A DNA stretch of 64,000 nt from Candidatus Heimdallarchaeum aukensis (GTDB taxonomy: Archaea > Asgardarchaeota > Heimdallarchaeia > Heimdallarchaeales > Heimdallarchaeaceae). The translations under genes and the position numbers were made by a program. The notes under the pieces were generated by a model. It was given only the letters and a program-made list of their open reading frames with translations, was not told where the DNA came from and made no database searches. Below are positions 1 to 64,000 of this stretch, piece by piece. The stretch covers positions 512,001 through 576,000 of the forward strand of contig CP084166.1 of assembly GCA_021513695.1 (NCBI GenBank), read 5' to 3'. How positions within the stretch are numbered: the first letter of the stretch is position 1; every line of letters begins with the position of its first letter.

Positions 1-1541
1 ATCCCCTTGCTCTTAGATTCATAAGTAATTGCAATACGTTAAAGAAAGGAGAAAAAAACATCCTGAATTATGCATTCAATGAAATATATGACAATCTCTC
101 ACCAAAAGAGAAAGAATTGTTATTTTTTCTCTATACATGTCGATATCCAGTGACAACTCAAATGCTTTTAGATAATAACTTTTCTTATGAAACTTTCCAA
201 AGACTCTATAACAAAAGCTTTTGTTTTAAAACAGTTTTAGGTAATGTGCAACTACATTATATCCTTCGCAGCTTCCTTCACAAGCTTTTCTCACATAGTA
301 TATCAGAAAACACGCAAATAGTAACTAACATAAAGATTGCAGAATATTATAGAAAAAATAAAACACCCTTGAACATTATTGCTGCTATATATCATTATTT
401 TCATGCAAAAGAACACGAACAAGCTATAAAGCTAGCGATTCAATATGAGGATCTAATTATCGAAAATGGTTATTCTCAAGAGTTGATAGATATTTTAGAA
501 ACGTTTGAAAAAGATATTATTTTAAAAGAAGATTGGAAGAGTATACTACAACTCAAAGGTAACGCGTATAATGCAATAGGAAAAATAAATTATGCGTTAA
601 ATTTATACTTACAAGTCTTGGAATTATGCAAGAATACAGAAAAACCAGAAATAGAGCTTTTATTGGAAATAGGAAAATTGTATTTGAAAAAAAACGCATT
701 TGATATTGCTTTAGATAAATATATCGAATGTTTAAGAAATGCAAAAGAAAGTGATAATAAAGAGAACATTGCTTATAGTTACTATTATATAGGAAAAACC
801 TACTGGAAAAAAGGAAATCTTAAAAAATCGATTAGATGTTTGAAGAAAGCTCTTAGGTTCAGTAATCAAACCAACAATCTACACCTTAAAGGAAAAATCT
901 ACATGGATTTTGCGATGGTATATTCTCTCAGAGCAATGTGGCAACAAGCAATAAATAGTTCTCTTCTAAGTCTTGAATTATTAGAAAGAACAGGCAATTA
1001 CTATGAGATAAGTAAGGCGTATAATAATATTGGAGTAATCTATTCCTCTAGGGGAGATTATGAGAAAGCAATTTATTACTACGAAAAACAATTAAGATGT
1101 GCAGAGAAATACGACTTTATACGAACAAAAGTTTATGCTTTTTGTAATATTGCATGGGCAATTGCTAATAAAAATAATGTATCTAAACAAGAGTTAGAGA
1201 AAGCAATAGGTTTATGCTCACAAGCTTTTGATATCTCACGACATCTTAAGGATGATAGGATAACAGCAGGTCTCTACACAGCTTATGGTTGCTTATTTGC
1301 AAAAATGCAAAAGTGGGCAAAAGCTATCCATTACTTTAATCATGCAATCAACTACTTAGAAAAAGAGAAGGATATCCTTCTCCTTCCTCGAATATTTTTT
1401 TGGTTTGGAAAAATCTATAAAGAGAAAGGCGATATAGCCAATGCTAAGAAATATTTTAACAGAGCTTATAAATATTATAAAAGAAGAAAAAACCGAATAA
1501 GAATTAAAGAGATTGAAGTTGAATTAGAAACATGTGTTTAG
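1..1541 (+). CDS. TPR-repeat protein, 5'-partial (reading frame open to the window start)
   Basis: Frame 3 is open from nt 3 with no stop before the annotated ORF at 117. Tandem ~34-aa TPR-like units are seen (e.g. AYNAIGKINYALNLYLQVLEL, AYSYYYIGKTYWKKGNLKKSIRCLKKAL, AYNNIGVIYSSRGDYEKAIYYYEKQL). Confidence 0.5.
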   Translation, partial: PLALRFISNCNTLKKGEKNILNYAFNEIYDNLSPKEKELLFFLYTCRYPVTTQMLLDNNFSYETFQRLYNKSFCFKTVLGNVQLHYILRSFLHKLFSHSISENTQIVTNIKIAEYYRKNKTPLNIIAAIYHYFHAKEHEQAIKLAIQYEDLIIENGYSQELIDILETFEKDIILKEDWKSILQLKGNAYNAIGKINYALNLYLQVLELCKNTEKPEIELLLEIGKLYLKKNAFDIALDKYIECLRNAKESDNKENIAYSYYYIGKTYWKKGNLKKSIRCLKKALRFSNQTNNLHLKGKIYMDFAMVYSLRAMWQQAINSSLLSLELLERTGNYYEISKAYNNIGVIYSSRGDYEKAIYYYEKQLRCAEKYDFIRTKVYAFCNIAWAIANKNNVSKQELEKAIGLCSQAFDISRHLKDDRITAGLYTAYGCLFAKMQKWAKAIHYFNHAINYLEKEKDILLLPRIFFWFGKIYKEKGDIANAKKYFNRAYKYYKRRKNRIRIKEIEVELETCV

Positions 1542-1932
1542 TTTAACTTTTGTAAGTTATTTATGCAATTTTCATTGTTTACTTACACAAACAAGTTGAT
1601 ATTAACAAAAGATAAGCAATTATATTCTCTGTTAAAGAGGACTGGAATACGTAGCGAATATATGGAGCTACCTAAATCAAGAGAAATAGCCAATAAAATT
1701 AAAATAACATACAATCAGTTTTCATATCTTGCTCGAGAATTGTTAGTATTATCTCCTTATTTAATAATAGAAGTAGATAATAAATCAATAGTACTAACAA
1801 TGAATTGGTTTGGACATGAAAAAGAAAAAATGGTATAGAGGAGTAAAACGCTACAACAAAAATTGATGGTAAAGTTAGACATTTGTGTATTAAATGAAAT
1901 AAATATACTTATACAATATGAGCTATTGCGAT

Positions 1933-2301
1933 TTATAATTCTTCTAATTCATATTCTGTAACTTCTTTTTTAAATTCTTCTTCAGTTAATAGTACAACAT
2001 CAAAATCTAAATCTTCTATTTTCATATTAATAACATTGTATGAACTACCAATTTCAATATGAGCTTTAGGAAACCCATACTTGAGATTGGATGCAATCAT
2101 AGGATAAATATTCTTTTTAGGAGGATCTCCTGCAACAGTAAATATGATGTCTAAATCACTCTTATTACGATGATTCCCTCTTCTTCTTGAACCAGCTCTT
2201 GCTATTCCACTAACTCTAAGTCCAGTATTGTTTTTTATGAAATTTCCAATACTTCTCCACAACTTTGCATATCTCTGTTCAAATTCAGGTCTTTCAGCCA
2301 C
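1933..2301 (-). CDS. Minimal nucleotidyltransferase (MNT-like) domain protein
   Basis: The motif GSRRRGNHRNKSDLDIIF fits the GS-x9-13-DxD nucleotidyltransferase signature. Confidence 0.5.
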   Translation of the reverse strand: MAERPEFEQRYAKLWRSIGNFIKNNTGLRVSGIARAGSRRRGNHRNKSDLDIIFTVAGDPPKKNIYPMIASNLKYGFPKAHIEIGSSYNVINMKIEDLDFDVVLLTEEEFKKEVTEYELEEL

Positions 2302-2404
2302 AAGCTAAATTATTACTTAAAATATAAAAACATTTTTTCTTTTTTTCTTTAATTATTCTTAAAAATTTTTATTTTGAATTTCAAATTATTTTTTCAATTT
2401 GAAT

Positions 2405-3415
2405 AAGAGCGTTCAAAAATTAATTTTTATTAATGTGAGGGTTTATGTTGGAATTATGACTTACTTTCAGATCAAGATCCCCACAAAGTAAGAGAATTCA
2501 TAATCATTATGAACCTTTCCTTAAGAAACTGGTGGATGAGAAAACGAGAGAAAGCAAAAAAGGAAGAAAAAGAATAGCAAAAAGATGGGTGATTCTGGCT
2601 TTAGCGATTATTGCTAGAATAGACGGGATAGCTTGGAGGAAGTTAGAAGAAAAGTTGTCTCTATGTGATTTTTTGATAGAAGAGGGGTGGATGAGGAAGA
2701 TTCCTTCTAAATCTACTTTTCATGCTGTATGGAGAGCAACAGAAAGTAAAATCTTAGAGCAGTGGATAATAGATTTAGGGGGAGAAATAGTGAGAAAAAA
2801 AGGGTTGAAAGCTATGGCGGTGGACAGTTCAGGGTTTAAAATCCATCAAGCTTCTGTTTGGCGTTTTCTCAAATGGTCAAGAGGGACACTAAAGAAAACC
2901 TCTAAACTAAACTTCTCTTGAAGATACACCTTATAGCTGGTTTACCCTCCAGAGCTATAGTCTCTCTAGCACATTCTGCTAGTAACACTCACGATAGTAA
3001 AGTCTTCGGTTTGTTATGGCAAAAACTTCCTTCTGCACTCTTAAGACCGCTCTTGAGATTCTATGGTGACTGCGCCCACTGGACAGAAAATATCGTCGGT
3101 CTTCTTAGCCAACATTCCTTTTTTCCTGTTATTCCCCCAAAAAGTAATGCTCGTTATCCCTCTCCTCCTCCCCTTGGACCAATAGTTCAAGCTCATCGTC
3201 TCTACCCTGTTCTCTATCGTTTATCATAATCACCACCCCGAGTATCGTAGTAGTATTGAACACGTCTTTGGTCTCCTCAAACTCTCTCTTCCCCCAATCC
3301 TTGATCGCTTACCCTCTACCATTCTCTCTACTCTTTATAGTTCTCTCCTCTGTTACAACTACCTTTTATTCCTTCGGACCGTTTAGCAGGTGAAAAAGAA
3401 TTTTTGGACATGCTT
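2405..3415 (+). mobile_element. IS5-family-like insertion sequence, copy 1 (decayed)
   Basis: About 1 kb is near-identical to 50695..51700 on the opposite strand. The right TIR AATTTTTGGACATGCTT is intact. The left TIR is mutated (AAGAGCGTTCAAAAATT versus AAGCATGTCCAAAAATT). A possible 7-bp direct repeat TTTGAAT flanks the copy. Confidence 0.6.
2532..3385 (+). pseudogene. IS5-family (DDE_Tnp_1-like) transposase, orfA/orfB with extra frameshift
   Basis: OrfA (2532..2921) contains AVDSSGF (first D region). OrfB (2918..3229) is in the -1 frame and contains YGDCAHW. Compared with copy 2 there is an additional indel near 3200-3230 (CGTTTATCATAATCACCACCCC versus CGCCATAATCATCACCCC) that breaks orfB. 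Confidence 0.55.
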
Positions 3416-3861
3416 TTTGAATTAAATTTATCAATTCCTTATTGTCAAGAAAATCATTCTTAATGGAAAAAAATCTAAACAATTTTCATAGTTTGTTTCT
3501 CCAGCAATTATATCCTCTTTTAAAGGTTAGTAAAATAAAAAAAGCAATATCGCTTTCTGCACTTTAAAAAGTTTTATTCCACTCCTTATTTTCGAAGAAT
3601 TCAGTCATAATATTCTTAATTTATTCAGTTCTTGTTAAATAAAAAAAACAATAAAAATAGAATCACATCATTTCTTGAAGTTACAACTAACTTTTGGCGC
3701 ATAATAATTATAGATTAAAATACAAAAAGTTTGCTCAGAATTTGGGACTTTGAATGTTAAAATCATTATTCACTCTAGTTCGATTAGACTTTTGTAAAAA
3801 AAACATACAATAATAAAAAAAAATTTATTTTGATTTGAGAAAAATCCAATTCTCGTCTCAA

Positions 3862-5361
3862 TTATATATTTCTCGTTTGCTCAAGTTTACTTCTTTGTTT
3901 CCACAAATTAAGTATTCTTCGCTGTTTTTCTGATATTGTTTCAGTTTTTACTCTTTTTATTGCTCCTATCTTTTCATAAAAAGCATATAGTGCTGCCACT
4001 TTTATTTCCTCATTTTCTTCTATTTTTTCTTTGATTGAAGCTTTTTCTATAAAGTCTGTTGAAACTATTCTTTCTTGGAATTCTTTTGTTTCAAGTATAG
4101 TTTTATGGAAATCTATGTTGGTTGTAATCCCACTAATTGTTAATTCTTTAAAAGCTAACCTTGCTCTTTCTATTGCGTCGTTTCTTGTTTTTCCCCATAC
4201 AATTAGTTTTCCTAAAAGAGAGTCATATTCATTTGACACATTGTAAGATGAAAAAACAAAAGTATCAAATCTTACATGATATATACTTGGAGCTATTAAT
4301 TGTTCAATTTTTCCTGATTTAGGTAAGAAGGTTTTTGGGTCTTCAGCATTTATTCTAAATTCAATTGCACTTCCATTTATTTTTATTTCATCTTGAACAT
4401 AACTTAATTTTAATCCTCCTGCTACTCTGATTTGTTCAACTACAAGATCTATTCCAGTAACCATTTCTGTTACAGGGTGTTCTACTTGAATCCTTGGATT
4501 AACTTCATTGAAATAAATTTGTCCATCTTTGTAAAGAAATTCAGCTGTTCCAGCATTAACATATCCTAGCTCTTTAGCCATCTTACAGACTTTTTCTCCA
4601 AGTTCATTTCTTTCTTGTTCTGTCAAAAATGAAGGCGCTTCTTCTATTAGTTTCTGATGAGAACGCTGAATGCTACATTCTCTATCTCCTAAGTGGATTA
4701 CATTACCATAACTATCTCCAATGAACTGTATCTCTATGTGTCTTGGAGATTCGATGTATTTCTCTATGAAAACAGACTTATTACCAAAAAAGTTCTCTGC
4801 TACAGATTGTGCTCCTAAAAGAGAGATTTCTAAAGTTTCGGGAGAGTTGACTATTTCCATTCCTTTTCCTCCCCCTCCAAAAGCAGCTTTAATAATTATA
4901 GGATAACCTATTTTTTCTGCTACTGTCTTTGCTTCTTCCAGTGTTTCTACATATCCTTTTGAACCTGGAACAACAGGTATTCCTACTTTACTTGCTATGC
5001 TTCTTGCTTTAACTTTGTCTCCTAGAAGGTCTATTACCTCTGGAGAAGGACCAATGAAAACAATCTTGCTTTTTATTACTTTTCTTGCAAATTCTGAGTT
5101 TTCAGAGAGAAAACCATAACCTGGATGTATAGCATCACATTTAGCTTTTTTGGCTATTTTTATTATTTTATCAATGTTAAGATAAGTTTCATTAACTGAA
5201 CCAGAACCAATACAATAAGCTTCATCTGCTAGTTTAACGTGTAATGACTGAGAATCGACTACGGTAAAGATAGCTACAGTTTTGATATTCATAAGTTTAC
5301 AAGCACGAATGATTCTAACAGCTATCTCTCCTCTATTTGCAATAAGTATCTTCTTAAGCAT
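3862..5361 (-). CDS. accC: Biotin carboxylase / pyruvate carboxylase subunit A (ATP-grasp)
   Basis: MLKKILIANRGEIAVRIIRAC, HPGYGFLSEN and the glycine-rich AAFGGGGKGM loop are seen. The likely start is the Met of MLKKIL (5361), not the upstream ORF-track Met. Confidence 0.85.
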   Translation of the reverse strand: MLKKILIANRGEIAVRIIRACKLMNIKTVAIFTVVDSQSLHVKLADEAYCIGSGSVNETYLNIDKIIKIAKKAKCDAIHPGYGFLSENSEFARKVIKSKIVFIGPSPEVIDLLGDKVKARSIASKVGIPVVPGSKGYVETLEEAKTVAEKIGYPIIIKAAFGGGGKGMEIVNSPETLEISLLGAQSVAENFFGNKSVFIEKYIESPRHIEIQFIGDSYGNVIHLGDRECSIQRSHQKLIEEAPSFLTEQERNELGEKVCKMAKELGYVNAGTAEFLYKDGQIYFNEVNPRIQVEHPVTEMVTGIDLVVEQIRVAGGLKLSYVQDEIKINGSAIEFRINAEDPKTFLPKSGKIEQLIAPSIYHVRFDTFVFSSYNVSNEYDSLLGKLIVWGKTRNDAIERARLAFKELTISGITTNIDFHKTILETKEFQERIVSTDFIEKASIKEKIEENEEIKVAALYAFYEKIGAIKRVKTETISEKQRRILNLWKQRSKLEQTRNI

Positions 5362-5625
5362 GAAAAGTGAATATGCTACACCTTTATTTAAATGAGTTGT
5401 TGTTTTATGAGTAAAAAATATTATAAAAAAATACAATTTCAATTTATTTGAAATTAATTCAACAGAGAAATTCTTACTTGTTACATAGGTTTCTAAATGA
5501 TCTTTAATCTTAATTATAATAACAATAGAAACAATCTAAAGAGAACACTTCCTAAATTAGTAAAGTCAGTAGACAAAAATATTAATAATTAGCAACTAAT
5601 TATCCAATTTAGTTATATTTCCCAA

Positions 5626-6590
5626 GTGTTTGACTTGAATAAAGAGGTTCTATACAATTTTTTTCATTCTCGAATCTTCAGTATCATTCAAGCTTTCTTT
5701 ATTACAATTCTGTGGTCATCTTCTTGGATACTAATAAAAGAAGGACTAGAAGATATTCCACCTATATTCTTTGCGGGAATTAGATATACTATTTCTTCAT
5801 TTATTTTAATCATTTTAGTATTTATTTTCTATAATAAAGAACAAACAAATGTAAAGATTTCCAAAAAATTATGAGGAAAACTAATTATTTATGGATTTAC
5901 TTTTTATACCATCACTCAAGGAGCTCAATTTATTGGAATATATTTTCTTCCAACTATTACAGTAAGCATGGTTTATAGTTTCACTCCTATAATTGTAGTT
6001 CTATTTTCTTACTTGATTTTAAAAGAGAAATCAAGTTTAATTCAGTTACTAATAGTTTTAGCTTCTATTGTTGGAGTAGTTCTCTACTTTAATCCCTTTT
6101 ACCAACAAGAAAGAACAGACTTTTTTACAATTGGTATTATTATAGTTATTTTTGGTGTAATAGCAAACGCCTTAGCAACAATAATTGGTCGAGACATTAA
6201 TAGTTCAAAGCAAATTCCTCCTCTTCTTGTGACATCAATTAGTAAGACTATAGGTTCGATTATTTTACTTATAGTAGCATTAATAATTGAGAATTTGCCC
6301 AAAATATCACTTAAATCTCTATTAATTATTCTTTGGTTAAGTATTGTAAACACAGCATTTGCTTTTACATTATGGAACAAAGTGATGCAAAAGCTAAAAG
6401 CAGTTGAGTTAATAATGATTAACAACTCTATGCTTGCTCAATTGCAATTTTAGCAGTAATATTTCTAGGAGAACGTCATCTAATTATAGAATGGATTGGA
6501 TTAACAATAGTTGGTTTATGCTCTATTTTTATCCAAATATTTAGAAATAATGGGACAAAAGAAGTAATTACAAATAAAAATGAAAATTAA
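5626..6590 (+). pseudogene. EamA/DMT-family transporter with in-frame TGA and frameshift
   Basis: Two EamA-like halves sit in one frame and are interrupted by a single in-frame TGA at 5872..5874 (KKL*GKLIIYGF). A -1 frameshift near 6430-6440 is followed by CSIAILAVIFLGERHLIIEWIGLTIVG in frame 3, ending at TAA 6588..6590. Confidence 0.5.
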
Positions 6591-6611
6591 AAAAGAAAAA
6601 CTAGAGCTTTT

Positions 6612-7997
6612 TTAATTCTGTGAAGAGATGTTTATACCCTTTGTTTTAATATAAGGAGTTTCTAGATAGCCATTAACTTTTTTGGTTGTTTTACTTAAAG
6701 ACACAATATTTTTCAGTACATCGAAAACATTACCTGCGATAGTCACATTAGTTAAGGGGGTTGTGATCTCACCATTTTTTATAAGTTGAGCACCTTTAGC
6801 TACTCCAGAGAATATACCATTCTCAGATCTTTGAGAGCCAGCAAAGTATTCAAAGACTATACCTTCTTTTATATCTTCTATCATTTCATCGTATTTTGTG
6901 TCTCCTGGTTTAATTACTGGTACATTTGGAAAGATATTATTTGGAGGATTCATAAAACTGCTATTTATAAATCCACGATAAGAATTTCCTGTTGATTGTG
7001 TGTTTGCTTTGTTTGCTGTCTTTATATCAAACAAATGTGTCATCAATACTCCATCTTTAATTATTTCTAGTTCTTTAACTGGTGTTCCTTCGTCATCAAA
7101 AGGTCTAGCGGTAGAGGATTTTCCATCTAATGAATTATCTATAAACGAGAAGCCATCTATCGCTACTTTTTCTCCTATACTATCTTTCCAAAGTGATTGA
7201 TTATGTTGTGTTCTTTCTGCTGATATAGCCATTGCAATAACAATGAATATTGGGCTAAGGACAGCATCAGGTTTGAAAACAACTATGTCTGAATCTATAC
7301 CTTTTAATTTTTCAACATTGACATTTCTAATGGCTCTTTCTACTAATTCTTTACCAAATTGGTAGAAATCAACTTCTTTTGGATCTTTCACACTAAATGA
7401 ATCCGATACAAAAGAACCTACTTTCTCTCCTTCTCTTGCAATTGCAAGAAATGATCCATCAAGGCTATTTCTGATATAGTTTCCTTCTACACCAAGAGAG
7501 TTTGCTATTCCCACATATTCTTCAGAAAGGATGATTCGACTAAGGTCTGTTTTAACGCTTATTGGTGCTTCTTCAAAGGGTAATAGTATCTGTTTAGCAC
7601 TGTCTATTAGTTCTTCAACCGTAAAAGTAGATAATTGTTTTGAAAAAAGTCCTTCGATTGTTGAATAGGAACTGGGAGGAGCAAGAGCTATTCCTTCTTT
7701 TTTAGGTTTGACTTTTAACATCACAATTGCTTGTTCAACTGTTTGCTCTATTGCTTTTTTATCTGCTTTATTAGTATAACTAAATCCTTCTACAGAATCT
7801 AGTAAAACTCTTATTCCAAAACCTAATTCTTGCACTTCTTTCTCATTAGCTATTTCTTTTCCAGAACAAGTAACTTCTAGTTTCTTGTTATCAGAGAAAA
7901 ATACTTCAGCGTCTTTAACTCCTTTCTTTTCAGCATACTCAATAGCATATTGAGCAAGATAATAAGCTTCATCTCTATTGATATTTGATTCACTCAT
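6612..7997 (-). CDS. pmbA: PmbA/TldE-family protein (peptidase U62 modulator)
   Basis: TldD/PmbA-family similarity with no HExxxH motif. It is adjacent to tldD in tandem with a 0-nt gap. Confidence 0.7.
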   Translation of the reverse strand: MSESNINRDEAYYLAQYAIEYAEKKGVKDAEVFFSDNKKLEVTCSGKEIANEKEVQELGFGIRVLLDSVEGFSYTNKADKKAIEQTVEQAIVMLKVKPKKEGIALAPPSSYSTIEGLFSKQLSTFTVEELIDSAKQILLPFEEAPISVKTDLSRIILSEEYVGIANSLGVEGNYIRNSLDGSFLAIAREGEKVGSFVSDSFSVKDPKEVDFYQFGKELVERAIRNVNVEKLKGIDSDIVVFKPDAVLSPIFIVIAMAISAERTQHNQSLWKDSIGEKVAIDGFSFIDNSLDGKSSTARPFDDEGTPVKELEIIKDGVLMTHLFDIKTANKANTQSTGNSYRGFINSSFMNPPNNIFPNVPVIKPGDTKYDEMIEDIKEGIVFEYFAGSQRSENGIFSGVAKGAQLIKNGEITTPLTNVTIAGNVFDVLKNIVSLSKTTKKVNGYLETPYIKTKGINISSQN

Positions 7998-9398
7998 TTA
8001 ATTTCCTCCTGCAAGCATTGCTTTAACTGCTATATGTGGACCTCCAGCATCCACTTTGGCCGGTTGAATCTTTCCACAAGAACCTGAACCTAAAGAAATA
8101 ACAAAATCTTTGCCTACGCCTATAATATTGGATAAAACTTCAAAAGCGTTTCCAGTTAAAACAGGTCCCTGGTAAATTTTCTCTGTTATCTCCCCTTTAG
8201 TAATTCTAAAAGCTTCTAATGCTCCAAACATGAATTCTCCACTTGAATCTGCCTGTCCATTTTGTAGAGATTTAAGGTAGTAACCGTCACCTATAGCTTC
8301 TAATAATTCTTCAAAACTCATATCTCCAGATTCGATGTAGGTGTTCCTCATTCTAACAATTGGTTCATCAGCAAATGTGTAAGCTCTTGCGTTTCCTGTA
8401 GGTTCAACACCTAACTTTGTTGCTAGTTCTCTATTAGTCATATACCCTGTCATAACTCCATTGGTAATGATTTTCACTTCTTTTCCTTTTACTCCTTCAT
8501 CATCGAAAGGTAACCATCCTACACCCATCCAGTTAGTGCTTTCTTTAAAAGGAGAATCTACTATAGTTATTCGTTCATCACAAACTTTTTTACCCAACTT
8601 ACCTTGAGTAAAAGAGCCAGCAAGAACTAAGTCAGCTTCAGCAGTGTGTCCTATAGCTTCATGTGCAAGAACACCTACCATCTGATGATCTAATAACAAA
8701 TTATGTGTCCCTGCAGGGGGTAATGTTGCATCTGTTAATTGTGTAGATTTTTCACATGACGATTTAACTAGTTCATCTAGTGGATGTAAATCAAAAAACT
8801 CTGCTCCACAAGTATGAGACCATGATTTATATCCTCCAGCTATTTTCCCTTCTTTTGAAGCAACAGCATAACTAATAACCGTTGGTTTCATGTCTTCCCA
8901 TTCTACTCTTGTTCCTTCGTTAGTGAAAATAATTCTTTTATCAATGACCTCATTATAGCTAATTTGAAGACTTTTGACCGCTGAATAATCATTTTTTAAT
9001 TTTGAAGCTTCTTGTATCATCTTTATTTTTTCTTCAAGTGAAATGTCTAACAAGCTAATTTTCCTCGGTGATACAGCTTTTTCATCGATTATTTCTACTT
9101 CAGCTAATTGTATTTTTTCACTTTTTGAACTTGCAGAGTTTTTAGCTAAAGAAACCGCGTTAGAAACAATTTTTTCTGCATTTTCTTTGCTCAACTTATT
9201 CGTACTAGCAAAAGCCCAACTTCCATCAACTAGAACCCTAATTCCTATTCCATTTCTAGATCCTATGTTAGTGTTAATTTCTCCATTCTTATATACTAAA
9301 TCTGCAGAATATTTGTCTTGAAACCGAGCTTCTACAAATTCTGCTCCTTTTTTTTCTGCATACTCTAGAATATAGTTTAATAGATCTCTTATTTCCAA
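7998..9398 (-). CDS. tldD: TldD-family metallopeptidase (U62)
   Basis: The HEAIGH zinc-binding motif and overall TldD-like composition are seen. It is paired with pmbA. Confidence 0.8.
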   Translation of the reverse strand: MEIRDLLNYILEYAEKKGAEFVEARFQDKYSADLVYKNGEINTNIGSRNGIGIRVLVDGSWAFASTNKLSKENAEKIVSNAVSLAKNSASSKSEKIQLAEVEIIDEKAVSPRKISLLDISLEEKIKMIQEASKLKNDYSAVKSLQISYNEVIDKRIIFTNEGTRVEWEDMKPTVISYAVASKEGKIAGGYKSWSHTCGAEFFDLHPLDELVKSSCEKSTQLTDATLPPAGTHNLLLDHQMVGVLAHEAIGHTAEADLVLAGSFTQGKLGKKVCDERITIVDSPFKESTNWMGVGWLPFDDEGVKGKEVKIITNGVMTGYMTNRELATKLGVEPTGNARAYTFADEPIVRMRNTYIESGDMSFEELLEAIGDGYYLKSLQNGQADSSGEFMFGALEAFRITKGEITEKIYQGPVLTGNAFEVLSNIIGVGKDFVISLGSGSCGKIQPAKVDAGGPHIAVKAMLAGGN

Positions 9399-9536
9399 TT
9401 AATCACCTTTATTAAATGAACTCTAAATTTAGTACTCTAAACTATTATTAAAACGTATACAAAAAATTAACAGTAGTAATATTTATATTATTTAAACCAA
9501 TAAAGTTCTACTTAGAACATCTTTTAGGGGTTCAAA

Positions 9537-12500
9537 ATGAAAAAGAAAGTATTTTTTATTATTAACATTCTAGTAATTATGTTATTGTTTTCTTCTTCAA
9601 CTTTTACTTTTGCTACAAAGCAAATAGACAAAAATACAGAGATCACTATTACAAGTATTGAAGAGTTTAACTTGAAGGAGAAACAAGTAATTGTAGGAGG
9701 TTACAGAGAGTTCTGCTATGGATGGGTAGGAACTGATGGTTGGGTAAATAGCTACGTCGGATTTGAAGGAATTGGATTAGTAGTGGGAAACTTGGATTTT
9801 TCAACCATTCCACAAATTTACATCGAGAATCTAGATTGGATTTCTCTCTCTACTCATTATTCTGAAGATCCATACGAGTGGAATACTAATCTTGATATTG
9901 ACTTTAGTGAATTAAGTTTTGAAGACGCTCAAAATGCAGCAGATTTAGTAAAAGAAATAATTCAACAATTCCTAATCGTAGAACTTGAGTTTGAAGGTTC
10001 GTACAGTTATGATGAGTGGAGAGGAGAATGGGTAGAAATAATATCATTTAGATATTCAGGACATGCGGACTGGTCAAACATCAAAGAATTGTATGAAGGA
10101 AGTATTCCTAGAGAAAAAGGAGGTATAGCTGAGACAATAGATATTGCAGAAGCTAAAGAATTGAGATTTGAAGGTTGGTATAATAGCTACGAACAAGCAG
10201 TGGTGGGAAGAATCGGTTTTTCATTCGGTTTCCAAAAAACAACTTTAGTCGGTGGACATTCAATAAGTTTGAAAGAGATTTTCCATATCGCAGATTTTGA
10301 AGCTTCATCAGAAGCGAGCAACCCACTAAACATATATGTAGAGTTGCCAGATGTTGAAAATTTAGATATAAGCCCTTGGTATAATGATACCCAACTAATG
10401 ATGTACTTGGAATATCACCCAAATATAGAAGAACCTTGGATCAAAGATTCAGCTTATTCAATCATAATAGATTTAAGTTCTGGAAAATATATAAGCGATT
10501 TTATTGTTTCATTTGACTACACATTTATTCCTTGGGACTTAAGAATACTTGAAGAAGCAGAATATTACATAGATCCAAGAGGATACGATAGCCGATATAT
10601 TGGTTACCAAGGTAGTCTTGCTTCTCTCTCAACAGATGCTTTTGACGAGTCAGTTCTTGAAAACATCTTCAACATTGATTTATGGTACTATGTAAATGCT
10701 TATTCTGTTGCAGAATATGCAAATATAGTTATCGATTTAAGATATACTGGGCCAGGTCCACACAACAATGACACTATAATTAGCTATTTTGAATCAATTC
10801 TTGGTTATACCTTTACTTTTGACGAAGTTACCACAGAATATGTATGGGACTATTATCAACAGCAAGATGTAGAAATAACTAGATATACCTCACATATACA
10901 AAACTTCCCTAAAGCAGATTTTGATAACTTAGTAGCTAATAGTATAGCCTATAAACATTCATCTATGATTAACAGCTCAAATATTCTTCCTGATATTACT
11001 AGATTTCATTGGAAAATAGACTACTTATCTATTTTTGATGATTATAGACACGAAATAGGCTTTTATGATTATAGTTTAGATGAATTTGAAGAATCACCAA
11101 CAAAAGCTTATACTGAAACCAGCGTCCCAAATACATATACCATAGATCTACTAAACAAATTCGGATGGACAACCTTTCCATACTCTTCTGAATCTTCGCA
11201 AATGAAAATAAGATTTGAGTCAACAATCACTGATTTAGATTCAGTGGTTTTTGACCCAGATAAAGGAAATGGATGGGGATATGATTCCTGGTTCTGGTTT
11301 TACTCGTGGAGTAATTATCAATATATCTATTATGATTTCAACTGGTTTACTGAAACTCCATATACAACAGACGATAATGGGAACAAAGTTGATCCTCTAA
11401 CAGGATTGACTATATCATTTGATAATCAATTTGAACCAGATACAATAGATATTGAACCTCCAAACATTAATGGACTACGTTATTATCCTTACCCAGACTT
11501 TTGGGACTGGGATATTTGGAGTTATTCCTATTCTGGATTAAACTTGTTTGGGGTAGATGTTGATGACAATGGATGGTTGTATTATTACGATACAAGTGTA
11601 GGGTATATGGTTCCGAGATTTCCAGGAAGTGGAGTAGATTCTGTAGAAGGAAAATTATTTTACACTGCATTACCTACAGAATTAAGCGGTGTAACTCAAA
11701 ACGTCTCCTTTATTTGGAATACCACTGCTAATCTTTACACAACTTATGTTGATTTCTCAAGTGGAGATTTTGCAGACGGTGAATGGGGTTTTGAAGTGTA
11801 TGCTAATGATTCTTATGGAAACGAGGCATGGATGTATGAGACTATAACTGTTGATAACTATGACGATGCAGAGTATGTAAATCCTGCTTCAGTAGTCTGG
11901 ACATCTACAACTCCAGAAGATGGAGCTACAGTTACTGGTGAGATAACTATAGAAGCAGAAATAACAGATGATGTAGGTGTATTCTTGGCAGTAATTTGGG
12001 CAAACTTTGGAGGATGGTTGTTTGAAGATCCAGACGAAGACGGAATTTATTCTAAAACAATCGATACAACTTACTACGTTGATGGGCCTTTAGAAATAAT
12101 TATAGAAGTATGGGACATGGAAGGACATCATACAGTTGTTTCAAGGACTTTTACAATAGACAATGTTCCTTCTGGAAACCCACCAACAATAACGTTCATT
12201 TATCCAACTGATGGAGAAACAGTAACAGGAACAATTTTGATTCAAGCAGAAGTAATCGATGATATTGGATTAAGATCTGTTACTTTCAGTGTAGATGACA
12301 GAACACCAATGGCTATGAGTTATAACGATGAAACAGGATACTACGAAGTAAGTTATAACACAAATCAGTTAACTAATGGAATGCATACATTCTACATTAC
12401 AGCAGTAGATCAAGACGAAAACGTACATACTGTTACAGCATCGATAGAAATAGAAGTAACAGGAAGCACAGGGACAGGAGAAGGCAATCCTCCAGAATAT

Positions 12501-12947
12501 AAGCTGATAAATGTACCAGTTAATCAAACAGAAGAGGAATTAGCAACACAAATAACTGCTGCAGTAGATGAATCAAAAGCAGTTGTTGATGTGTTTGTAT
12601 GGGAAATTGAAGCAAAAGACGATTATGGTCTTAATCAAATCTCTATTTCTATAGATGACAATCTGTCTGCAATGGAAGGAGCTGATGCAGGACCAGACAC
12701 ATGGAGTACATGGACCTACGAATGGGATAGCACAGAAGTAAAAGACGGAGCTCATTATGCGGTAATAACAATTTCTGATATTGATACAAATCAACATACA
12801 GTAAAAATTGTTATTGGTTTTACAACAAATAACGGAAATGTCGGAGAAAAGAAAACATTCGGAATTGATGGTTTCACCTACTTCTGGACTATTTTAGCAA
12901 TAATACCAATTTCAGTCATTAAAATTTTAAGAAGAAGAAAGCAATAA
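9537..12947 (+). CDS. Large secreted cell-surface protein with repeated Ig-like domains and C-terminal TM anchor
   Basis: There is an N-terminal signal peptide (MKKKVFFIINILVIMLLFSSSTFTFA) with a GGGGT SD-like site upstream. Ig-like modules repeat (PEDGATVTGEITIEAEITDD, PTDGETVTGTILIQAEVIDD). A C-terminal hydrophobic helix is followed by a basic tail (WTILAIIPISVIKILRRRKQ). Confidence 0.6.
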   Translation: MKKKVFFIINILVIMLLFSSSTFTFATKQIDKNTEITITSIEEFNLKEKQVIVGGYREFCYGWVGTDGWVNSYVGFEGIGLVVGNLDFSTIPQIYIENLDWISLSTHYSEDPYEWNTNLDIDFSELSFEDAQNAADLVKEIIQQFLIVELEFEGSYSYDEWRGEWVEIISFRYSGHADWSNIKELYEGSIPREKGGIAETIDIAEAKELRFEGWYNSYEQAVVGRIGFSFGFQKTTLVGGHSISLKEIFHIADFEASSEASNPLNIYVELPDVENLDISPWYNDTQLMMYLEYHPNIEEPWIKDSAYSIIIDLSSGKYISDFIVSFDYTFIPWDLRILEEAEYYIDPRGYDSRYIGYQGSLASLSTDAFDESVLENIFNIDLWYYVNAYSVAEYANIVIDLRYTGPGPHNNDTIISYFESILGYTFTFDEVTTEYVWDYYQQQDVEITRYTSHIQNFPKADFDNLVANSIAYKHSSMINSSNILPDITRFHWKIDYLSIFDDYRHEIGFYDYSLDEFEESPTKAYTETSVPNTYTIDLLNKFGWTTFPYSSESSQMKIRFESTITDLDSVVFDPDKGNGWGYDSWFWFYSWSNYQYIYYDFNWFTETPYTTDDNGNKVDPLTGLTISFDNQFEPDTIDIEPPNINGLRYYPYPDFWDWDIWSYSYSGLNLFGVDVDDNGWLYYYDTSVGYMVPRFPGSGVDSVEGKLFYTALPTELSGVTQNVSFIWNTTANLYTTYVDFSSGDFADGEWGFEVYANDSYGNEAWMYETITVDNYDDAEYVNPASVVWTSTTPEDGATVTGEITIEAEITDDVGVFLAVIWANFGGWLFEDPDEDGIYSKTIDTTYYVDGPLEIIIEVWDMEGHHTVVSRTFTIDNVPSGNPPTITFIYPTDGETVTGTILIQAEVIDDIGLRSVTFSVDDRTPMAMSYNDETGYYEVSYNTNQLTNGMHTFYITAVDQDENVHTVTASIEIEVTGSTGTGEGNPPEYKLINVPVNQTEEELATQITAAVDESKAVVDVFVWEIEAKDDYGLNQISISIDDNLSAMEGADAGPDTWSTWTYEWDSTEVKDGAHYAVITISDIDTNQHTVKIVIGFTTNNGNVGEKKTFGIDGFTYFWTILAIIPISVIKILRRRKQ

Positions 12948-12994
12948 TTTTTTCTTTTTTTTTCTTCTTTTTTCTCTTTTTTAAAAGATCTAAC

Positions 12995-14233
12995 CTACAA
13001 AAAATCTTCTAATTTCTTTTGTTTCTTTTTCAATTCATAAATTTTGGATTTGTTCTTATAATAATCGATTGAGTATGCTAGGAATTTTGGAATATAAGAA
13101 AATGCAGAATCTAGGGTGTCTGTGCTAACTATCTGATTTTGCATTGCTTGTCTTGCTCCTTGCCTTACAACCCAGACACCCAAAGGTAATTTATAATTCT
13201 GGTCAATTTCTCTAAAGGTTATCACTTGTGCTTGTCTTCTTATTTTTCGGAGATACTCCGTAACTGCTAATCTTGTAGCATAATATCCTCCAGATACATT
13301 TTTTGCATAAGTTTTTCGACCATTGTATAGTTCATAATCTGAAATACCAATATCCTTTGCACTTGGATTTAAGTAAGCACCCTTATACCAAACTTCAATT
13401 GCTTCAAAACCCCAAAAATCAGGTATTAATATGATATAAAAACGATTTCCAAAAAAGTAACTTGTAAAAACTTGAAATTCGTTGATTGTTGGAAACTTTT
13501 TGATTTCTTCAATATGTGATTTACTCAAAGTGTCATCAACAGCAGTGATACTCCAACGAGTAGGAACAAGTTTCCTATTTTTGCCCAAACCCAACATTCC
13601 TGCAGACATCACTCTAATTAAATTAGAAACAGAAATATTTTCTTTTCCTAAAATTGTAATCGCTTCTGAAGCTTTTAAATCTGTATCGTAATAAGCTTTC
13701 TCTATAGGTTTTAATGGGGTTTGATTCTCTGTAACATCTAGTTTTCTAATAGGAGCTACAGGTCCATGAGGAGCTAAACGAGGATCAATAGTTAGTCGAG
13801 GAATAATACTCCGTTCAAGTTCAACTTCAACATTGATGGGTTTTATACCTAATAACATTTCATGACTTTTCTGAATAATTCTAGATTCAAGAGGTTTCTT
13901 TGCATCAATTTGTGCCTTAGTCCTAATCATAGATAACCTCATCATAATAATTTCTTCTTGTGTTTTATTATTCCACAAATCACTATCATCAACCACAATA
14001 GACGGTTCTTTCGACGGAGTTAAAACTGGACCAGCATTGATTTCAGGATAGTTAAACCTTCCAACAAAAAAAGCAGGAGGAGCATATGCATCTTCAATTC
14101 TATCGATCTTCTTTACTTGAATACTCATCTCATCCATCCATTTTTTCAATAATGGACAAGGAGAAATACCACACAGATTCCTTGAAGTTTTGCATATTAC
14201 ACATAGCTCAAAATCGATATCCTGCTTTTTCAT
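12995..14233 (-). CDS. Nre-family archaeal DNA-repair-associated protein (DUF650/DUF651-like)
   Basis: The N-terminal Cys4 finger (CVICKTSRNLCGISPCP), the ~410-aa size and the overall architecture resemble archaeal NreA/NreB. The call is by recollection of the family only. Confidence 0.45.
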   Translation of the reverse strand: MKKQDIDFELCVICKTSRNLCGISPCPLLKKWMDEMSIQVKKIDRIEDAYAPPAFFVGRFNYPEINAGPVLTPSKEPSIVVDDSDLWNNKTQEEIIMMRLSMIRTKAQIDAKKPLESRIIQKSHEMLLGIKPINVEVELERSIIPRLTIDPRLAPHGPVAPIRKLDVTENQTPLKPIEKAYYDTDLKASEAITILGKENISVSNLIRVMSAGMLGLGKNRKLVPTRWSITAVDDTLSKSHIEEIKKFPTINEFQVFTSYFFGNRFYIILIPDFWGFEAIEVWYKGAYLNPSAKDIGISDYELYNGRKTYAKNVSGGYYATRLAVTEYLRKIRRQAQVITFREIDQNYKLPLGVWVVRQGARQAMQNQIVSTDTLDSAFSYIPKFLAYSIDYYKNKSKIYELKKKQKKLEDFL

Positions 14234-14378
14234 TATATTTATATCTTTTTTTCAATTTTTAAATATTAATAACATTAATTTAATCTTTTTTTTATATAAT
14301 AAACAAATTATCGAAACATATATGTTAGAATTTTTCATAAAATTAATAAATATGAAAAATAATAACATTTCGATAACA

Positions 14379-14840
14379 ATGAAAATTAATTTAATTTCTA
14401 GGAAAAAAAGCTTGATATTTGGGGTTCTATTGGTTTTAGTGATATCTCTTTCATGGGGAGTGAGAGCAGATAGCAACATGAAACTTTCAATTACCACAGC
14501 ATATTACTGTGACATTGATGGAGATGGATTTGAAGATGATATTTATGCAGAAGCAATAGTATTAGCAGATGAAGGATTCAAATTTTACTACATGGAATAC
14601 TCTTTAATTTACCCATCAGGAAATGTTTATTCTGATGATCATACATATTACACCTTTGATAGTGAAACAACTTTTGTTTTCAGATTAACAAATGCTGCTA
14701 CAGAATCAGGATGGTATACATTAGAAATAACTCTATACGTATTAACTGGTGGTGGAATAACAGTTCTTTACGATAGCTTAGAGTTCGATCCCCCTGGTGG
14801 AAGTGGAGATGAACCAATAGGTGGAGGAGTTTCTCCCTAA
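14379..14840 (+). CDS. Small secreted protein with DxDxDG-like motif
   Basis: A signal peptide MKINLISRKKSLIFGVLLVLVISLSWGVRA and the motif CDIDGDGFEDD are seen. The upstream part of ORF 14190.. overlaps the promoter of the divergent gene and is judged spurious. Confidence 0.4.
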   Translation: MKINLISRKKSLIFGVLLVLVISLSWGVRADSNMKLSITTAYYCDIDGDGFEDDIYAEAIVLADEGFKFYYMEYSLIYPSGNVYSDDHTYYTFDSETTFVFRLTNAATESGWYTLEITLYVLTGGGITVLYDSLEFDPPGGSGDEPIGGGVSP

Positions 14841-14864
14841 ATCTTGCTGAAAAAATAGAAGAAA

Positions 14865-14916
14865 AAAGAAATTAAAACTCCTTAGGTTTTAATTTTTATT
14901 TCCGTCGCTCGCCCCC
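14865..14916. repeat. Intergenic inverted repeat (12-bp stem AAACTCCTTAGG / CCTAAGGAGTTT, 28-nt loop)
   Basis: Perfect 12-bp inverted repeat located between the convergent or adjacent genes ending at 14840 and starting at 15025. Confidence 0.3.
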
Positions 14917-15024
14917 TAAGGAGTTTCTTTCTTTTATTTCTTTCTGATTTAAACTCTACTAGTTACCTATTGTAAAAAATACTTTAATATTTAGTCAGAA
15001 AGAAATAAGGGGCAAAAATAGGAG

Positions 15025-16260
15025 GTGAAAAAAATATATAGAATTCCTTTATTACAAGTAAAAATAATTCATGCATTACAAGATAACCCTTTGGCTTCTT
15101 ATGAAGAGATAGCAAAAAAGGTTAAAATTCCTCTTACCACACTATACAGGAAAATAAGATCACTAGAAGAAAAGAAGATCATTAGAAACACTCTTTCATC
15201 CAAAATAGCTGAAAAAATAGGTTTAACCCGCTATACATTTGAATTTAAGATAAAGTCACTTGAACAGTTTCAACTAATGCAGCTTGCTTTTCATGAGCAT
15301 CCTTTTACTTATCATTATAACAGATTTTACGGAAACCAATTTGGTTTTTATGCTAAATTTGACATTCCTGAAGGAGGAATAAAGTATTTTGAATTATTCT
15401 TAAAAGAATTAATAAATAGAGAAATGTGTGAAAGTTACAACCTATATGCATCTACAGGCCATTGGGTGGATATTCAAGAGCCTATACCAAACACAAAGCT
15501 AAATCCAAAAAGTTTCAACCTTGTTGAATTCTGGGGAAAAAGACAAGAGATGAAAGAAACAAATGGAGAGAAAATTGAGAAAATTGATATAAAAAAATTA
15601 CATCCTATTCAACTTTTAATACTTCGAGATATAAACAGGAATGCTAAGCAGAAACAGAAAGACCTTTTAGAACTTTACAAAAAAGCTTTAGAGAATGAAA
15701 AAGTGAATTCAGAAGAAACAAAAATCATTCCAGAGGCATACAAATCATTCATTGAAGAATTTTTTGAAGGTAGAAGTCATGAAGCAATAATGATGGACTT
15801 TAATCGTAAATATAAATTCGTTTTTGAAAATTTAGTCACTAATTTCAGAATTAACTTTTCTCGTAACTATTTTGAGATATATCCTATGCAAGCTTATGTT
15901 ATTAAAGATATAAGCTCTGAAGAAAGTTTCCAAACTTTAAACTTATTCAAAAAATATAGACCACCTTTCAGAGCAGGTATTGATATATTAAACAGAGGAT
16001 TGTTCATTGCTGTTACTCTCCCACCGTTCTATGCTTCAAGATTCTCATACTTAATATATAGTTCCTATTCTGATTTTAAATTTTATAACATGGACTTCTT
16101 TGGAGAGCATGGTGTGGCTTATCCTTTCTATGTAAATAACTTTGATCCAATAAAAAATGAATGGAAAACAGATAAAAAATGGATAGTAGATGATGTATTT
16201 TCAAGAATTGATGGAAAACTAAACAATGGTAATTATGGTGAAAACAACAATCACCATTAA
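15025..16260 (+). CDS. Protein with N-terminal Lrp/AsnC-type winged HTH and uncharacterised C-terminal domain
   Basis: IIHALQDNPLASYEEIAKKVKIPLTTLYRKIRSLEEKKII matches the AsnC-type HTH pattern. The start codon is uncertain (GTG abutting the SD). Confidence 0.45.
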   Translation: MKKIYRIPLLQVKIIHALQDNPLASYEEIAKKVKIPLTTLYRKIRSLEEKKIIRNTLSSKIAEKIGLTRYTFEFKIKSLEQFQLMQLAFHEHPFTYHYNRFYGNQFGFYAKFDIPEGGIKYFELFLKELINREMCESYNLYASTGHWVDIQEPIPNTKLNPKSFNLVEFWGKRQEMKETNGEKIEKIDIKKLHPIQLLILRDINRNAKQKQKDLLELYKKALENEKVNSEETKIIPEAYKSFIEEFFEGRSHEAIMMDFNRKYKFVFENLVTNFRINFSRNYFEIYPMQAYVIKDISSEESFQTLNLFKKYRPPFRAGIDILNRGLFIAVTLPPFYASRFSYLIYSSYSDFKFYNMDFFGEHGVAYPFYVNNFDPIKNEWKTDKKWIVDDVFSRIDGKLNNGNYGENNNHH

Positions 16261-16399
16261 TTTTTTTATTTTGCACCAAAAGTGTATAATAATTGACTAG
16301 ATATCAACAGTAATTCTTCTTAAATACTCAATTGTTTTTTGCAATTTTTTTGTCTTCAAAAATAGAATAGTTTTTGTATTTGAAGAAAAATAATTACTT

Positions 16400-17512
16400 A
16401 TGGTATCGAGTGAGTTAGAATTATACATAAAAATAGCGCAAATAACTCTTATAACATTTATTCTTGCATACTTTATCTACAGAAGAATAAAAGATAAGAT
16501 TACTGGATTTAACTGGTTTATTTTCTTATTCATTTCAGCCTTAACTCAAGGTATTGTTGAAATGATTTTATATGGATTAACATCAAATGGTTCTATTTCA
16601 GAAAATTCTACTCTACAAGAAGTACATATCATTCCTTATGCAGTTGGGTTATTCACCTTATTCTTATATTGCGAACTAATAATGAGAGAAAGACCAAATG
16701 AGATATTATTGAGCTTTATGACTTTACTGATTGGAGCTTATTTAGCAACTTTTTCTCTAGAACTAGCTTTTAACTTAAATACAGATATCCTTCCTAAATA
16801 TCGTTTAAATAGATTAATTTTCAACATTTTCCAATTTTTTGTTCTATTGGAAGCAACACTAATGTTTGCACTGGATGCGAAGAGAGTTGAATATAAGAAA
16901 CTTAGAAGAATTTCTCTTGTTATAGCAATTGCAATAGGTACATCTGCAGTTTTTGCTTTCTTCAAAATATTGGAATACTGGGTTCTTCCTTTTTCCTTTT
17001 ATGGAGCGATACCTTATGGAATTTTATTTGGAGTTTTAGCAATTGAATTTATTGCCAATCCATTCTTTGTTTATTTGCTACCGTCAAGAATAAACAAAGT
17101 TGTAGTCATAGACGATTCTGGAGTTTTACTATTTGCTGTTAGAGTTGGAAAAGAAGAACCTGACATAATCGAAGACACATTACTTTCTGGAACACTTTCT
17201 GCTATGAAATCAGTAATAAAAGAAACAACAGGAACACAAACAGAACTTCAAAAAATAGAGTTCAGAGATAAATATATGATAGTTGCAGAGAATGAAGAAA
17301 AAACAATTTCTACGATTATTATATGCGACAGAGATTCATTTATGCTACAAACAGCAGCAAGACAATTTATCAACGCCTTTGCTAAAGAGTTTAAAGAACA
17401 TTTAGAAAAGTTTGATGGATCAATTGGTAGGTTTGGTGCTGCTACACATCTAGTGCGACGTATCTTTCCTTTTGTTCCACCTAAGGAAATAGTAGAAGTA
17501 AAAGAAAAGTAA
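16400..17512 (+). CDS. Polytopic membrane protein with C-terminal roadblock/LC7-like domain (paralog 1 of 4)
   Basis: About 6 TM helices are followed by a ~120-aa cytoplasmic domain (VVVIDDSGVLLFAVRVG...TLLSGTLSAMKSVIKETTG...YMIVAE...) with roadblock-like alternation. It is paralogous to 19373.., 25404.. and 52633... Confidence 0.5.
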   Translation: MVSSELELYIKIAQITLITFILAYFIYRRIKDKITGFNWFIFLFISALTQGIVEMILYGLTSNGSISENSTLQEVHIIPYAVGLFTLFLYCELIMRERPNEILLSFMTLLIGAYLATFSLELAFNLNTDILPKYRLNRLIFNIFQFFVLLEATLMFALDAKRVEYKKLRRISLVIAIAIGTSAVFAFFKILEYWVLPFSFYGAIPYGILFGVLAIEFIANPFFVYLLPSRINKVVVIDDSGVLLFAVRVGKEEPDIIEDTLLSGTLSAMKSVIKETTGTQTELQKIEFRDKYMIVAENEEKTISTIIICDRDSFMLQTAARQFINAFAKEFKEHLEKFDGSIGRFGAATHLVRRIFPFVPPKEIVEVKEK

Positions 17513-17651
17513 TAAGTTAGGGTTCAATTCTCTTTTTTTTAGTTTCTCTTTTATTTGAATATTAATCAAAAAGTTGGAAGAAAAAAATAAATAGTTGTTT
17601 AAGAAGCTAGAGAATTAGCAAAACTTAATCATTAAAAAATTGTAGATAAAA

Positions 17652-18545
17652 ATGGAGATTGAAGAAAAAGATAAAGTAAAACATGCTAATAAGGATAAAG
17701 AGAATACGATATACGGAGATTTTAGATCTTTAGGTTTCCTATTTCTTTTTACAGTCTTAACGGCAACAATTCTTTCTCTCGTTGATTTTTCTGTCTTAAG
17801 TAATGCAAAATGGCTTTTATCCTTATTGTTTGTTGCAGATCTAATTTTGTTAATATTTATACTACTTGTTCATAGGAATTTTATAACTATAACAGGTTTC
17901 ATAATTACAGAACAATTAAAAGAGATGTTTATTCCAAAGAAAAGAAACAAAGAAAGATTTCTAAAAAAGATTAACAAGTGGAACAGAAAACAAAAATCAT
18001 ATATAAAAGATGCAAAAGAACTTAAAGAATTGATTCCAAAGCTTATTGGATTAACTCTAATTTATTATTTGCTTATTTTCACTATCTTGTTTGATCCCTC
18101 AGCACTAACAGGTTATGGAGCATATTTCACTGTTATGTATTGGGCTTTTATTCTCTTATATGCCTTTGTTTTTCTCTTCATTATGAGATTATTTAATAAA
18201 CATCCCTTAATTTCTGGAGGAATATTTTGGGGTCTAAATGGACTATCTGTTTTTGGTTTAAAAGTACTTAATCCTATTCCTTTGTCTTTATTACTTTATA
18301 TAGCTGGTAAGAAATCATCTGAAATGAATGATGCAATCATTAGCATTATGCAAAAAACATTAATTGCTAAATTTATTTTTGCAGTTTTAAATGTTGTTAG
18401 TGTAATTGGTATAATTGTTTATTCTTTTAGAAACGCAATGAACTTTAACTTTAGTCCAGACTTAATTGTTTTTAAAGAACAATCTGCAGAAGACAACAAG
18501 AAAGAATTTCGTGGAACTGATAACCAAATTAACAAAGAAGAATAG
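17652..18545 (+). CDS. Hypothetical polytopic membrane protein
   Basis: Multiple hydrophobic helices and no recognised motif. Confidence 0.35.
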   Translation: MEIEEKDKVKHANKDKENTIYGDFRSLGFLFLFTVLTATILSLVDFSVLSNAKWLLSLLFVADLILLIFILLVHRNFITITGFIITEQLKEMFIPKKRNKERFLKKINKWNRKQKSYIKDAKELKELIPKLIGLTLIYYLLIFTILFDPSALTGYGAYFTVMYWAFILLYAFVFLFIMRLFNKHPLISGGIFWGLNGLSVFGLKVLNPIPLSLLLYIAGKKSSEMNDAIISIMQKTLIAKFIFAVLNVVSVIGIIVYSFRNAMNFNFSPDLIVFKEQSAEDNKKEFRGTDNQINKEE

Positions 18546-18557
18546 ATATTCGCTAGA

Positions 18558-19320
18558 GGTAGTGTCTAGTTTTCTTCCGACAAAAATATTTGTGGGGACT
18601 CTAATAGTAAGATATGAAAACACAAAAACTATCTACTCTTTTTAAGAGATGCAGAGTCCCCAAAAAGATAATAATAAAAGCGATTTATGAATATATTGGT
18701 TCAAAGAATGGTTTGAGGACAGTAGCATGGAAGAATGGTTTAACGCATCAAACATTATGGTATTGGGTAAAGAAGTTCAGGCTCTTTAGGGAAAGTTTAC
18801 ATAGAGTTGTAGCAGAAAGAGGGGGAATACCAGAGATTATAGTAGTTGATGAAACAGAGATTAAGACCTCTCAAGGCTCAATATATCTGTGGTTCGCGTT
18901 AGATCCTTACAACAAGACTTTACTGGGTTTTAGTATTACTAAAGGACGGAGTAATCTTGAATGTTTACTAACTTTCCGTTATTGGTTCAAATGTTGGGGT
19001 TTTAAGCCCCGTATTGTCGTTACAGATGCAGGGGTATGGTATCCTGTCTTACTTCGTCTCGGTATCAAAATCTCTGTTATCAAAGGTGGTTTACGCTCCT
19101 ATATTGAACGTTTTAATGCCACCCTTAAGAGTTATCATTGGTTTCATTCTATTCTTCACTGTACTTGTCCTATCCGTGCCGTCTATGGCTCTACTCATCT
19201 TTCTGGTTTCCTTACTCTCTTTATGCTCCATTTTAATTTCGTTCGTCCTCATCAGAGCTTGGGACATCCTCCCCTTAGTTCTTTTTTACCTAGGAGGTGG
19301 TATAAAAACTAGACACTACC
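18558..19320 (+). mobile_element. IS6-family-like insertion sequence, intact copy
   Basis: There are 16-bp perfect terminal inverted repeats GGTAGTGTCTAGTTTT (18558..18573) and AAAACTAGACACTACC (19305..19320). A 10-bp direct repeat ATTCGCTAGA flanks the element. It is 763 bp with a single transposase ORF. Confidence 0.7.
18614..19312 (+). CDS. IS6-family DDE transposase
   Basis: IVVDETEIKTSQGSIYLWFALD (compare IS6 vDEtyvkv..YLyrAiD), VVTDAGVWYP and FVRPHQSLG are seen. The ~230-aa size is typical of IS6. Confidence 0.7.
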   Translation: MKTQKLSTLFKRCRVPKKIIIKAIYEYIGSKNGLRTVAWKNGLTHQTLWYWVKKFRLFRESLHRVVAERGGIPEIIVVDETEIKTSQGSIYLWFALDPYNKTLLGFSITKGRSNLECLLTFRYWFKCWGFKPRIVVTDAGVWYPVLLRLGIKISVIKGGLRSYIERFNATLKSYHWFHSILHCTCPIRAVYGSTHLSGFLTLFMLHFNFVRPHQSLGHPPLSSFLPRRWYKN

Positions 19321-19372
19321 ATTCGCTAGAACTATCAAAGTTTTTAAATAAGTACTTCTTCCTTTTTCTAAT

Positions 19373-20479
19373 ATGGATTTAAATTTTGTAGTTTCACTTA
19401 CTATCGCAATTTTCATGTTTATTTTAGGAATTATTTTCATAGTTCAATCAATAATTAAGAAAAGAACAGCGTACGTTTTTACTTCTTCAATGTTTATAGG
19501 GATGATTGCTTCTCTTATAGAAGTCTTTAGAGTAAGTAAATTACCTAATTTGGATTTTAATTCAAGCGTTTTACTTGTAATTCATTTATCATTTTGGTGC
19601 TTGATGTATCTACTTTCTTTGATTTTCTTCATTCAGCTTGAAAAAGAAAAAATCTTATCCTATATACTTCCAGTCGTCATGATTATTTATGTTCTACACA
19701 TAACTTTCGGGATTTTTTGGATTTACTCTGGTTCTTTTCCTGATCAAGCTCAGTCAACAATAACTATGTTATGGGACTTAACTTACGCTCTCATGGGAAT
19801 ACTCACTTTCTCTTACGGTGCTTATGTCCATTTTAAAACTGGAATAAAAGCACATGAAAAAGAAGGTTATTTGTTAGGAGGAGCACTCATTTTAATAAGT
19901 ATTGGCTTCCTTTTGGGTTTCATTAAAGATTTAGGTGTAAAAGTTGATATTCAAAGTATTCCTGTTGGAGAAGTACTTAAATTAATAGGTATTTTCACCT
20001 TTATTATATTCTACATTGCAAAACCAGATTACATCTTCAGATTACCTTTCCAAATTACTTCAGTTCTTGTATTTAACAGACTTGGAATGTTAATCTATTC
20101 AGCACAATATTTGACTGAAGATGGTGATGAGGAAATAGATCCTGATGATACATCGATGGAGCTAATTACTGCAGCAGTAAATGCATTTTCAACCTTTATG
20201 AAAGAAACAACTGGAAGCGAAGAACCTCTAAAAAGAGTAAAAACAGGAGATAAACTTCTGATAGTAGAACAAGGAGATAAATGTTCTATAGCAATAATCT
20301 CTACCTCTTCTAGTTATTTCATGATACAAAGCATGAGGAAAGTAATTAAGGAACTAGAAAAGAGATATGAAAAAGAACTAGAACTTGATTATACTGACTC
20401 TACCTTTTTCAATGAAGTACCGAAACTTATTTCCTACTCTTTTCCATTCTTGGGAATACCAAAAAAAGAATTGTATTAA
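19373..20479 (+). CDS. Polytopic membrane protein with C-terminal roadblock/LC7-like domain (paralog 2)
   Basis: Same architecture as 16400... The C-terminal domain reads VLVFNRLGMLIYSAQ...MELITAAVNAFSTFMKETTG...LLIVEQGDKCSIAIIS. Confidence 0.5.
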   Translation: MDLNFVVSLTIAIFMFILGIIFIVQSIIKKRTAYVFTSSMFIGMIASLIEVFRVSKLPNLDFNSSVLLVIHLSFWCLMYLLSLIFFIQLEKEKILSYILPVVMIIYVLHITFGIFWIYSGSFPDQAQSTITMLWDLTYALMGILTFSYGAYVHFKTGIKAHEKEGYLLGGALILISIGFLLGFIKDLGVKVDIQSIPVGEVLKLIGIFTFIIFYIAKPDYIFRLPFQITSVLVFNRLGMLIYSAQYLTEDGDEEIDPDDTSMELITAAVNAFSTFMKETTGSEEPLKRVKTGDKLLIVEQGDKCSIAIISTSSSYFMIQSMRKVIKELEKRYEKELELDYTDSTFFNEVPKLISYSFPFLGIPKKELY

Positions 20480-20495
20480 AAAAAATCTTTTTTTT

Positions 20496-21617
20496 CTATT
20501 CTTCTTCTTTTTCAAAAGGAAAGACATAATTTAGTTTAAGATCATCGCGTAAAAAGATTAGGTCTCGAGCAATACTATCATTAATTGGTACACCATGCTC
20601 TCTTACTCTCTTTTCTGCTTCGTATTCTTTTTCTCCAGCAGTATAAATTCTTGATTCACCAGGAGCTTTTTTAGAGTTCCTGAGCTCTCTACATATCGAA
20701 CCAGAAATCTTTTTGAAAATATTTACATCAATAAAATGTTCTACGTTTATCGCAATAAAGAAATGACCAATCATAAAGTGCCTAAAAGAACCATCTTCGT
20801 TCAACCCACTTAAATCCTTTAGGAATTTTCCGTTCTGTAAAGCTGAAGATAATATCTCTACAACAGTAGAATAACCATACCCTTTATGTCCAGATAATTC
20901 TTCTCCCTTTCCTCCAAGAGGTAAAAGTGCAGCCTTTCCATTCACAAAATCAGAGATGAGCTGCTCAGCATCAGTTCTATACTCTCCAGTTTCAGTGTCT
21001 ATTACACAACCTAAAGGAAGATCTTTATTTTCCCGAGCATAAACTTCAACTTTTCCTCTTTGAATAATAGATGTAGCACAATCCAAAACAAAAGGAAAAG
21101 CTTCATCAGTAGGTATACCAAAAGTCAAAGGATTAGTGCCTAACATAGGCTCAACACCAAAAGTAGGTGCAACAGCAGGACGAGCATTTGTACCAGTAAT
21201 CCCTATACAGTTCTCTTTTACAGCCATAAGAGCATAATAACCAGCAATACCATAATGAGTACCATTACGAACAACAACCATACCTATACCAAACTTCTTA
21301 GCCTTAGAAATAGCAAGCTCCATAGCTTTATAGGAAATATAATGACCATTACCATGATGGGCATCAATAACAGCAATAGCATCTTTATCTTTAACAATTT
21401 CATATTTGCTAATAAGATGTTGCTTTCTCTTAATACGGTCATAATAATATTTTAATCGCTGAACACCATGACTTGTTATCCCGCGAAGATCTGACTCAAT
21501 TAAAACATCAGCACTAACTTGAGCTTCCTCAACAGGATAACCCAAAGAAACAAAAACATCTCGAATAAAATCATGCAATAAATCAACTGAAACATATTTC
21601 TGATTGGAATCTGTCAT
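20496..21617 (-). CDS. Ldh_2-family oxidoreductase (malate / L-sulfolactate dehydrogenase type)
   Basis: RGITSHGVQRLKYYYDRI, ARPAVAPTFG and GGKGEELSGHKGYGYS are typical of the Ldh_2 family. Confidence 0.7.
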   Translation of the reverse strand: MTDSNQKYVSVDLLHDFIRDVFVSLGYPVEEAQVSADVLIESDLRGITSHGVQRLKYYYDRIKRKQHLISKYEIVKDKDAIAVIDAHHGNGHYISYKAMELAISKAKKFGIGMVVVRNGTHYGIAGYYALMAVKENCIGITGTNARPAVAPTFGVEPMLGTNPLTFGIPTDEAFPFVLDCATSIIQRGKVEVYARENKDLPLGCVIDTETGEYRTDAEQLISDFVNGKAALLPLGGKGEELSGHKGYGYSTVVEILSSALQNGKFLKDLSGLNEDGSFRHFMIGHFFIAINVEHFIDVNIFKKISGSICRELRNSKKAPGESRIYTAGEKEYEAEKRVREHGVPINDSIARDLIFLRDDLKLNYVFPFEKEEE

Positions 21618-21959
21618 CTCATTCTTAACTTAAAATTAGTCAATATAAATATTGTTTAAAATAGAAAAAAAATAAAAGAAATTCAAAAAATAAATTTCCA
21701 AAAAAAATTATCTGTATTATCTTTACATTGCTAAATTAAATATAAAATATCCATACAAATAGTTTTTTAGATACTACAACAGAATATCGCATTTATTATC
21801 ATTTATAAAGAAGTAGCATTTTTAAAGAAATTTTTTTTTTGTTTTTTTTTGAAGCATACTGTTTTGCAAAAAAATGTAGAAAATGATAAATAAATCTTTG
21901 AAACAACTAAATAAAAAACTTGAAACATAACAATTAACATTTACTTTTTTGAGAAAAAG

Positions 21960-22523
21960 TTATGATTTTTTCATTTCAAGCTGATTTACCAACCATGTAA
22001 ATGCTTCGTTTACTCCTGTTCCGTTTATTGCACTGCAGTCAAACACTGCAAAAGTTCTATCTTTCATTTCTAAATGTAGTCCTAGCAATTGTATTAGCAT
22101 TGGTGCTTGTATTGATTCTGGTAGATCTTGTTTATTTGCTATTATCAGGCAAGGTATTTTTTCTAAATACGGATTGTTAAATACATGAACTTTTAATATA
22201 TCTCTCGCTTCTGGCAATCTTTCTATATCTGCTGCATCTATTACAAATATTACTGCTGAACTTCCTGGGTAATGCACTTCCCATAGAAATCTGAACTGTT
22301 TTTGTCCTGCTACATCTACTATAGTAATATTCCAATCTGCAAAGTTTACTGTATCTATGTTTTGTCCTATTGTTGGTACTGTATCTTGAAAGTCTCCTGT
22401 GTTTACATATTTCATTAATGTAGTCTTACCTGCTGAATCTAAGCCTAAAACGATAATTTTAGCCTTTTTTTCTGATTTAAGTTTTTTCCTTAACCAAGAA
22501 GAAAACGATAGTTTAGAGCTCAT
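21960..22523 (-). CDS. Arf/Arl-family small GTPase
   Basis: An N-terminal amphipathic helix is followed by the P-loop GLDSAGKTT, then DVAGQ (the WDxGGQ equivalent) and NKQD. The protein is 187 aa. Confidence 0.8.
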   Translation of the reverse strand: MSSKLSFSSWLRKKLKSEKKAKIIVLGLDSAGKTTLMKYVNTGDFQDTVPTIGQNIDTVNFADWNITIVDVAGQKQFRFLWEVHYPGSSAVIFVIDAADIERLPEARDILKVHVFNNPYLEKIPCLIIANKQDLPESIQAPMLIQLLGLHLEMKDRTFAVFDCSAINGTGVNEAFTWLVNQLEMKKS

Positions 22524-22615
22524 TGTGTATTATTTCTTTATTCTAATTACCCATTAATAAAAATTGTCTAAGTCTTCAACAATAAAAAAAGAAAGTGATA
22601 AATCTTAAAAAAAAA

Positions 22616-24808
22616 TTATTGGTGTTTCTTTGCTAATTCTATTAGTTCAGGAAAGTCCATTCCTAGTTCTTTTAATTTTTCTATAGTAGGTACACCGTTT
22701 TCTGTCCATCCTCTTCTTTCATATACAGCTTTTTTCAACTTTTCATACCTTTCTTCTCTGTATTTTCTTATTGCGGCCATCTTTTCTTCTACTGTCATGT
22801 TTGTTGGATCTACACCTACTTTTTCTTTTAGTTCTTTAAGGTAGTATTTGTCTTCTCTGGACAGGTATTCTTCTTTTGTTACTGGACCCATAGCTCTAAA
22901 GGGTATAGTGTCTAATTCTTTGTAAGTTACACCTTCTGGAATGAAAAGTAAATTCATTACTCTTTGGAAGTTATAGACTCTTTCACTCATTTTAATATAT
23001 TCTCTAGAATCTATATTATTACCTGTTACACTATTGAAGTATTGGACATAATTTAGAACGTGTTCTGGCACTTTTGCAGGGTCGGCTAGATCTTCAGGAA
23101 CAGTCATTCCATGCTTTTCTATCTTTCCTTCTGCAAATTCTTTATTATCTTCTGGAACAATATCGTTCCAAGGTAACTTACATAGACCTAATAGTCCAAA
23201 GGAAGTTCTCCACATTGGGAACCACCATAGAGCTTCTGCTTTTTGTTCGAAAGTGGGCATAAAGTTATGCACCATGTCTAGAAAGATTAACCATGCTTCA
23301 TCGTGCTGTGGTCCCTTGAGTGTAAGACCATATCCTCCTTGTTGTGCAAGTGACTCTTTTGTCATATATTCGCTAAATTCTAGACCTTTAGATTCCATTC
23401 CTATATCGTCCAAAAGTTTGGCTTCTTCCTCACTCAAGTTAAACTCTTTCTTGAAGTACTCTTTCATGTATCTAATTCCTTTACCGAATATTTTACCGAA
23501 CCCATCTCCTTTTGCTACTTGGTGAATAACTTCCATTGCTCCTTCAAAATTGCCCCAAGAGAGATCTATTCCTCCAGTTCTTTCTTTGTTTAATATTCCG
23601 TATTCGTAGCACTCCATACAGAAGGCCATACCTGTTCCTACACTAATAGTATCTAAACCATAGTTATCACAATAGAAATTAACTTCAATAACATGGTCTG
23701 GGTCCCACATGTACCAGTTAGAACCTACTCCAGCAGCTGTTTCATATTCTGGACCGTCGACAGTTACTTTTTGACCTTTGTATGGTCCAGTTTTACATTC
23801 AAAACTACTCACACCATGAGTACATCCTACTGTACATCCTTTCCAACATGGGTCTGGTCCTTTTTCAAATCTCTTATAATAAGCTTCTTTACCTATTTTT
23901 TCTGCTTGTGGGTCAGAACCAAATTTGAAGTTCTTTGTTGGTAAAAGGTCAAAATCATTCATTATTGGAATCAAATGTATAGTTCCAATATTTCTCATAT
24001 CGTTTTGCTTTGGATCGAGTTCAGTTATTTCTTTACTGTGTCTCTTGGCTACTTCTTTCTCTGCTTCAGGATTAGCAGGATTGTTAGATTTGACGTTAAC
24101 ATTGCTTTTTCTTACAACTAGAGCTTTTATTTTCTTATTTCTAAATACAGTTCCTGTTCCTCCTCTTCCGGCTTGTTTATATCTTACATATCCTCTTTTA
24201 CCGTCAAACCAACTGAAATTTAAGCAACCCATATAAGCATTTTCTGCTCCAGGACCTGCAGATACAACAGAAATATTTCTTTTATCTTTTTCATCTACTG
24301 CATATCTCTCAGTAAGTATTTTTCCTATCTGAAAAGTTTCTGAAGGTAAATCTTCTGCTTCTTCGATGATTATTTTTCCATTATCTCCATCAATAAAAAT
24401 GACTAATTCTTTTTCTGCTTTACCTTGAATGGCCATAGCATCGAAACCTGCAAATTTGAGAAAAGGACCAAAATATCCTCCAACGTTTGAATCAACCAAA
24501 ATACCAGTTAATGGAGAAATGGCTGTTACAATACTTTTACCTGAACCAGGATAGTTGGTTGTTCCACCTAATGGTCCAGAAGCTATACAAAGAACATTAT
24601 CTGGGTCATCCCATTTTACTTTTTTGTCTTTAGGAATATATTTCCAAGTTAGCCAAAGATCAAATCCCCTTCCACCTATGAATTTTTCTTTCATTTCTTC
24701 TGTAACATCTTCTATTTTTGCTTCTAACGTTTCTAAATTAATGTACAATGTTTTGTTAGCATATCCTTTATCTATTACTGGAACTTCATAATTTATCTCT
24801 TTAATCAT
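22616..24808 (-). CDS. Aldehyde:ferredoxin oxidoreductase (AOR) family tungsten enzyme
   Basis: The N-terminal section reads ANKTLYINLETLEAKIEDV..EKFIGGRGF. The size is ~730 aa. The Cys cluster is DPCWKGCTVGC. Confidence 0.75.
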   Translation of the reverse strand: MIKEINYEVPVIDKGYANKTLYINLETLEAKIEDVTEEMKEKFIGGRGFDLWLTWKYIPKDKKVKWDDPDNVLCIASGPLGGTTNYPGSGKSIVTAISPLTGILVDSNVGGYFGPFLKFAGFDAMAIQGKAEKELVIFIDGDNGKIIIEEAEDLPSETFQIGKILTERYAVDEKDKRNISVVSAGPGAENAYMGCLNFSWFDGKRGYVRYKQAGRGGTGTVFRNKKIKALVVRKSNVNVKSNNPANPEAEKEVAKRHSKEITELDPKQNDMRNIGTIHLIPIMNDFDLLPTKNFKFGSDPQAEKIGKEAYYKRFEKGPDPCWKGCTVGCTHGVSSFECKTGPYKGQKVTVDGPEYETAAGVGSNWYMWDPDHVIEVNFYCDNYGLDTISVGTGMAFCMECYEYGILNKERTGGIDLSWGNFEGAMEVIHQVAKGDGFGKIFGKGIRYMKEYFKKEFNLSEEEAKLLDDIGMESKGLEFSEYMTKESLAQQGGYGLTLKGPQHDEAWLIFLDMVHNFMPTFEQKAEALWWFPMWRTSFGLLGLCKLPWNDIVPEDNKEFAEGKIEKHGMTVPEDLADPAKVPEHVLNYVQYFNSVTGNNIDSREYIKMSERVYNFQRVMNLLFIPEGVTYKELDTIPFRAMGPVTKEEYLSREDKYYLKELKEKVGVDPTNMTVEEKMAAIRKYREERYEKLKKAVYERRGWTENGVPTIEKLKELGMDFPELIELAKKHQ

Positions 24809-24928
24809 ATTAATACACCCGAGAATATCGTTATAAATACGAAAAAAATCAACTATATAATTTTAACTCTATCTCGTCAAGTATTAAAGAAAACTAACTT
24901 TTTCTTTTAACTAAAAAGAAAGTTAACT

Positions 24929-25348
24929 TTACGAAGAATTATCAATCTTAAATTTATTAGCATTTTTGGGTTCGTGTCCAGCTTCAAAAGATTGTATCTC
25001 AAGAGTATATCTGTCAGGATCATTAAAGAAGATGTTATAAATTTGATATTTTTCGTACATACTAGGCTCTTTAGTTAGATTGACACCTTTCTCTTTAAGG
25101 TATTTCGCCCAAAGATTCACTTCATCTGGTGTTTCAACAACTAATGTTAAACATGTTTTCTCAGGATTTGAAATTTCTTCACTTGTTTCACAGAATCCCC
25201 AGTAACCATTTGAACCTATGTTATAAATTATACAGTTTGTCTGCTCTAAGGCAACTTCAAGTTCTAATAGACCAGAATAGAACTTTTTATTTTCTTCTAA
25301 ATTTTTTGTTTTCAAAAAGGTAATAGGATAAATAATTTTTGGAAGCAT
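24929..25348 (-). CDS. VOC/glyoxalase-family protein
   Basis: Size and pattern (FYSGLLELEV..., C-terminal DPDRYTLEI) resemble the vicinal-oxygen-chelate fold. The match is weak. Confidence 0.4.
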   Translation of the reverse strand: MLPKIIYPITFLKTKNLEENKKFYSGLLELEVALEQTNCIIYNIGSNGYWGFCETSEEISNPEKTCLTLVVETPDEVNLWAKYLKEKGVNLTKEPSMYEKYQIYNIFFNDPDRYTLEIQSFEAGHEPKNANKFKIDNSS

Positions 25349-25403
25349 ATATTAAATAAGTTATTCTTCTTTTAAAAATTTCTTGAGAATGTATGGATTT
25401 TTT

Positions 25404-26516
25404 TCAAACTCCAACTGTTAGTTTTGATTCATCTACAAATGGGAAGTACAATGGAATGTATTTCACTGCATCATCGAAAACAGAGGCATCTCCGCTAAAA
25501 CATACAATCTGCTCTCTAAACATTGAATTAAACTTGTTTACAAAATGTTCAAGTGAAGTGTCAAATATCCTTACCCTTCTATCAACTATTAACACTCCGA
25601 TAATATCATCTTTCTCTTTGGTTATCATGACTCTATCTTTTAGTTCAACACATTTTAATAACTGATAGGATGAATTGGTTACTTCAGAAATAAAATGAGC
25701 AAAAGCGTTAATCATTCCCCCAATTAACAAACCCTCTGATTCTTTTTTAGAATAGTTTGAAGCAGAGAAAAGAGTTGTTCCATTTTTATTAATTATTAAG
25801 AAGTTAAAAATCTCTGCAGAAGTGAATAAGACAAATTTAGGGTCAATTAAATAAATGACCAAAGTTACACCGAGAGCTAACCCAAAACCTATAGCACCAT
25901 ATGTTTCTAAAGGAACTACATGTTCCAAAAATTCCAAAATAGCCACTATAAAAGCTATAAAGAAGCTTATCCATAATAGTAATGTATGATATTGAGCTTT
26001 TTTACCTACACTCTTAACAAAGGTAAAAGTTATTCCTACTAAACATACTGTAACAACATATAGTTGAAAAAAATCTAAAAACCAAATATATAAACAGTCA
26101 TTCTTTGTTGGAACCTTCAAATTCGTAGAGATCGGGGGTAAATCAAAGAAAATATTTATCAAATAAGTAACAAATAAAGAAAAAATAATAATGTAACCTG
26201 CTTGAACTACTCTACGATCCCAAGCGTTGAAGTTACTAAAATGTATTAAAATATATAGAAATACAAGAGCATAAGGAATAATCTCTAAAGAAGGTAAATA
26301 ACTATTTTCTAAATATGCCCACTGATAACCTGCTACACGGGCAAAATAGAAAAAGAATTCTACTACACTTTGTATAATCGCCAGAATTAATGCAGCAATT
26401 AAATTTTTATAACCTTGAACTTTGTTTACTGTGCTCCGATAAGAAAAAACACCTAACATAATCAAAATAATAACAACTTGAAATAGTTTGAATATCGCTT
26501 GGCTTAGAGTTTCCAA
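25404..26516 (-). CDS. Polytopic membrane protein with C-terminal roadblock/LC7-like domain (paralog 3)
   Basis: Same architecture. The C-terminal domain reads NFLIINKNGTTLFSAS...GGMINAFAHFISEVT...RVMITKEKDDIIGVLIV. Confidence 0.5.
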   Translation of the reverse strand: METLSQAIFKLFQVVIILIMLGVFSYRSTVNKVQGYKNLIAALILAIIQSVVEFFFYFARVAGYQWAYLENSYLPSLEIIPYALVFLYILIHFSNFNAWDRRVVQAGYIIIFSLFVTYLINIFFDLPPISTNLKVPTKNDCLYIWFLDFFQLYVVTVCLVGITFTFVKSVGKKAQYHTLLLWISFFIAFIVAILEFLEHVVPLETYGAIGFGLALGVTLVIYLIDPKFVLFTSAEIFNFLIINKNGTTLFSASNYSKKESEGLLIGGMINAFAHFISEVTNSSYQLLKCVELKDRVMITKEKDDIIGVLIVDRRVRIFDTSLEHFVNKFNSMFREQIVCFSGDASVFDDAVKYIPLYFPFVDESKLTVGV

Positions 26517-26647
26517 AGTAAATCAATTAATTGATTATATTTCTATTATATTAAATTTATGTAAAAATGCCAAAGTTACATTTTAGAAAAGATATTGAAA
26601 AAATATACTAAAACTTCTTGAATTACATATTTTTCTTTAATGAGATA

Positions 26648-26935
26648 TCATCCCCCTGCAACAAAAGGAAGTATCGATATTTCAGTTTTATCTTCAGTTA
26701 CTAGATAAGTTGACAGCTCTTCATGATGAATAGTTTTGCTATTTATCATTATATTATAAAAAGAATGTAGCTTTTTATTTGTAAATAGGAGTCCATCAAG
26801 CTCTGGATACGTCTTAGTTAAAAATTCTATTGCTTCTAAAACAGTTATTTCCTTATCTTCTAATTCAATTTCGACTTCTGCTTTATTTCCTAAAGTAGAC
26901 CTTAACTGACCAAACAAGCGAAAAATAACTCTCAT
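26648..26935 (-). CDS. MoaD/ThiS-family ubiquitin-like small protein (SAMP-like), C-terminal Gly-Gly
   Basis: MRVIFRLFGQLRSTLG...TVLEAIEFLTKTYPEL...ISILPFVAGG* is a beta-grasp pattern ending with a diglycine. Confidence 0.7.
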   Translation of the reverse strand: MRVIFRLFGQLRSTLGNKAEVEIELEDKEITVLEAIEFLTKTYPELDGLLFTNKKLHSFYNIMINSKTIHHEELSTYLVTEDKTEISILPFVAGG

Positions 26936-27000
26936 TCTTTTTCCTCTGATAAGATAAAGTAGATTAAAAGAATAAAATTGTTATGTTTTGTCAATTCTTT

Positions 27001-27561
27001 TTATATAGAATTTACCTCAAAGAATTTGACTATATTTTCTATAAGAGTAATAAAAGCTCTTTCTACATTTTCTCCTGTTTTAGCTGAAGTTTCTATATAA
27101 GGTACTTCGAATCCACTCCAATTACTTAGGCTTTTGGCATAATCTGCAGCATATTCATATGGTACTGCATTAGGAGTTGAATCACGAAGATCAGATTTGT
27201 TTCCAATTAAAAGCATAGGAACAATCTTATTTTTGTTATTCTTGATTAACTCATGAATCCAATTAGGTAATAATTCATATGTTTCAGGTCTTGAAATGTC
27301 AAAAACTAGCAAAGCACCTGAAGTTCCTCGATAATATACTTCTCTCACTGCAGAAAAACGTTGTTGTCCTGCTAAATCCCATATCTGTAGAGTATACTCA
27401 ATATTATTTAGTAGCATTTTCTTTACTGCAAAGTCTGCACCTACTGTCATGGCATATCCTGATTCAAAAGTTTCTCCTAAATATCGACGTCTTAACGATG
27501 TTTTACCTACTGCTCCTTCACCAAGCAATGAAACTTTAAAGATTCTCTGCACTTTTTTCAT
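27001..27561 (-). CDS. Rab/Ras-family small GTPase
   Basis: G1 is GEGAVGKTSL. The switch II motif is WDLAGQQRF. GNKSDL and ETSAK are also seen. The protein is 186 aa. Confidence 0.8.
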   Translation of the reverse strand: MKKVQRIFKVSLLGEGAVGKTSLRRRYLGETFESGYAMTVGADFAVKKMLLNNIEYTLQIWDLAGQQRFSAVREVYYRGTSGALLVFDISRPETYELLPNWIHELIKNNKNKIVPMLLIGNKSDLRDSTPNAVPYEYAADYAKSLSNWSGFEVPYIETSAKTGENVERAFITLIENIVKFFEVNSI

Positions 27562-27717
27562 CTCTCTCTATTTCTAAAGAACTCATGCACAACATATTAT
27601 TAAATTATTTGTTTACTTGCAATGTCTACTATTTAAGAAAATTATTTTTTAGAAAAACTCTTAGTGCATTTTACCTTTTAATTAGCTTTTTATAGTTCTT
27701 TAACTACTAATAACAAG

Positions 27718-29088
27718 ATGAGTGAAGAAACAGTTGTTATTCAAAATCCTTTACTAGTGTGTAAGTACATTAAAAAATTTACTCATTATCCAGAATTTGA
27801 TAGAATTTTAATAGATAATTTAGATTGGAAAAGAGAAGATATTATTGGAATCTCCATTATTCCTATTGTAGATACTGTTCCATCAGGCAAAAATGCAATC
27901 TTTAGAATATTTATTTCAAACATGGGAGAAACAACACAAAAGGTAAAAGTTCATGTTCGTACTTTTGGTTATTTAAGCAAAAAAGAAAAGTTAAATAGAA
28001 GCCAAATAGCATTTAAAAAATTAATTATCAACAACAATGAAGTATGGTATAGAGATGTTATCATACCAAGTGATATAAAATTAGGTAAAAACTTTTTCCA
28101 GCTTGTCGTTAAATATAAAGTAAACAAAAAGAAAAGAATAATCTATGAAATTAAAGAATATACAGAGATTATGCCTTTAGATCATATAAAACAGATTGCC
28201 AGACAAAACTTTTTAGGACTTGCCCAAAAGCCCTACATTGATCCTTCTTCAATAAGTTATTGGATATATTGCTCTCTTTTTGGTTCTAGAAATTATTCAA
28301 AAGAACCAACTTTCATTTATATAACTAAATGGATTGTTTTTCTTCTAAGTATTTCTACTATTGGTGCTTACTTCACTTTACCTTTACCTGAAATAGTTCT
28401 TTATATCAGTTCAGGAGGAGCTTTGCTTTCTTTCCTAACCTTTTTTACTGATTTAGATAGACATACAGTCCGTGAGATACATGATTTAGGTTTAACTGAA
28501 TTAAAAAGAAAAGCCTTCATAGATAACATCCCGAAAAAAACCGAATGGCTTAAGTTATTCACTCTGAAAAGTGATTATTTCTATTTCATTGAAGAAGAAT
28601 CAACTTTTGCATGGAAAACTAGTACAGATAATTCATTTAAACCAGTTATTTATTCTTTAAATCAAGTTTTAGATACACAATTAAGTATAAAAGAAGGAAC
28701 AAAAGAAGAGGAAGAAAGAATAATTGAAGAAATAATAACTAATAGGAAAATAGAAAAAATTAAAACAAAAACAAAAACGAAAGAAGAAGTAGAAGAACAC
28801 GAAGGTATTGTTTTTGAAGAAGATTTGTCCATAAGTTTTGATGCAAAGATGCAAATACTTGATAGTATAACTTCATATACTGTACCTAGCAAAGCAATTG
28901 AATTAGAAGATAGTTTTGAACTTCCTGTAGAAATAATAAAAACAGAAACATTCATAGAACCTGATTCTGTAGCTTTTGATGTTTTAGATAAACCTTTTAC
29001 AACTGATTTAGAACCAATAATTACAGACAGTGAAAGTATAGACTCTAAAGGTTCACTGAAATTCAAGAAAACAAACATAGATGTATAA
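27718..29088 (+). CDS. Hypothetical protein with central TM helices and acidic C-terminal region
   Basis: ORF only; no motif recognised. Confidence 0.3.
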   Translation: MSEETVVIQNPLLVCKYIKKFTHYPEFDRILIDNLDWKREDIIGISIIPIVDTVPSGKNAIFRIFISNMGETTQKVKVHVRTFGYLSKKEKLNRSQIAFKKLIINNNEVWYRDVIIPSDIKLGKNFFQLVVKYKVNKKKRIIYEIKEYTEIMPLDHIKQIARQNFLGLAQKPYIDPSSISYWIYCSLFGSRNYSKEPTFIYITKWIVFLLSISTIGAYFTLPLPEIVLYISSGGALLSFLTFFTDLDRHTVREIHDLGLTELKRKAFIDNIPKKTEWLKLFTLKSDYFYFIEEESTFAWKTSTDNSFKPVIYSLNQVLDTQLSIKEGTKEEEERIIEEIITNRKIEKIKTKTKTKEEVEEHEGIVFEEDLSISFDAKMQILDSITSYTVPSKAIELEDSFELPVEIIKTETFIEPDSVAFDVLDKPFTTDLEPIITDSESIDSKGSLKFKKTNIDV

Positions 29089-29181
29089 ATAAAGTGAATA
29101 AAATAGATATGAAAAAATTAAACTGTAATAACTAAATTTGTTTTAAACAATAAATAGAAAAACTTTATCAATATACGTAAT

Positions 29182-29943
29182 TTGGTCGATTCAATGATTA
29201 CTGGAACACATCCTTCAACTATTGCCGAAGAAGATTATTTTTCATTTATTGGTATTTTTCTTTCAGTTCCGTTTTTTATTGCTTATTTTGTAAATGAGAT
29301 GATTCTAGCTTTATTCAGACTCACAAAATACGAAAGAGAGATTGGAACACCTGTTACTGCCCCTTATCCTACTTGGAGAATGATTAATGCTGTTATTTAT
29401 GCAGTAGCAATTATTATTTTAGCTCTTCAAGTTTTAAGTTGGAGTGTAACCTATCGAAGATATGAATTCAGAAAACTTGCAAAAAGAACTGTTTTTGCTT
29501 TTCTTATTACAGCTATTTTTGTAATTATTTTTGAGTACTTACAGATTTCAATGCCTGTTCAACCTAGAGATCAATCAGATATTACTGTGCCATTTTTCAC
29601 TTTAGTAGGCTTTCATTTGTGGTCTTTTGTTAGTTTTAAACAAGTTATAGAGCATTTAGGAAAACATTACAAAACTAGAGTAGGTGATTCTATATTTTAC
29701 ATTCTCTTTGCAAGCTATCCATTCATTAAATTTGGATTACCCATAATATTATTGATATTTGTCAGTTTGGCAATGTCTCCTTATGCTTTTATTCTCTATT
29801 CTGAAATAACAATGGCATACCTAGTCGGTTTCATTTCAATTGCTCTTGGTGTTGTTCTTATAAATGATGTTGTTAAAATTGGAAGAGCGCAAGATCATTA
29901 TTTTTTCACAAAAGAGAGCACCGAAAACAAAAAAGAGGATTAA
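29182..29943 (+). CDS. Hypothetical polytopic membrane protein
   Basis: ORF with several hydrophobic helices. Confidence 0.3.
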   Translation: MVDSMITGTHPSTIAEEDYFSFIGIFLSVPFFIAYFVNEMILALFRLTKYEREIGTPVTAPYPTWRMINAVIYAVAIIILALQVLSWSVTYRRYEFRKLAKRTVFAFLITAIFVIIFEYLQISMPVQPRDQSDITVPFFTLVGFHLWSFVSFKQVIEHLGKHYKTRVGDSIFYILFASYPFIKFGLPIILLIFVSLAMSPYAFILYSEITMAYLVGFISIALGVVLINDVVKIGRAQDHYFFTKESTENKKED

Positions 29944-30584
29944 CTTTTTTTCTCTTTTTTATCTTTAATTTTGTAGTATAAGATTTCTAGTCCAGGTTTG
30001 ACTATAAATACAATTACAAGAACACTAACTCCAATCCCAATGATTATAAAAAGTATTTTTAACAAATCGCTATTATCTTGCAGAGGATCAGAAATATATT
30101 GTTCAGTTTCGTGATTTATTGCAATTTTTATTTTTTCTTCAAGAGTTGAAGCGTAGGTAAATCCTTCAAATATGGCTACTATATAATTATAATCATCTAA
30201 AATTATTATAAATGGAACAATTCTTATCTTGTAATCTACGACTGTTTTATTAGTTACATACCCCATTATCCAGTTTTCAGAAAGATTATTTTCTTTTTTA
30301 TAATCTAAAAGTTGTTCATTTGTTTTGTTGAATTTTGCAGATAGACCGAAGATTGTAATGTTATACCTCTCTTCTACTTCTTTTATTTCATCTATTTCAA
30401 GATGACAATTTGGGCAAGTAGGAAGATAGACAAAAACTATTTTTATACCTGAATAATAAGTAACATCATCATTTTCTCCTTCTGTGTTTATAAAAGATAT
30501 ACTAACATTACTAGCATTGGCAAATAAAGAACTTAATGAAATTACTATTATGAACACTGATAGGAAATGAATTATTTTTCTCAT
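29940..30584 (-). CDS. Membrane-anchored thioredoxin-fold protein (CPNC motif)
   Basis: A signal peptide, a CxxC motif (YLPTCPNCHLE) and a C-terminal TM helix are seen. Confidence 0.45.
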   Translation of the reverse strand: MRKIIHFLSVFIIVISLSSLFANASNVSISFINTEGENDDVTYYSGIKIVFVYLPTCPNCHLEIDEIKEVEERYNITIFGLSAKFNKTNEQLLDYKKENNLSENWIMGYVTNKTVVDYKIRIVPFIIILDDYNYIVAIFEGFTYASTLEEKIKIAINHETEQYISDPLQDNSDLLKILFIIIGIGVSVLVIVFIVKPGLEILYYKIKDKKEKKS

Positions 30585-30708
30585 TACACTTAATCACAAT
30601 AGAGCACTTTTAAATCTCATTATTGATTAATATTAAGTGAAATTCTTTTTTCATTTTATTAAAAAAAAGTTTTTAATTCAGAACAAACAATAACAATTTG
30701 AAGAGAGA

Positions 30709-32706
30709 TTGACACTACAAGATTCTGACTTTGATATTCCAGAAGAATTTTCTTCTTATAACAAGTTTTTAATGGAAAACAAGAAAATCATTTTACCTAA
30801 AATAAAAGAATGGATGAAAAAAGGAAAAACTTTTTTCCAATCATTGGTCTATGCATGTGATGAGATAGGTTCAGAGCTACCTACTCCAGATGTGTTAAAA
30901 CCCACTTTCTTAGAAATAGCTATAATTGGATATTTCCTTTTAGATGAATATGAAAAAGTATTGAAAATAGAGACTATAAGCGATAATTTTCTTTCAAACT
31001 ACTTTAAATATAAATCTGCTTGGTTATTAGGTCACAAGAAAGCACAAGCTTACCTAGCTGATCTTGTACCGTCATTAATGGAGTTAAAAAAGCAAAATAA
31101 AGAGATTTACGAAATCTGTAACAATATAATCTCTCTTGAGGTAAGTTTCATCTCTTCTAACAAAGAAAATATATTAAAACATGCTGCACAGTTCAAGCAA
31201 GATCTTTTTGATAAATCACTTATCACTACTTTTCCTCTTTTGGCTATCGAAATTGCAGGAGATTTAGCTTACAGAGAATACAGAACTGGAGATCCTGCTT
31301 TCTCTGGTTGGCTTGAAATCTATAAAGAATTAGTAGAAGCTTTTAACATGGATTCTAGGAGATTAGACTGCTACACCATTTTAGGTGGTCTTTACAGGTA
31401 CAAGGGATATTTAGAAGATGCAGAAGAATATTACAAAAGAGCTATGGAATTATCAGAAAAAATAGGAAACGAAAAAGCATACAACGAAATAATAGCAAAG
31501 ATAGCGGATTTTGAACACACTAGAGGAAACTTTGACGTTGCTTTAAAACTCTGTCTGGATGTCATTCAAAAAACTGAAGGAAAAGGAGAGATTAACAAGT
31601 CAATTTACATAAATTTAGGCGAAATCTTAATTAAACAACAAAAGTACGAAGAAGCAGTAAAATATCTGAAAAAATTAGAGAACGATGAGTCTCAAGAAAC
31701 AGCTATAATTAACATTCTCCACGGTTATGCCTTAACTAAATTAGATGAAAAAGAATTATATAATAGTGGAATCAAATTACTGGAAAAGGGAGGAGCTTTA
31801 AGCGAGAAAACAGGAAATAGAAGATTTTTGACAATTTATTACTATTACAGAGGAAGAGCTCATTTAGACAGTTATGACTTGTCTTCAGCTATAAAGAACT
31901 TTGAAATGTGTTATAATACAGCAATAAATACAGAGTTTCAATATGTTCTTTTTTCTCAAATCTACTTGGCAGTAGCTTATCTTCACCGTTTCAAAGTTTC
32001 TCAACAAGATGCAGATCTTACTCAATCAAAACATTATGTTGCAAATGTAATCACGATATGTAAAGAGCAAAACTTACCTATTTTGGCTAACATTCTACTT
32101 CTACAAGGTCAAATTCTAATGGTTTTAGAGGAGTATATTGATGCAAAGCATATTTTAGAACAAGCAGTGATTGAAGCAGAAAAAGTTGAACTTGACTGGA
32201 CAAAAGAAAAAGCTGAACAGTATCTAGAACTATTGTACTCTAATGAACGAATTAAAAACCAAATTCTGATAAATGAAATAACTGAACTAATTGATAATAT
32301 TGCCAAGTTTTCTTTCCAGAAAAATATTGAGTATTTACCTCATTTTTACTTCTTAATGCTTATGTATAAAGGAAATGAATTAATTACTAAAAGTTTTGAC
32401 AAAGAATTTGAAGAGAAAAGTCACTTAGTTAAAGATTTGGTTCATGCAGTAGCTAGCTTCGATGAATATGAGGGTATAAGAAGCATAAATTTTGAAGGAA
32501 TAACGTTAATAATAGAAAAAGTAAGAAATATTACAGCAATACTTGCTAGTGATTCAGATAGTTTTAATGCTAGAATAAAAATAATTGAAATATTAAAAAA
32601 CTTGCAAAAATACCTCCAATCAATTGTAACAGAAGAAGATGAGATATTCATTACTATATTAAAAGATAAAGCACTGAGAATAATAGAAAAAACTTTTGAA
32701 ACCTAA
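30709..32706 (+). CDS. TPR-like repeat protein
   Basis: TPR-like helical repeats (YTILGGLYRYKGYLEDAEEYYKRAMEL, IYINLGEILIKQQKYEEAVKYLKKL) are seen. The start codon is uncertain. Confidence 0.4.
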   Translation: MTLQDSDFDIPEEFSSYNKFLMENKKIILPKIKEWMKKGKTFFQSLVYACDEIGSELPTPDVLKPTFLEIAIIGYFLLDEYEKVLKIETISDNFLSNYFKYKSAWLLGHKKAQAYLADLVPSLMELKKQNKEIYEICNNIISLEVSFISSNKENILKHAAQFKQDLFDKSLITTFPLLAIEIAGDLAYREYRTGDPAFSGWLEIYKELVEAFNMDSRRLDCYTILGGLYRYKGYLEDAEEYYKRAMELSEKIGNEKAYNEIIAKIADFEHTRGNFDVALKLCLDVIQKTEGKGEINKSIYINLGEILIKQQKYEEAVKYLKKLENDESQETAIINILHGYALTKLDEKELYNSGIKLLEKGGALSEKTGNRRFLTIYYYYRGRAHLDSYDLSSAIKNFEMCYNTAINTEFQYVLFSQIYLAVAYLHRFKVSQQDADLTQSKHYVANVITICKEQNLPILANILLLQGQILMVLEEYIDAKHILEQAVIEAEKVELDWTKEKAEQYLELLYSNERIKNQILINEITELIDNIAKFSFQKNIEYLPHFYFLMLMYKGNELITKSFDKEFEEKSHLVKDLVHAVASFDEYEGIRSINFEGITLIIEKVRNITAILASDSDSFNARIKIIEILKNLQKYLQSIVTEEDEIFITILKDKALRIIEKTFET

Positions 32707-32725
32707 AAAAAGAAAGAAAAAGAAT

Positions 32726-33670
32726 CTATAATTTAGGTAAGATCTCTTTTGAGAAAAGTTTCATTTGTTCAATTTCTTGGTTTCCTGGAAACATAAAAAT
32801 AAAATGACTAACACCTAATTTTTTGTAATCTTTGATTTTTGTAGTTATTTCTTCAATTGTTCCGTGCATTGCTCCTTCATATCTCTTCTCAAGTTCTTCT
32901 AAAGTAAATCCTCTTTTTTCAGCTATTTCTCTCCAAGCTTTAATCTTTTCTTCTTCGCTTTCATAAATCCTGGTCCAGATACCATAACTTCTTAGTAGAG
33001 AATCTGGTTTTCTATCATTTTTTTCACAAAGTTCATCTAACAAATTCATTTTCTCTTCAAAAACTTCAAGAGGATAAGCCCAAGCTAAATTTATTCCATC
33101 AGCATATTTAGAAGCAAGTGTAAGCATCTTGATTTTGGCATACATTGTACCTACCCAAATTTTCATTGGATTTTGAACAGGTTTGGGAAAAGAAATAGCA
33201 TCTTTTAACTGATAATACTTACCTTCAAAAGTAGCCTTGTCTTCAGCCCATAACTTTCTAATTACTTGAATCGCTTCTTCAAGCATTCCTAATCTATCTT
33301 TTACACTGGGAAAAGGAATACCATAGGCTGAATACTCTAACTCTTTCCACCCTGCACCATATCCGAAGTCTATTCTACCATTAGAATAATTATCTAATGA
33401 AGCAATTTGTTTAGCAAGAACTGAAGGATAACGATAATTGTTACACAATACTAATGAACCAATTCTTAACTTTGTTGTATATGAAACTGCAGCCATCATT
33501 GCAACTATACACTCTTGACTTTCCAGATTTGTTGCATCTGCATTTAACATAAAATGATCAGAAAACCAAGCGTGAGTGAAACCCAATTTTTCTGCATTTT
33601 GTACTATATATTTTATTTGATCAAAAGAATAGCCAAATTGTGGTTCAATTTGTATTCCATAGTATGACAT
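32726..33670 (-). CDS. Luciferase-like monooxygenase (LLM) family, F420-dependent oxidoreductase type
   Basis: FTHAWFSDHF and the TIM-barrel LLM pattern are seen. The protein is ~314 aa. Confidence 0.7.
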   Translation of the reverse strand: MSYYGIQIEPQFGYSFDQIKYIVQNAEKLGFTHAWFSDHFMLNADATNLESQECIVAMMAAVSYTTKLRIGSLVLCNNYRYPSVLAKQIASLDNYSNGRIDFGYGAGWKELEYSAYGIPFPSVKDRLGMLEEAIQVIRKLWAEDKATFEGKYYQLKDAISFPKPVQNPMKIWVGTMYAKIKMLTLASKYADGINLAWAYPLEVFEEKMNLLDELCEKNDRKPDSLLRSYGIWTRIYESEEEKIKAWREIAEKRGFTLEELEKRYEGAMHGTIEEITTKIKDYKKLGVSHFIFMFPGNQEIEQMKLFSKEILPKL

Positions 33671-33729
33671 AACTGTATTTGTTTTTTTAATTAAATAAAG
33701 GTTATTGTTCCCAAATTTTCAATTTTGGC

Positions 33730-34242
33730 TTGATTCAATTTTGTATAGGAACAATATTGATAGAACAGTTTATCTTTTCTTCAAATAATAAGGAAGCATT
33801 AAAATATAAGTTCAGAAAAAAAGTAATTATGCAAGAGTCTGCACTTTTTCGATATTTTGACCAATTTGAAAGAACGGACTTGCTATTCATCAATTTCGCA
33901 TTTCTGATTATAATTATCCCAGGACTAATTTTCGGATTGTTAAGTAAAATCATTTGGATGTTTTATGTAGCTTTAGTTGTACTTTTTTTCTTTGTTTGTT
34001 GGAATTGTCTTTACTTCTACATAAAATTCAAACTAAACAAACAAGAAAAAGAACTGCTTAAGACTATTCCAAGTTTTCCTCAACTCGACTTCTGTGATTA
34101 TTGTGGTAAATCATTAGAAAATTCAGCTCCTGCAGTGATTGATAATAATCTAATCATTATTTGCCCTCATTGTGGAAAAGAAAATATTGTTAAATCAGAG
34201 GAAGAAATTGAACAAATAAACAATGAACAAGCAGATTCATAA
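33730..34242 (+). CDS. Small membrane protein with C-terminal zinc-ribbon (CxxC..CxxC)
   Basis: Two TM helices are followed by CDYCGKS...CPHCGKEN. It is the first gene of a tight three-gene co-directional block. Confidence 0.4.
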   Translation: MIQFCIGTILIEQFIFSSNNKEALKYKFRKKVIMQESALFRYFDQFERTDLLFINFAFLIIIIPGLIFGLLSKIIWMFYVALVVLFFFVCWNCLYFYIKFKLNKQEKELLKTIPSFPQLDFCDYCGKSLENSAPAVIDNNLIIICPHCGKENIVKSEEEIEQINNEQADS

Positions 34243-34259
34243 TTTAAGGAGATAAAAAA

Positions 34260-35960
34260 ATGAAAAAAAAAGCGAAAATACTTTTTTTACTAATTGTTTT
34301 CTCAAACTTAGTTTTTGTTTTGGTAACAAATACAAAAAACATTAATGCATTAAAAGAGCCTATTACTAGTGATTCTAATGAATTTCGAGCGTATAGTTTT
34401 GCTGTTCCTTACATGTACACTGATGTTACGATAAAGAAAGATGGCTCGATAGATATTTCTTATACCATTAACTTTACAAATTTTATTTTTGGAAATACTA
34501 TTGACATTATAGATATTGGTTTTCCTAATAAACATTACAATCTTAAAAGTGTTCAAGCTTGGATAGATGGTTATGAGATTACTGATATAAGGGAGAGTGA
34601 ATACATTAGTATAGGAGTAGAGATACATTTAGGTAGTCATTCTATTTTACCTGGTGAGAGCGCTGTATTGGTAGTTAAAGGGAATAATCCTAAAATGGTT
34701 TTTAAAGACGATACCAAAAAAAATTTTGCTAGTTGTGTTTTCAGGCAAACTTGGTTTAGTTCACAATTTGCTTTTGGAGAAACTGAAAGAAGAGTGAGAT
34801 TTTATTTTCCTGAAGATTTAACTGATATGAATGAAGTAGAAAAAAGAGTTTCGGACACTAGTGTAAATTTCACTAGGGAAGCAGATTACGTCGAGTTTAG
34901 CAAAACCAGTACTCCCTATGATAATGATTTTTATGTGGGTGTAGGAATACCTTCTAACTATGTTGATAAAATGTATAGGGAGTTTTGGGTTTATAGATTT
35001 GATGAACTTGTTGCTCAAGCATTGTTTTTCCTTTTCTTCTTTGGATTCTTTGGGATATTTTTCTATGTTTTTTGTATTTATCCCCTAAAAGAAAGAAAAA
35101 GATATCTCCCTCCAACTATAAAGTCGACAGGAGGAGCTGTAAGAATGGGTTTGAAACCTTCCGAAGCAGCTATTATCTTAGAAAAACCTCTTACTCTTGT
35201 AGCTTCTTTAGTTATTTACGAAATGATGTCAGAAGGATTGATTACTGTTAAACAAAAAGAACCCTTAAGATTTAAAGTTGAGATATCTACTAAAGAGAAA
35301 TCCAAATTACCTACTTACCAGAAGCATATTATTAATGGAATTAAGAAAAGAGAAAAATCAGACTTAAAATGGGAAAAGGGAAGTGTTTCTGGTGCTCGAC
35401 CACACGATCCTTTTGACCAAGATTACATAAGAAAAGCGCTTTTATCCTTAATTAGAGAAACAACTATGAAAATGAAAGGGTATAACCTGAAGAAAACAAA
35501 GAAGTACTATAATGAATTAATAGAAAGAGCTTGGCAAGACATGAAAAAAGAAAGACCAGAACTAGAAAATGCTTTCCTATGGATAATGATAGATGAAGAT
35601 TATGACGACAGAATGAAAGATCATTATCATGACTATTATTACCCTTCATGGTATGTTTATCATTATCATACCCATTATTATGGTAGAAATAGAGGAAGAG
35701 GAAGAGATAGGATAACTGGTAGAGAATTAAGAAAATCTGGTTTTAGAAGAACAAAGATAACAGATAGGGGACAGATAATCCCTGGAACAGATTTCAAGCG
35801 AATACAAAAAAATATTGTTAGAAGCCCAAGAAAATTACTTTCGTCAGTAAAATCAAAGACCAGACCTGTTTCTAGCAGCTCGGGAAGAAGTGGAGGGGGA
35901 GGAGGAGGTTGTGCTTGTGCTTGTGCTTGCGCTTGCGCTTGTGCCGGAGGAGGACGATAA
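34260..35960 (+). CDS. Bitopic membrane protein (DUF2207-like layout) with Gly6-(Cys-Ala)6 C-terminal tail
   Basis: A signal peptide and a ~230-aa ectodomain are followed by the TM helix LFFLFFFGFFGIFFYVFCIYPL. The ~300-aa cytoplasmic region contains DHYHDYYYPSWYVYHYHTHYYG, an RG-rich stretch, and ends ...SGRSGGGGGGCACACACACACAGGGR*. Confidence 0.5.
   Translation: MKKKAKILFLLIVFSNLVFVLVTNTKNINALKEPITSDSNEFRAYSFAVPYMYTDVTIKKDGSIDISYTINFTNFIFGNTIDIIDIGFPNKHYNLKSVQAWIDGYEITDIRESEYISIGVEIHLGSHSILPGESAVLVVKGNNPKMVFKDDTKKNFASCVFRQTWFSSQFAFGETERRVRFYFPEDLTDMNEVEKRVSDTSVNFTREADYVEFSKTSTPYDNDFYVGVGIPSNYVDKMYREFWVYRFDELVAQALFFLFFFGFFGIFFYVFCIYPLKERKRYLPPTIKSTGGAVRMGLKPSEAAIILEKPLTLVASLVIYEMMSEGLITVKQKEPLRFKVEISTKEKSKLPTYQKHIINGIKKREKSDLKWEKGSVSGARPHDPFDQDYIRKALLSLIRETTMKMKGYNLKKTKKYYNELIERAWQDMKKERPELENAFLWIMIDEDYDDRMKDHYHDYYYPSWYVYHYHTHYYGRNRGRGRDRITGRELRKSGFRRTKITDRGQIIPGTDFKRIQKNIVRSPRKLLSSVKSKTRPVSSSSGRSGGGGGGCACACACACACAGGGR
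35910..35945 (+). repeat. Imperfect hexanucleotide microsatellite (TGTGCT)3(TGCGCT)2(TGTGCC) encoding (Cys-Ala)6
   Basis: Read directly. It is in frame with the 34260..35960 CDS and is flanked by GGAGGAGG purine runs on both sides. Confidence 0.9.
35946..35954 (+). promoter_or_regulatory. Shine-Dalgarno-like site (GGAGGAGGA) 7 nt upstream of the rSAM gene ATG at 35962
   Basis: Sequence and spacing. The upstream gene's stop codon lies between the SD and the ATG, which suggests translational coupling. Confidence 0.5.
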
Positions 35961-35961
35961 A

Positions 35962-37284
35962 ATGCCAAAAGAAGAAAAAGAAGAACAGAAAAAGATGTTT
36001 CACCTAAGAAACGAAGAAACCTTTACTAGAATGCATTTAAGGAAAGAAAAGAAAGGACAAGGAATACTAATAGTTAACGCCAACAGAATCTTTCACCTAA
36101 ATAAAACAGCAACTCAATTCGTTGAATACATAATAGAAGGAAAAAAAGATGAAGAAATAATAAGAAAAATGGTTAACAAATACAATGTTCACGAATCACA
36201 AATAAGAACAGATCTAATGAATCTGAAGATCGCAATAGAAGATATAGTAAATAAACCAGATATTGACCCGGTACAAGAACTGTTTGACGAAGATATGGAA
36301 ATGGAGAGAATGATTTTTTCAGCTCCATTGAGAATGGACTTGGCTATAACTTACAAATGCAATAACAAATGTGTCAAATGCTACGTTGAAGAAAAAAGAG
36401 AAATAAAAGAATTAACAACAGAAGAATGGAAAAAAGTCTTAGATAAACTGTGGGATATAGGTATTCCCCACGTAACATTTACTGGAGGAGAACCCACAAC
36501 AAGAAAAGATTTAGTGAAACTAGTAGAATACGCAGAAGATATAGGCATAGTAACGGGACTAATAACCAACGGAAGAAACCTGAAAGACAAAAAGTTAGTA
36601 GAAGAACTAGTAGCAGCAGGAATAGATCATTTCCAAATAACAATAGAAAGCCATATACCAGAAGTACATGATAAATTAACAGGAGTAAAAGGATCGTGGG
36701 AAGAAACAGTAGAAGGAATAAAAAACGTTGTACCTACACCAGTGTTTATTATGACAAACACAACTCTAGTTCCAGAAAACATAAAAGAAATAGATAAAAC
36801 AATAGAATTTTTAGCTAAGTTGGGAATAGACCACTTCGCAGCAAACGGAATAATAAAAGCTGGAGGAGGAAAAGATGACTCACTAGACTTAACAGTAGAA
36901 GAACTAAACAAAACACTAGATACAATAATGAAGAAAGCTGAAGAAATGAAAATGAGATTTCTATGGTACTCACCAACAAGATATTGTGAATTTAACCCAG
37001 TAAAGAAAGGACTAGGAGTAAAACAATGTACAGCAGGAAATATAGCAATGGCAATAGAACCAGATGGACAAGTAATACCATGCCAAAGCTACTTTGAACC
37101 ACTAGGAAACATATTAACTACTCCATGGAAAAAAATATGGAACCATAAAACAACAAAAAGAATAAGAAAAAGAAAATACTTGCCCCAAGAATGCAAAGGC
37201 TGCCCAGAAAAAGAAATATGCGGAGGAGGATGCCCTCTAAATTATCAAGCGCCAATAACTGTTTGCAGAGACGCTCTTTCGTAA
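35962..37284 (+). CDS. Radical SAM / SPASM-domain enzyme with N-terminal PqqD-like RRE (RiPP-type maturase)
   Basis: An N-terminal ~90-aa PqqD-like segment (ILIVNANRIFHLNKTATQFVEYIIEGKKDEEIIRKMVNKYNVHESQIRTDLMNLKIAIEDIV) is present. The rSAM motif is CNNKCVKCY (Cx3Cx2C). The SPASM motif is CTAGN...PCQSY...CKGCPEKEICGGGCP (Cx2Cx5Cx3C). Confidence 0.8.
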   Translation: MPKEEKEEQKKMFHLRNEETFTRMHLRKEKKGQGILIVNANRIFHLNKTATQFVEYIIEGKKDEEIIRKMVNKYNVHESQIRTDLMNLKIAIEDIVNKPDIDPVQELFDEDMEMERMIFSAPLRMDLAITYKCNNKCVKCYVEEKREIKELTTEEWKKVLDKLWDIGIPHVTFTGGEPTTRKDLVKLVEYAEDIGIVTGLITNGRNLKDKKLVEELVAAGIDHFQITIESHIPEVHDKLTGVKGSWEETVEGIKNVVPTPVFIMTNTTLVPENIKEIDKTIEFLAKLGIDHFAANGIIKAGGGKDDSLDLTVEELNKTLDTIMKKAEEMKMRFLWYSPTRYCEFNPVKKGLGVKQCTAGNIAMAIEPDGQVIPCQSYFEPLGNILTTPWKKIWNHKTTKRIRKRKYLPQECKGCPEKEICGGGCPLNYQAPITVCRDALS

Positions 37285-37321
37285 TCTTAACAATATCAAA
37301 AAAAATAAAAAAGTATTTTTT

Positions 37322-37639
37322 ACCATTTTTAATAGGATAAGTAAAATTACATCTTTTTTCCTTTTCCTGTTTTTTCCCATTCACTAAACTTATCTATTAG
37401 TTCGTCAATAGCATGTGTTATCTCTTCAGTGATTTTTTCAACAATAATTAATTTGTCATCTTCAATTCGAATAGACAAAATAGAACCGAGTTCAACCAAC
37501 CATAATTCAAGTTCATTAAGATCTTCAAAACCTAATTTTTCCTGTAAAGTAATTAAAGGTATTTTAGAATTATTAGATAGGACTTTGAATAATTTTTAGC
37601 TCTTTCTATTTCAATATCGCGAGAATCAAAATAGTTCAT
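37322..37639 (-). pseudogene. Duplicated 3' tail fragment of the 40618..43875 paralog (frameshifted)
   Basis: About 290 bp is near-identical to 40618..40906. It reads [22 protein letters not shown] and then, in another frame, ...GFEDLNELELWLVELGS.LSIRIEDDKLIIVEKITEEITHAIDELIDKFSEWEKTGKGKK. Its ATG overlaps the TGA of the upstream gene (ATGA). Confidence 0.5.
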
Positions 37640-40335
37640 TTTTTCTTCCCCTTTCCTTTACGTTCCCACTCACTGAACTGTTTGAGTAAATCATCAATAG
37701 CTGTAGTCATATCTTCAGAAACAAATTCGCCCTCAAATTGTAAGTCAAAGATTACTTCGTCTCTTTCGATTCTATTCGGTACATCCTTTGAATAGATGTA
37801 TAACCATAATTTCATAATCTCTATATCTTCAAAATCTAATAATGGAGAAAGCTTATTTAGACTTATTTTGTCGTAAACTAAACTAATTTTCTTAAGACGG
37901 TCAAGTATTTTATTATTAGTTTTTTTATCATTAATTATTTTTGTTAATTCAGACAATGTTCTATTATCTTCATCCAGTATATCTTTAACTATCGTTACTT
38001 TCTTTGTTGCAAAATCAAAAACTTCTGACCAATTATGTGCAAAAGATGGAAATAGTTTCTTAATTGTAGAAAAAGTATCACCTTTAAAAGAGATTATATA
38101 ATTTAAGAATGATAGCAATTTTTTATAACTAGCTATTATAGGCTTAAACTCTTGATCAGACCACTTTTCAATGAGTTTAGTTAACATTTCTTTTTTGAAA
38201 CTTTGTAAATTTGTAAAATTAATAAGATCAACTAAATAATTTATTTTACTGAGAACGGTATTATTTACGAAATAATCTAATTGATCATATGTTTTGTTTA
38301 ATTGTTCTCTTTCTATTTTTCTTAATTTTCTCTTATTTGAGCTGATAAAAAGGTAATCTTTAAGAAATAGTTTCAATTTTTCAAGATATTTTATAATCTC
38401 CTCAATTGAACTAATAAATAATAGTAAGGAAGAAGTGTTTATGAAAATCTTATCAAATTCTTCATTTAATTTAGTTTGCATATTTATTATCCCTGAGAAA
38501 TTTTCTCTTATCCTTAACCTTATTTTGTGTTCATAAACAAAAAAAAGAGGTAGGATAACAGATATAAGAAGTATAAGAGAAAAACATATTTTTTCAATTG
38601 GTTTAAGATAAATACTCTTTTTTAAAGGATTTTTACCATTTTCTATTTCCCAACCATCGAACAAACCGTCATCATCAGTATCAGAATCTAAAGGGTCAGT
38701 TCCAGCTAGATACTCTTCCAAATTAGTTAAACCATCTCCGTCCAGATCTTCTGATGAATCATATAACAAAGGGTTTAATGAATTACATAGTTCCCATCCA
38801 TCAGGTATGCCATCATCATCAGTATCGGGATCATTAGGGTCAGTTCCAGCTTGATATTCTTCTAAATTAGTTAAACTGTCTTTATCTTTGTCAACATAAG
38901 TGTCATTACTCAAAGGATTCAATAAAAATTCTACTTCCCAACTATCAGGTATGCCATCATCATCAGTATCAGAATCTAAAGGGTCAGTAGAATGCAAGGT
39001 CACTTCTTGAAAATCAGATAAGCCATCATCGTCAGTGTCTGAATCTAAAGGGTCAGTACTGTAAATAGTCACTTCTTGAAAATCAGAAAAGCCATCATCG
39101 TCAGTGTCTGAATCTAAAGGGTCAGTACTGTAAATAGTCACTTCATCTCCATCGTTCAAGCTATCATCGTCAGTGTCTGAATCTAAAGGGTCAGTACTGT
39201 AAATAGTCACTTCATCTCCATCGTTCAAGCTATCATCGTCAGTGTCAGAATCCAAAGGGTCAGTAGAATTCTGATACTCTTCTAAATTAGTTAATCCATC
39301 GCTATCTGGGTCTTCTGCAGAATCATCGATAGTAGTGTTTAAACCATTATTTTCTTCCCATTTGTCAAGCATATTATCTTGGTCTAAGTCTACATGCATG
39401 GGATAAGGATCAAAATTGTTAGCTGAACCATCTATAGGATATGGTCCTGTTCCACTCCAGTCATACCAATAGTTACCTGTTGTACCAGAATAAAATTTAT
39501 TGTATGTCCCATAATCACATGCTTGAGAAGAACCACCTAGATTATTTTTTATTAAGAAGTTTTTTACAAATATTTCATTTTTAGAGCTCTCATTTAGATA
39601 TATACCATAAGAATAACTATTTATTATAATATTGGAAGTAAAAGTATTTTTGTTAGAAACATCAAAGAGAATACCATAATTACTACTATTTACAACAGTA
39701 TTTGAAATAAAAGAATTGTTAGAACTACAAGAAAAAAATATGCCATCATAATAACTATTTGTTATAGTATTGGAAGTAAAAGTATTATTAAAACTAGAAT
39801 GAAGAGACATACCATAATTACTACATATCACAGAGTTGAAGGTAAAAGTATTATTGTTACTACAATAGAGGAAAATACCTACATTATAGCTATTTATAGT
39901 ATTATTAAATACAGTTATTGTTCCATCTGCAACAGAATAAATATAAATACCATAAAATGAACTTGAACCGCCCCCTTCAAGATAACAATCTCGAATAAGA
40001 ATATACTTTGTTGTCCCAGATATCTTTATACCATGAGATGTAGAGTCAGTTATACTATAGTTTTCAATGACATAAGGGTTATCTTTTGTCCCAGAACCAG
40101 GAAAAACAGTAAGATCATCATCAGACTCAATAAGAATAGGCGAATGAACTGTATAAACTTTTTTTACAGCTCTAGTTTCATTTGAATTTACACTAGACAT
40201 TGAATCTATTGTTATTTGATTAGATTGTAGAACCATATTTTCCTCTATTTGAGTCGAAAGGTAAACAAAGAAAACTGTAGTTGTTATTAATATTAGTACT
40301 AAACTTAATTGTATATAAGTTGCTATTCTTTTCAT
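37636..40335 (-). CDS. Receptor-like type-I membrane protein: right-handed beta-helix, thrombospondin-type-3-like Ca-binding repeats, TM, conserved cytoplasmic C-terminal module
   Basis: A signal anchor is followed by PbH1-like repeats (NNTFTSNTI..., NNSFISNTV...), ~10 DxDxDG/TSP3-like units ([15 protein letters not shown]) and a TM helix ([19 protein letters not shown]). The cytoplasmic helical region ends ...[21 protein letters not shown]. Confidence 0.65.
38974..39249 (-). repeat. In-frame 69-bp tandem repeat, 4 units (2 identical, plus diverged flanking units), encoding 23-aa TSP3-like repeats
   Basis: Units lie at 38974, 39043, 39112 and 39181. Units 3 and 4 differ by 1 nt. Each encodes [12 protein letters not shown][SG]L[NS]D[GF][DQ]EVTIY. 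Confidence 0.85.
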
Positions 40336-40617
40336 TTTTCAACCCTAGATACTCTAACTCTAAAGTAAATGCTTATTGAACATTTTCAAGATTTTAAATT
40401 TGAGTCACTTAATATTAAACAAAATACTAATTAACTTTTTCTACTAAACTTTGATTAATGTATAATCTGCACACATTAGGATGAAAGAAACTAAACTGTT
40501 TTTAGAGAAAAAATTCAAAATAAATGAACCACATTCAGTTATAACTAAAAAAATTCAGTGATTTTAATTAATATGTATGCTTCACAAAAACAACATGAGA
40601 TTTTCAACATTCTTTTT

Positions 40618-43600
40618 TCATTCTTTTTTACCTTTTCCTGTTTTTTCCCATTCACTAAATTTATCTATTAGTTCGTCAATAGCATGTGTTATCTCTTCAG
40701 TGATTTTTTCAACAATAATTAATTTGTCATCTTCAATTCGAATAGACAAAAAAGAGCCAAGCTCAACCAACCATAATTCAAGTTCATTAAGATCTTCAAA
40801 ACCTAATTTTTCTTGTAAAGTGAATAAAGGTATTTCAGAAGTAGTGGATAAAACCTTGAAGAATTCTTTAGCTCTTTCTATTTCAACATCTCGAGAATCA
40901 AAATAGTTTATTTTTTCTTCTATTTTTTCTTTTAATTCATTGTATTGTTCTATTCCATTGCTGGATAGCTCTCCTACTGTCTCTGTGTTCATAACCCTAC
41001 TATAATTTTCTTTCCAGTTAGCTAATTTTTCGTCAAACTCTTTAAAATATAACTCACTTTCTGTTATTTTTCCTTTTAGAGAATACACAAACAGATTATC
41101 TATTTCTTTTCTTAGCTCTTCTCCTTTTTTATCTAACAATATTAAAGGATAAAGATAAATAAGATCTCGAACTTCTTGTCTCTTATTTTCTATTTCTTGT
41201 AATTCCTCTAACAAGTCTTTTCTTTCTTCATTGGTTATTTGTTTAGAAAGAATTTCAAGTTTAGATTGAAAAAAATCACGAAAACCATCTGTTATCTCTA
41301 ATAACTTTTTTACTTTCTCGTAGTTAATATTAATGTTTAAGTCTTGTTGATTAATTATTTCTTTCTCTATTTCTAAAAATTCATCAAAGGTTTGTTTTTT
41401 GTGTATCTTAATTTGATTAATGTACGCATTTAATTCTTCTTTTGAAATTTGCTCATCAATATTTTTGATTTCATAGATCTTGGAAGAAAGCAAAGCATTT
41501 CGTATATCTATTTTTTCTATCTCTTTGGCATAGATTAAGTACTCATTACTTAATTCTTTGAATTCAAAAAAGACTTTAGCTATCCTTTTATTATAGTTAT
41601 CAAGATCAATTTTTTTATAATCGTTCTTTTGCACATAGCTATTGATCTGTTGCAAATCAGAGAGCAGTTGTTGCTTCTTTTCTAATATTTTATTCAACAA
41701 TAAGATATATTCATCTGTAATTTTTCTTTCTAATTCAGTCTTAATTTGTGATAACTTTTCTATAAAATCATTAATCTCCCTTTTCACTTTTTCAAATTCA
41801 ATAATATTTTTCTTTCCAATTATAACCTTAAATAAATTAAACTTTGAGCGATAAGAACCAATAATATTATCTAATTGTTTAGCACTATTAACCCATTCTT
41901 TAAAATTATCAGGTGAATATGATTGAAGAAGATATTCATCTATTTTTTCCTTAAATTTATTAAATTCCAAAAATTGTTTATTATATTCGTTCTTCAGTTG
42001 GATGATTTTTTCTCTCTGTTTTTTCTTAATTAATAAAATAGTTGTTGTTACGCTTCCTATTACCAAAAAACTCAATAGACAGGAAAGCACAATTTTAATT
42101 TTTTTTGCTCGAGGATTGCTTAATTTATTTAATGGATCACTTCCATAAATGATTATTTCATCATAATCATTAAATTTGTCATCATCTGTGTCATTTTTTG
42201 TTGGATCTGTGTGGTAAGCATATATTTCTTCATAATCAGATAAACCATCTCCATCAGTGTCAGAATCTATGGGATCAGTTAAGAAAACTATAACTTCTTG
42301 ATAATCAGTTAAACCGTCGCTATCTGAGTCTTTCTTATAAGGAAAAGAATGAAATATTTTAACTTCTTCATAATCACTTAATTTATCATCATCAAAATCC
42401 CCATCTCTTATACATCCTCCAAAAATAACTTCATCATAATCATTAAGACCATCACCATCAGTGTCATTGAAATTAGGATTAGCCATCCACTGATATTCTT
42501 CTAAATTTGATAAGCCATCTCCATCAGAATCGGCCTTGGAGTCATCTAAATTATAGACAATTTCCCAAGCATCTTCCATTCCATCAGAATCAGAATCATT
42601 CTCGACAGATGCAACTCGCCTAGGAAAGATATCTCCAATTTTATTTCCATAAATAGAATAAAAATTGGTAGTACCATCCCAATCTTCCCATAAATTGCCA
42701 ACTAGTAAAGTAGGAGAATACCAGTAAGTGTTAGTGCCATAATCTTCATTATTATCTTGAATCTTCAAAAAAGAATTATTGAAGACTATGTTATAATCTC
42801 CTCTTTCACCAATCCTTACTCCCCCTAAACCTGTTCCACAAAAAAGGTTATTATAAATCAAACTGTTACTTACTTCGAAACCATAACTAATAGCAAAATT
42901 AGTTGAATTATAGATATTGTTATTACTAATAACAACGTTATTACATCTTTCTAAATATAATCCATCTGATGTTGCTCCATTTATCAAATTATCAGAGATT
43001 ACAATTTCACTATTACCACTTGACCATAGGCATGAAGCCCAATCATTAGTTGTTTTTTCTAAATTATTGTAAAAGATTTTTATTTTTTTATTATCTCTAA
43101 CTCCAATGCTTCCTGCTCCATTAGTTATACATGTGTTTTTTATAATTGTAACATTTGAAGATTCAGAAACTAAAATACCAAAACCAGAGTTATTGGCAGA
43201 ATAATTATTTTTTATCAAGCTATCTCCAGATTGATGTACCAACACGCCATATTGATTATAAAGAAGAGTACAATTCTCAACTATTACACCACCTGCTCTA
43301 GTTTCAGAAGAAATCCCAACTTCATAACCTTGAATAAAACAATTCCTAATTATTACGAAAGAACTAACATAACGAATAACAATACCACAAGAATTTTCTA
43401 AATACTCAGTATCACCAGTTGAAACTTCATAGTTCTCAATTATATAAGGGTCTGCTTCAGTTCCTGAACCAGGAAACCCAAACTTTACAAAGTCTTCTTC
43501 ACTATTGATTTCTATCGGTGAATGAACAATATAACGTGTTTCTTTAGCATTGTTTCTTTCGGCAATTGCTTTTTGACAAGAACTACCATGGTTTATTTGT

Positions 43601-43875
43601 CTGTAGCTTGAAGTTAAATTATGCTTATCAATTGAGCGATAATTATCATATTCTTTTCCATTCTCTGTTTTATTGTTATTAAATTTAGAAGCCTTTTCAT
43701 CTACATAATTATCTATTAGGTGAAAAGTTGGAGTAAGAAAAAGAAAAATAACTAAAGAAACAATAATTCTTTTATAGTTTGGAAATATATTGTTTAATAT
43801 TTTCATTTCTAGAACAAGTATATACATTACAATAAAAAAATAAAAGTTTTTCTTCACTATTTCTTTTCTTTTCAT
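40618..43875 (-). CDS. Receptor-like type-I membrane protein paralog (beta-helix + TSP3-like repeats + TM + long coiled-coil cytoplasmic region + conserved C-terminal module)
   Basis: Same domain order as 37636..40335. The TM helix is IVLSCLLSFLVIGSVTTTILLI. The C-terminus is ...AIDELIDKFSEWEKTGKGKKE. The true start may be the internal Met of MKILNNIF (signal-like). Confidence 0.65.
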   Translation of the reverse strand: MKRKEIVKKNFYFFIVMYILVLEMKILNNIFPNYKRIIVSLVIFLFLTPTFHLIDNYVDEKASKFNNNKTENGKEYDNYRSIDKHNLTSSYRQINHGSSCQKAIAERNNAKETRYIVHSPIEINSEEDFVKFGFPGSGTEADPYIIENYEVSTGDTEYLENSCGIVIRYVSSFVIIRNCFIQGYEVGISSETRAGGVIVENCTLLYNQYGVLVHQSGDSLIKNNYSANNSGFGILVSESSNVTIIKNTCITNGAGSIGVRDNKKIKIFYNNLEKTTNDWASCLWSSGNSEIVISDNLINGATSDGLYLERCNNVVISNNNIYNSTNFAISYGFEVSNSLIYNNLFCGTGLGGVRIGERGDYNIVFNNSFLKIQDNNEDYGTNTYWYSPTLLVGNLWEDWDGTTNFYSIYGNKIGDIFPRRVASVENDSDSDGMEDAWEIVYNLDDSKADSDGDGLSNLEEYQWMANPNFNDTDGDGLNDYDEVIFGGCIRDGDFDDDKLSDYEEVKIFHSFPYKKDSDSDGLTDYQEVIVFLTDPIDSDTDGDGLSDYEEIYAYHTDPTKNDTDDDKFNDYDEIIIYGSDPLNKLSNPRAKKIKIVLSCLLSFLVIGSVTTTILLIKKKQREKIIQLKNEYNKQFLEFNKFKEKIDEYLLQSYSPDNFKEWVNSAKQLDNIIGSYRSKFNLFKVIIGKKNIIEFEKVKREINDFIEKLSQIKTELERKITDEYILLLNKILEKKQQLLSDLQQINSYVQKNDYKKIDLDNYNKRIAKVFFEFKELSNEYLIYAKEIEKIDIRNALLSSKIYEIKNIDEQISKEELNAYINQIKIHKKQTFDEFLEIEKEIINQQDLNININYEKVKKLLEITDGFRDFFQSKLEILSKQITNEERKDLLEELQEIENKRQEVRDLIYLYPLILLDKKGEELRKEIDNLFVYSLKGKITESELYFKEFDEKLANWKENYSRVMNTETVGELSSNGIEQYNELKEKIEEKINYFDSRDVEIERAKEFFKVLSTTSEIPLFTLQEKLGFEDLNELELWLVELGSFLSIRIEDDKLIIVEKITEEITHAIDELIDKFSEWEKTGKGKKE

Positions 43876-44044
43876 TATTTCATTTTAAAGTAGTTTATTT
43901 ATCAAGTTCAACTTGCATAAAAGAATACAAATAAAACTAATACGAAAAATCGATGAAAAACATAAGATTCACAGAATGGATAAAATAAGACAGAAAAAAA
44001 ATATAATATTTCATATTTTTTTCTAAAAACTAAAATTAGTGAAA

Positions 44045-46010
44045 TTACTTCTTTTTCCCCTTTCCTGTACGCTCCCACTCACTAAACTGTTTAAGCAGAT
44101 CATCTATAGCTTCAGTCATATCTTCTGCCACGAACTCACCCTCAAGTTGTATATCGAACATTACTTCTTCTCCTTCTATCTGATTTGGTAAATCTTTAGA
44201 ATAAGCATATAACCATAGTTTCAAGACCTCTTTGTCTTCAAAGTCTAACAAAGGAGAAAGCTTGGTTAAACTTATTTTATTATAAACAGAACTAACTTTC
44301 TTAAGTCTTTCAAGTCTCATATTATTATTCTCACTATCATTAAATATTTTAGCTAACTCACCTAATAATTGTTCATTTTGTTCTAATAGTTCTTGGACAA
44401 TAACCAATTTTTCAGTAGCTAAATCTTTAATATCAGACCAGAAAGAGTCAGAAGAAGCAAATTTAGTAAAAGCTTTATGATCAATAAAAGCTACAATGTA
44501 ATTTAGGGTTGATAATATCTCTTCATAGCTGATAATTAGAGGTTTGAACTCCTTATCAGACCAATTATAGACAATGTTAGTTAACATTTCTTTAGTGTAA
44601 TCAAACAAATTTTTATAATCAATAAATTCAATTAATGAAACTACTTTATCATGAAGAGAGGAGCTGATAAAAGAGGTTATTTTTTCAAAAATCTTGTTAA
44701 ATTGTTCTTGTTTATTAGTTTTTAATCTTTTGCTGTTAGAATGAACAAAAATTAACTTTTCAAGAAGATTACCTAACTTTTCAAAATAGTCTTTTATCTC
44801 CTCTGCAGAAGAAACGAAAGAAATTAATGAAGAAATTTCTGTAAAAGTTTCCTTATACTTTCCATCTAATTCAGATTGTAAATGAATTACTTTTTCAAAT
44901 TTTTCCTTTACTTTTATTCGCATTATTAATACATGAATGGAGAATGTTACAAGAATAACAAATATAGGAAGTATAGCAAAATAACCTATTTTTTCTACTT
45001 GAGACAAATAAATATTCTTTTTTACAGGATTTTTTCCATTTTCTACTTCCCAACCGTCAAGCATACCATCTCCATCAGTGTCATTGTCCAAGGGGTCAGT
45101 AGAATAGATATGAACTTCTTGACCATCAGTCAGTCCATCTCCGTCACTGTCACTGTCCAAGGGGTCGGTATTGTAAGTATTTATCTCTTCATAGTCATCA
45201 AGTCCATCGTCGTCTGTGTCATTATCTATGGGGTTAGTACCTATTTGATACTCTTCTAAATTGGTCAAACCATCATTATCAAAATCCTCTGTAGAGTCAT
45301 CAATATTTGTGTCCAAGCCATTATCTTCTTCCCATTTGACGGGTATATTATCCTGGTCTAGATCCACATACATAGGATAAGGATCAAAGTTATTAGCGGA
45401 ACCATCTATTGGATATACTCCTGTTCCATTCCAGTCATACCAATAGTTCCCTGTTGACCCAGAATAAAACTTATTGTTTGTTCCCTCATCATACGCTTGT
45501 GAAGAACCACCTAAATTATTTTTAATTATGATGTTTTCCATAAAACTATTATTAGAGTATAACGGAGTCTTATACCATAAGAATTACTATTAGCTATAGT
45601 TTTAGAGCTAAAAATATTGTAAGAACTATTAAGAATATATACACCAATATAGCTACTGTTTGCTATGGTGTTAGAGGTAAAAATGTTATAAAAACTATAG
45701 CCTAGTTATATATTGTAGATACCACCATTTGTTATAATATTATTTATAAAAATATTATTAGAACTAGAACCGAGACTAATACAACACCAATCATTATTTA
45801 TAATTGTATTAAAAATAAAGTTGTTATTAGAACTATAACCTATTCGTATACCGTAATAACTAACAGTAATATTATTGAAAAAGAATGTGTTATTAGAGCT
45901 ATATTGAAGATTTATACCACTGGTAATTATATTTGTTATTTTATTAGAAATAAATGTATTATTAAAACTAGTTTCAATCCAAATACCATAATTCTTATTA
46001 TTTCTTTAGT
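44045..46010 (-). pseudogene. Third receptor-like paralog, 5' beta-helix region decayed
   Basis: The ORF 44045..45541 encodes only the TSP3 + TM + cytoplasmic part (..[21 protein letters not shown]). The stretch 45541..~46010 is recognisably homologous at the DNA level to the beta-helix region of 37636..40335 but is riddled with stops. Confidence 0.5.
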
Positions 46011-46272
46011 ACCAACAATAAGTTGACCGATTTCTATAGGTTAAAATTATAGAAGTCCATACTATCATTGTCGTGTTTCCAACACAAAGTTTTTACGATA
46101 ATTCGGAAGTACTATATTTCTTATAAAAAAATATAAAGTTGCAAAAAAACAAATTTACAAATTTTCCAACTACAACCATTATTCAATGTTAATGTTTTGA
46201 ATTCAATAATTATTCTCCTCTGTTGCCTTTTTTGGTTTATTGCAATCTTCTTTGTTGTTCTTTATTTCCTCT

Positions 46273-47061
46273 TCAAAGGTTGTTTAATAATTTGTTTAGA
46301 GTTAATCTAATTTCTGAACGAGTTTTATTATCAGGAATAAGAAAAGAGACTTTTACTCCATTACTTTTATTATAAAACATATCTGCTACTTCACGTAAAT
46401 TATTCTTAATTTCAATTAATTCCTCAGGAATTGGACTACTTTTAGGCAATTGTTCTACTTTTGCTTGATAAATGTCAAATAATACCGAATACAATATTTC
46501 GGTAGTAAAATAATATTTTTCATAATGAGAGTTTTTCCAATCCTCTTCTTTTAGATTTTTTTCTTTTATATGTTTGATTCCTTTATATTTTTTCCCACTC
46601 GCTAGCTCTTCAAGATAATAATGAGATTTTGCATGTTTTAAATACTTACCCTTGATAGGTGATTCTTTTTTAAATTCAGTAACATCAAGATGAAACGAGT
46701 ACGTAACTTTTTTCTCTGTATCATACTTTATAGGCCTTTCTAATAAAGAATAAAATATTACAAAAATTAATTTCGCTAATAATTTTGTATCACAGTCATT
46801 CTCATTTATTTCCTGTTCTATTCGCTCAAAAACTCCAAATCTTTCTAGTAGATAGATTTTATCTTCATTATTGAACAAAAATGTAACTAATTCTAAAATT
46901 ATATACTCTTTGTCATCACTATCAGAAGAAAAAGTGAAAAGATCTTTAAACTCATCAAAAACCTTTAGACGAAAGAGATAATCAAGATCACTGTTCTTAG
47001 CTGCGTATTTAACTGTTTCAAAGTAAAACATATTTATTATCACAAAACCAACAATGTTCAC
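46273..47061 (-). pseudogene. 3' (C-terminal) half of a ~514-aa gene split by IS481-like insertion
   Basis: Translation continues in frame from the upstream fragment across the 16-bp duplicated target (..FVGFVI|INMFYFETVKY..). Confidence 0.6.
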
Positions 47062-48065
47062 TCAATAGACCTGGGTTACACTTTTGGGTACTAGAGAAAC
47101 ATAGGGGTGATTCATAAATTTTTCTCCAGGAGTAAGGAGGTTAAGAGACTGGTGAGGACGGCTAAAATTGTAGTATGAGCGGTAGAAGGAGAGGTCGGAG
47201 TTACAGTAGGTTAGTCCTAGTCTTTTCATCTCACGGATAATGGTTCCATGTAGTCTTTCTACTTTTCCACATGTTTCGGGGTGAAAAACTCTAGATCTTA
47301 TGTGCTTTATTCCCTCTGTTTGACACCAACGGGAGAAGGTACTTGTTCCCCCTCTAACGGAGTAGAATAGTGCTCCATTGTCTGTGAGAATAGACTCGGG
47401 GTATCCATATTTTTCTACTGCTTCTTCTAACAGACTTATTATCTGCTCTTTTTTCGGTGCGAAAGGGTGGAGTTTAGCTCCCAGGCAGAATCGTGAGTGG
47501 TCGTCTATTAGAGTTATGAGATAAAGGTGTTGTCCTTGTTCTTCTACCCAGAAAGGTCCTTTCACATCTATCTGCCAGAGTTCGTTAGGGGATGAGCGCT
47601 CAAAACTCTTGTATTGAGTAATGTTTCTCTTTTTTCTATTACTCCACAGAGGAAGACCTAACTCCCCTATTACTTTAACTACTGTGTTTCGCGATAGTGC
47701 TCTTCCTTCTTTCTTCAACAGATAAACTATCTTCTCCACGTTCATTCCTTGCTTTACTCTTAACTCCCTTATCCTCTCTCTTAACTCCTCATTCACTTTC
47801 CTGTGTATAGTTTTAGGTCTAGATGATCTATCCTTCCACCATTCTCCTTCAGGGTTCTCCTTAAACCTTTTCAACCACTTATATACAAACTTCCTACTCA
47901 CCATATACCTGTGAGCTACCTCTTTTATCTTCTCTCCTTCCAAAGCTTTTTTAACCACAATCTTTCTTAGTCTCTCTAGGTTACGTTTGGGTTTGTTCAT
48001 AATTCGTCACTTACCCTCGTAACCCACTTTCTATTTATTTGTTACCAACGTGGGTAGAGTAAACA
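47055..48065 (-). mobile_element. IS481-family-like insertion sequence flanked by 16-bp direct repeat ATCACAAAACCAACAA
   Basis: The direct repeat lies at 47039..47054 and 48066..48081. The ends begin TGTTCACTC / TGTTTACTC (inverted). A single rve-type transposase lies inside. Confidence 0.65.
47062..48000 (-). CDS. IS481-family DDE (rve integrase-core) transposase
   Basis: N-terminal HTH; WQIDVKGPF, LITLIDDHSRF, ILTDNGALF, HPETCGKVERLH and YNFSRPHQSL are seen. The protein is 312 aa. Confidence 0.75.
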   Translation of the reverse strand: MNKPKRNLERLRKIVVKKALEGEKIKEVAHRYMVSRKFVYKWLKRFKENPEGEWWKDRSSRPKTIHRKVNEELRERIRELRVKQGMNVEKIVYLLKKEGRALSRNTVVKVIGELGLPLWSNRKKRNITQYKSFERSSPNELWQIDVKGPFWVEEQGQHLYLITLIDDHSRFCLGAKLHPFAPKKEQIISLLEEAVEKYGYPESILTDNGALFYSVRGGTSTFSRWCQTEGIKHIRSRVFHPETCGKVERLHGTIIREMKRLGLTYCNSDLSFYRSYYNFSRPHQSLNLLTPGEKFMNHPYVSLVPKSVTQVY

Positions 48066-48826
48066 ATCACAAAACCAACAAAGAAAGAAATAATAAATAT
48101 TAAAAAAATTGTTTCACCATCTGCAAAATTGGTGATAAAAGCATAACTGATACAAAATATCAAACTAAGAATATTTATTCCAATTTTGTAGTCATCTCCT
48201 AAAATCTGTAAATCTAAAGGTTTGTTTGCTACTTCCAAGTCTGAAACCTTGAAAAAACTTTGTAACAAAATAATGAAATATAACACATATACACCATTAT
48301 AAAACCAAGCAAACTTTGTTATTTTACTGGAACTTGCTCCTATTACAGCAGTAATATATTTTGGATCAAGAAATGATAAGAAAAAAGGAATTGCTATAAA
48401 AAATAACGAAAGGGGAAAATAATAGATTAAGATTAAAGCTCTATTATAAAGCGATATTTTTGATTTAACAATGCTATACGAAAGAAGATAGTTTTTTATT
48501 TTCTTTAGATATTCTCCGTCAATATTATTTTCTCTTTGCTCTCTTGTTTCAATATCCTTCTTAATCTCATTAATAGTTTTTTTAGTTGATACCAAGTATT
48601 TTACAATTCTTATTAAGAAAACAATTAAAAGTAAGGTCACAACCAAATTGATAATAAAAAATGTAGTAATTAAAAATGTAGAAAAACTCTTTTGAGACGC
48701 GAAAATGGAATACTTTATGCTGAAGAAAGAATTGACTAAAAAAGCAGTAAAAAGAATAACTACGATATTAGTGACTATATATGGTTTTATCTTTAAATAG
48801 TACCTTTCTAACAAGGTACTATACAT
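48035..48826 (-). pseudogene. 5' (N-terminal, polytopic membrane) half of the gene split by the IS481-like element
   Basis: The last 9 codons (VYSTHVGNK*) are encoded by the IS end. The codons before them match the target duplication. Confidence 0.6.
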
Positions 48827-48875
48827 AAATAATTTTCTCGCTTAATTATTTTTAAACTTTTAGTGATTAAAAATC

Positions 48876-49651
48876 GGTAGTGTCTAGTTTTCTTCCGACA
48901 AAAATATTTGTGGGGACTCTAATAGTACGATATGAACATTCAAAAACTATCTACTCTTTTTAAGAGATGCAGAGTCCCCAAAAAGATAATAATAAAAGCT
49001 ATTTATGAATATATTGGTTCAAAGAATGGTTTGAGGACATAGCATTGAAGAATGGTTTAACACACCAAACATTATGGTATTGGGTAAAGAAGTTCAGGCT
49101 CTTTAGGGAAAGTTTACATAGAATTGTAGCAGAGAGAGGGGAATACCTGAGATTATAGTAGTAGATGAAACAGAGATTAAGACCTCTCAAGGCTCAATGT
49201 ATCTGTGGTTCGCATTAGATCCTTCCTTACAACAAGACTTTACTGGGTTTTAGTATTACTAAGGGACGGAGTAATCTTGAATGTTTACTAACTTTCCGTT
49301 ATTGGTTCTGGTTCAAATGTTGGTATGGGGTTTTAAGCCTCGTATTGTCGTTACAGATGCAGGGGTATGGTATCCTGTCTTACTTCGTCTCGGTATCAAA
49401 ATCTCCGTTATCAAAGGTGGTTTACGCTCCTATATTGAACTTTTTAATGCCACCCTTAAGAGTTATCGTTGGTTTCATTCTATTCTCCACTGCACTTGTC
49501 CTATCCGTGCTGTCTATGGCTCTACTCATCTTTCTGGTTTCCTTACTCTCTTTATGTTCTATTATAATTTTATTCGTCCTCATCAGAGTTTAGGACATCC
49601 TCCCCTTAGTTCCTTTTTACCTAGGAGGCGGTATAAAAACTAGACACTACC
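48876..49651 (+). mobile_element. IS6-family-like insertion sequence, decayed copy 2
   Basis: The same 16-bp TIRs lie at 48876..48891 and 49636..49651. A 9-bp direct repeat TTAAAAATC flanks the copy. The transposase is broken by several indels (only a 120-aa ORF remains at 49281..49643). Confidence 0.65.
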
Positions 49652-49712
49652 TTAAAAATCAACATTAATGCTTGTAAATAGAGAAAAAAAGAAAAAATAT
49701 GTAAGTCGTCAT

Positions 49713-50723
49713 TTATTGTTTCTTTCTTGCCATTAATTGTGTAGAAATACAAATAAAGAAAATAAGTAATATGTATATGTTTAGAAAAGAAGTTTTCGCA
49801 GTATCATCTCCATAATTGTTTATTCCTAAATAGTTTTCATTCTTCCATCCAGCTAAAGTCGCCCAAAACCACCAAGCAGAATAAGCTTTAAGATTAGCAT
49901 TTAAAGGTTGGGAATGAGCTGAAGCACAATTATACCATTCTATTCCTTCTTCATGTTTATTTTGCCATTCAATAGCCCAATTACCTGAATGTGTTCCATT
50001 ATTCCAACTACAATCATCACTTACATTTTTGTCTCCATAATAGTTTCCATCGGGATCATAAGATTCTATATCTGCAAAGTCATATAGTACTTTATTATTC
50101 TCTTTGCAGAATTCTCTTATTTGCTCGTTCCTTTGATGTAAGTTTCCTTCTAAACCTGTTCCATCAGTGTGACCAGTCATATAGACAAAAATCACGTCAG
50201 GAAACTCTTGTTCGAGAATACTCATAGGTGTTAGATAGTGGTTAACTAGTTCTTCTTCCGACATCCAGCTCAGTTGACCACACCAACTCCACATTATGAC
50301 ATTCACATCTTTATTGTTCATATCTTGTAAAAAGGCTCTTGTAGCATTAGACCATTGAGAATAACCTGCATCAGCTGCTTGACTTGGATCAGGAGCATAG
50401 CTTGCTATAGTATTATCTTCTAGAAAAGAGGAATTGTAAGAAAAGAGTCCTTGAGTTCCTCCATTTGCTTCCTTAAAGGAAGGCAAATCAGACATACCTG
50501 TAATAATTTGCGAACCGTGACTGGTGTGCTGATAAGCTATGTGCAATTTATTCTTTGCTTCAATAATTGCTTCATCTGGAATTTGGTTCAATCTAACTAG
50601 ATTAGCTATTGAATGATCAGCTATTATTTGTGCAGTGTTTGTACTGCCAGAAACAAAATTTCCAGTTCTAACAATAAATGGAAGCAAATTAATAAAGCAT
50701 GTCCAAAAATTCTTTTTCACCAA
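49713..50723 (-). CDS. Secreted hypothetical protein with C-terminal TM anchor; 5' end overlapped by IS5-like copy 2
   Basis: The C-terminus reads ILLIFFICISTQLMARKKQ. The first ~9 codons (MVKKNFWTC) are supplied by the IS terminal repeat. Confidence 0.4.
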   Translation of the reverse strand: MVKKNFWTCFINLLPFIVRTGNFVSGSTNTAQIIADHSIANLVRLNQIPDEAIIEAKNKLHIAYQHTSHGSQIITGMSDLPSFKEANGGTQGLFSYNSSFLEDNTIASYAPDPSQAADAGYSQWSNATRAFLQDMNNKDVNVIMWSWCGQLSWMSEEELVNHYLTPMSILEQEFPDVIFVYMTGHTDGTGLEGNLHQRNEQIREFCKENNKVLYDFADIESYDPDGNYYGDKNVSDDCSWNNGTHSGNWAIEWQNKHEEGIEWYNCASAHSQPLNANLKAYSAWWFWATLAGWKNENYLGINNYGDDTAKTSFLNIYILLIFFICISTQLMARKKQ

Positions 50724-51700
50724 CTATACAGTCCGAAGGAGTAAAAGGTAGTTGTAACAGAGGAGAGAACTATAAAGAGTAGAAAGAATGGTGGAGGGTA
50801 AGTGATCAAGGATTGGGGGAAGAGAGAGTTTGAGGAGACCAAAGACGTGTTCAATACTACTACGATACTCGGGGTGATGATTATGGCGATAGAGACCAGG
50901 GTAGAGACGATGAGCTTGAACTATTGATCCGAGAGGAGGAGAGGGATAACGAGCATTACTTTTTGGGGGAATAACAGGGAAAAAGGAATGTTGTCTAAGA
51001 AGACCGACGATATTTTCTGTCCAGTTGGCACAGTCTCCATAAAATCTCAAGAGCGGTCTCAAGAGTGCAGAAGGAAGTTTCTGCCATAGTAAACCGAAGA
51101 CTTTACTATCGTGAGTGTTACTAGCAGAATGAGCTAAAGAGATTATAGCTCTGGAGGGTAAACCAACTATAAGGTGTATCTTCCAGAAAAGTTTAGTTTG
51201 GAGGTTTTCTTTAGTCCTCCTCTTGCCCACTTGAGAAAACGCCAAACAGAAGCTTGACGGATTTTAAACCCTGAACTATCCACCGCCATAGCTTTCAACC
51301 CTTTTTTTTTCACTATTTCCCCACCTAAGTTTATTATCCACCGCTCTAAAATTTTACTTTCTGTCGCTCTCCACACTGCATGAAAAGTAGATTTGGAAGG
51401 AATCTTCTTCATCCACCCCTCTTCTATCAAAAAATCGCATAGAGACAACTTTTCCTCTAACTTCCTCCAAGCAATTCCTTCTATTCTAGCAATGATCGCT
51501 AAAGCCAGTATCACCCACCTTTCTGCTATTCTTTTTCTCCCTCTCTTACTTTCTCTCGGTTCCTCTTTCACCAGTTTCTTAAGGAAAGGTTCATTAATGA
51601 TTATGAATTCTCTTGCTTTGTGGAGGTCTATGATCTGAAAGAAACTCATACTTCCGACATAAACCCCCACATTAATAAAAATTAATTTTTGGACATGCTT
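50695..51700 (-). mobile_element. IS5-family-like insertion sequence, copy 2 (apparently intact, orfA/orfB)
   Basis: There are 17-bp terminal inverted repeats AAGCATGTCCAAAAATT (50695..50711) and AATTTTTGGACATGCTT (51684..51700). OrfA is 51167..51670 (-). OrfB is 50724..51245 (-) in the -1 frame, overlapping by 79 nt. Confidence 0.65.
50724..51670 (-). CDS. IS5-family transposase OrfA + OrfB (requires -1 frameshift for fusion)
   Basis: AVDSSGF lies in OrfA. YGDCANW and ..EHVFGLLK.. lie in OrfB. The frameshift position is conserved in copy 1. Confidence 0.6.
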
Positions 51701-51866
51701 GAATAATTAAAATAAAATTCAAGAAAAAATAAAATTTTTTTGAAAACATCCATTTCACTCCTAAATTAAATAATATTAACCAAGAAACTATTTTAGTATT
51801 TCTAGTAAAAATCTAGCTGATTGATAAGTATTTTTAGCAGAAATACTAAGCTTATCGGTGACTTAT

Positions 51867-52603
51867 TTGGTAAAAGTAACAGTTATTAACGGTAGCCCTC
51901 GAAAACAGAAGGGTTATACTGGTTTTTTTTATTCTCAAACCTTTTATTAACGGAATGAAAAAGGCAGGAGGAACAGTAAATGTTTATTATCCTTCAGAGA
52001 TGAAAATCAAACCTTGTATTGGCAATTTAGACTGTTGGGAAAGTGGAAATAAAGAATGTATTATAAACGATGAAATGCAAAAGATGTATACAATCTTAAG
52101 AGAAACAGATATTCTAGCATTAGCTTCACCAGTTTATATTCCTTTACCATCCAAGATGCAGATATTTTAACCGTTTATGCGCTCTTCTTAACCATGAAAC
52201 ATAATTCATAGAAGGTTGTACTAGAGTATCTTTTCGTGAAAATGTAAAAATTTCTAAAATATTGGGTCTAATAACTGGTGGTTGGTGGGAAATAGAAAAC
52301 CTTGATACGGTACTAACTATTTTTAAGGAATTTGCAAATATAGCAAGCGTTAAATTTGTTGGTGCAATCCTTCGTCCTCATACTTGGTTATTAAAAGAAA
52401 ATATACAGAAAAACAAAGAGATTTTGAATAAGATTGAATCTTTAGGTAAACAAGTGATTAAAAGTGGACAGATGGATAAAAGAGATTTAGATTTTGTTAG
52501 CCAACCTCTAACAACAGAGCCTGAATTAAGAAAAATGTTGAATAAAATACATTCTCAAATTTCTTCATTATTATTGAGAGAAAAAAGCAAAAGCAAAGAA
52601 TAG
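51867..52603 (+). pseudogene. Iron-sulfur flavoprotein-like / NADPH-dependent FMN reductase family gene, disrupted
   Basis: The N-terminus VKVTVINGSPRKQKGYTG (frame 3) breaks at a T8 run (51923..51930) into frame 1 (..FFILKPFINGMKKAGGTVNVYYPSEMKIKPCIGNLDCWESGNKECIINDEM..ASPVY). A second shift lies near 52168. An in-frame TAA lies at 52202..52204 before ..KILGLITGGWWEIENLD... Confidence 0.5.
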
Positions 52604-52632
52604 CAAAAAAAGAGGATTATAGAAGAGAGAAA

Positions 52633-53757
52633 CTAAATTATCAATACTCGTTTAAGATTTTGCTCAACTATTTTTTTGAGTAATTTTTCTGAAGTTTCAT
52701 CGAAATTTACAAATCCAGGGTCAATTTTTGAAGCCAGAACAGGATTTTCTTGTAATTCTCTTAAAAGCACATTTAATACAGTCTCTAAAGTTTTATCAAA
52801 TCTTTCTCCAAAAACATATGCTTGGAGAAATCCTGTGGCTGTCGTTCCTATAACTTTGTCTTTGTAAACGACAGTATTGAGTTCAGATTTTCTTTCCATT
52901 ATTTCTTCTAAAGCTTTGGTTACACCAGAGATTAAACCAGAGGTTAAATCTATAGAAACTTCTTTATTAATTTCTTCTTTATCAGAAGTAAAATCATTAT
53001 AATAAACAGGTAATCCACTATCAGTGGTAATCAACAATTGATTTATCTTAGCATTAGATATCATTATATTAAAAGGATCTATTAACAGGGTTATAGACCA
53101 AATAAACCATCCTGCAGCCATTAGAAAAGGTCGTATCGCTCTGAGTATATAACTACTAGAAAAAACTGCAAAAATAACCCAGATAATTATGATGATAAAT
53201 CCAACCACTTGCACAAATAACTGCTTTTTAATGTCTGGATCTTCTGTTCTAAAAAGCTTTGTTGAAATAGGAAGAATAAAAGAAACAATGAAAAAAAGTA
53301 ACATAGGAGCTGTAAGAGCAGGTATCCATATACTATACTTCGCAGTCCAAGCGCCAAGAGTTTCAGAATAACTCAATTCAGTAAAATCAGGTAAAATAAA
53401 AGCTAAAAATAATGCTCCGCCCAAAAAACTAACGATGTTAACAACGGGATGTAGACGATTTGTTTTGAAGTAGATAAAGGAGTAAAAAACGAGAATCATA
53501 CCAAGAATTAATAGACAGTTAAAAAATGACCAAATGGATGAAATTAAGTAAAAGTTATCAAAAATCACCAAGTTTTTAGTAAAAAAGGATGTTATGAACC
53601 GACCTACAGAATCAAATGCCCAAAAAACATAACTCATTCCCAGTAGAAAATGAGAAAGAAAATGTGTTTGTTTGTATGTCTTAAATAAAATAAAACTGCT
53701 TGTAATGAAAGTCAGTTGTTCAAACAAAAATAATCCTATCGAGTAATAAGAAATCAT
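52633..53757 (-). CDS. Polytopic membrane protein with C-terminal roadblock/LC7-like domain (paralog 4)
   Basis: Same architecture. The C-terminal domain reads LLITTDSGLPVYYNDF...TSGLISGVTKALEEIMERK...DKVIGTTATGFLQAYVFGE. Confidence 0.5.
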   Translation of the reverse strand: MISYYSIGLFLFEQLTFITSSFILFKTYKQTHFLSHFLLGMSYVFWAFDSVGRFITSFFTKNLVIFDNFYLISSIWSFFNCLLILGMILVFYSFIYFKTNRLHPVVNIVSFLGGALFLAFILPDFTELSYSETLGAWTAKYSIWIPALTAPMLLFFIVSFILPISTKLFRTEDPDIKKQLFVQVVGFIIIIIWVIFAVFSSSYILRAIRPFLMAAGWFIWSITLLIDPFNIMISNAKINQLLITTDSGLPVYYNDFTSDKEEINKEVSIDLTSGLISGVTKALEEIMERKSELNTVVYKDKVIGTTATGFLQAYVFGERFDKTLETVLNVLLRELQENPVLASKIDPGFVNFDETSEKLLKKIVEQNLKRVLII

Positions 53758-53948
53758 GTTTAAAAAAACGAGAACTAAAATTTAAATATGTCGAAGAACT
53801 TTTGAGTAATTCTGATAGAAAAGAAAGTTTTGCTTATTGAAATTATCTTGTTCTCTATCGTGTAAACATCAGCTTGAATAGCGTAGTAATTTTAACATGT
53901 TTTTGGTTTGGTCTCTTCAATCTCTTTCTTCTCCCATTATTATTTGTC

Positions 53949-54272
53949 TTACTTCCACTGTTTCTTGGGTCGGATTTTAAGAAGATTGAACCCCATCTGG
54001 TCTTCCTTTTGTTTATGAATACTTATCCAACTCTTATTTCTAGATGTAAGTTTCTTGATGTCTTCTTTCGTTTGTTCATTGATTACAGAAAAAAAGGAAA
54101 GAACAGCTTGGGTAAGATCTTGCTCCTTCTCATGAATTTTCAAATTAATAGTCATTATTTTTTTGCTAAGTTCAAATAACAAAACCTTCCCTTTTTTTAT
54201 GTCATAATAGTCATATACAATTGTTTTAATAGTTTTCAGATTATCAAAAGATGATTGAAGTGTTTGATACAT
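53949..54272 (-). CDS. Small protein immediately downstream of an MNT gene (possible HEPN-like partner, unverified)
   Basis: It lies 11 nt downstream of the nucleotidyltransferase gene on the same strand. Only a loose R-x7-H (SRNKSWISIH) is present. Confidence 0.2.
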   Translation of the reverse strand: MYQTLQSSFDNLKTIKTIVYDYYDIKKGKVLLFELSKKIMTINLKIHEKEQDLTQAVLSFFSVINEQTKEDIKKLTSRNKSWISIHKQKEDQMGFNLLKIRPKKQWK

Positions 54273-54283
54273 CCATGTTTTGC

Positions 54284-54640
54284 TTAGAGAAAAATTCGAT
54301 CGTAGATCTTCTCCGTACAGTAGTTTATTATGTTGGAAAAAATGATAAAAAAAGGTGCTGAAGTACTGTTAGAGAGAGTATGTATTTGTTCCATACTAAT
54401 AATTTTAATATCCAATTTATGCTGTAGAGAGAGATTACGAAACGAATCTTTAATATCAGTGTATATACGATCCTGAGAAGCTTTTTTCGAAATAACTAAC
54501 AGGTCAATATCGCTGGTTTCAGAAAAAGTTCCACTAGCATAGGATCCTCCCAGCAAAACGGAAACGATTTTTGAGCGAGAAGGAAGTTTTTCAATTTGAT
54601 TAGTAATTATTTTGATAAGTTCATCTTGTAGCTTTGCCAT
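54284..54640 (-). CDS. Minimal nucleotidyltransferase (MNT) domain protein
   Basis: LLGGSYASGTFSETSDIDLLV is a classic GS-x9-DxD nucleotidyltransferase motif. Confidence 0.55.
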   Translation of the reverse strand: MAKLQDELIKIITNQIEKLPSRSKIVSVLLGGSYASGTFSETSDIDLLVISKKASQDRIYTDIKDSFRNLSLQHKLDIKIISMEQIHTLSNSTSAPFFIIFSNIINYCTEKIYDRIFL

Positions 54641-54646
54641 AATCTT

Positions 54647-56077
54647 TCATCCTTTTTTGGAAAAAAGAAGATAATGTAGACACATCAGTTGTTCAACTAA
54701 TGATAGCGATCTAGTTAGAGAAGAGCAAAAAAGAACACTATATTGAAATTTAATATATGAACAATCCTTGTCTGGATTTATATATAGGGAGAATTTAGTG
54801 TTTGCTGTTTCATTTTCAAAGAGATCAGTTAAAAGTGTTCGATTGTAGTAAATCTTTGTATTTTGTCTATCAACAATCTCATTCTCATCCCACGGAGTAG
54901 CCATCCAACAGTAATGAAGGTATTCATCACCCAGTTTAATTACTGGAATATATTCATCAATATCTGGGGAGGAAGTTAGTTGACGTTCCACATAGCTCTT
55001 ACCATCATATAAACCCATGAAGAGATCATAATCATCAGAAGAGGTTAATTCTTTCTTTGTGTAAATAAAAATATACGAATTATCTTTGCAAGCAATCATA
55101 GATCTATCATAAAATCTTAATCTTTGGTCAAATTCTTTTATTACTTTTGTTTCAAAATAAGAAGCGTTGAATAATCGTGTTCTGAGTATTTTACCACTAT
55201 TAGAAAACAGACCAGGATCGTAGGAAAAAATATCACAATATTCATCTGTGAGGAACAAAGCAATTGGTAGATAATTATTTTCTGCTGTACCCAAAGAATA
55301 TAATTTCCAGCCTTCCACCTTCCATTTTACGGCAAGCAAGGGATAAGAAGAGTCGTAATCTAAATGATTTTCCCACAAAATAAAGACATTTTCACCTCTT
55401 TCCTTAAAATCGCCAGGATCATAGGTGGAATACGACCTTACTTCAGGGAATGTATTATTAAGAAAGAACCATGAATGATTTTTTTCTCGATAAATAGCGG
55501 GTATAGTGCCTTTTTCTTCAATATAACGATATAAATAGGCCATGGATAAGTTTCCTTCATCATTGTAGTACCAATTAAGTAATGATAACATAGTATCCAT
55601 ACGTAAATGAACGGGAAGTTCACGAAATGGCTCATATATTTCCCAAGCTCTTGTTCCTCTCAATTCCATAACTGAACTTCTGTAATCAAAAAATGAGTCA
55701 CGATAATAAAGATAGGTTATTGGTTTGTTTTGTACATTTAAAATAATGTTAACCTCAAGAAAGTCTAGAAATGTAGTTTTTATAATTGGAAAATAATCAA
55801 AATAAGATTCTTTTAGATTTAATTGGCCATAAACCGCACCAGGACAACTATTATTTGCACTTGTAATAACAAAGTGAATGTAACTATCATTTTCAACAAC
55901 AAAATCAGTGTAAGTTCCATTTGCAAATAAGTAATTAGGATACAGATAGGAATGTGTCTTTTTACCATCTGAATTATTGTTCGGTGGTTTAGGATAAAGA
56001 ATAACAATAAAAGAAATAGTTAGTCCTATAATGATTAAACTGGTTATAGCTATTCCAATTATTATTTTTTTCTTCAT
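54647..56077 (-). CDS. Secreted / membrane-anchored hypothetical protein
   Basis: An N-terminal signal anchor KIIIGIAITSLIIIGLTISFIVIL is seen. No catalytic motif was recognised. Confidence 0.35.
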   Translation of the reverse strand: MKKKIIIGIAITSLIIIGLTISFIVILYPKPPNNNSDGKKTHSYLYPNYLFANGTYTDFVVENDSYIHFVITSANNSCPGAVYGQLNLKESYFDYFPIIKTTFLDFLEVNIILNVQNKPITYLYYRDSFFDYRSSVMELRGTRAWEIYEPFRELPVHLRMDTMLSLLNWYYNDEGNLSMAYLYRYIEEKGTIPAIYREKNHSWFFLNNTFPEVRSYSTYDPGDFKERGENVFILWENHLDYDSSYPLLAVKWKVEGWKLYSLGTAENNYLPIALFLTDEYCDIFSYDPGLFSNSGKILRTRLFNASYFETKVIKEFDQRLRFYDRSMIACKDNSYIFIYTKKELTSSDDYDLFMGLYDGKSYVERQLTSSPDIDEYIPVIKLGDEYLHYCWMATPWDENEIVDRQNTKIYYNRTLLTDLFENETANTKFSLYINPDKDCSYIKFQYSVLFCSSLTRSLSLVEQLMCLHYLLFSKKG

Positions 56078-56221
56078 CCTTTTTCACCTTTTTTACGATA
56101 AATTACATAAGTACTCTATTAAGTCTTCGACATCTATACATCCGTACCCTACTCTATAGGAATAATAAGTAGAATAAGTGCCTAGGTTATTTATTGGTTC
56201 TCCAACTTTATCCCAGTGTAG

Positions 56222-56557
56222 TTAATAATAGGAACCGATATTTCTACCACTAGGATCATTCTCGCATGAATAATCAAGACATGCTCCGAAATCTTGATAC
56301 GTTAAAGGATGAGCAGGATCAAGATGATAGTGCATACGTGAAGCTAAATAAGCAGTTACAGCTACTTGAGGTGCAGACATGCTGGTTCCAGTAGCAATAA
56401 TATTTTCCACCACTCCATCATTATCCAAATCGCTCTTCATTTCCACTTTAAATGATGGAGATACACAATCAACAGTCGCTTCACTCAACCCATGATCTTG
56501 CCAAAACAGACTACCAACATACGCACCATCAGTGTTTGGAGAATAGGTGAAAGACAT
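56222..56557 (-). pseudogene. Subtilisin-like (peptidase S8) C-terminal fragment
   Basis: GTSMSAPQVAVTAYL is the S8 catalytic-Ser motif. No upstream Asp/His regions are present. The reading frame is cut at 56557. Confidence 0.55.
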
Positions 56558-56562
56558 TCTAC

Positions 56563-57276
56563 ATGTTTCATGACTTTCAAGTTCAAGATGGTATTAACCT
56601 TTACAATTCCAATGGTTTTATTATAAAAAATAATACCATTTCCTATGGCGGGTATGGACTATTTGTATCTGAATCTTCACACGGGGTATATACTAATAAT
56701 ACTTGTATAGAAAATAGCAAATATGGTGTTTATATAAAATATGGATACAACATTTCTATCAATGAAAACAACTGCAGCGCTAATGATCAAGGTATAAATC
56801 TTTACAACTCTTCTACAATTTATATCCACAATAATAGCATAAGTAAAAACACTATTGGACTGACTTTTGATCTCTCTAATCATTCAATCATCACTTTTAA
56901 TTCATTTGAGAAGAATGAACAATATGCAATAATTATGGATTCTTCATCTTCTTCTAATCTCATCCATCATAATACGTTTATTGACAACAACTTGCAAGGA
57001 ACATCTCAAGCTTGTGATAATGGTCATAATAATACTTGGTATGACCAATCAACAAAAACTGGTAATTATTGGTCTGATAGAAAAGGGATAGGAAAATATT
57101 ACATAGATGGTAATAGTAAATCGTATGATAAATACCCCCTAAAAAATCTCCCTCAACAATGTGCTGAAAAAACTTCTATTGATTTTCTCATCATTCTGAT
57201 CTCTTTTCTCTCTACAGTTATTTTGTCTTATGTCATAAGAAACAAGTATGCATTCAGACAATTACGATTTAGATAG
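56563..57276 (+). CDS. Truncated beta-helix paralog (PbH1 repeats + TM, no signal peptide)
   Basis: NNTISYGGYGLFVSESSHGVYTNNTCIENSKYGVYI..., TGNYWSDRKGIGKYYIDGNSKSYDKYPL and a C-terminal TM helix are seen. It is homologous to the ectodomains of the 37636/40618 family but starts abruptly at 56563. Confidence 0.4.
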   Translation: MFHDFQVQDGINLYNSNGFIIKNNTISYGGYGLFVSESSHGVYTNNTCIENSKYGVYIKYGYNISINENNCSANDQGINLYNSSTIYIHNNSISKNTIGLTFDLSNHSIITFNSFEKNEQYAIIMDSSSSSNLIHHNTFIDNNLQGTSQACDNGHNNTWYDQSTKTGNYWSDRKGIGKYYIDGNSKSYDKYPLKNLPQQCAEKTSIDFLIILISFLSTVILSYVIRNKYAFRQLRFR

Positions 57277-57279
57277 GTT

Positions 57280-57560
57280 TTATCCATCAGCTAATCCAAT
57301 CACTTCTCCTCTCTTAGTGAGATAAACATCAATTTCCGCTGCTTTTTTTGCTATAACATAGTCAATAGGTAGTATATCAAATCTAGATAAGTCCTGCTCA
57401 GCTTCCTCAAGTTTATTTGAAAATATAGCTGGCTTGTTACTATAAAGATAGTATATACCGCGTAAATATTCTTGGGCAGTAATCACAGATATGGCTTTAT
57501 AGCTTGGCCCCCTATCAATTTGCTTTGCTTTTTCTAAAGCATTTGGAACAGAGTTTGATA
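57280..57560 (-). pseudogene. PIN-domain (VapC-like) remnant
   Basis: The PIN C-terminal pattern ..DILPIDYVIAKKAAEIDVYLTKRGEVIGLADG* is seen. There is no start codon until MITAQ, and no N-terminal acidic motif. The 3' end is cut by the gene ending at 57276. Confidence 0.3.
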
Positions 57561-57567
57561 CATATAT

Positions 57568-57840
57568 ATGATTAAGAATATGATTAAGATGGCGAAGAAT
57601 ATAGCAGTCTCTGATGAACTCTACAAATTGCTGAAACGGTTAAAACGTCCTGGTGAAAGTTTTACTGATGTGATTTTAAGATCAATAAAACATTCAACCT
57701 CTATAATGGATATTGCAGGTAAAAAAACAATACCCCTAGAAGAGTGGGAAAAACTCAAAAAATTATTTGAAGCGAAAGAAATAGAGGATTACAAGTGTAA
57801 AAGAGATTTGCTTGAGAAGGCTAATAATGTATCTTATTGA
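57568..57840 (+). CDS. Small antitoxin-like protein (VapB-type pattern), orphan
   Basis: MAKNIAVSDELYKLLKRLKRPGESFTDVILRSI resembles archaeal ribbon/antitoxin N-termini. It is divergent from the PIN remnant. Confidence 0.3.
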   Translation: MIKNMIKMAKNIAVSDELYKLLKRLKRPGESFTDVILRSIKHSTSIMDIAGKKTIPLEEWEKLKKLFEAKEIEDYKCKRDLLEKANNVSY

Positions 57841-57916
57841 CACAGATTTTATAATATATATTCATATGTATTATTAAAAATTTCCTAATCACATGCTCCA
57901 AAAAAAATAAAGAATG

Positions 57917-58981
57917 TTAATTATCATAGAATCGTAAATAGAAATAACTGCTAGGATCACCATCTTCAAGTACAGGAACAGAAGTGTAGGCATCAACATA
58001 ATCTTTTATTGTGTCAAAAACATTTTCTAAGTCAAGGTCAAAATTTATCCATTCACAACTGGAGCTATCCCAGTATTGTTTTATAAAATAACCTGTAAGA
58101 GCTCCATGGTAGTTGCTTCCATCCGGCATATAATTAAAGAATTTAGCTTGAGTAGTTTCATTGTATCTACACGCTGCAATCATAAGTACATTCTCTGAGG
58201 CTTGAATAGACATTATTTCATTCATTCCTCCAGAAAAGCATGAATCAATAAAAACAAGTAATTTTGATTCATAAGTCGTAGTTGAATCAGAACAAGCAAA
58301 TTTATCAAAAAGTATCTTTAAATTATAGTCATAAAGAAATTCATCTATTCCATAAGCTTGAACACTATGCTCTTCTTCATTATAACTATATCCATGCCCC
58401 GAGTAAATAAAGAATATTAAGTCATTTGGATCAGAATTTTCAACAACATTAGCTGTAACATCGTAAATATTTTGTAGTGTTGCTTGATGATAATCAAAGT
58501 TAAAGATACCACCTCCAGGACCTGATGTGTCAGGTAAATCAAAAAGACTTTCTCGATTTACAGATTCTTCGTGGCCAAGTAGGTGAACATTCATAGAAAA
58601 AGAAACAATATCATAAGTTTCTGGTTGTTGATCAAATAATTCAAAAAGAGCTGAAGCCCACATACACCATAAAATTGCATCTTCCCACGCACCAGCACAA
58701 TATTGTCCAGTTTGATCTTGACCAATACCGATAATAATAAACTCTGCCTTAATTTTATTGTCAGTGCCACTAGGATAGTCTATTACTGGAATAGTTGGTC
58801 CATTAACTCCTCCCCCATCACCGGTACCAGGATCAAGTTCAAAACCTTTTGTCAATAAGACTTCTTGAAAGAGTGTATTATTTATACTAGAACATAGTAA
58901 TGTCGATAAAATAAATAACGTAATAAAAATATTTTTATTAATTTTATTCACAGACCTATTAAAAAAATAACAACATCCCAT
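57917..58981 (-). CDS. Caspase-like cysteine peptidase (clan CD, His-Gly...Cys dyad), secreted
   Basis: IFFIYSGHGYSY (catalytic His context) and VFIDSCFSGGM (catalytic Cys context; compare legumain/metacaspase D[AS]C.SG) are seen, with an N-terminal signal anchor. Confidence 0.55.
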   Translation of the reverse strand: MGCCYFFNRSVNKINKNIFITLFILSTLLCSSINNTLFQEVLLTKGFELDPGTGDGGGVNGPTIPVIDYPSGTDNKIKAEFIIIGIGQDQTGQYCAGAWEDAILWCMWASALFELFDQQPETYDIVSFSMNVHLLGHEESVNRESLFDLPDTSGPGGGIFNFDYHQATLQNIYDVTANVVENSDPNDLIFFIYSGHGYSYNEEEHSVQAYGIDEFLYDYNLKILFDKFACSDSTTTYESKLLVFIDSCFSGGMNEIMSIQASENVLMIAACRYNETTQAKFFNYMPDGSNYHGALTGYFIKQYWDSSSCEWINFDLDLENVFDTIKDYVDAYTSVPVLEDGDPSSYFYLRFYDN

Positions 58982-59042
58982 ATTTAAATATTTCGGATAA
59001 TAGGAAACAATATTTATTAATGTCTATAAAGCACATACCATA

Positions 59043-61805
59043 ATGTTGATAGTAAAACAGTATAGAACCAAAATAGTTTTTATTATTGTAGTCTATTCTT
59101 TATTTATTAGTTCAAGCGTTAATTTATCTCAAGAAAAGATATATGCCTATGAAGTTCAAAAAGATCATAATAATCTAAAAAAAATTGAACAGAATAGCAG
59201 TTTTTCTATTTATAATAGTTCTAAATACAGAGTATTATGGAAATTAACCATTCCATCACCATATTATGGAGATATTTCATTTATTGATTTAACAGATGAT
59301 AATAAACTAGATTTACTAATTGGAAAGCCTGATGAAGGATTATATGCTATAAATGGATTTAATGGTTCTATTATTTGGACAAAAAATTACTCTTCCAATA
59401 GTTGGTGGTTTCCTTATGTCAAGTGTTATGGAGCAAATTTTTTGGACATTGACTCTGATAATGAACTTGAGATCATTTTTAGTGTTGCTAATAATCGTAC
59501 TATTAATGCTTTAGAAAAAAATTCTACAGATATTTGGTCATATTATTGTAATGATGGTAATGGTAATACTGTTTTGGTTGATACAAACAATGATGGTTAT
59601 AAAGAACTTCTTTTTGGTTTTTCTGGAGGAATAAAAACTCTTTCTCCTTTTAACAGAACTGTTCTGTGGAGCTATGAAAACGATCTTCTTTCTTCTGGAG
59701 AATCATATCTGACTATAGCAGATTTAAACAACGATGGATTTGATGATGTAATTGATGCTTCATCTTTTGGTAATCTGATTGCAATTAATGGAAAAACACA
59801 TACACTTCTATGGGAAAGAACTTTACCTAAAAAAAATAAAGATAAAGAATTAAGACATCTTTCTAGGCCTGTTGCTGGAGATATGGACGGAGATGGTCAA
59901 TTAGAAGTGTTTGTAAGTGCAGGAAAAGAATATAAGAATATTTTTTTCACACTTGATGGAAAAACAGGAAAAACAATTTGGAAGGTTGAAGGAGAAAAAT
60001 TTAGTCGTGACACAGTTCTTGGAGATTTAAATGGAGATAATATTTTAGATATCGTTTCAACAACTACTGATGGTAAAATAATTGTGCTTGATGGTTTAAA
60101 AGGAAAAACTTTATGGACATTTCAATTTGGCAAATCATTGAACAATCCAGATAGCTATGGATTACCTCTTTCTTGCCCTGTTTTAGGTGACCTTAATAAT
60201 GATAACAGATTAGATGTTTTAATAGGCTCATGTGATGGTAAATATTATATCCTTGACGGATTAACAGGTAACCCTTTGTTTATTTTTGACAATCCTTCAA
60301 TATCTGAAGGACATAGAAAAACAGTAGATATTATTGATACAGGTGCTATCGTAGATTTAGACGGAGACGGAGAAAATGAAGTTGTTCTTGTCTGGACAGG
60401 TTTAGGTGTCTACGCTTACGATTTTGAGGAGGAATTAGCAGGAAAAAGAATTTTCTGGGGGACAAAGAGAGGAAATTCTTTGCAATGGGGAAATGCTTTA
60501 GCATTAGATCAAGATAATGACAGATTATCAGATTACAGTGAAAAATTATTTGGGACAGATAAAACGAATCCTGATACTGATGGAGATGGATTACCTGATG
60601 GTTATGAACTCAGTTACTTAAATACATCACCAACTCTATATGATACTGATAATAATGGAATTAGCGATGGTGAAGAAGACTTTGATGGTGACGGATTATT
60701 AAATGAACAAGAATTTAGACGCTTTACTGACCCATTTATATTTGATTCTGATTTTGATGGAATAAGAGATAAGCTTGACCTTTTTCCTTATTTAAATGAC
60801 TATATCGTTTATTCTAAAATTCTTGGAATTGTTTCTTTGTTTAGTTTTTCATTGTATAGTTACAAAAACTACAGGAAAAAAGGTTTAGTTTATCGAATTA
60901 TAAACTACGCTTACCTTAAAACAAAAAGGTTCCTTAAAAAATGTAAAAACTTTTTTAAAAAAACATCAGACGAAGTATTCTACTTTCTTCTCGTCAATAA
61001 AGGGTTAACAATAGCAAAAACCATTCTTGCCTTTATTCTTTCTAATATACTAATTATTCCTTTTTTCATTCCAGCTTGGAGAGAAAGAATGTATCTTAAG
61101 AATACTGAAGCACATATCACAATTTCTGATACAGGATTCCATAATATGGGATACATTGATCATTCGGGAGAATGTGTAGGAAAATACTGGCTTAGAACAG
61201 AAGATGGAGTATTCTATGCAATAAGTGGATATAAAGGAAACTTACCATACGGAGATTTCTATATTCGTGGTGAAGGATTTACTTATGATTCTGGAGATTT
61301 GGGGTTGAACTATCTTTTTGAAATGTCTCCTGAAGATGTGAAAGAAATAAAAGCAGCTCTTAGAAGACCTTGGTTATTGTTACTAGGATTAGTAGCTGTA
61401 AGCTTAGTGTTTTACTTAACATTCTACATTCTACAAAAGCTCATAAGCAAAATAACAGAACAGTCGTTTAAAGGAACACCATTTGAAGAGATGATTGCCA
61501 GTTTCCTCGAAGAAGTAAAGAAAATTACTTTTAGGAAACAGGAAAGTTTTGCAATGCAAGGATTATGGTTTGATCTAATAGAATACTACTGGGACAAAGG
61601 GTTAAGTAAATACGTCGACATTGATAAAAAACAATTAGTTCAGAGTAAAGGAGCACAAAAATATTTCATCAAAGACGATATTCAAGTTAAAGATGTTATT
61701 ATATACCTTGTTCTGTCTGATCCAGAAGCTCAAAAGACTAAGTTACCTATCATCATCAGGACCAATAGATTAAAAAAATCTAAACTGGAAAAAATAGATA
61801 ATTAA
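59043..61805 (+). CDS. Integrin-alpha-like membrane protein: FG-GAP beta-propeller repeats + TSP3-like Ca-binding repeats + TM helices + cytoplasmic domain
   Basis: At least 6 FG-GAP-like units are seen (DLNNDGFDDVID, GDMDGDGQLEVFV, GDLNGDNILDIV, GDLNNDNRLDVLIG, DLDGDGENEVVLV, DTNNDGYKELLFG). They are followed by DQDNDRLSDYSE, DTDGDGLPDGYE and DTDNNGISDGEEDFDGDGLLNEQE, then by three hydrophobic helices. Confidence 0.65.
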   Translation: MLIVKQYRTKIVFIIVVYSLFISSSVNLSQEKIYAYEVQKDHNNLKKIEQNSSFSIYNSSKYRVLWKLTIPSPYYGDISFIDLTDDNKLDLLIGKPDEGLYAINGFNGSIIWTKNYSSNSWWFPYVKCYGANFLDIDSDNELEIIFSVANNRTINALEKNSTDIWSYYCNDGNGNTVLVDTNNDGYKELLFGFSGGIKTLSPFNRTVLWSYENDLLSSGESYLTIADLNNDGFDDVIDASSFGNLIAINGKTHTLLWERTLPKKNKDKELRHLSRPVAGDMDGDGQLEVFVSAGKEYKNIFFTLDGKTGKTIWKVEGEKFSRDTVLGDLNGDNILDIVSTTTDGKIIVLDGLKGKTLWTFQFGKSLNNPDSYGLPLSCPVLGDLNNDNRLDVLIGSCDGKYYILDGLTGNPLFIFDNPSISEGHRKTVDIIDTGAIVDLDGDGENEVVLVWTGLGVYAYDFEEELAGKRIFWGTKRGNSLQWGNALALDQDNDRLSDYSEKLFGTDKTNPDTDGDGLPDGYELSYLNTSPTLYDTDNNGISDGEEDFDGDGLLNEQEFRRFTDPFIFDSDFDGIRDKLDLFPYLNDYIVYSKILGIVSLFSFSLYSYKNYRKKGLVYRIINYAYLKTKRFLKKCKNFFKKTSDEVFYFLLVNKGLTIAKTILAFILSNILIIPFFIPAWRERMYLKNTEAHITISDTGFHNMGYIDHSGECVGKYWLRTEDGVFYAISGYKGNLPYGDFYIRGEGFTYDSGDLGLNYLFEMSPEDVKEIKAALRRPWLLLLGLVAVSLVFYLTFYILQKLISKITEQSFKGTPFEEMIASFLEEVKKITFRKQESFAMQGLWFDLIEYYWDKGLSKYVDIDKKQLVQSKGAQKYFIKDDIQVKDVIIYLVLSDPEAQKTKLPIIIRTNRLKKSKLEKIDN

Positions 61806-61816
61806 TAAAGCATTTT

Positions 61817-62299
61817 TTATTTTGTTCGTAGTAATCTTGAAAGATGATAACCACAGCTTACAGGTAGTATTGGATGCTTTTTTCCGCTGATTGATATTGA
61901 AATATTTTTTATTATTTTTATTTCAGAATAATGACGCCAACCTTTACTTAAAACAAGAGGGTAGTATGATTTCTTAATATTTTTTGAACAATATTCTTCA
62001 ACTATAGTTTTTACTACTTTTGAACCATTTTCTAGTTTTTCAATGACTTCTTTAGCTTTTGCACTTTTGTTTTTCAATTCAGCAATTATAATATACAAAC
62101 AATGATTAGTCTCAACAATAATAATACAATCTGATGATTTTTCCTTAATTAACGAGTCCCCATCTAATATTATATATTCTTTATCAATATCAATTTTTAG
62201 TTCACAGTTTCTTTCATAACATTTCTTTCTTGAATAGTCCGAATAAAATTGGCTAACAGTTTGAAAAAAAGTCATAGAAAATCCCATTGAAATAATCAT
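61817..62299 (-). CDS. Hypothetical protein
   Basis: ORF only. Confidence 0.3.
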   Translation of the reverse strand: MIISMGFSMTFFQTVSQFYSDYSRKKCYERNCELKIDIDKEYIILDGDSLIKEKSSDCIIIVETNHCLYIIIAELKNKSAKAKEVIEKLENGSKVVKTIVEEYCSKNIKKSYYPLVLSKGWRHYSEIKIIKNISISISGKKHPILPVSCGYHLSRLLRTK

Positions 62300-62967
62300 T
62301 CTAGTTCTTTTTTTAGTTTAAAAATTTCTTCATGGTATCTCTTTTCCTTTTCTTACTGATATTAATAGAGTTATTATAAGCTATAAACAAAACTGTTATA
62401 ATAAAAGATTATTAGAAATTATAAAATTAATGTGAGTACAAAGTTGTTTTCATTATCAAAACATACTCGAAAAACGCTTAAATTTGACACCTATTACAAT
62501 TATTAAAACAATACCAAAAAATGAGATTGTCCCAATCACATACGAAGGATACATTTATTCCCATATAGAATGACTGCTTTCCCCATAGATCCAATTTTAA
62601 ACACTACTTTTATTATCGTTTAAACTTGGGATATTCTGATTCTAGTGCATATTCTTATGCAAGATATAAAGCATAGTACTAACATAAAGACCAAATTTCT
62701 CTGAAAAATGATTAATGCAAATATATTTGGTTGCTATATTAGTAAAATAACAATACCACAAAGATGTTTTTTAATTAAAGATTGAAGAAACAGGTAGAGT
62801 ACAATGAATCTTGTACTAAATAAGGTCAAATTAACACCTGTTATTCATCCTTTACAAAAAGGACAATCCTGTTCGTTAACAAATCTATAACTATATGTCA
62901 AAAATGATATATAGATGTTTAAAATAATGAATATTTGATAGAAAAGTATGTATTTTGTTGATAAAAA

Positions 62968-64000
62968 ATGAGCAATAATAAACATACTACAATCGCATTA
63001 ATAATAGTCATATTGTCATTAGCTCTTGTTTTTATTAAACCAACAGGAGCTGGTTGGGTAGAATGGGAAGGGAAAGTGTATAATGAATGGAATAATGGAG
63101 TAAGTGGAGCAATAGTAAAACTAAAACAGAATAATGTTGTTGTTAAAACAACAACCACAGATAGTAATGGGGAATATTCTCTCATATACTATACTTCTAG
63201 CTATGCTACATACAAAATTACAGTGACTAAGGAGGATTATAATAGTCAAACAAAGACTGTTCCCAAGACTTCCCTTGGAGAACCCTGGGTTGTAGATTTT
63301 AATATTCGCTATGTTATGAAATATGCTGTGATCGTGGGAATAGAAGATTATGCTTATCTTAATGATTTACAGTATACAGAAAATGATGCAGATGCTTGGT
63401 ACGACTTCTTATGTGATACATCTTTAGATTTCGATGAAGTGGATCTATATAAAGGTAGTAATGCATATGAATCCGCCATCAAAAACGCTTTAGAAAATAT
63501 GGTAAATATAGCTGATAAAGGTGACATTATTGCATTTATTTTCTCAGGGCATGGTTATAAAAAAAGTAGTACTGAACATGCCCTTTCTATGTGGGATGCT
63601 GATGGTAATGGTAACACAGGTTACTTATATGATTCAGAACTAGCAACTATTTTAACTAGTTCAGAAGCTGAAAGAATATTTCTATTTTTTGACTGTTGTT
63701 ACAGCTATGGAATGCAAGAGGAGTTGGCAGAGATAGGAAGCAAAGATCATATCCTTCTTACTAGTTCTTGTGATAAAAATGAAATTTCCTATTATGACAA
63801 AGCAAATGAAAAGAGTTGTTGGACGCAAAGTTTTTTAGTAGAATCATGGATTAATAATAATGAGCCAGAAGATCCTGTAATAGATGTTTTCAACGATGCA
63901 ATAATTTATTTCAGAGCCCATATAACTAATGGAGATGATTATTACTCAACGGATCAGAATCCGCAATTGTGGAACCCTTATGGAAACAATTTTCGATTAA
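62968..64000 (+). CDS. Caspase/metacaspase-like peptidase (clan CD) with N-terminal signal anchor and carboxypeptidase-regulatory-like beta domain; 3'-partial (runs off window)
   Basis: Translated manually from ATG 62968; no stop occurs before the window end. MSNNKHTTIALIIVILSLALVFI, then VKLKQNNVVVKTTTTDSNGEYSL, then IAFIFSGHGYKK and FLFFDCCYSYGM (His/Cys dyad contexts). Confidence 0.55.
   Translation, partial: MSNNKHTTIALIIVILSLALVFIKPTGAGWVEWEGKVYNEWNNGVSGAIVKLKQNNVVVKTTTTDSNGEYSLIYYTSSYATYKITVTKEDYNSQTKTVPKTSLGEPWVVDFNIRYVMKYAVIVGIEDYAYLNDLQYTENDADAWYDFLCDTSLDFDEVDLYKGSNAYESAIKNALENMVNIADKGDIIAFIFSGHGYKKSSTEHALSMWDADGNGNTGYLYDSELATILTSSEAERIFLFFDCCYSYGMQEELAEIGSKDHILLTSSCDKNEISYYDKANEKSCWTQSFLVESWINNNEPEDPVIDVFNDAIIYFRAHITNGDDYYSTDQNPQLWNPYGNNFRL

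Follow-up and report, generated by a model that had tools for sequence, protein, structure and literature searches.

A predominantly Asgard protein family with a seven-transmembrane bundle and a cytoplasmic longin domain, from a conserved syntenic block of Candidatus Heimdallarchaeum aukensis

Asgard genomes are rich in small GTPases and in longin and roadblock proteins. To our knowledge, nobody has established which regulator serves which Asgard GTPase, and we know of no account of how such soluble switches reach the membrane in cells whose internal compartments are few or absent. A locus of Candidatus Heimdallarchaeum aukensis, lying within the 64-kb stretch of DNA analyzed here (the window), brings these questions together: what are the four paralogous membrane proteins encoded there, and do they act with the Arf-like and Rab-like GTPases encoded nearby? 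An initial annotation had read the region as a eukaryote-like, trafficking-type cluster containing four membrane-tethered, roadblock-like paralogs of about 370 aa.

Domain architecture of the four paralogs

Open reading frames for all four paralogs (FAM1 to FAM4), the two GTPases, and the Gly-Gly protein were confirmed at the positions given in the initial annotation; they are listed here with their neighbors:

15025-16260, + strand: wHTH protein (AsnC/MarR-like N-terminus), 411 aa, conserved upstream of FAM1
16400-17512, + strand: FAM1, 7TM-longin paralog 1, 370 aa
18558-19320, + strand: compact IS between FAM1 and FAM2, with perfect 16-nt terminal inverted repeats
19373-20479, + strand: FAM2, 7TM-longin paralog 2, tandem partner of FAM1, 368 aa
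20496-21617, - strand: Ldh_2-family dehydrogenase; sulfolactate dehydrogenase is its top NCBIfam hit, short of the cut-off
21960-22523, - strand: Arf-family small GTPase (PF00025, 1.3e-47, 162 bits versus 22.3)
22616-24808, - strand: aldehyde:ferredoxin oxidoreductase (AFOR) family protein, a tungstopterin enzyme; metabolic gene inside the block
24929-25348, - strand: Glyoxalase/VOC-family protein, between AFOR and FAM3
25404-26516, - strand: FAM3, 7TM-longin paralog 3, 370 aa
26648-26935, - strand: ThiS/MoaD/SAMP-type beta-grasp protein ending in Gly-Gly (PF02597 ThiS, 3.9e-10, 40.6 bits)
27001-27561, - strand: Rab-like small GTPase (PF00071, 2.3e-46, 157.8 bits)
52633-53757, - strand: FAM4, the most divergent 7TM-longin paralog of the four, 374 aa

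Pairwise identity among FAM1 to FAM4 was 20-29% over co-linear alignments, and the family HMM matched each of them at E<=1e-58, identifying them as real homologs. The true start of FAM3 is probably Met20 (nt 26459), which gene callers elsewhere use, yielding 351 aa.

The paralogs had been described as having about 6-7 TM helices followed by a soluble domain of about 120 aa. An AF2 model (pLDDT 80, pTM 0.79) preserved this layout and revised both figures, to exactly seven TM helices and a soluble domain of about 140 aa; in FAM1, the 7TM bundle covers aa 5-224 (nt 16412-17071) and the longin domain aa ~229-366 (nt ~17084-17497). The N-terminus is placed outside and the C-terminus inside. With seven TM helices in this orientation and GPCR-type helix packing, the bundle has a GPCR fold in the AF2 model, which was built on a 36-sequence alignment and whose likeness to GPCRs could be explained by training bias. 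None of the 7tm_* Pfam families matched the four paralogs or 93 family members, indicating no detectable GPCR sequence homology, and matches to 7TMR-DISM_7TM (PF07695; 2 of 93 members, best E 1.1e-3) and HisKA_7TM (1 of 93) stayed under the gathering threshold. The most conserved residues of the bundle lie at the cytoplasmic ends of TM3 and TM7, adjoining the longin domain, with Glu or Asp in 77% at the TM3 end and the pattern Y-x-x-N/D-P-x-Y-x-Y at the TM7 end. Class A GPCRs have E/DRY and NPxxY sites, which these positions may resemble.

The assignment of the C-terminal domain to the roadblock/LC7 (MglB-type) fold did not hold. DSSP analysis of two AF2 models gave the order beta-beta-alpha-beta-beta-beta-alpha-alpha (E231-238, E243-249, H257-277, E285-288, E291-297, E303-309, H314-336, and H343-355), which is that of a longin domain and not the alpha-beta-beta-alpha-beta-beta-beta order of roadblock proteins. 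As in the longin structural class, there is no N-terminal helix and there are two C-terminal helices; the domain opens with beta-1, and the helix preceding it is TM7 and not an N-terminal amphipathic helix of its own. Furthermore, the closest solved structures were longin domains, the best structural matches being GTPase-binding longins. Roadblock/LC7 (PF03259) scored 13.4 bits with the full protein and 16.1 bits with the isolated domain, in a single member, against a cut-off of 23. The Pfam longin families (Intu_longin_1, Fuz_longin_1, and Sybindin) also stayed below their gathering thresholds (best, 16.1 bits versus 23.7), and hits to Fuz_longin_1 (E 1.4e-4; 6 of 93 members) and Sybindin (1 of 93) are suggestive only. 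Scanning 14 and 93 members with Pfam, and comparing the profile with PDB sequences, returned only sub-threshold matches, so neither domain can be placed by sequence methods alone.

The family comprises 2,207 clusters at 50% identity, and tandem paralog pairs are frequent among its loci. It is predominantly Asgard; we do not claim that it is strictly so, because one member (P0195, Deferrimicrobium MAG) is labeled as bacterial and others are labeled as Bathy- or Korarchaeota. No Pfam or NCBIfam model recognizes it. Collectively, these findings give good support to a large, previously unannotated domain architecture, a 7TM bundle with a C-terminal cytoplasmic longin domain, and we consider the architecture and fold, taken apart from any GTPase function, to be highly probable. 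Published Asgard longin and roadblock proteins (Tran et al. 2024, PMC10933270; the asCOG roadblock/longin families of Liu et al. 2021) are soluble or are fused to a GTPase, to TRAPPC3, or to two-component domains, and the Asgard studies considered here make no mention of a polytopic membrane domain on them; in the present family, by contrast, the longin forms the C-terminal end of a 7TM protein.

Gene order and the Gly-Gly protein

Related loci were gathered with tighter sub-alignments, the 93-sequence family alignment being too divergent. The order HTH–FAM1–FAM2–Ldh2–Arf–AFOR–glyoxalase–FAM3–ThiS–Rab is common to Heimdallarchaeaceae. With few exceptions among the loci, the Ldh_2 gene and FAM1/FAM2 are convergently oriented, and the tightest conserved neighbor of the Arf gene is AFOR, directly downstream of which it lies in 11 related loci. 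The IS between FAM1 and FAM2, which contains an rve-type integrase ORF (18614-19312), is not part of the system; the FAM1-FAM2 gap is only 222 nt in Ca. H. endolithica.

FAM3, ThiS, and Rab had been noted as a co-directional block. They do share a strand, with gaps of 131 and 65 nt and FAM3 last of the three, but the run extends to seven genes (Rab-ThiS-FAM3-Glyoxalase-AFOR-Arf-Ldh2) and takes in the metabolic genes AFOR, Glyoxalase, and Ldh2. The Gly-Gly protein, described in the initial annotation as MoaD/SAMP-like and matched here by PF02597, scored below the NCBIfam cut-offs for SAMP1 (48.7 bits, <60) and moaD_arch (42.9 bits, <49.5). It is most simply a putative ordinary archaeal MoaD/SAMP-type sulfur carrier or modifier. 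These sub-cut-off scores, together with the position of its gene two genes from that of the tungstopterin enzyme, make a role as MoaD no less likely than one in protein modification.

These observations bear on the proposal that the locus is a co-regulated, eukaryote-like trafficking module, in which the Rab cooperates with a modifier of the ubiquitin type and with roadblock-type regulators tethered to the membrane, and the modifier conjugates to or regulates the system. In its favor are the short gaps of the co-directional Rab-ThiS-FAM3 trio, its recurrence in L001 and L021, and, in L007 and L010, the retention of Rab and ThiS close to a family member despite an inversion-like rearrangement. 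In L007, however, Rab, ThiS, and FAM1 are parted by unrelated genes, among them split TPP-enzyme genes and genes on the opposite strand. The proposal is further weakened by the longin identity of the supposed roadblock domain, by the plausible MoaD role of the Gly-Gly protein, and by the loss of the ThiS linkage outside Heimdallarchaeaceae, where no ThiS gene lay beside the distant family members in the sampled loci. Moreover, the block that holds Ldh_2, AFOR, and glyoxalase is conserved in its entirety. Rather than a dedicated trafficking operon, the 16-27.5 kb region is a conserved syntenic block with metabolic genes interleaved, and we regard the module as quite unlikely.

Small GTPases near family members

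The Arf-like and Rab-like GTPases were confirmed by their PF00025 and PF00071 matches, and no further GTPase was found in the window. The closest structures to the Arf-like protein were Arf1/Arf2 (E ~4e-35). It starts with MSSKLSFSSWLRKK and has no Gly2 myristoylation site; its N-terminus is basic and amphipathic-looking, to go by the residues. Among solved structures, the Rab-like protein was closest to a Thorarchaeota Rab (1.1e-38), followed by Rab1/Ypt1 and Rab7 (~1e-33 for Rab1B and Rab7); it ends in ...KFFEVNSI, with no C-terminal Cys prenylation motif. The case for the Arf-like protein as the partner of FAM1/FAM2 was weakened: the Arf gene tracks AFOR, and L021 keeps FAM1-FAM2-Ldh2-AFOR without it.

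Across the family, the reported association with small GTPases recurred only in part. A small GTPase lay within 5 kb of a family member in 5 of 18 independent contexts, with 13 lacking one. Independent arrangements with a GTPase beside a family member were seen in L015, L036, L046, and L050, and a distant clade has a co-directional pair 210 nt apart. In 16 of these contexts, six GTPases fell within 5 kb and none beyond. With L051 and L052 included, the near and far sequence amounted to about 168 kb and 112 kb, which puts the chance of all six lying near at 0.6^6 (P~0.05), a marginal enrichment. Adjacency was strong only for the FAM1/FAM3 orthogroups, and within Heimdallarchaeaceae GTPase linkage is inseparable from general synteny. 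Genes of ~316 aa adjoining members in L051 and L052 were rejected as a conserved partner, since they are related neither to one another nor to family members.

The absence of GTPases from most contexts agrees with an alternative that we consider somewhat unlikely, namely, a 7TM sensor whose longin is a generic interaction or output module unrelated to small GTPases. Such a protein could pass a signal to two-component or other types of regulator, or it could bind a small ligand, and the GTPase neighbors would be coincidental in GTPase-rich Asgard genomes. This would also accommodate the fusion of Asgard longin domains to two-component signaling domains (Liu et al. 2021), a PAS-HisKA kinase 2 kb from a family member in L034, the weak 7TMR-DISM and HisKA_7TM matches, and the conserved wHTH gene upstream of FAM1. 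It is harder to reconcile with GTPase adjacency in four or more independent arrangements, including the distant-clade pair, and with GTPase-binding longins as the best structural matches. Furthermore, Tran et al. (2024, PMC10933270) note that an Asgard GTPase does not as a rule share an operon with its regulator, so absent adjacency is weak evidence.

Possible function and relation to known systems

Eukaryotes use the longin fold to control Rab and Arf GTPases; longin roles independent of GTPases, in SNAREs and adaptor sigma/mu subunits, are known too. Our analysis tentatively favors a reading in which the family members are 7TM sensors or anchors embedded in the membrane, and in which their longin domains, probably in pairs, may dock or regulate small GTPases. 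The 7TM bundle would anchor the protein in the membrane and probably also serve as a sensor, in the manner of prokaryotic 7TM receptors that bear cytoplasmic output domains. The longin domains would form a dimeric platform docking a small GTPase at the membrane, as in TRAPP, Mon1-Ccz1, and SR-alpha, and the platform would control the nucleotide state or location of the GTPase. In many cases the dimer may pair two different paralogs encoded in tandem, such as FAM1 and FAM2, and the Rab-like and Arf-like proteins would be the local GTPase candidates.

Among the 93 members, no column between positions 228 and 256 exceeded 22% Arg, and G241 (98% conserved) is not followed by Pro (P243, 34%). With no conserved Arg finger and no GP motif, a GAP longin of the FLCN/SMCR8/NPRL2 class (PMC12290439) was rejected, and the missing arginine finger points away from a FLCN-type GAP and toward a role as a GEF, scaffold, or effector. 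A role like that of coat adaptors or SNAREs (sigma/mu-adaptin, zeta-COP, or Sec22), in which the longin would regulate no GTPase but would sort or tether membrane cargo, the 7TM part being either cargo or anchor, appears very unlikely. A longin SNARE was rejected, as the proteins lack a coiled coil and carry their domains in the reverse order. Finally, the family might act as receptor-to-GTPase transducers, in which a GPCR-fold 7TM sensor with its own longin platform recruits or activates a Rab- or Arf-like GTPase on signal. The conserved cytoplasmic ends of TM3 and TM7 beside the longin domain fit this reading, which we hold to be unlikely.

Known systems resemble the family in different respects. 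The TRAPP core (Bet5/Trs23, TRAPPC1/C4) and Mon1-Ccz1 are longin-heterodimer Rab GEFs, which bind nucleotide-free Rab and catalyze exchange, are peripheral and multi-subunit, and reach the membrane via other factors, whereas the longin of the family is covalently membrane-embedded and its sequence similarity is sub-threshold. The best fold matches, the frequent tandem pairs, and a Rab1/Rab7-like neighbor are indirect evidence only for a hypothetical dimer with GEF activity. In SR-alpha SRX/SR-beta, the reverse arrangement is found: the TM anchor belongs to the Arf-like GTPase (SR-beta), leaving the longin-like domain soluble. MglA/MglB, the Streptomyces conservon (CvnA membrane kinase, CvnB roadblock, and CvnD GTPase), and Ragulator/LAMTOR use roadblock domains, separate polypeptides, and lipid or partner anchoring, in contrast to the longin topology and single polypeptide seen here. 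An N-out/C-in 7TM bundle with a C-terminal cytoplasmic domain is shared, together with a GPCR-like fold by structure comparison, with 7TMR-DISM proteins and E. coli DgcT/CdgI, which has been described as GPCR-like (PMC10760455); the output of the family is, however, a longin and not a GGDEF, kinase, or phosphatase domain, and there is no extracellular sensor domain. With eukaryotic GPCRs and lysosomal LYCHOS/GPR155 there is similarity of fold only, with neither sequence homology nor heterotrimeric G proteins, and the coupling element would sit within the receptor itself.

By hard-wiring a longin to the membrane via a receptor-like 7TM bundle, the family offers a testable answer to the question of membrane targeting, and the Rab-like and Arf-like neighbors and the FAM1/FAM2 pairing name candidate partners. 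If GTPase coupling is false, the "trafficking cluster" is still a case of conserved gene order with metabolic genes, and a large new architecture merits a family model. If it is true, it bears on the origin of Rab-GEF platforms and of 7TM-receptor signaling. Were the family to act as transducers, it would be a one-polypeptide counterpart, and possibly a forerunner, both of 7TM-receptor-to-G-protein coupling and of membrane-anchored longin/roadblock GTPase platforms such as TRAPP, Mon1-Ccz1, Ragulator, and LYCHOS-GATOR1.

Architecture and fold of the 7TM-longin paralogs

Every open reading frame named in the initial annotation was found in place, and the four proteins of about 370 aa listed below are true paralogs, sharing 20 to 29% identity, co-linear over their full length and each matching the family HMM at an E value of ≤1e-58.

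16400..17512 (+), FAM1
19373..20479 (+), FAM2
25404..26516 (-), FAM3
52633..53757 (-), FAM4

A confident AlphaFold2 model of FAM1 was built from a 36-sequence alignment (pLDDT 80, pTM 0.79). It places seven transmembrane helices at residues 5-32, 37-62, 77-95, 101-124, 136-162, 166-190, and 203-224, followed by a soluble domain with the order beta-beta-alpha-beta-beta-beta-alpha-alpha, which was also obtained when this domain was modeled in isolation (pTM 0.77). Roadblock/LC7 domains differ from the longin topology in having a helix at the N terminus and at most one C-terminal helix (PMC10933270). Since the modeled order is that of longins, the soluble domain is, on these models, a longin. The 50 best Foldseek matches were longin/roadblock proteins only. 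The domain's best structural matches were the TRAPP and Mon1-Ccz1 longin heterodimers; MglB (10.7) and roadblocks (≤10.6) aligned over just 84 to 104 residues. Sub-threshold sequence matches (Trs23, dynein roadblock, Intu/Fuz longin, Sybindin, and MP1) pointed in the same direction. The models show the architecture, topology and fold of the paralogs, and the GTPase-regulator domain initially proposed is right at the superfold level only, its assignment as an MglB-type roadblock being wrong, because the fold matches longin/roadblock proteins while the topology is longin.

Signatures common to the whole family are P228, G241 (98%), L261, G264, and a C-terminal F-P-F motif. The FLCN/SMCR8/NPRL2-type GAP signature comprises a GP motif and an arginine finger (PMC12290439). 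It was sought in the family alignment and not found, arginine reaching ≤22% in every beta1-beta2 column; with both elements missing, the family is unlikely to work as GAPs through an arginine finger of the FLCN type.

A syntenic block with metabolic genes

In the window, which has a GC content of ~30%, FAM1 and FAM2 converge on a co-directional minus-strand run of seven genes (Rab, ThiS, FAM3, glyoxalase, AFOR, Arf, and Ldh_2). Pfam searches bore out both GTPases.

15025..16260 (+), wHTH
20496..21617 (-), Ldh_2 (Ldh2)
21960..22523 (-), Arf-family GTPase (Pfam, 1.3e-47)
22616..24808 (-), tungsten-type aldehyde:ferredoxin oxidoreductase (AFOR)
24929..25348 (-), glyoxalase
26648..26935 (-), beta-grasp ThiS/MoaD protein with a Gly-Gly end (Pfam)
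27001..27561 (-), Ras/Rab-type GTPase (Pfam, 2.3e-46)

Gene-by-gene mapping of 27 related loci onto the window revealed that the entire block, metabolic genes included, is syntenic across Heimdallarchaeaceae at ~50% protein identity, in the order wHTH-FAM1-(FAM2)-Ldh2-Arf-AFOR-glyoxalase-(FAM3-ThiS-Rab). Locus L001 (Candidatus Heimdallarchaeum endolithica PR6, CP084167.1) shares ~94% protein identity with the window, which places the window in a Heimdallarchaeaceae (Asgard) genome. An Arf ortholog was present in 12 of the 14 loci whose downstream sequence extends for 5 kb or more, and L021 keeps the block without it. Wherever sequence permits, the direct neighbor of Arf is AFOR (11 loci), never a family member. 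The ThiS-like protein scored 48.7 bits against SAMP1 (cut-off 60) and 42.9 bits against archaeal MoaD (cut-off 49.5); the ubiquitin-like role first suggested is no likelier than a MoaD-type role, because a tungstopterin enzyme lies two genes off. Given the shared metabolic genes, Arf beside AFOR and the possible MoaD-type role of ThiS, the block is therefore not a dedicated trafficking operon.

Arf lies directly downstream of, and co-directional with, AFOR in the window (21960-24808) and in 11 Heimdall loci (L001, L004, L007, L010, L011, L014, L016-L019, and L023). An apparent association of small GTPases with pterin enzymes also covers L046 (2277-7300), from a distant clade, in which the Rab-like gene preceding a family member has an AFOR-family gene ~1.2 kb upstream; in L038, FdhD and a molybdopterin formate-dehydrogenase-like gene come before the family member. 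The best NCBIfam match of Ldh_2 was L-sulfolactate dehydrogenase (248 bits; cut-off 500), and two split TPP-enzyme genes between Rab and ThiS in L007 (4226-5303; N- and C-terminal TPP domains) resemble sulfopyruvate or phosphonopyruvate decarboxylase. Together these hint at sulfonate or coenzyme-M-like chemistry in the block.

In L007 and L010 the order is Rab, ThiS, FAM1, Ldh2, Arf, AFOR, Glyox, FAM3. Inverting the segment between the oppositely oriented FAM1 and FAM3 in the window (16400-27561) yields this order, which suggests an inversion between these paralogs. Mobile and surface-type features are as follows.

17652-18545, 297-aa multi-TM ORF, immediately left of the IS
18558-19320, compact IS (~763 bp) between FAM1 and FAM2, with an rve-type integrase ORF
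37636-43875, two adjoining large secreted-type proteins (899 and 1085 aa), NosD/beta-helix and bacterial TSP3 repeats
49713-51670, further IS-like ORFs
59043-61805, FG-GAP/beta-propeller protein (920 aa)

Perfect 16-nt terminal inverted repeats (GGTAGTGTCTAGTTTT / AAAACTAGACACTACC) flank the integrase ORF. Because the FAM1-FAM2 gap in L001 is just 222 nt, the IS and the multi-TM ORF look strain-specific. The NosD/TSP3 and FG-GAP proteins look like cell-surface proteins, apparently unrelated to the 7TM-longin finding.

Small GTPases and a proposed mechanism

The Rab-ThiS-FAM3 trio occurs in the window, L001, and L021, and a genuine Rab-Ubl-regulator module was considered as a rival explanation; in L007 and L010 the arrangement is Rab..ThiS..FAM1, with unrelated split TPP-enzyme and opposite-strand genes intervening. 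In L015, FAM1 diverges, at a distance of 75 nt, from the following fusion.

L015 29-3025 (-), N-terminal HEAT-like repeats and C-terminal Rab-like domain, 998 aa

The Rab-like domain of this fusion is 66% identical to the window Rab-like protein and stops abruptly (...LLVFDIT) near the contig end, which may reflect a frameshift or an assembly artefact. In L036 (Kariarchaeaceae), a FAM1-like gene and a Rab-like GTPase converge 30 nt apart without Ldh2 or AFOR; in L046 (clade ~20% identical to FAM1), a co-directional Rab-like gene lies 210 nt upstream of the family member; and the family member of L050 has a Rab-domain protein at a distance of 2.4 kb. A small GTPase has thus been kept beside a family member through several independent rearrangements. 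None was found near FAM4 in the window, or within 5-10 kb in L028, L029, L032, L034, L037, L038, L039, L041, L044, L048, L051, and L052, contexts that include Lokiarchaeota, Hodarchaeales, and Helarchaeota; a 7TM sensor independent of GTPases was considered as another rival. Across 16 independent contexts, the 148 kb lying ≤5 kb from a family member held six GTPases and the 92 kb farther out held none. With L051 and L052 added (~168 kb near versus 112 kb far), the chance of all six being near is 0.6^6, about 0.05, which is suggestive of a GTPase link but not decisive. Asgard GTPases generally lie outside the operons of their longin/roadblock partners, so missing adjacency is weak negative evidence (PMC10933270).

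Family members often occur as tandem pairs: FAM1-FAM2 in the window, L001, L013, and L021, and further pairs in L029, L032, L036, L043, and L010/L040. Longin and roadblock domains typically act as dimers (PMC10933270). The window Rab-like protein is nearest to Thorarchaeota Rab. Next come Rab1/Ypt1 and Rab7, the Rabs that TRAPP and Mon1-Ccz1, both longin heterodimers, have as clients. Because of the tandem pairs, longin dimers, the Rab1/Rab7-like neighbor and the best structural matches, we consider it most likely that the 7TM bundle would serve as a membrane anchor, and probably also a signal sensor, while the cytoplasmic longin domains would pair up as a platform of GEF, scaffold or effector type on which a small GTPase docks at the membrane. 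The third rival weighed was a role like that of adaptors or SNAREs. Collectively, the observation behind the initial annotation is confirmed and its interpretation partly supported.

Extent of the family

When 1.84 billion representatives were searched exhaustively with the family HMM, 2,207 clusters matched at E ≤ 1e-3 and 695 at E ≤ 1e-10. Almost all measure 350-390 aa and align over their full length; a few are bigger proteins with several domains, or longin fragments standing alone. Examples are P0174 (2171 aa; three family longin domains alongside CARDB, TPR, and DUF5915), P0184 (793 aa; a single one behind an MG2-like domain) and a 137-aa stand-alone longin (L051 19271-19684). Source labels are Heimdallarchaeaceae, Kariarchaeaceae, Hodarchaeales/Hodarchaeota, Lokiarchaeota, Helarchaeota, and "Asgard group," with one member each assigned, by label alone, to Bathyarchaeota, Korarchaeota, and Deferrimicrobium. 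Neither Pfam nor NCBIfam assigns any member to a family. The main publications on longin/roadblock and Arf proteins of Asgard archaea (including PMC10933270 and PMC12290439) deal with soluble forms or with fusions to GTPases, and in the literature searched we found none that combines Asgard longins with transmembrane helices. The 7TM-longin proteins, akin both to Asgard longin regulators and to prokaryotic 7TM receptors with output domains, form a large family without annotation whose candidate partners are named and testable.

Follow-up and report, generated by a model that had tools for sequence, protein, structure and literature searches.

A conserved cassette pairing a (Cys-Ala)n-tailed membrane protein with a putative RRE-radical SAM-SPASM maturase in Archaea and Bacteria

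Radical SAM-SPASM systems with cysteine-rich targets

The described systems that most resemble the locus analyzed here include those of sactipeptides and ranthipeptides, whose maturases (AlbA, SkfB, CteB/SCIFF maturase, PapB) share with it a RiPP recognition element (RRE), a radical-SAM core, and a SPASM region with two auxiliary clusters, as well as a Cys-rich substrate placed after a recognition sequence. PapB illustrates how several repeated Cys motifs can be handled by a single enzyme. In conceptual terms, a modification retained on a protein finds its nearest precedent in QhpD, a radical SAM-SPASM enzyme that introduces several Cys thioether crosslinks into QhpC, the gamma subunit of quinohemoprotein amine dehydrogenase, which remains in the functional protein complex. 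To our knowledge, the product of the characterized RRE-radical SAM-SPASM systems with Cys-rich cores (sactipeptides and ranthipeptides, together with QhpC as modified by the SPASM enzyme QhpD) is a thioether. The SCIFF and ACGX-repeat pairs, which are curated and whose biological role is not known, likewise consist of a widely conserved radical SAM-SPASM enzyme and a Cys-rich target, and look like housekeeping rather than antibiotic-like systems. Lastly, in the borosins (OphMA-type), the core lies, as here, at the very C-terminal end of a large folded protein.

The locus in question lies in a window of 64,000 nucleotides from Candidatus Heimdallarchaeum aukensis (GCA_021513695.1, CP084166.1:512001-576000), this term being used for the whole stretch of DNA that was analyzed; positions 33730-37284 harbor three co-directional ORFs (Table 1). 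In contrast to the 30-60-aa peptides of the sactipeptide and ranthipeptide systems, the putative substrate forms the C-terminal end of a membrane protein of ~550 aa; its core has a strict Cys-Ala alternation, invariant across phyla, and no protease or exporter recurs in its surroundings. The ACGX system shares with it a short Cys/Ala/Gly repeat, which is, however, ACGX instead of CA, and the SCIFF and ACGX targets are small peptides, unlike the 566-aa protein of this window. QhpC differs in its small size, its solubility and periplasmic location, its Cys-Asp/Glu links, and its quinone cofactor, and no sequence relationship between gene 3 and QhpD was detected in this analysis. In borosins, the large protein is itself the modifying methyltransferase and the product is released, whereas here the enzyme is a separate radical SAM protein and no conserved release machinery was found. 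No description of the system was retrieved from Pfam, NCBIfam, the source names, or the searchable literature, in agreement with an earlier note on this DNA, whose author knew of no such family.

Organization of the cassette and features of its products

The earlier note had placed three packed genes in this region. All three ORFs were found on the + strand with the boundaries reported in Table 1; the second gap is indeed 1 nt, with GGAGGAGGA just 5' of the gene 3 ATG, whereas the first, given as 18 nt, is 17 nt.

Table 1. Features of the cassette (positions counted from the first nucleotide of the window).
Feature	Position	Strand	Basis
Gene 1: zinc-ribbon membrane protein, two TM segments, C-terminal CDYCG...CPHCG	33730..34242	+	ORF
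Gene 2: 566-aa bitopic membrane protein bearing the tail, putative substrate	34260..35960	+	ORF, AF2, homologs
Conserved amphipathic segment, aa ~505-538, ...DFKRIQKNIVRSPRKLLSSVKSKTRPV, candidate RRE recognition site	35772..35873	+	Alignment, predicted helices
Ser/Gly-rich linker GRSGGGGGG, between recognition segment and core	35883..35909	+	
Core: (Cys-Ala)6 (35910-35945) and GGGR (35946-35957)	35910..35957	+	Invariant C-terminus of the family
Stop codon of gene 2	35958-35960	+	
Gene 3: RRE-radical SAM-SPASM enzyme, 440 aa, putative maturase	35962..37284	+	Pfam domains
PqqD-like RiPP recognition element, aa 38-86 of gene 3	36073..36219	+	Pfam
CxxxCxxC radical-SAM cluster motif, C133/C137/C140	36358..36381	+	Invariant in alignment
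SPASM region, eight conserved Cys (C342, C356, C374, C411, C414, C420, C424, C435)	36985..37266	+	Pfam, alignment

The domain architecture proposed for gene 3 was recovered by Pfam, with PqqD (residues 38-86; 26.7 bits vs. a cutoff of 23.4), Radical_SAM (129-284; 100.6 vs. 29.5), and SPASM (356-415; 45.4 vs. 21.5) all above their gathering scores. The sequence harbors the motifs C133x3C137x2C140 and C411x2C414x5C420x3C424; C133, C137, and C140 are invariant across 12 diverse family members, as is the HLR motif (aa 25-27) located just N-terminal to the PqqD match, and the eight conserved Cys of the SPASM region are ligands enough for two auxiliary Fe-S clusters. The invariance of the CxxxCxxC and SPASM cysteines suggests that the enzyme carries out real radical catalysis. 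Its closest PDB sequences are the peptide maturases SkfB (thioether-forming; the best, E = 8e-25), PqqE, SuiB, and CteB, and its NCBI name is "PqqD family peptide modification chaperone".

None of the curated NCBIfam families reaches its cutoff on gene 3, the best curated matches (PqqE, NirJ2, and AhbD) being all at generic levels. The following assignments were rejected: PqqE (TIGR02109; 152.7 bits vs. a cutoff of 381.35), SkfB (TIGR04403; 114 vs. 300), AlbA (NF012164; 81 vs. 850), StsB (NF045574; 107 vs. 625), PapB (NF047865; 73 vs. 340), the mycofactocin maturase MftC (TIGR03962; 106.6 bits vs. 265), and the radical SAM enzyme of the ACGX-repeat system (TIGR04340; 79 bits vs. 400), the neighboring repeat being CA and not ACGX. 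No pqq genes recur in the neighborhoods examined; the SCIFF maturase is absent from the best 25 NCBIfam matches of gene 3, and QhpD from the best matches listed. These scores, together with the pairing of its close relatives with the tail protein, speak against the membership of gene 3 in a known family with a different target. At the superfamily level, gene 3 is predicted to code for an RRE-dependent radical SAM/SPASM peptide maturase, and its two-way adjacency with the (CA)n-tailed gene, described below, provides it with a genetically linked putative peptide substrate.

Gene 2 ends with ...GRSGGGGGGCACACACACACAGGGR, that is, with GGGGGG-(CA)6-GGGR and a stop codon. In the AF2 model, an N-terminal helix (residues 2-31; signal or anchor) is followed by a beta-sandwich ectodomain (47-231; block pLDDT mostly >90), a single TM helix (247-273) and then KERKR, a helical/winged-helix domain (300-474) placed in the cytoplasm, and a disordered tail (539-566). 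This layout is that expected of a bitopic protein whose C-terminus is cytoplasmic, as the earlier note had supposed; this, in turn, would bring the tail within reach of an oxygen-sensitive Fe-S enzyme. One search retrieved 26 homologs, another 1118 cluster representatives at E ≤ 1e-3, and the body is about 30-35% conserved. A His/Tyr-rich stretch does exist upstream of the tail, where it had been pointed out, but P462 and W464 are the only residues in it that come close to invariance family-wide. The candidate recognition segment reads ...KNIVRS..LLSSVKSKTRPV in the window and contains two helices predicted by AF2 (512-519 and 523-534); its bacterial counterpart is F..xV/IT..TNPxP (alignment columns 701-760). 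Motifs upstream of the core recur in other loci, and the candidate docking motif is not uniform, differing from lineage to lineage.

A relationship with DUF2207 had also been suggested. The layout does resemble that of DUF2207/YciQ proteins (signal, beta-rich ectodomain, TM, cytoplasmic winged-helix-like region, Gly-rich C-terminus, the latter being GGGAGGGAGGGGGGGW in Escherichia coli YciQ), a resemblance that is not proof of homology, and the Ornatilinea member is named "DUF2207 domain-containing" in UniProt. However, DUF2207_C matched gene 2 with 13.3 bits vs. a cutoff of 33, the N-terminal DUF2207 model did not match it, the Ornatilinea ortholog gave no Pfam match whatever, and hhalign against E. 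coli YciQ returned a probability of 8%. Membership (PF09972/PF20990) was rejected on these sub-gathering scores and on the hhalign result, and the kinship appears to be only remote; moreover, YciQ, unlike gene 2, has a Cys-free tail and no radical SAM neighbor.

Two hydrophobic segments are present in the gene 1 product, along with CxxC...CxxC at its C-terminus; the Pfam matches are weak and concern zinc-ribbon families. The comparison with a 136-aa ortholog at another locus (L001) indicates that translation probably begins at M34 (33829). A protein with a TM segment and CxxCG...CPxC is found directly 5' of the tail gene in 55 out of 80 evaluable loci, and BLAST clustering retrieved an analogous upstream protein at 67 loci among the matches listed. 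The zinc-ribbon gene is the third conserved component of the cassette.

Two-way linkage of the tail and the enzyme

The final 14 residues (alignment columns C553-R566) are invariant and represent the sole invariant block of a family whose mean column identity is 35%. Among the 324 unique tails compared, neither the Cys nor the Ala between them varies, and the 160 occurrences of CACACAGGGR-stop derive from 154 distinct DNA strings. Both observations suggest that each residue is constrained, which would suit an enzyme substrate better than a loose metal-binding motif. A sole invariant block of this kind, encoded by so many DNA strings, goes far beyond what chance would produce. Homologs devoid of the Cys tail and of radical SAM neighbors would have contradicted the earlier reading; among the best 150 of the 1118 cluster representatives, a Cys-Ala (or Cys-Val/Ala) tail is present on every full-length member.

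The DNA of species genomes was scanned for CACACAGGGR-stop, which retrieved at least 119 loci in at least eight phyla of Bacteria and Archaea. The loci listed belong mostly to Chloroflexota, and also to Thermoplasmatota, Planctomycetota, Asgard, and other phyla, the host lineages being mostly ones having anaerobic members; in each of them the motif is the C-terminus of a gene 2 family protein. A radical SAM relative is present in at least 99 of the 120 evaluable tail loci, among the matches listed, and is usually directly downstream: it lies within 150 nt downstream in 73 of them and upstream in 10, with scores of ~380-740 bits when directly downstream and ~280-320 when upstream. Most tail loci without the enzyme have too little flanking sequence, and at five (L012, L035, L039, L054, L120) it is absent despite adequate flanks.

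In the opposite direction, a metagenome scan seeded with the enzyme alone yielded 80 loci, and a (CA)n-tailed gene occurs in cis in about 72 of the 78 evaluable ones. The tailed ORF is directly upstream in 62 of the 80 and at 0.4-1.6 kb in 7, and was recognized by inspection in 3 more, while no tailed gene was found within 4.5 kb at about six to seven enzyme loci (L128, L136, L153, L154, L198, L159, L190). Adjacency is kept in Bacteria and Archaea at ~28-30% body identity, and one locus (L005) has the order rSAM, pseudo-rSAM, tail gene; the linkage survives gene-order rearrangement and spans two domains of life. These data show a two-way, cross-domain gene linkage of tail and enzyme, and the functional pairing put forward in the earlier note is borne out by comparative genomics in both directions. 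The cassette is not Asgard-specific, occurring mainly in Chloroflexota.

In principle, the two genes might have no functional link, the tail being a low-complexity or hexanucleotide-repeat artifact and the adjacency inherited synteny. In the window, the coding sequence of the tail is in fact a (TGYGCN)n repeat, though an imperfect one, and low-complexity Gly tails occur on related DUF2207 and TPM-type proteins, e.g., YciQ. Nevertheless, the two-way linkage and the many synonymous versions of one peptide effectively refute this scenario, to which we give almost no credit; the adjacency at low body identity, also in rearranged order, and a fusion protein (P0112) argue in the same direction.

The fusion concerns one of the accessory genes. 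Only the zinc-ribbon protein, the radical SAM enzyme, a pseudo-rSAM, and a methyltransferase recur in the 120 tail-locus neighborhoods, with neither a recurring protease or exporter family nor another conserved candidate substrate gene. The pseudo-rSAM, added in other lineages, is a catalytically dead paralog in which the RRE is conserved; one lineage has it joined to the tail protein in a single fusion (P0112; BLASTP E = 1e-56). The methyltransferase (class I) is present in 60 of the 120 tail loci, among the matches listed, and also beside a short-form core gene. Neither gene was found within the window.

Possible fates of the tail

The pairing of tail and enzyme suggests that a whole protein, instead of a small peptide, undergoes a modification not yet described. 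As in the earlier note, the modification of the tail is inferred, in this case from genomics. The scenario that we favor, and hold to be reasonably probable, is that of a conserved maturation cassette in which the RRE docks upstream, the core is covalently modified, most likely to thioethers, and the product is retained by the protein. The 566-aa protein would sit in the membrane with the beta-sandwich outside and the winged-helix/helical domain and the flexible tail in the cytoplasm; the N-terminal PqqD-like RRE of the enzyme would dock on the amphipathic segment ~15-45 residues before the core, and the Gly/Ser linker would give the (Cys-Ala)n-GGGR core access to the active site, where 5'-deoxyadenosyl radical chemistry would alter it. 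The likeliest product would consist of intramolecular thioether crosslinks that join Cys sulfur to a carbon of the neighboring Ala/Gly (sactionine- or ranthionine-type), making the tail a rigid, non-reducible crosslinked ladder. Neither cleaved nor exported, this product would be kept as a structural or cofactor-like element, and the modified membrane protein would have the small zinc-ribbon protein of the membrane as its working partner. The dead RRE-bearing paralog of other lineages would probably be a scaffold or chaperone, and their class I SAM methyltransferase would probably perform a further tailoring step. In support of this scenario, a related radical SAM enzyme (253 bits) was also found together with a (CA)5GGGR core whose protein body escapes the family profile, which suggests that the core may be portable between protein bodies.

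The tail might instead be the substrate of a different radical SAM chemistry, i.e., L-to-D epimerization, conversion of Cys to formylglycine, C-C crosslinking, or a new reaction, a possibility that we take seriously while doubting it. The linkage evidence is identical for the two readings, and sequence similarity does not tell the chemistry of these enzymes apart. Epimerization of every second residue would be in keeping with the strictly alternating sequence and its invariant Ala; the epimerized Ala or Cys would yield a strand of alternating D and L residues like that of epipeptides and polytheonamides. PoyD-type epimerases, however, are not SPASM enzymes. Formylglycine formation would be anSME-like, but anSMEs have no RRE and their target motif, C/S-x-P/A-x-R, is absent from the tail. 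The frequent methyltransferase, also found beside the short-form core gene, might, in some lineages, perform S- or C-methylation. What favors thioethers over all these options is the product of the RRE-radical SAM-SPASM systems with Cys-rich cores mentioned above.

Alternatively, the tail might not be modified at all and represent a metal- or Fe-S-binding (metallothionein-like) site, the enzyme and the zinc-ribbon protein being its partners in a membrane complex; in this case, the enzyme would act on another substrate or exchange clusters or electrons with the tail. CxCxC is a typical pattern for the binding of metals through thiolates, a zinc ribbon is present in the partner protein, and metal-thiolate sites would be stable in anaerobes, which most of the host lineages include. 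On the other hand, the X of a metal-binding CxC normally varies, whereas Ala is fixed here; the enzyme carries a peptide-binding RRE, kept even in the dead paralog, which in P0112 is fused to the tail protein; its invariant cluster-binding cysteines would imply radical catalysis, and the neighborhoods offer no other conserved candidate substrate. On balance, we judge an unmodified metal site to be unlikely.

A further scenario is that of a classical RiPP, in which the large protein would serve as an oversized leader and the (CA)n peptide would be cut at the Gly-rich linker and released. The succession of recognition segment, Gly-rich linker, and core is precursor-like, and one locus (L210) possibly harbors a stand-alone 73-aa ORF with the same core. 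Such a release appears very improbable, given that no protease or transporter recurs in the 120 neighborhoods, that the core is invariant across phyla whereas secreted RiPP cores are hypervariable, and that the ectodomain and cytoplasmic domains are conserved and, according to the model, well folded.

Gene anatomy and family placement of the enzyme

The earlier note had placed three co-directional genes at 33730-37284, and the ORFs of the window confirm them at these coordinates. The first intergenic gap measures 17 nt instead of the 18 nt claimed; gene 3 begins, as proposed, 1 nt past the stop codon of gene 2 and is preceded by a Shine-Dalgarno-like stretch, GGAGGAGGA. Gene 1 spans 170 aa if counted from its first TTG, and its real length is probably 137 aa (start M34); its weak Pfam matches are zinc-ribbon families. 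The RRE, radical SAM (rSAM) and SPASM domains attributed to gene 3 were all recovered above the Pfam gathering scores: PqqD (residues 38-86), Radical_SAM (129-284), and SPASM (356-415). UJG41272.1, from Candidatus Heimdallarchaeum aukensis, has exactly the same sequence as the enzyme. Two further readings of the region were rejected: the GTG at 35890, as an alternative beginning of the rSAM ORF, is a frame shadow of the Gly/Cys-Ala coding repeat, and the antisense ORF over the tail is likewise a shadow of the tail-coding repeat, not a gene.

The search of the NCBIfam models (release of June 2026) did not retrieve any model at cutoff for the window rSAM, the best being PqqE (153 versus a cutoff of 381); the scores were far under the cutoffs of SkfB, StsB, MftC, AlbA, PapB, ACGX, and other models, and the proteins of Ornatilinea likewise fell under every cutoff. 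Among solved structures, SkfB, PqqE, SuiB, and CteB are nearest in sequence. In 12 diverse members of the enzyme family, C133/C137/C140, eight cysteines of the SPASM region and an HLR motif in the RRE region are all invariant. In public databases the proteins bear generic labels ("radical SAM protein", "PqqD family peptide modification chaperone", "hypothetical protein", "DUF2207 domain-containing protein"), and full-text searches of the literature retrieved nothing on a cassette of tail and rSAM. The proposal that no described family covers this system agrees with these searches of Pfam, NCBIfam, public names, and literature.

In the AlphaFold2 model of the gene 2 protein (mean pLDDT 77.8), an N-terminal helix precedes a confident beta-sandwich (residues 47-231); the chain then forms a single TM helix (247-273), continues through KERKR to a winged-helix/helical domain (300-474), and ends in a disordered tail. 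This modelled topology would place the tail in the cytoplasm, in agreement with the bitopic arrangement suggested before. The relation to DUF2207, also suggested, is marginal: Pfam DUF2207_C scores 13 bits (cutoff 33), and hhalign gives the tail protein and E. coli YciQ a probability of 8%. YciQ shares the overall layout, and its terminus is also Gly-rich (GGGAGGGAGGGGGGGW); however, its tail is Cys-free and no rSAM gene adjoins it.

Positions of the features considered (window positions, unless a compared locus, L, is indicated)
Feature	Position	Strand	Description
TPR protein (665 aa, +) and luciferase-like monooxygenase (-)	30709-33670	+/-	upstream of the cassette
Gene 1, small membrane protein	33730-34242	+	two hydrophobic segments; C-terminal CDYCG...CPHCG zinc ribbon
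Gene 2, tail protein	34260-35960	+	566 aa; terminus GRSGGGGGG-CACACACACACA-GGGR*
(CA)6 core of gene 2	35910-35945	+	Cys-Ala repeat
Rejected GTG extension of the rSAM ORF	35890-35961	+	reads VLVLVLALALV
Rejected antisense ORF	35678-35968	-	reads AQAQAQAQAQPPPPPP
50-aa ORF	37347-37499	-	terminus ...LIDKFSEWEKTGKGKKM
899-aa protein	37636-40335	-	NosD/beta-helix domain, bacterial TSP3 repeats, TM segment
IS200/RAYT-like ORF	L202:2-637		between a remnant tail-coding end and the rSAM gene
Short-form locus	L206:1340-3652		core in another frame
Short-form locus	L208:1420-1761		core in frame with a TM segment
Short-form locus	L210:198-1189		73-aa core ORF
Two tail genes	L098:3-3482		in tandem

Conservation and distribution of the Cys-Ala tail

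A first homology search retrieved 26 Asgard-type homologs (28-47% identity; one partial sequence at 86%), and every full-length one terminates with ...CACACA(G)CACACAGGGR. The alignment of the tail proteins has a mean column identity of 35%, with residues 553-566 invariant; the tail is therefore the most conserved portion of the gene 2 protein. Re-searching the word-indexed protein database with the alignment profile returned only the same 25 proteins and no tail-less distant relatives. An exhaustive profile search, clustered at 50% identity, gave 1118 representatives at E<=1e-3 (382 at E<=1e-30). Among the best 150 of these 1118, taken together with the first set, the canonical tail is present in 144 sequences and close variants (for example, SCVCACxxCACACACVSCACACAGGGxx) in 12; the 15 tail-less sequences all end inside the conserved body, three being labelled partial, and look like fragments.

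The analysis of 324 unique tails revealed cores with 5-10 cysteines, separated nearly always by Ala and at times by Val, the commonest form being CACACACA-G-CACACA-GGGR; the tail protein of Ornatilinea apprima ends with ...GGGGCACACACAGCACACAGGGR. A less probable reading of the tail is an unmodified metal-thiolate site. The peptide CACACAGGGR* is encoded by 154 distinct DNA strings in 160 occurrences, with every Cys, Ala, Gly, Arg, and stop codon in use. This excludes an origin of the tail as a DNA-repeat artefact and implies that selection acts on the peptide and not on the DNA repeat.

One genome per GTDB species was scanned with the pattern TGYGCN x3-GGN x3-MGN-stop, which gave at least 119 loci; all matches listed fall at the C-terminus of tail-protein family ORFs. 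According to a rough hand tally over 80 titled loci among the matches listed, about 51 belong to Chloroflexota, mostly Anaerolineae and including the cultured Ornatilinea apprima P3M-1, about six to Methanomassiliicoccales/Thermoplasmatota, about six to Planctomycetota, and about four to Heimdall/Hodarchaeota, with one locus each in Acidobacteriota, Aminicenantes, Hydrogenedentales, Sabulitectum, Polyangiaceae, a Pseudomonadota MAG, and Syntrophothermus. Since most of the family is bacterial, an Asgard-specific or eukaryote-related meaning was rejected.

Linkage of tail and enzyme, and the other members of the cassette

The pairing of tail and rSAM, claimed from one genome, holds in both directions. 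Starting from the tail, a phmmer search of six-frame ORFs, with the window rSAM as query, gave a homolog in 105 of the 125 tail loci listed, and called genes include an rSAM relative in 99 of 120. Of the rSAM genes in these 120 loci, 73 start no more than 150 nt downstream, on the same strand, and 10 are located upstream; the scores are about 380-740 bits for those immediately downstream and about 280-320 bits for those upstream. Where no match was obtained, the relevant flank is mostly missing from the sequence, and the enzyme is truly missing nearby, despite adequate flanks, in only about five loci (L012, L035, L039, L054, and L120).

Starting from the enzyme, a reverse scan of metagenomes seeded with an alignment of enzymes alone gave 80 loci (43-68% identity). 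A (CA)n-type tail ORF lies immediately upstream in 62 and 0.4-1.6 kb upstream in seven; inspection added three more, one extended (L194), one cut by the contig end (L152), and one with an IS200-like insertion (L202). Six or seven enzyme loci, L128, L136, L153, L154, and L198 among them, are real orphans lacking a tail gene within 4.5 kb. Locus L005, with the gene order Band_7, small ORF, zinc-ribbon ORF, rSAM, pseudo-rSAM, and tail gene, shows that the pairing survives a rearrangement. A lack of any functional link between tail and enzyme is effectively excluded by the linkage seen from either side and by the 154 DNA versions of the same peptide.

The clustering of the ORFs of the 120 listed loci yielded four recurrent families: the tail protein, the rSAM with its paralog, the zinc-ribbon protein, and a methyltransferase. 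Clustering places the small TM and zinc-ribbon protein immediately before the tail gene in 67 loci, and its motif recurs there in 55 of 80 evaluable loci. Nearly all bacterial and Thermoplasmatota versions (L008, L011, L016, L027, L056, and others) end with (E/Q)(E/A/S)PKW, those of bacteria with ...EEPKW; the Heimdall versions (window and L001) have no PKW-type ending, and gene 1 of the window is the divergent Heimdall version of this partner. The methyltransferase (class I SAM, Methyltransf_11, about 250 aa) occurs in 60 of the 120 loci; tblastn with three cassette methyltransferases did not retrieve any in the 64-kb window. What remains in the paralog is the PqqD-like N-terminus and a portion of the rSAM fold; CxxxCxxC and the SPASM cysteines are lost, for which reason we call it a pseudo-rSAM. 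P0112, a cluster representative of 948 aa, is a natural fusion: its first 336 aa form a pseudo-rSAM/RRE that matches the free-standing paralog of L005 (BLASTP E=1e-56), and a TM segment and a complete tail protein come after it.

The TPR and luciferase-like genes are syntenic in a Heimdall relative (L001/L002) and missing from other lineages, and are thus probably unrelated to the cassette. Synteny within Heimdallarchaeia only led us to reject a role for these neighbours and for the beta-helix surface protein. The latter, of 899 aa, and the 50-aa ORF just downstream of it have a common C-terminal motif.

Putative modification of the tail and variation of the protein body

RRE-rSAM-SPASM enzymes rank among the chief sources of novel peptide chemistry; to our knowledge, nearly all their known substrates are small, lineage-restricted, secreted peptides. 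Here, in contrast, the putative substrate belongs to a large conserved membrane protein, whose tail it forms, its core does not vary over at least eight phyla and two domains of life, no conserved release machinery accompanies it, and a dead paralog exists, fused to the tail protein in P0112. Taken together, these differences suggest that anaerobes would use the modification for housekeeping, at the level of the protein, and not as an antibiotic. The kind of enzyme is already known; the combination of an invariant Cys-Ala terminus on a large membrane protein, a cross-domain, housekeeping-like distribution, a dead paralog that is sometimes fused, and no export genes appears to be undescribed in the libraries and literature searched.

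In the model that has the best support, the RRE of the rSAM would bind a conserved amphipathic segment upstream of the linker (about residues 505-538 in the window; F..VT..TNPxP in bacteria) and the docked enzyme would then modify the (CA)n core in the cytoplasm, the fixed Ala residues being possible crosslink acceptors or steric requirements. Thioether crosslinking is the most likely chemistry, by analogy with the characterised RRE-rSAM-SPASM systems with Cys-rich cores, which, as far as we know, proceed in this way; other radical chemistry (epimerisation, formylglycine formation, or C-C bonds) might act on the tail instead. As for the fate of the product, a classical RiPP would have its core peptide cleaved off; no protease or transporter, however, is recurrent in the ORF clustering of the 120 listed neighbourhoods, and this absence, together with the conserved folded domains, suggests that the modified tail remains on the protein.

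Tentatively, we consider an undescribed post-translational modification system of Bacteria and Archaea, in which a dedicated rSAM might remodel covalently, and in a new way, the invariant alternating Cys-Ala strand at the cytoplasmic terminus of a membrane protein (e.g., into an uninterrupted thioether ladder or a strand of alternating D and L residues); the product, tethered to the protein, might serve as a cofactor, a metal site, or a structural element. If this possible, though rather doubtful, reading were true, chemistry and product would lack a described counterpart, and for a protein family of more than 1000 clusters (50% identity) there would be a first approach to function. Confirmation would also provide a new substrate class, possibly with new chemistry that acts on (CA)n as a minimal motif, a first functional clue for a large family of "hypothetical/DUF2207-like" membrane proteins, and a short portable tag for enzymatic crosslinking. 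The system is directly testable, since the full cassette, with the tail protein WP_075064617, the rSAM WP_075064616, and the pseudo-rSAM WP_075064615, is present in the cultured O. apprima P3M-1.

A search with the tail only (42-aa query) retrieved mostly C-terminal fragments of the tail-protein family, plus a short-form variant whose ORFs have (CA)5GGGR, then AGCSxKDFY and about 20 residues. In loci L206 and L207, a gene for a TM protein comes first, then a more distant rSAM-SPASM (scoring 253 bits with the family profile), then a 270-aa ORF with signal, ectodomain, and TM, missed by the family HMM, and last the core, whose different frame could reflect a frameshift or separate genes. In L208 the core ORF includes a TM segment; in L210 it is apparently alone, with no ORF upstream and a methyltransferase-like ORF downstream. 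These loci suggest that the module of core and enzyme may sit on varied protein bodies, only a hint given the short contigs and possible frameshifts. Within the family itself, a tandem duplication of the beta-sandwich ectodomain occurs in the representatives P0027, P0033, P0045, P0048, and P0062 (about 770-840 aa), and locus L098 carries two tail genes.

Follow-up and report, generated by a model that had tools for sequence, protein, structure and literature searches.

We lean towards reading a tandem gene array in the window (the whole 64,000-nucleotide stretch of Candidatus Heimdallarchaeum aukensis DNA analysed here) as a birth-and-death family of variable type-I surface proteins, in which a PCI-type C-terminal tail would most plausibly serve protein docking. 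The family may comprise adhesin- or receptor-like cell-surface proteins of this Heimdallarchaeum species. Outside the cell, a carbohydrate-binding/CASH-type right-handed beta-helix would bind ligands and be kept off the membrane by a stalk of TSP3 calcium-binding repeats that varies in repeat number; inside, the transmembrane (TM) helix would be followed by a helical spacer of 200–380 residues, a PCI-type winged helix, an amphipathic helix and a Gly-Lys tail.

Gene copies in the array

The initial annotation described a head-to-tail array on the minus strand with two intact paralogs and one decayed copy, and the open reading frames (ORFs) bear this out. Paralog A (37636..40335 (−), 899 aa) and paralog B (40618..43875 (−), 1085 aa) are intact according to the ORF list, Pfam and hydropathy, and a protein identical to paralog A is encoded on metagenome contig L006. 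Copy 3 survives as a 498-codon ORF (44045..45541 (−)) that lacks a signal anchor and retains the cap end of the beta-helix, TSP3 repeats, a TM helix and an A-type spacer and tail. Its decayed beta-helix repeats (45542..46010 (−)) lie upstream in a different frame, where they resume at 45565..45993 with one in-frame stop and one frameshift, and carry the 69-nt repeat families D2/D4. Given these lesions and the absence of the gene's 5′ end (the first ~150 codons, signal anchor included), copy 3 is a pseudogene or truncated gene. An IS transposase (rve/HTH, 312 aa; 47062..48000 (−)) is found close to the array's upstream end, with an unannotated 262-aa ORF (46273..47061) between it and copy 3.

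A distant beta-helix and TM-anchor fragment (56563..57276 (+)) had been listed as a further copy. It is no recent copy and falls outside the tandem family proper: the fragment is 5′-truncated, shares 29–35% identity with the family and is preceded, four codons before its ATG, by an in-frame stop. FG-GAP repeats, TSP3 repeats and a TM helix occur together in a neighbouring gene (59043..61805).

Protein architecture and topology

From N to C terminus, the family plan consists of a signal anchor, a NosD-type beta-helix, TSP3 repeats, one TM helix, a helical spacer and a conserved module. In paralog A, the signal anchor spans aa 8–26, the beta-helix ~aa 99–295 and the TSP3 repeats ~aa 316–560. Hydropathy places the TM helix at aa 583–601 in paralog A (38533..38589 (−)), aa 595–613 in paralog B (42037..42093 (−)) and aa 188–206 in the copy 3 ORF (44924..44980 (−)). 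Pfam NosD/Beta_helix and TSP3_bac exceed their gathering scores in paralogs A and B, as does TSP3_bac in the 498-aa ORF. The NosD (PF05048) and Beta_helix (PF13229) scores (62.7/61.6 bits for A and 65.6/55.9 bits for B) indicate domain-level membership only, and both paralogs score far under the family cut-off of NCBIfam NosD_copper_fam. TSP3 (PF18884) scores 70–73 bits in all three ORFs, which contain 18, 9 and 8 D.D.D motif starts, and the repeats have a 69-bp periodicity; in paralog A, units of 69 bp (23 codons) have recently expanded to 4.7 copies with 90% matches (38944..39265 (−)). The spacer (380 aa and charged in paralog B) is predicted to be entirely helical, at low confidence (pLDDT ~50, from a single sequence). 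The C-terminal module occupies aa 808–899 of paralog A (37639..37914 (−); winged helix, C-terminal helix and GKGKKK tail), with a B-type PCI winged-helix tail in paralog B (40621..40896 (−)) and an A-type tail in copy 3 (44048..44323 (−)).

The Pfam domains, N-terminal signal anchor and single internal TM helix agree with the type-I receptor-like architecture proposed at the outset. The module is probably cytoplasmic, as had also been suggested, because the proteins have a signal anchor and one TM helix and because TM-less LRR, TPR and UEV proteins share the module.

The ectodomain resembles those of bacterial TSP3 adhesins (Myxococcus CglD and MtsD; Amuc_1099 family), which likewise carry TSP3 calcium-binding arrays. 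Matches to the corresponding NCBIfam families are weak (49 bits versus a cut-off of 400) and cover the repeats only, and these adhesins are lipoproteins or outer-membrane proteins that, unlike the window paralogs, have no cytoplasmic module. A calcium-dependent ectodomain, a single TM helix and a cytoplasmic docking tail also make up type-I adhesion receptors of eukaryotes (integrin- or thrombospondin-like), a likeness by analogy only: the tails are not homologous, and no cytoskeletal partner is known.

The beta-helix could instead belong to membrane-anchored extracellular polysaccharide-active enzymes of the lyase or epimerase type, with a cytoplasmic part that serves mainly as an anchor or surface-layer spacing element and has no role in signalling or docking. 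Public records name relatives 'right-handed parallel beta-helix repeat-containing protein' or 'probable pectate lyase C', and in the PDB there is similarity to the AlgG epimerase and DFA-IIIase beta-helices, but it is weak (E ~0.01) and no catalytic motif was identified. A cytoplasmic region of 300–470 residues, most constrained at its end, also far exceeds the needs of an anchor, and non-enzymatic and soluble proteins bear the same tail. We consider enzymes of this kind unlikely.

A C-terminal winged helix of probable PCI type

AlphaFold2 (AF2) predicts the module as a canonical winged helix (pLDDT >90) with the topology H1-b1-H2-H3-b2-b3, which superposes on PCI subunits; the best sequence and fold matches are the PCI subunits eIF3a, CSN7 and Rpn12. 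The prediction agrees with the winged-helix guess of the initial annotation and points to a PCI-type fold. Among 63 module sequences, Pfam matches fall on PCI (37, counted at E ≤ 1; best, 4.7e-7), CSN8_PSD8_EIF3K (13) and Paf67 (12), with single matches only to other winged-helix families. Two relatives, P0025 (22.9 bits) and P0068 (27.2 bits), exceed the PCI gathering score within the region that the family profile matches. Within the window, the best module is that of the 498-aa ORF (13.4 bits against PF01399; cut-off, 22), and paralogs A and B have no Pfam PCI match; the PCI link of the window modules is transitive, running through these relatives and the predicted fold. The winged helix is followed by a predicted amphipathic helix (residues 68–86, pLDDT ~60) with hydrophobic residues at i, i+3/4, i+7 and i+10. 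A profile of the A-type cytoplasmic region had no significant match in the PDB (eIF3a at E 0.075), and neither structure prediction nor the PDB profile search revealed a PCI-type helical-repeat subdomain in the spacer.

The module is conserved among the copies (identity of 77% between A and copy 3 and 42% between A and B) and far beyond this genome: a HMMER profile recovered 89 cluster representatives, 20 of them at E ≤ 1e-10, and all named matches are Heimdallarchaeial. On local HMM re-scanning, 69 of 91 module stretches touched the very C terminus of the protein. Within these 69 sequences, the Lys of a GK dipeptide lies at position −3 in 44 and −2 in 15, so that the Gly-Lys tail stops 1–2 residues short of the end. 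The module is found on TM proteins with LVIVD, FG-GAP/PQQ-like, DUF285 and Bmp ectodomains, on soluble LRR, TPR and UEV proteins, and also on RING-like and UFL1-like architectures. It is the segment of the gene under the strongest purifying selection, with dN/dS of 0.06–0.24 compared with 0.27–0.32 for the ectodomain and 0.39–0.44 for the spacer; the ectodomain showed no sign of positive selection (dN/dS ~0.3).

These properties bear on an earlier suggestion, namely that the proteins are membrane-tethered nucleic-acid-binding factors which contact DNA or RNA through the winged helix and the Lys-rich tail, possibly once freed from the membrane. Both the winged-helix core and the helix after it are acidic (mean net charge, −3.6 and −4.0), and the sequence turns basic only over its last ~8 residues; conserved Trp and Leu, not basic or polar residues, prevail in helix 3; similarity is specific to PCI families and not to DNA-binding winged-helix–turn–helix (wHTH) families; and neither a protease site nor a means of release is apparent. 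We regard this suggestion as very improbable. Assignment as a DNA-binding wHTH regulator (MarR/ArsR-like or a membrane-tethered activator) was likewise rejected on core charge, helix 3 composition and the isolated nature of such matches. Together, the acidity and the strongest purifying selection speak against a nucleic-acid binder and favour protein docking or oligomerization, which is probably the role of the module. PCI winged helices and their C-terminal helices oligomerize in the proteasome lid, the COP9 signalosome (CSN) and eIF3, and the tail could similarly drive lateral homo- or hetero-oligomerization, or alternatively recruit a common cytoplasmic partner. Because many Heimdallarchaeial proteins with no other relationship have this tail, it resembles a common adaptor, which would tie surface proteins to one intracellular system.

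Relation to PCI scaffolds and ubiquitin-like systems

In eukaryotes, the proteasome lid, CSN and eIF3 are assembled through the PCI winged-helix fold. The module can be likened to the winged-helix subdomain of their PCI subunits (Rpn12, Rpn5, CSN7, CSN3 and eIF3 a/k; PF01399, PF10075), but it is prokaryotic, has no demonstrable N-terminal helical-repeat subdomain, ends single-pass membrane proteins or assorted other domains, and adds a conserved GxGK tail at the extreme C terminus. No PCI/MPN complex is known in this case. DDRGK1 (UFBP1), anchored in the endoplasmic reticulum (ER) membrane, is a PCI-like winged-helix adaptor for UFL1, the E3 ligase of UFM1; unlike the window paralogs, it has an N-terminal anchor and no ectodomain, and it shares 10% identity with the module in structural alignment. 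No DDRGK match occurs among the Pfam families listed for the 63 module sequences, and identification as a DDRGK1/UFBP1-type adaptor (N-terminal anchor, DDRGK motif region and UFL1-pairing winged helix) was rejected.

A further parallel is provided by archaeal membrane Ser/Thr kinases of ESCRT loci and Asgard ESCRT-linked multidomain proteins, which are membrane-associated like the window paralogs and have small PCI-like winged-helix domains at their C termini; Makarova et al. 2024 (PMC10936438) proposed that these domains serve oligomerization or bind winged-helix ESCRT proteins. Their N-terminal parts are kinase, Ig-like or adaptin-like rather than beta-helix/TSP3, and the window array lies outside any ESCRT locus. 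An Asgard origin has been inferred for UFL1 and DDRGK1 (PMC10183829).

The intracellular system served by the tail is possibly ubiquitin-like/ESCRT machinery. Module fusions (UEV, RING-like and UFL1-like) and one neighbourhood, in which ThiF, JAB and a UFC1-like E2 sit immediately upstream of a family array (one contig only), point weakly to a ubiquitin-like link. The tail might then be chiefly a sorting or turnover signal, read by Asgard ubiquitin/UFM1-like or ESCRT machinery that recognizes the winged helix and the Lys 2–3 residues from the C terminus, or modifies this Lys, and thereby controls the abundance or vesicular sorting of surface proteins. The neighbourhood is a single instance, and the window ORFs that were scanned against Pfam include no ubiquitin-like operon near the array; no sequence similarity to UFM1 was detected for the 87-aa ORF; the RING-like matches on module proteins fall under Pfam cut-offs; and fusions denote association, not mechanism. 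We therefore view a predominant sorting function as doubtful. Equally tentative is a broader proposal, in which the eukaryotic PCI scaffold had its prokaryotic forerunner in this tail. In Heimdallarchaeia, the tail would be a transferable C-terminal docking unit that lets surface receptors co-assemble beneath the membrane with ubiquitin-like (Ubl) components such as UEV, RING-like and UFL1-like proteins and the JAB/UFC1-like neighbours. If true, Ubl conjugation or ESCRT-type sorting would have been tied to surface sensing or adhesion before the DDRGK1–UFL1 complex, the proteasome lid, CSN and eIF3 arose.

Evolution of the locus

The syntenic locus of Candidatus Heimdallarchaeum endolithica contains at least eight paralogs, and the IS of the window array (88% amino acid identity) is present twice within it. 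From 36797 to ~41800, the window and contig L006 are 100% identical; upstream of ~42200, identity drops to 65–94%, a switch that spans the TM-coding segment (L006 is possibly a chimeric assembly). Between segments of one gene pair, dS differs several-fold, and copy 3 has its membrane-proximal ectodomain nearest to A (73%) and its spacer nearest to e1_1023 (68% versus 40%). These patterns support mosaic histories of gene segments, alongside the duplication and decay recognized from the start.

Abutting the paralog A stop is a frameshifted remnant that corresponds to the final ~97 codons of a B-type paralog (37350..37640 (−)) and had been noted as a 290-bp copy and taken as evidence of tail exchange. 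The similarity is real: 275 of 299 bases are identical to the 3′ end of paralog B (40621..40920), with one 1-nt indel, far beyond chance, and 13 of the 24 differences are derived in the remnant. It does not speak for a tail exchange, since paralog A keeps its own A-type tail and stop intact. Homology begins within an 11-nt microhomology (GAAGAAAAAAT) that overlaps the paralog A stop codon, and such microhomology is typical of illegitimate deletion or duplication junctions; at the other boundary, homology ends at the stop codon. In H. endolithica, a B gene directly follows the best-matching A gene. Because of the intact A tail, the microhomology at the stop and this A-then-B order, the remnant is best read as a deletion stump, the leftover 3′ end of a lost fourth, B-type paralog.

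Less probable, though still credible, is that the segment stems from ectopic gene conversion, or that a duplicated 3′ piece of paralog B was inserted, as a tail exchange in progress. The remnant matches the resident B gene better (92%) than it does either B ortholog of H. endolithica (86–87%) and therefore arose or was homogenized within this lineage, and the segment mosaicism elsewhere shows active recombination; against it stand the complete A-type tail, the microhomology junction, the gene order of the sister species and the end of homology at the stop codon. Besides tandem duplication, the locus undergoes IS-associated rearrangement, expansion of repeats and recombination that breaks near the TM-coding segment; on the deletion reading, a microhomology-mediated loss left the 3′ stump. 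The ectodomain evolves faster than the tail.

Implications

Even read conservatively, the locus clearly illustrates how archaeal surface proteins undergo birth-and-death evolution and diversify their ectodomains. PCI scaffolds and the membrane-anchored DDRGK1–UFL1 ligase are eukaryotic hallmarks with poorly defined prokaryotic roots. Here, in the archaea most closely related to eukaryotes, a strongly constrained C-terminal module of a PCI-type winged helix and following helix is common to many proteins, including an expanding receptor-like surface protein family. Should the tail be a shared docking unit, it would offer a testable handle on how Asgard cell surfaces are linked to ubiquitin-like or sorting machinery and on the origins of PCI assemblies.

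Gene array and protein architecture

The minus strand of the window carries a head-to-tail run of three ORFs, which encode the paralogs A (37636..40335, 899 aa), B (40618..43875, 1085 aa) and C (44045..45541, 498 aa). Pfam matches above gathering score were obtained for NosD, Beta_helix and TSP3_bac repeats in A and B and for TSP3_bac in C; within A, 69-bp TSP3 units have multiplied recently. By hydropathy, a single strong internal transmembrane (TM) helix is present in A (583-601), B (595-613) and C (188-206), preceded in A and B by a signal anchor at the N terminus. The part of the protein before the TM helix is acidic, has only 4-8% Lys/Arg and contains every cysteine; beyond the helix, Lys/Arg content rises to 14-17% and cysteine is absent. 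From this composition, the domain types and the signal anchor we infer a type-I topology, with the N terminus outside and the C terminus inside; local charge counts on either side of the helix (+1 vs +1 to +4) gave no guidance from the positive-inside rule. The initial annotation's description of tandem paralogs with a shared architecture and a conserved tail is confirmed. Public annotation of family members gives nothing beyond 'right-handed parallel beta-helix repeat-containing protein', and our literature search found no paper describing the C-terminal module or the beta-helix/TSP3/PCI-tail family. A single-sequence AF2 model of the whole cytoplasmic region was too low in quality for use, and a profile of the A-type cytoplasmic region gave no significant match to PDB sequences.

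A locus in flux

Among species-representative genomes, a pattern search recovered relatives in Candidatus Heimdallarchaeum endolithica PR6 alone (CP084167.1, 609-643 kb). Scanning metagenome and viral contig collections by pattern yielded none, and the diverse alignment varied too much to be used for scanning loci. The genes flanking the array are 94% (radical-SAM gene) and 86% (566-aa gene) identical to those of H. endolithica, indicating a syntenic locus in a sister species. The H. endolithica array comprises seven intact paralogs and the start of an eighth over ~34 kb, and holds two copies of the insertion sequence whose transposase is encoded at 47062..48000 in the window. A-type tails are 71-87% identical to one another and B-type tails 84-100% among their closest members (B2 subgroup, 63-70%), with ~40% identity between the two types. 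The adjacency of A and B in the window and in H. endolithica had raised the possibility of obligatory A-type/B-type pairing, which was rejected given an array with A-type tails only on the metagenome contig L007.

Beside the stop codon of A lies a frameshifted 3' remnant (37350..37640) that corresponds to the final ~97 codons of B, with 275/299 positions matching and one frame-shifting 1-nt indel. Its homology to B starts within GAAGAAAAAAT, which forms the end of A (…GKKK-stop) and is also present within B (…EEKIN…); the junction contains the stop codon of A, and the other homology limit is the remnant's own stop codon. The 24 differences from B comprise 13 derived in the remnant, 5 derived in B and 6 that are ambiguous, and the remnant is 92% identical to B as against 86-87% to the two H. 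endolithica B orthologs. In H. endolithica, e2_1065 (the best match of A) is directly followed by e2_1063 (the best match of B). On these alignments the remnant is best read as the stump of a fourth, B-type paralog that would have been mostly lost through microhomology-mediated deletion, although it may instead be an inserted copy of a fragment. The tail exchange that had been proposed at 37322..37639 did not occur, as A's own tail is untouched.

Paralog C is a pseudogene or truncated gene. Upstream of its ORF, beta-helix repeats continue at 45565..45993 in a different frame with one stop and one frameshift, and C is without its first ~150 codons, signal anchor included. Its counterpart on the metagenome contig L006 is broken otherwise, an N-terminal ORF of 834 aa being separated from a C-terminal one, so the decay of this copy looks independent in two close lineages.

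The gene segments also differ in history. Identity between L006 and the window is 100% over 5 kb, from 36797 to ~41800, and drops abruptly to a patchy 65-94% upstream of ~42200, across the ectodomain of B and all of C; the TM-coding segment of B (42037..42093) lies within the switch, which reflects either allelic replacement of the ectodomain at strain level or a chimeric assembly. B and its L006 allele show a dS of 0.30 across the ectodomain and of 0.005 across the spacer (the cytoplasmic region between TM helix and module); for B and e2_1063 the values are 0.45 (ectodomain), 0.08 (spacer) and 0.31 (module). The membrane-proximal ectodomain of C is nearest to A (73%), and its spacer is nearest to that of the comparison paralog e1_1023 (68% vs 40%). 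Segment-wise dS, the identity switch and the mosaic structure of C all support the general idea of exchange between paralogs. Positive selection was not evident in the ectodomain (dN/dS ~0.3).

Neighbouring features

Two regions of the window (47062..51670 and 56080..57276) form a zone of mobile-element and gene debris. They contain an rve transposase (47062..48000, 312 aa), DDE_Tnp_1 fragments (50724..51670) and a subtilase-like fragment with a GTSMSAP motif (56222..56557, minus strand), which adjoins a 5'-truncated beta-helix fragment. The minus-strand gene at 57917..58981 encodes a caspase/legumain-like (Peptidase_C14/C13) protein that has a hydrophobic segment at its N terminus and is possibly a metacaspase-like protease, either secreted or at the surface. 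The 920-aa product of 59043..61805 (plus strand), 13 kb from the array, has an integrin-like architecture: it combines FG-GAP beta-propeller repeats with TSP3 repeats and TM segments, and its cytoplasmic region lacks the PCI-type tail. At 21960..22523 (minus strand) lies the gene for a small GTPase of the Arf family (Pfam Arf, 162 bits), one of the eukaryotic signature proteins typical of Asgard archaea.

In the 34260..37284 region, the 566-aa membrane protein has a Cys-rich C terminus, GGGGGG-CACACACACA-GGGR, whose coding sequence contains a (TGTGCT/TGCGCT) repeat at ~35909..35944. No more than two bases separate the stop codon of its gene from an ATG at 35962, which falls within ORF 35890..37284 as listed; this ORF encodes a radical-SAM/SPASM enzyme that has a PqqD-like domain. 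The gene pair is kept in H. endolithica (86% and 94% identity), and the enzyme looks like a RiPP-style maturase that would act on the Cys-rich tail.

A conserved PCI-type module

An exhaustive HMMER profile search of 1.84 billion representatives with the last ~100 residues matched 89 proteins (20 with E<=1e-10); word-indexed protein searches using the module returned just 2 and 5 matches. All eight matches named by organism at NCBI belong to Heimdallarchaeota or Heimdallarchaeaceae. Local HMM re-scanning placed the module at the very C terminus in 69 of 91 module stretches, the remainder being the leading copy of a tandem, modules with zinc fingers after them or modules with a few trailing residues. 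The consensus reads R…L.KI…Y..I.L..LA.LL.F.D…LE.WL..L……I.G..VI……AID.LL..F…E..G.GK, and several relatives are Ala/Arg-rich.

Among 63 modules, Pfam matches were to PCI (37/63, best 4.7e-7), CSN8_PSD8_EIF3K (13) and Paf67 (eIF3l; 12), with only isolated single matches to DNA-binding wHTH families. Two proteins, P0025 and P0068, pass the PCI gathering score on the exact stretch matched by the module profile. The window's own modules fall below the Pfam PCI threshold, which marks them as putative divergent members. AF2 with the 63-sequence alignment predicted a canonical winged helix (pLDDT >90), after which come a linker and a further helix (pLDDT ~60). Fold alone discriminates only narrowly; fold and family-specific sequence similarity together support assignment of the winged helix to the PCI type.

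Carriers with a TM helix have LVIVD, PQQ/FG-GAP-like, DUF285 or Bmp ectodomains, and soluble carriers include LRR and TPR proteins. The module is fused to a UEV domain in P0025 and sits on a multi-pass membrane protein with UFL1-like winged-helix repeats in P0048; P0085 and P0089 are small TM proteins that combine it with a RING-like zinc finger below Pfam cut-offs. Archaeal membrane kinases encoded in ESCRT loci have been reported to carry PCI-like domains at the C terminus (PMC10936438).

A possible ubiquitin-like link

On L007 (JGI 3300033148 contig Ga0366832_1003043), an operon-like run at 7047..9850 encodes a ThiF E1, a JAB/MPN peptidase, an 87-aa ORF ending in RGIVG and a UFC1-like E2 (Pfam 25.6 bits vs a cut-off of 25; best PDB matches UFC1, E 0.01); a large array of beta-helix/TSP3/PCI-tail genes lies directly downstream on the same strand. 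The RGIVG end suggested a UFM1-like protein, an assignment rejected after phmmer against PDB gave no detectable UFM1 match; the ORF is a possible Ubl. Ufm1 homologues have been reported in Asgard archaea (PMC12962969), as has an Asgard origin of UFL1 and DDRGK1 (PMC10183829). No ubiquitin-like operon was found beside the window array among the window ORFs scanned against Pfam, so the adjacency seen on L007 stays a lead.

Function of the module

Within the gene, dN/dS is lowest for the module (0.06-0.24). Both the winged-helix core (net charge -3.6) and the helix that follows (-4.0) are acidic, with only the last eight residues basic, and the last helix has one hydrophobic face (I, L, L, F, W). 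A conserved Gly-Lys pair places Lys at -3 in 44/69 proteins and at -2 in 15/69, so its distance to the free C terminus seems to matter; a dilysine (KKXX-like) retrieval signal was set aside as a general explanation of the tail, many carriers being soluble. The initial annotation's view is partly right: it holds for the receptor-like type-I architecture, the conserved winged helix in the cytoplasm and the locus in flux, though not for the tail exchange or the suggested role as a nucleic-acid-binding factor. The latter is unlikely, being disfavoured by the acidic core, the PCI-type similarity and the scarcity of DNA-binding wHTH matches; acidic core, constraint and hydrophobic helix face argue instead for a protein interface. 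PCI winged helices and C-terminal helices form such interfaces in the lid, CSN and eIF3 (PMC10936438). For the family as a whole we infer function from these features, and the module is most likely a docking or oligomerisation unit common to many Heimdallarchaeial proteins.

Follow-up and report, generated by a model that had tools for sequence, protein, structure and literature searches.

Evidence that an apparently functional IS481-family element has recently entered a lineage-specific membrane-protein gene of Candidatus Heimdallarchaeum aukensis

Organization of the locus and identity of the element

The locus described here lies within a 64-kb window (the whole stretch of DNA that was analysed) of the Ca. 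H. aukensis genome, which measures 3.08 Mb in GenBank. An insertion sequence (IS) on the minus strand separates the two parts of a gene for a multi-pass membrane protein, and the same 16-bp sequence abuts each end of the element. The features are as follows.

46273..47038, minus strand: 3′ segment of the split gene, codons 255-508 and stop; hydrophilic half, 99.3% identical to and collinear with the empty-site allele (metagenome contig L036, see below)
47039..47054, no strand: target-site duplication, copy 1, ATCACAAAACCAACAA; the 16-mer is single in L036
47055..48065, minus strand: complete IS481-family insertion sequence, 1011 bp; delimited by ends that align with the copies of strain PR6 and by its G+C contrast
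47055..47080, minus strand: right inverted repeat; holds the transposase stop TGA (47062-47064), followed by GTG
47062..48000, minus strand: transposase gene, 312 aa, N-terminal HTH and rve DDE core (profile NF033577, Pfam, motifs)
48040..48065, minus strand: left inverted repeat, 5′ of the transposase, TGTTTACTCTACCCACGTTGGTAACA; 18 of 26 positions match the other end
48066..48081, no strand: target-site duplication, copy 2, ATCACAAAACCAACAA; single in L036, as for copy 1
48066..48826, minus strand: 5′ segment of the split gene, codons 1-254, in which one copy of the duplication is counted; multi-pass membrane half

A preliminary description of this DNA had proposed a 1011-bp element between the two 16-mers, and both its length and its position (47055-48065) proved to be as claimed. 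Positions 1 and 1011 align base for base with about 26 full-length copies in Candidatus Heimdallarchaeum endolithica PR6; because the element aligns end to end with these copies, its termini are set independently of the flanking repeat. The inverted ends of the type TGTT[CT]ACTC that had been noted are present as TGTTCACTC and TGTTTACTC (the latter as the complement at the far end), which match at 8 of 9 positions, and the imperfect inverted repeat, with termini TGT...ACA, reaches 18 matches in 26. Relatives whose transposases are at 54-63% amino acid identity retain the end blocks TGTTxACTC and GGTxACA as well. The element, present once in the 64-kb window, has a G+C content of ~38-45% against ~25% in its flanks. 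Members of the IS481 family range from ~1 to 1.3 kb (ISfinder), and a length of 1011 bp with inverted repeats that start 5′-TGT agrees with the family in size and ends.

The transposase is encoded by a single intact open reading frame (ORF) of 312 aa that spans 939 of the 1011 bp, and it is identical to the GenBank entry UJG41277.1, annotated as an "IS481 family transposase" of Ca. H. aukensis. Pfam detected rve (4.6e-18), HTH_32, HTH_28 and rve_3, all within one chain. The NCBIfam profile for IS481 (NF033577) gave 227 bits against a curated cut-off of 224, a margin of just 3 bits, with 279 of the 284 profile positions covered. The motifs WQID, LTDNG and GKVER supply putative catalytic residues D145, D207 and E248, which fall in conserved columns of the published IS481 alignment and constitute evidence at the level of motifs.

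A score so close to its cut-off, together with secondary hits to the profiles for IS3 (NF033516, 108 bits) and ISNCY_2 (NF033594, 75.5 bits), could be taken to place the element outside IS481, either as an IS3-like sequence that lacks the frameshift or within the IS1202/ISNCY group, where a 15-17-bp duplication class is known (PMC10045372). However, the secondary scores fall far under the respective cut-offs of 160 and 250, and the single 312-aa ORF within 1011 bp differs from the IS3 arrangement of two ORFs fused by a -1 frameshift. Moreover, in a blastp comparison of the transposase with a 30-sequence subset of ISfinder and IS481EU catalytic cores (PMC10045372 data), the best match among these 30 was the IS481 member ISSav5 (102 bits, 35.5% identity) and the second was ISMav2, another IS481 member. 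Placement outside the family is improbable, and the earlier reading of an IS481-type rve transposase is upheld. Since the nearest member of the panel is only ~35% identical over the catalytic core, the Heimdallarchaeial clade represents a deep branch; judged by its sequence, the element appears to be a new, deep-branching member, in an Asgard archaeon, of a family that is itself already known.

The disrupted gene and its alleles

Reading along the minus strand, the upstream ORF (48826..48035) proceeds through ...FIISFFVGFVI into the IS-encoded residues VYSTHVGNK and a stop codon, and the downstream ORF (47061..46273) starts MNIVGFVIINMFYF, both as first reported. GenBank lists the two halves as separate hypothetical proteins (UJG41278.1, K9W45_02170, and UJG41276.1, K9W45_02160), in keeping with a model in which the flanking ORFs are distinct genes with an IS between them. 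Against this model, the upstream ORF ends in residues encoded by the IS and the start of the downstream ORF lies within the IS end. In-silico removal of 47055..48081 generated one uninterrupted ORF of 508 aa (1527 nt including the stop), so that the predicted restoration of an open frame was obtained; the claim of a membrane-protein gene split in two holds, with a membrane half, while the length given for it (~514 aa) is corrected to 508. A contiguous 508-aa protein also exists in nature, encoded by L036, and its existence refutes the two-gene model, which we consider to have almost no chance of being correct.

This uninterrupted allele, which the preliminary description had suggested looking for in related genomes, is the protein P0124 on contig Ga0366834_1061137 (L036) of JGI metagenome 3300033149, and it surfaced only via a look-up of the 90% cluster of the downstream half. 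P0124 differs from the in-silico restored protein at two residues (Y9D and I102L). Positions 1-924 of L036 align with window positions 48989-48066 at 99.6% identity and positions 909-6690 with 47054-41289 at 99.3%; the 16-mer, found once in L036, is exactly the stretch that the two blocks have in common, and the flanks are aligned over 6.7 kb. L036 is the empty site.

The occupied state was recovered as well. In the Logan assembly of run SRR15988954, a contig (L037) that begins 29 nt inside the IS end reads CTATTGAGTGAACA, TTGTTGGTTTTGTGAT and AATAAATATG in succession and continues into the downstream half of the gene; L037 thus shows the occupied junction in an assembly that was produced apart from the finished genome. 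These data bear on whether a multicopy IS was misassembled into a locus where the gene is really intact. The genome is a metagenome-assembled genome (MAG), the IS family is multicopy and other contigs do break at IS ends, L036 starting inside another IS and L037 within the element itself. Nevertheless, a misjoin would not yield a precise 16-bp duplication at exactly the conserved IS termini, and the Logan assembly has the same junction of IS end, duplication and gene, making an artefact of assembly highly improbable. Exact-pattern scans of metagenome DNA for the empty site and for the occupied junction returned no match, the collection evidently being without the relevant contigs.

In the first half of the 508-aa protein there are about five or six hydrophobic segments; the second half is hydrophilic. 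Hydropathy peaks at residues 17-35, 57-75, 131-149, 217-235 and 240-258, and the insertion point falls within the last of these. Pfam returned only a sub-threshold match to Tetraspanin (15 bits against a cut-off of 32), and a single-sequence AlphaFold2 model (mean pLDDT 47, pTM 0.31) was of too low a quality to be used in a fold search. The restored protein had no matches in a word-indexed search of 5.8 billion proteins, and when 1.84 billion representatives were searched exhaustively with HMMER, the two split halves were the only hits. By these searches, the target protein is an ORFan confined to the Ca. H. aukensis population. Three genes for surface proteins with TSP3 repeats or a beta-helix adjoin the disrupted gene. 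A scan for sigma-70 promoters and terminators was set aside as not meaningful for an archaeon of ~25% G+C.

The GTG that follows the transposase TGA in the right end of the IS is in frame with the downstream half, and the 262-aa ORF in GenBank (UJG41276.1) takes it as start codon. We considered whether this codon is a conserved device for downstream expression and rejected the idea: the main PR6 subfamily carries GTA at this position, and the chance of an in-frame codon is 1/3. Because the main subfamily lacks it, the GTG is taken as a coincidence. Translation from it might conceivably still yield the C-terminal half. With the N-terminal half truncated and the C-terminal half deprived of a start of its own, the sequence suggests a loss of function, and the 508-aa protein has most probably been inactivated by the insertion.

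That the insertion is recent is indicated by the identity of the two duplication copies, by the intact transposase and by the open frames kept in both halves of the gene. Taken together, it is very probable that an apparently functional IS481-family element has recently inserted into a lineage-specific gene for a 508-aa membrane protein of Ca. H. aukensis.

Duplication length, target choice and a proposed mechanism

The 64-kb window contains exactly two copies of ATCACAAAACCAACAA, at 47039-47054 and 48066-48081. The two 16-mers originally described are thereby confirmed as exact matches, with none extra in the window. None of 100 dinucleotide-preserving shuffles contained at least two matches to the 16-mer, even when two mismatches were allowed, and the repeat is not extendable on either side. 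Scanning one genome per species revealed 35 related loci, ~27 of them in PR6 and the rest in other Heimdallarchaeota MAGs. Twenty-four copies are flanked by a duplication, the length of which is 16 bp in 18 cases, 17 bp in four, 15 bp in one and 14 bp in one, and the repeated sequence is different in each. Five copies are without a duplication, and swapped flanks, a sign of IS-mediated rearrangement, were found in none of these five. Duplications of 16 bp also flank three loci (L022, L027 and L034) whose transposases are only 54-63% identical to that of the window. Given the lengths across the 24 copies, these relatives included, the 16-bp stagger characterizes the clade rather than being peculiar to a single insertion.

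Because 16 bp is a long duplication for a DDE transposase to make, the 16-mer might instead be the attachment site of a site-specific integrating element. This is refuted by the 24 flanked copies, each with a different repeat, and the enzyme is a DDE/rve transposase and not a tyrosine or serine recombinase; the probability we assign to an attachment site is negligible. For a target-site duplication the length has precedents. ISfinder members of IS481 have duplications of 2-15 bp, mostly 6 bp, with "not a few" of ~15 bp; archaeal ISMac4 and ISA0963-1 have 15-bp duplications, eukaryotic IS481EU elements have 15/16-bp duplications, and the length classes are spaced by about one helical turn (PMC10045372). 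Furthermore, Data S2 of Kojima & Bao 2023 (PMC10045372) gives 16 bp as the label of ISSav5. The 16-bp duplication belongs to this long, ~15-bp class, which is known from IS481, IS1202 and IS481EU elements. The preliminary description had placed it at the long end for the family; 16 bp is no outlier, being the modal length in the clade and the length labelled for ISSav5.

Twenty-four empty sites, most from one genome, were rebuilt in the orientation of the IS. The sites are T-rich at positions -9 to -1 and A-rich at +1 to +7 after the duplication, and a target score was obtained by adding the T residues among the 7 nt that precede the duplication to the A residues among the 7 nt that follow it (maximum 14). 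The mean score was 9.04 at the true sites; random positions drawn from these loci gave 4.81 ± 1.96, and 0 of 100,000 resampled means reached 9.04. At offsets of ±5 to 60 bp the score was 3.7-6.4, and the inverse pattern was depleted at the true sites (2.58). When the sites were treated as 48 half-sites, A was found at -10 in 34, T at -5 and at -4 in 39 each, and G or C as the first duplicated base in 30; positions -12, -10, -5, -4, -3, -2 and 0 were significant after Bonferroni correction. The resulting motif, A-N4-TTTTT-N / 16 bp / N-AAAAA-N4-T, is two-fold symmetric. Symmetry and the locking of the motif to the boundaries of the duplication point to the specificity of a transpososome, as selection acting after insertion would not be expected to yield such a pattern. 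No description of a symmetric target preference was found for IS481 members with long duplications. We judge the chances to be about even that this Heimdallarchaeial IS481 clade combines a tightly fixed stagger of 16 ± 1 bp with a two-fold symmetric extended target of ~36 bp.

Insertion sites of the clade are mostly intergenic. A spanning open frame of at least 100 codons was absent at 18 of the 24 sites, and three others were right at the beginning of long open stretches. The mid-gene site in the window is unusual: it lies centrally in an open stretch of 513 codons, with 760 nt on one side and 763 nt on the other. It has a target score of 10/14, and its T-tract is made up of Phe/Ile-rich codons in the last hydrophobic segment of the protein; the Phe/Ile codons of a transmembrane helix may here mimic the preferred site.

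Going by its enzyme family, the DDE transposase (HTH plus rve; D145/D207/E248) would bind the TGT...ACA inverted-repeat ends of the element, following which the 3′-OH ends would be joined to two target phosphates staggered by 16 bp and repair of the gaps by the host would create the 16-bp direct repeat. The gene is split after codon 254, and its N-terminal half gains nine IS-encoded residues before a stop. Transposition is probably of the copy-out-paste-in type, by analogy with IS3/IS481 relatives and in view of the identical multicopy sets in the sister genome. PR6 holds sets of ~100% identical copies, which indicates that the IS family has recently been active in Heimdallarchaeum populations. 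The stagger of the ~15-bp class exceeds the usual 5-6 bp by roughly one helical turn. According to a published conjecture (PMC10045372), 16 bp would represent ~5-6 bp plus one turn, and the two scissile phosphates would then share one face of the DNA, just as they do in 6-bp members.

The locus provides a cleanly documented transposition event in an Asgard archaeon, ordinary in kind, for which occupied and empty alleles have both been recovered. It also calls for a correction of the annotation: K9W45_02160 and K9W45_02170 together make up a single 508-aa gene that the IS has disrupted, the split having gone unrecognized in GenBank, where the transposase is already named IS481. To the IS481 family itself the analysis makes modest additions (a 16-bp stagger kept down to 54% protein identity, a symmetric T-tract/A-tract target and an intergenic bias), which bear on the open question of how discrete classes of duplication length arise and leave the understanding of such elements unchanged. 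Provided that the motif stems from a genuine specificity of insertion, the clade would offer a simple natural setting in which to test the "one extra helical turn" model proposed for the 5/15/25-bp classes of IS481, IS1202 and IS481EU (PMC10045372), and the target preference could explain how a genome carries ~27 copies while its genes are mostly spared.

Relation to known elements

The closest known elements are copies in PR6 (CP084167.1; e.g. L001 and L032), which belong to a different species and occupy different sites. L001, also 1011 bp long, is 95% identical to the window element in nucleotide sequence and 97% in protein; its termini, TGTTTACTCTACCCA... and ...GAGTGAACA, are identical to those of the window element, and its duplication is 15 bp. 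By the usual ISfinder convention we take a copy of the L001 type to be an isoform of the window IS. The main PR6 subfamily is more distant, with only ~88% identity and TGTATACTC ends. Wu et al. 2022 reported transposase families of up to 27 copies in these Heimdallarchaeum genomes (PMC8813620); that paper is without an IS family, ends, duplication length or target data, and the terms "IS481" and "target site" have 0 occurrences in it.

Among named elements, ISSav5 of Streptomyces (16-bp duplication, 102 bits) and ISMav2 (11 bp, 96 bits) show 34-36% core identity to the window transposase and have in common with it the motifs WQxD, DDHSR, LTDNG and GKxE(R/Q)FH. Both are bacterial whereas the window element is archaeal, and the likeness rests on the catalytic cores. 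By this comparison, the element appears to sit in an IS481 sub-lineage of mixed duplication lengths in which a 16-bp relative is already known. ISA0963-1 (76 bits) and ISMac4 (44 bits) have archaeal hosts and the long duplication class in common with the window element (PMC10045372), yet their transposases are farther from that of the window than is ISSav5.

The eukaryotic IS481EU/Banshee transposons of parabasalids resemble the window element in their TGT...ACA termini and 15/16-bp duplications (PMC10045372). They differ in their size of 2-6 kb and in that single families mix duplications of 4, 15 and 24 bp, in contrast to the 16 ± 1 bp of the Heimdallarchaeial clade. Especially close kinship of the Asgard elements with IS481EU was considered and found no support, the best such core (IS481EU-8_TV, 54.7 bits) ranking below ten prokaryotic IS481 members of the panel. 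The ISTde1-type subgroup of the IS1202 group (ISNCY) shares with the window element an rve-type DDE enzyme and a duplication class of 15-17 bp; IS1202 elements and their transposases are larger. Finally, IS481 of Bordetella pertussis matches the same family profile and, like the window element, has a single ORF, a length of ~1 kb and TGT ends, but its duplications are 6 bp (alignment label) and its core similarity to the window transposase is 66 bits.

Transposon debris around the disrupted gene

The membrane-protein gene split by the IS481-family element lies beside remnants of other transposable elements and a group of large genes, as follows.

48877..49652: another IS, about 776 bp long and decayed (other copy at 18559..19320)
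50724..51245 (-): ORF of 173 aa in which part of a DDE_Tnp_1 transposase domain (IS4/IS5-type) is recognised
49713..50723 and 51167..51670: ORFs adjoining the 173-aa ORF
37636..45541 (-): three successive large genes encoding 899, 1085 and 498 aa

The terminal inverted repeats of the decayed IS at 48877..49652, (A)GGTAGTGTCTAGTTTT, match perfectly, and the element also has a 9-bp direct repeat, TTAAAAATC. Its DDE transposase survives as frameshifted fragments (IIVVDETEIK, VVTDAGVWYP and FYYNFIRPHQSLG) that match rve_3 weakly. Identity between this copy and the one at 18559..19320 is 93.8%. From the copy at 48877..49652 it is approximately 50 bp downstream to the point where the disrupted gene has its start codon. 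The metagenome contig that carries the uninterrupted allele (Ga0366834_1061137) also has this decayed IS at its start, so the decayed IS is older than the IS481 insertion. The 173-aa ORF further upstream brings the number of transposase remnants in these 4 kb to three, and the locus is therefore rich in IS debris.

Directly downstream of the disrupted gene, all three large genes encode bacterial-type TSP3 calcium-binding repeats and two of them additionally encode NosD/right-handed beta-helix domains. A blast comparison of the empty-site contig with the window detected internal paralogy at these genes, which look like a surface-protein cluster.

Copies in other genomes

L002:2461-4423, near 625 kb in Ca. 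H. endolithica PR6: region with an IS copy lacking a target duplication

This copy of the same IS481-family clade marks the exact axis about which a large segment is duplicated in inverted orientation. Its arms (476 nt, 83% complementary, with more arms lying further out) cover diverging TSP3-repeat genes. Either the inverted duplication could be associated with the IS, or the IS could have inserted midway between two paralogues that already stood head to head.

In the Heimdallarchaeota MAG CSMAG_1088, the same IS terminates two contigs (L019 and L020), and the 16-mer CTACCTCTAGTATTCT is common to the right flank of the former and the left flank of the latter, i.e. on opposite sides. Evidently these are a single IS copy at a single genomic locus that was divided by the assembler, and the pair adds another 16-bp duplication.

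Copy sets and subfamilies

The PR6 copies among the loci L001-L035 group into sets with approximately 100% mutual identity (e.g. L008-L012; L002-L004 with L023; L013-L016 with L024-L025), which indicates several recent bursts. The subfamily of the window element, with TGTTTACTC ends, is common to both Heimdallarchaeum species at 95-96% nucleotide identity.
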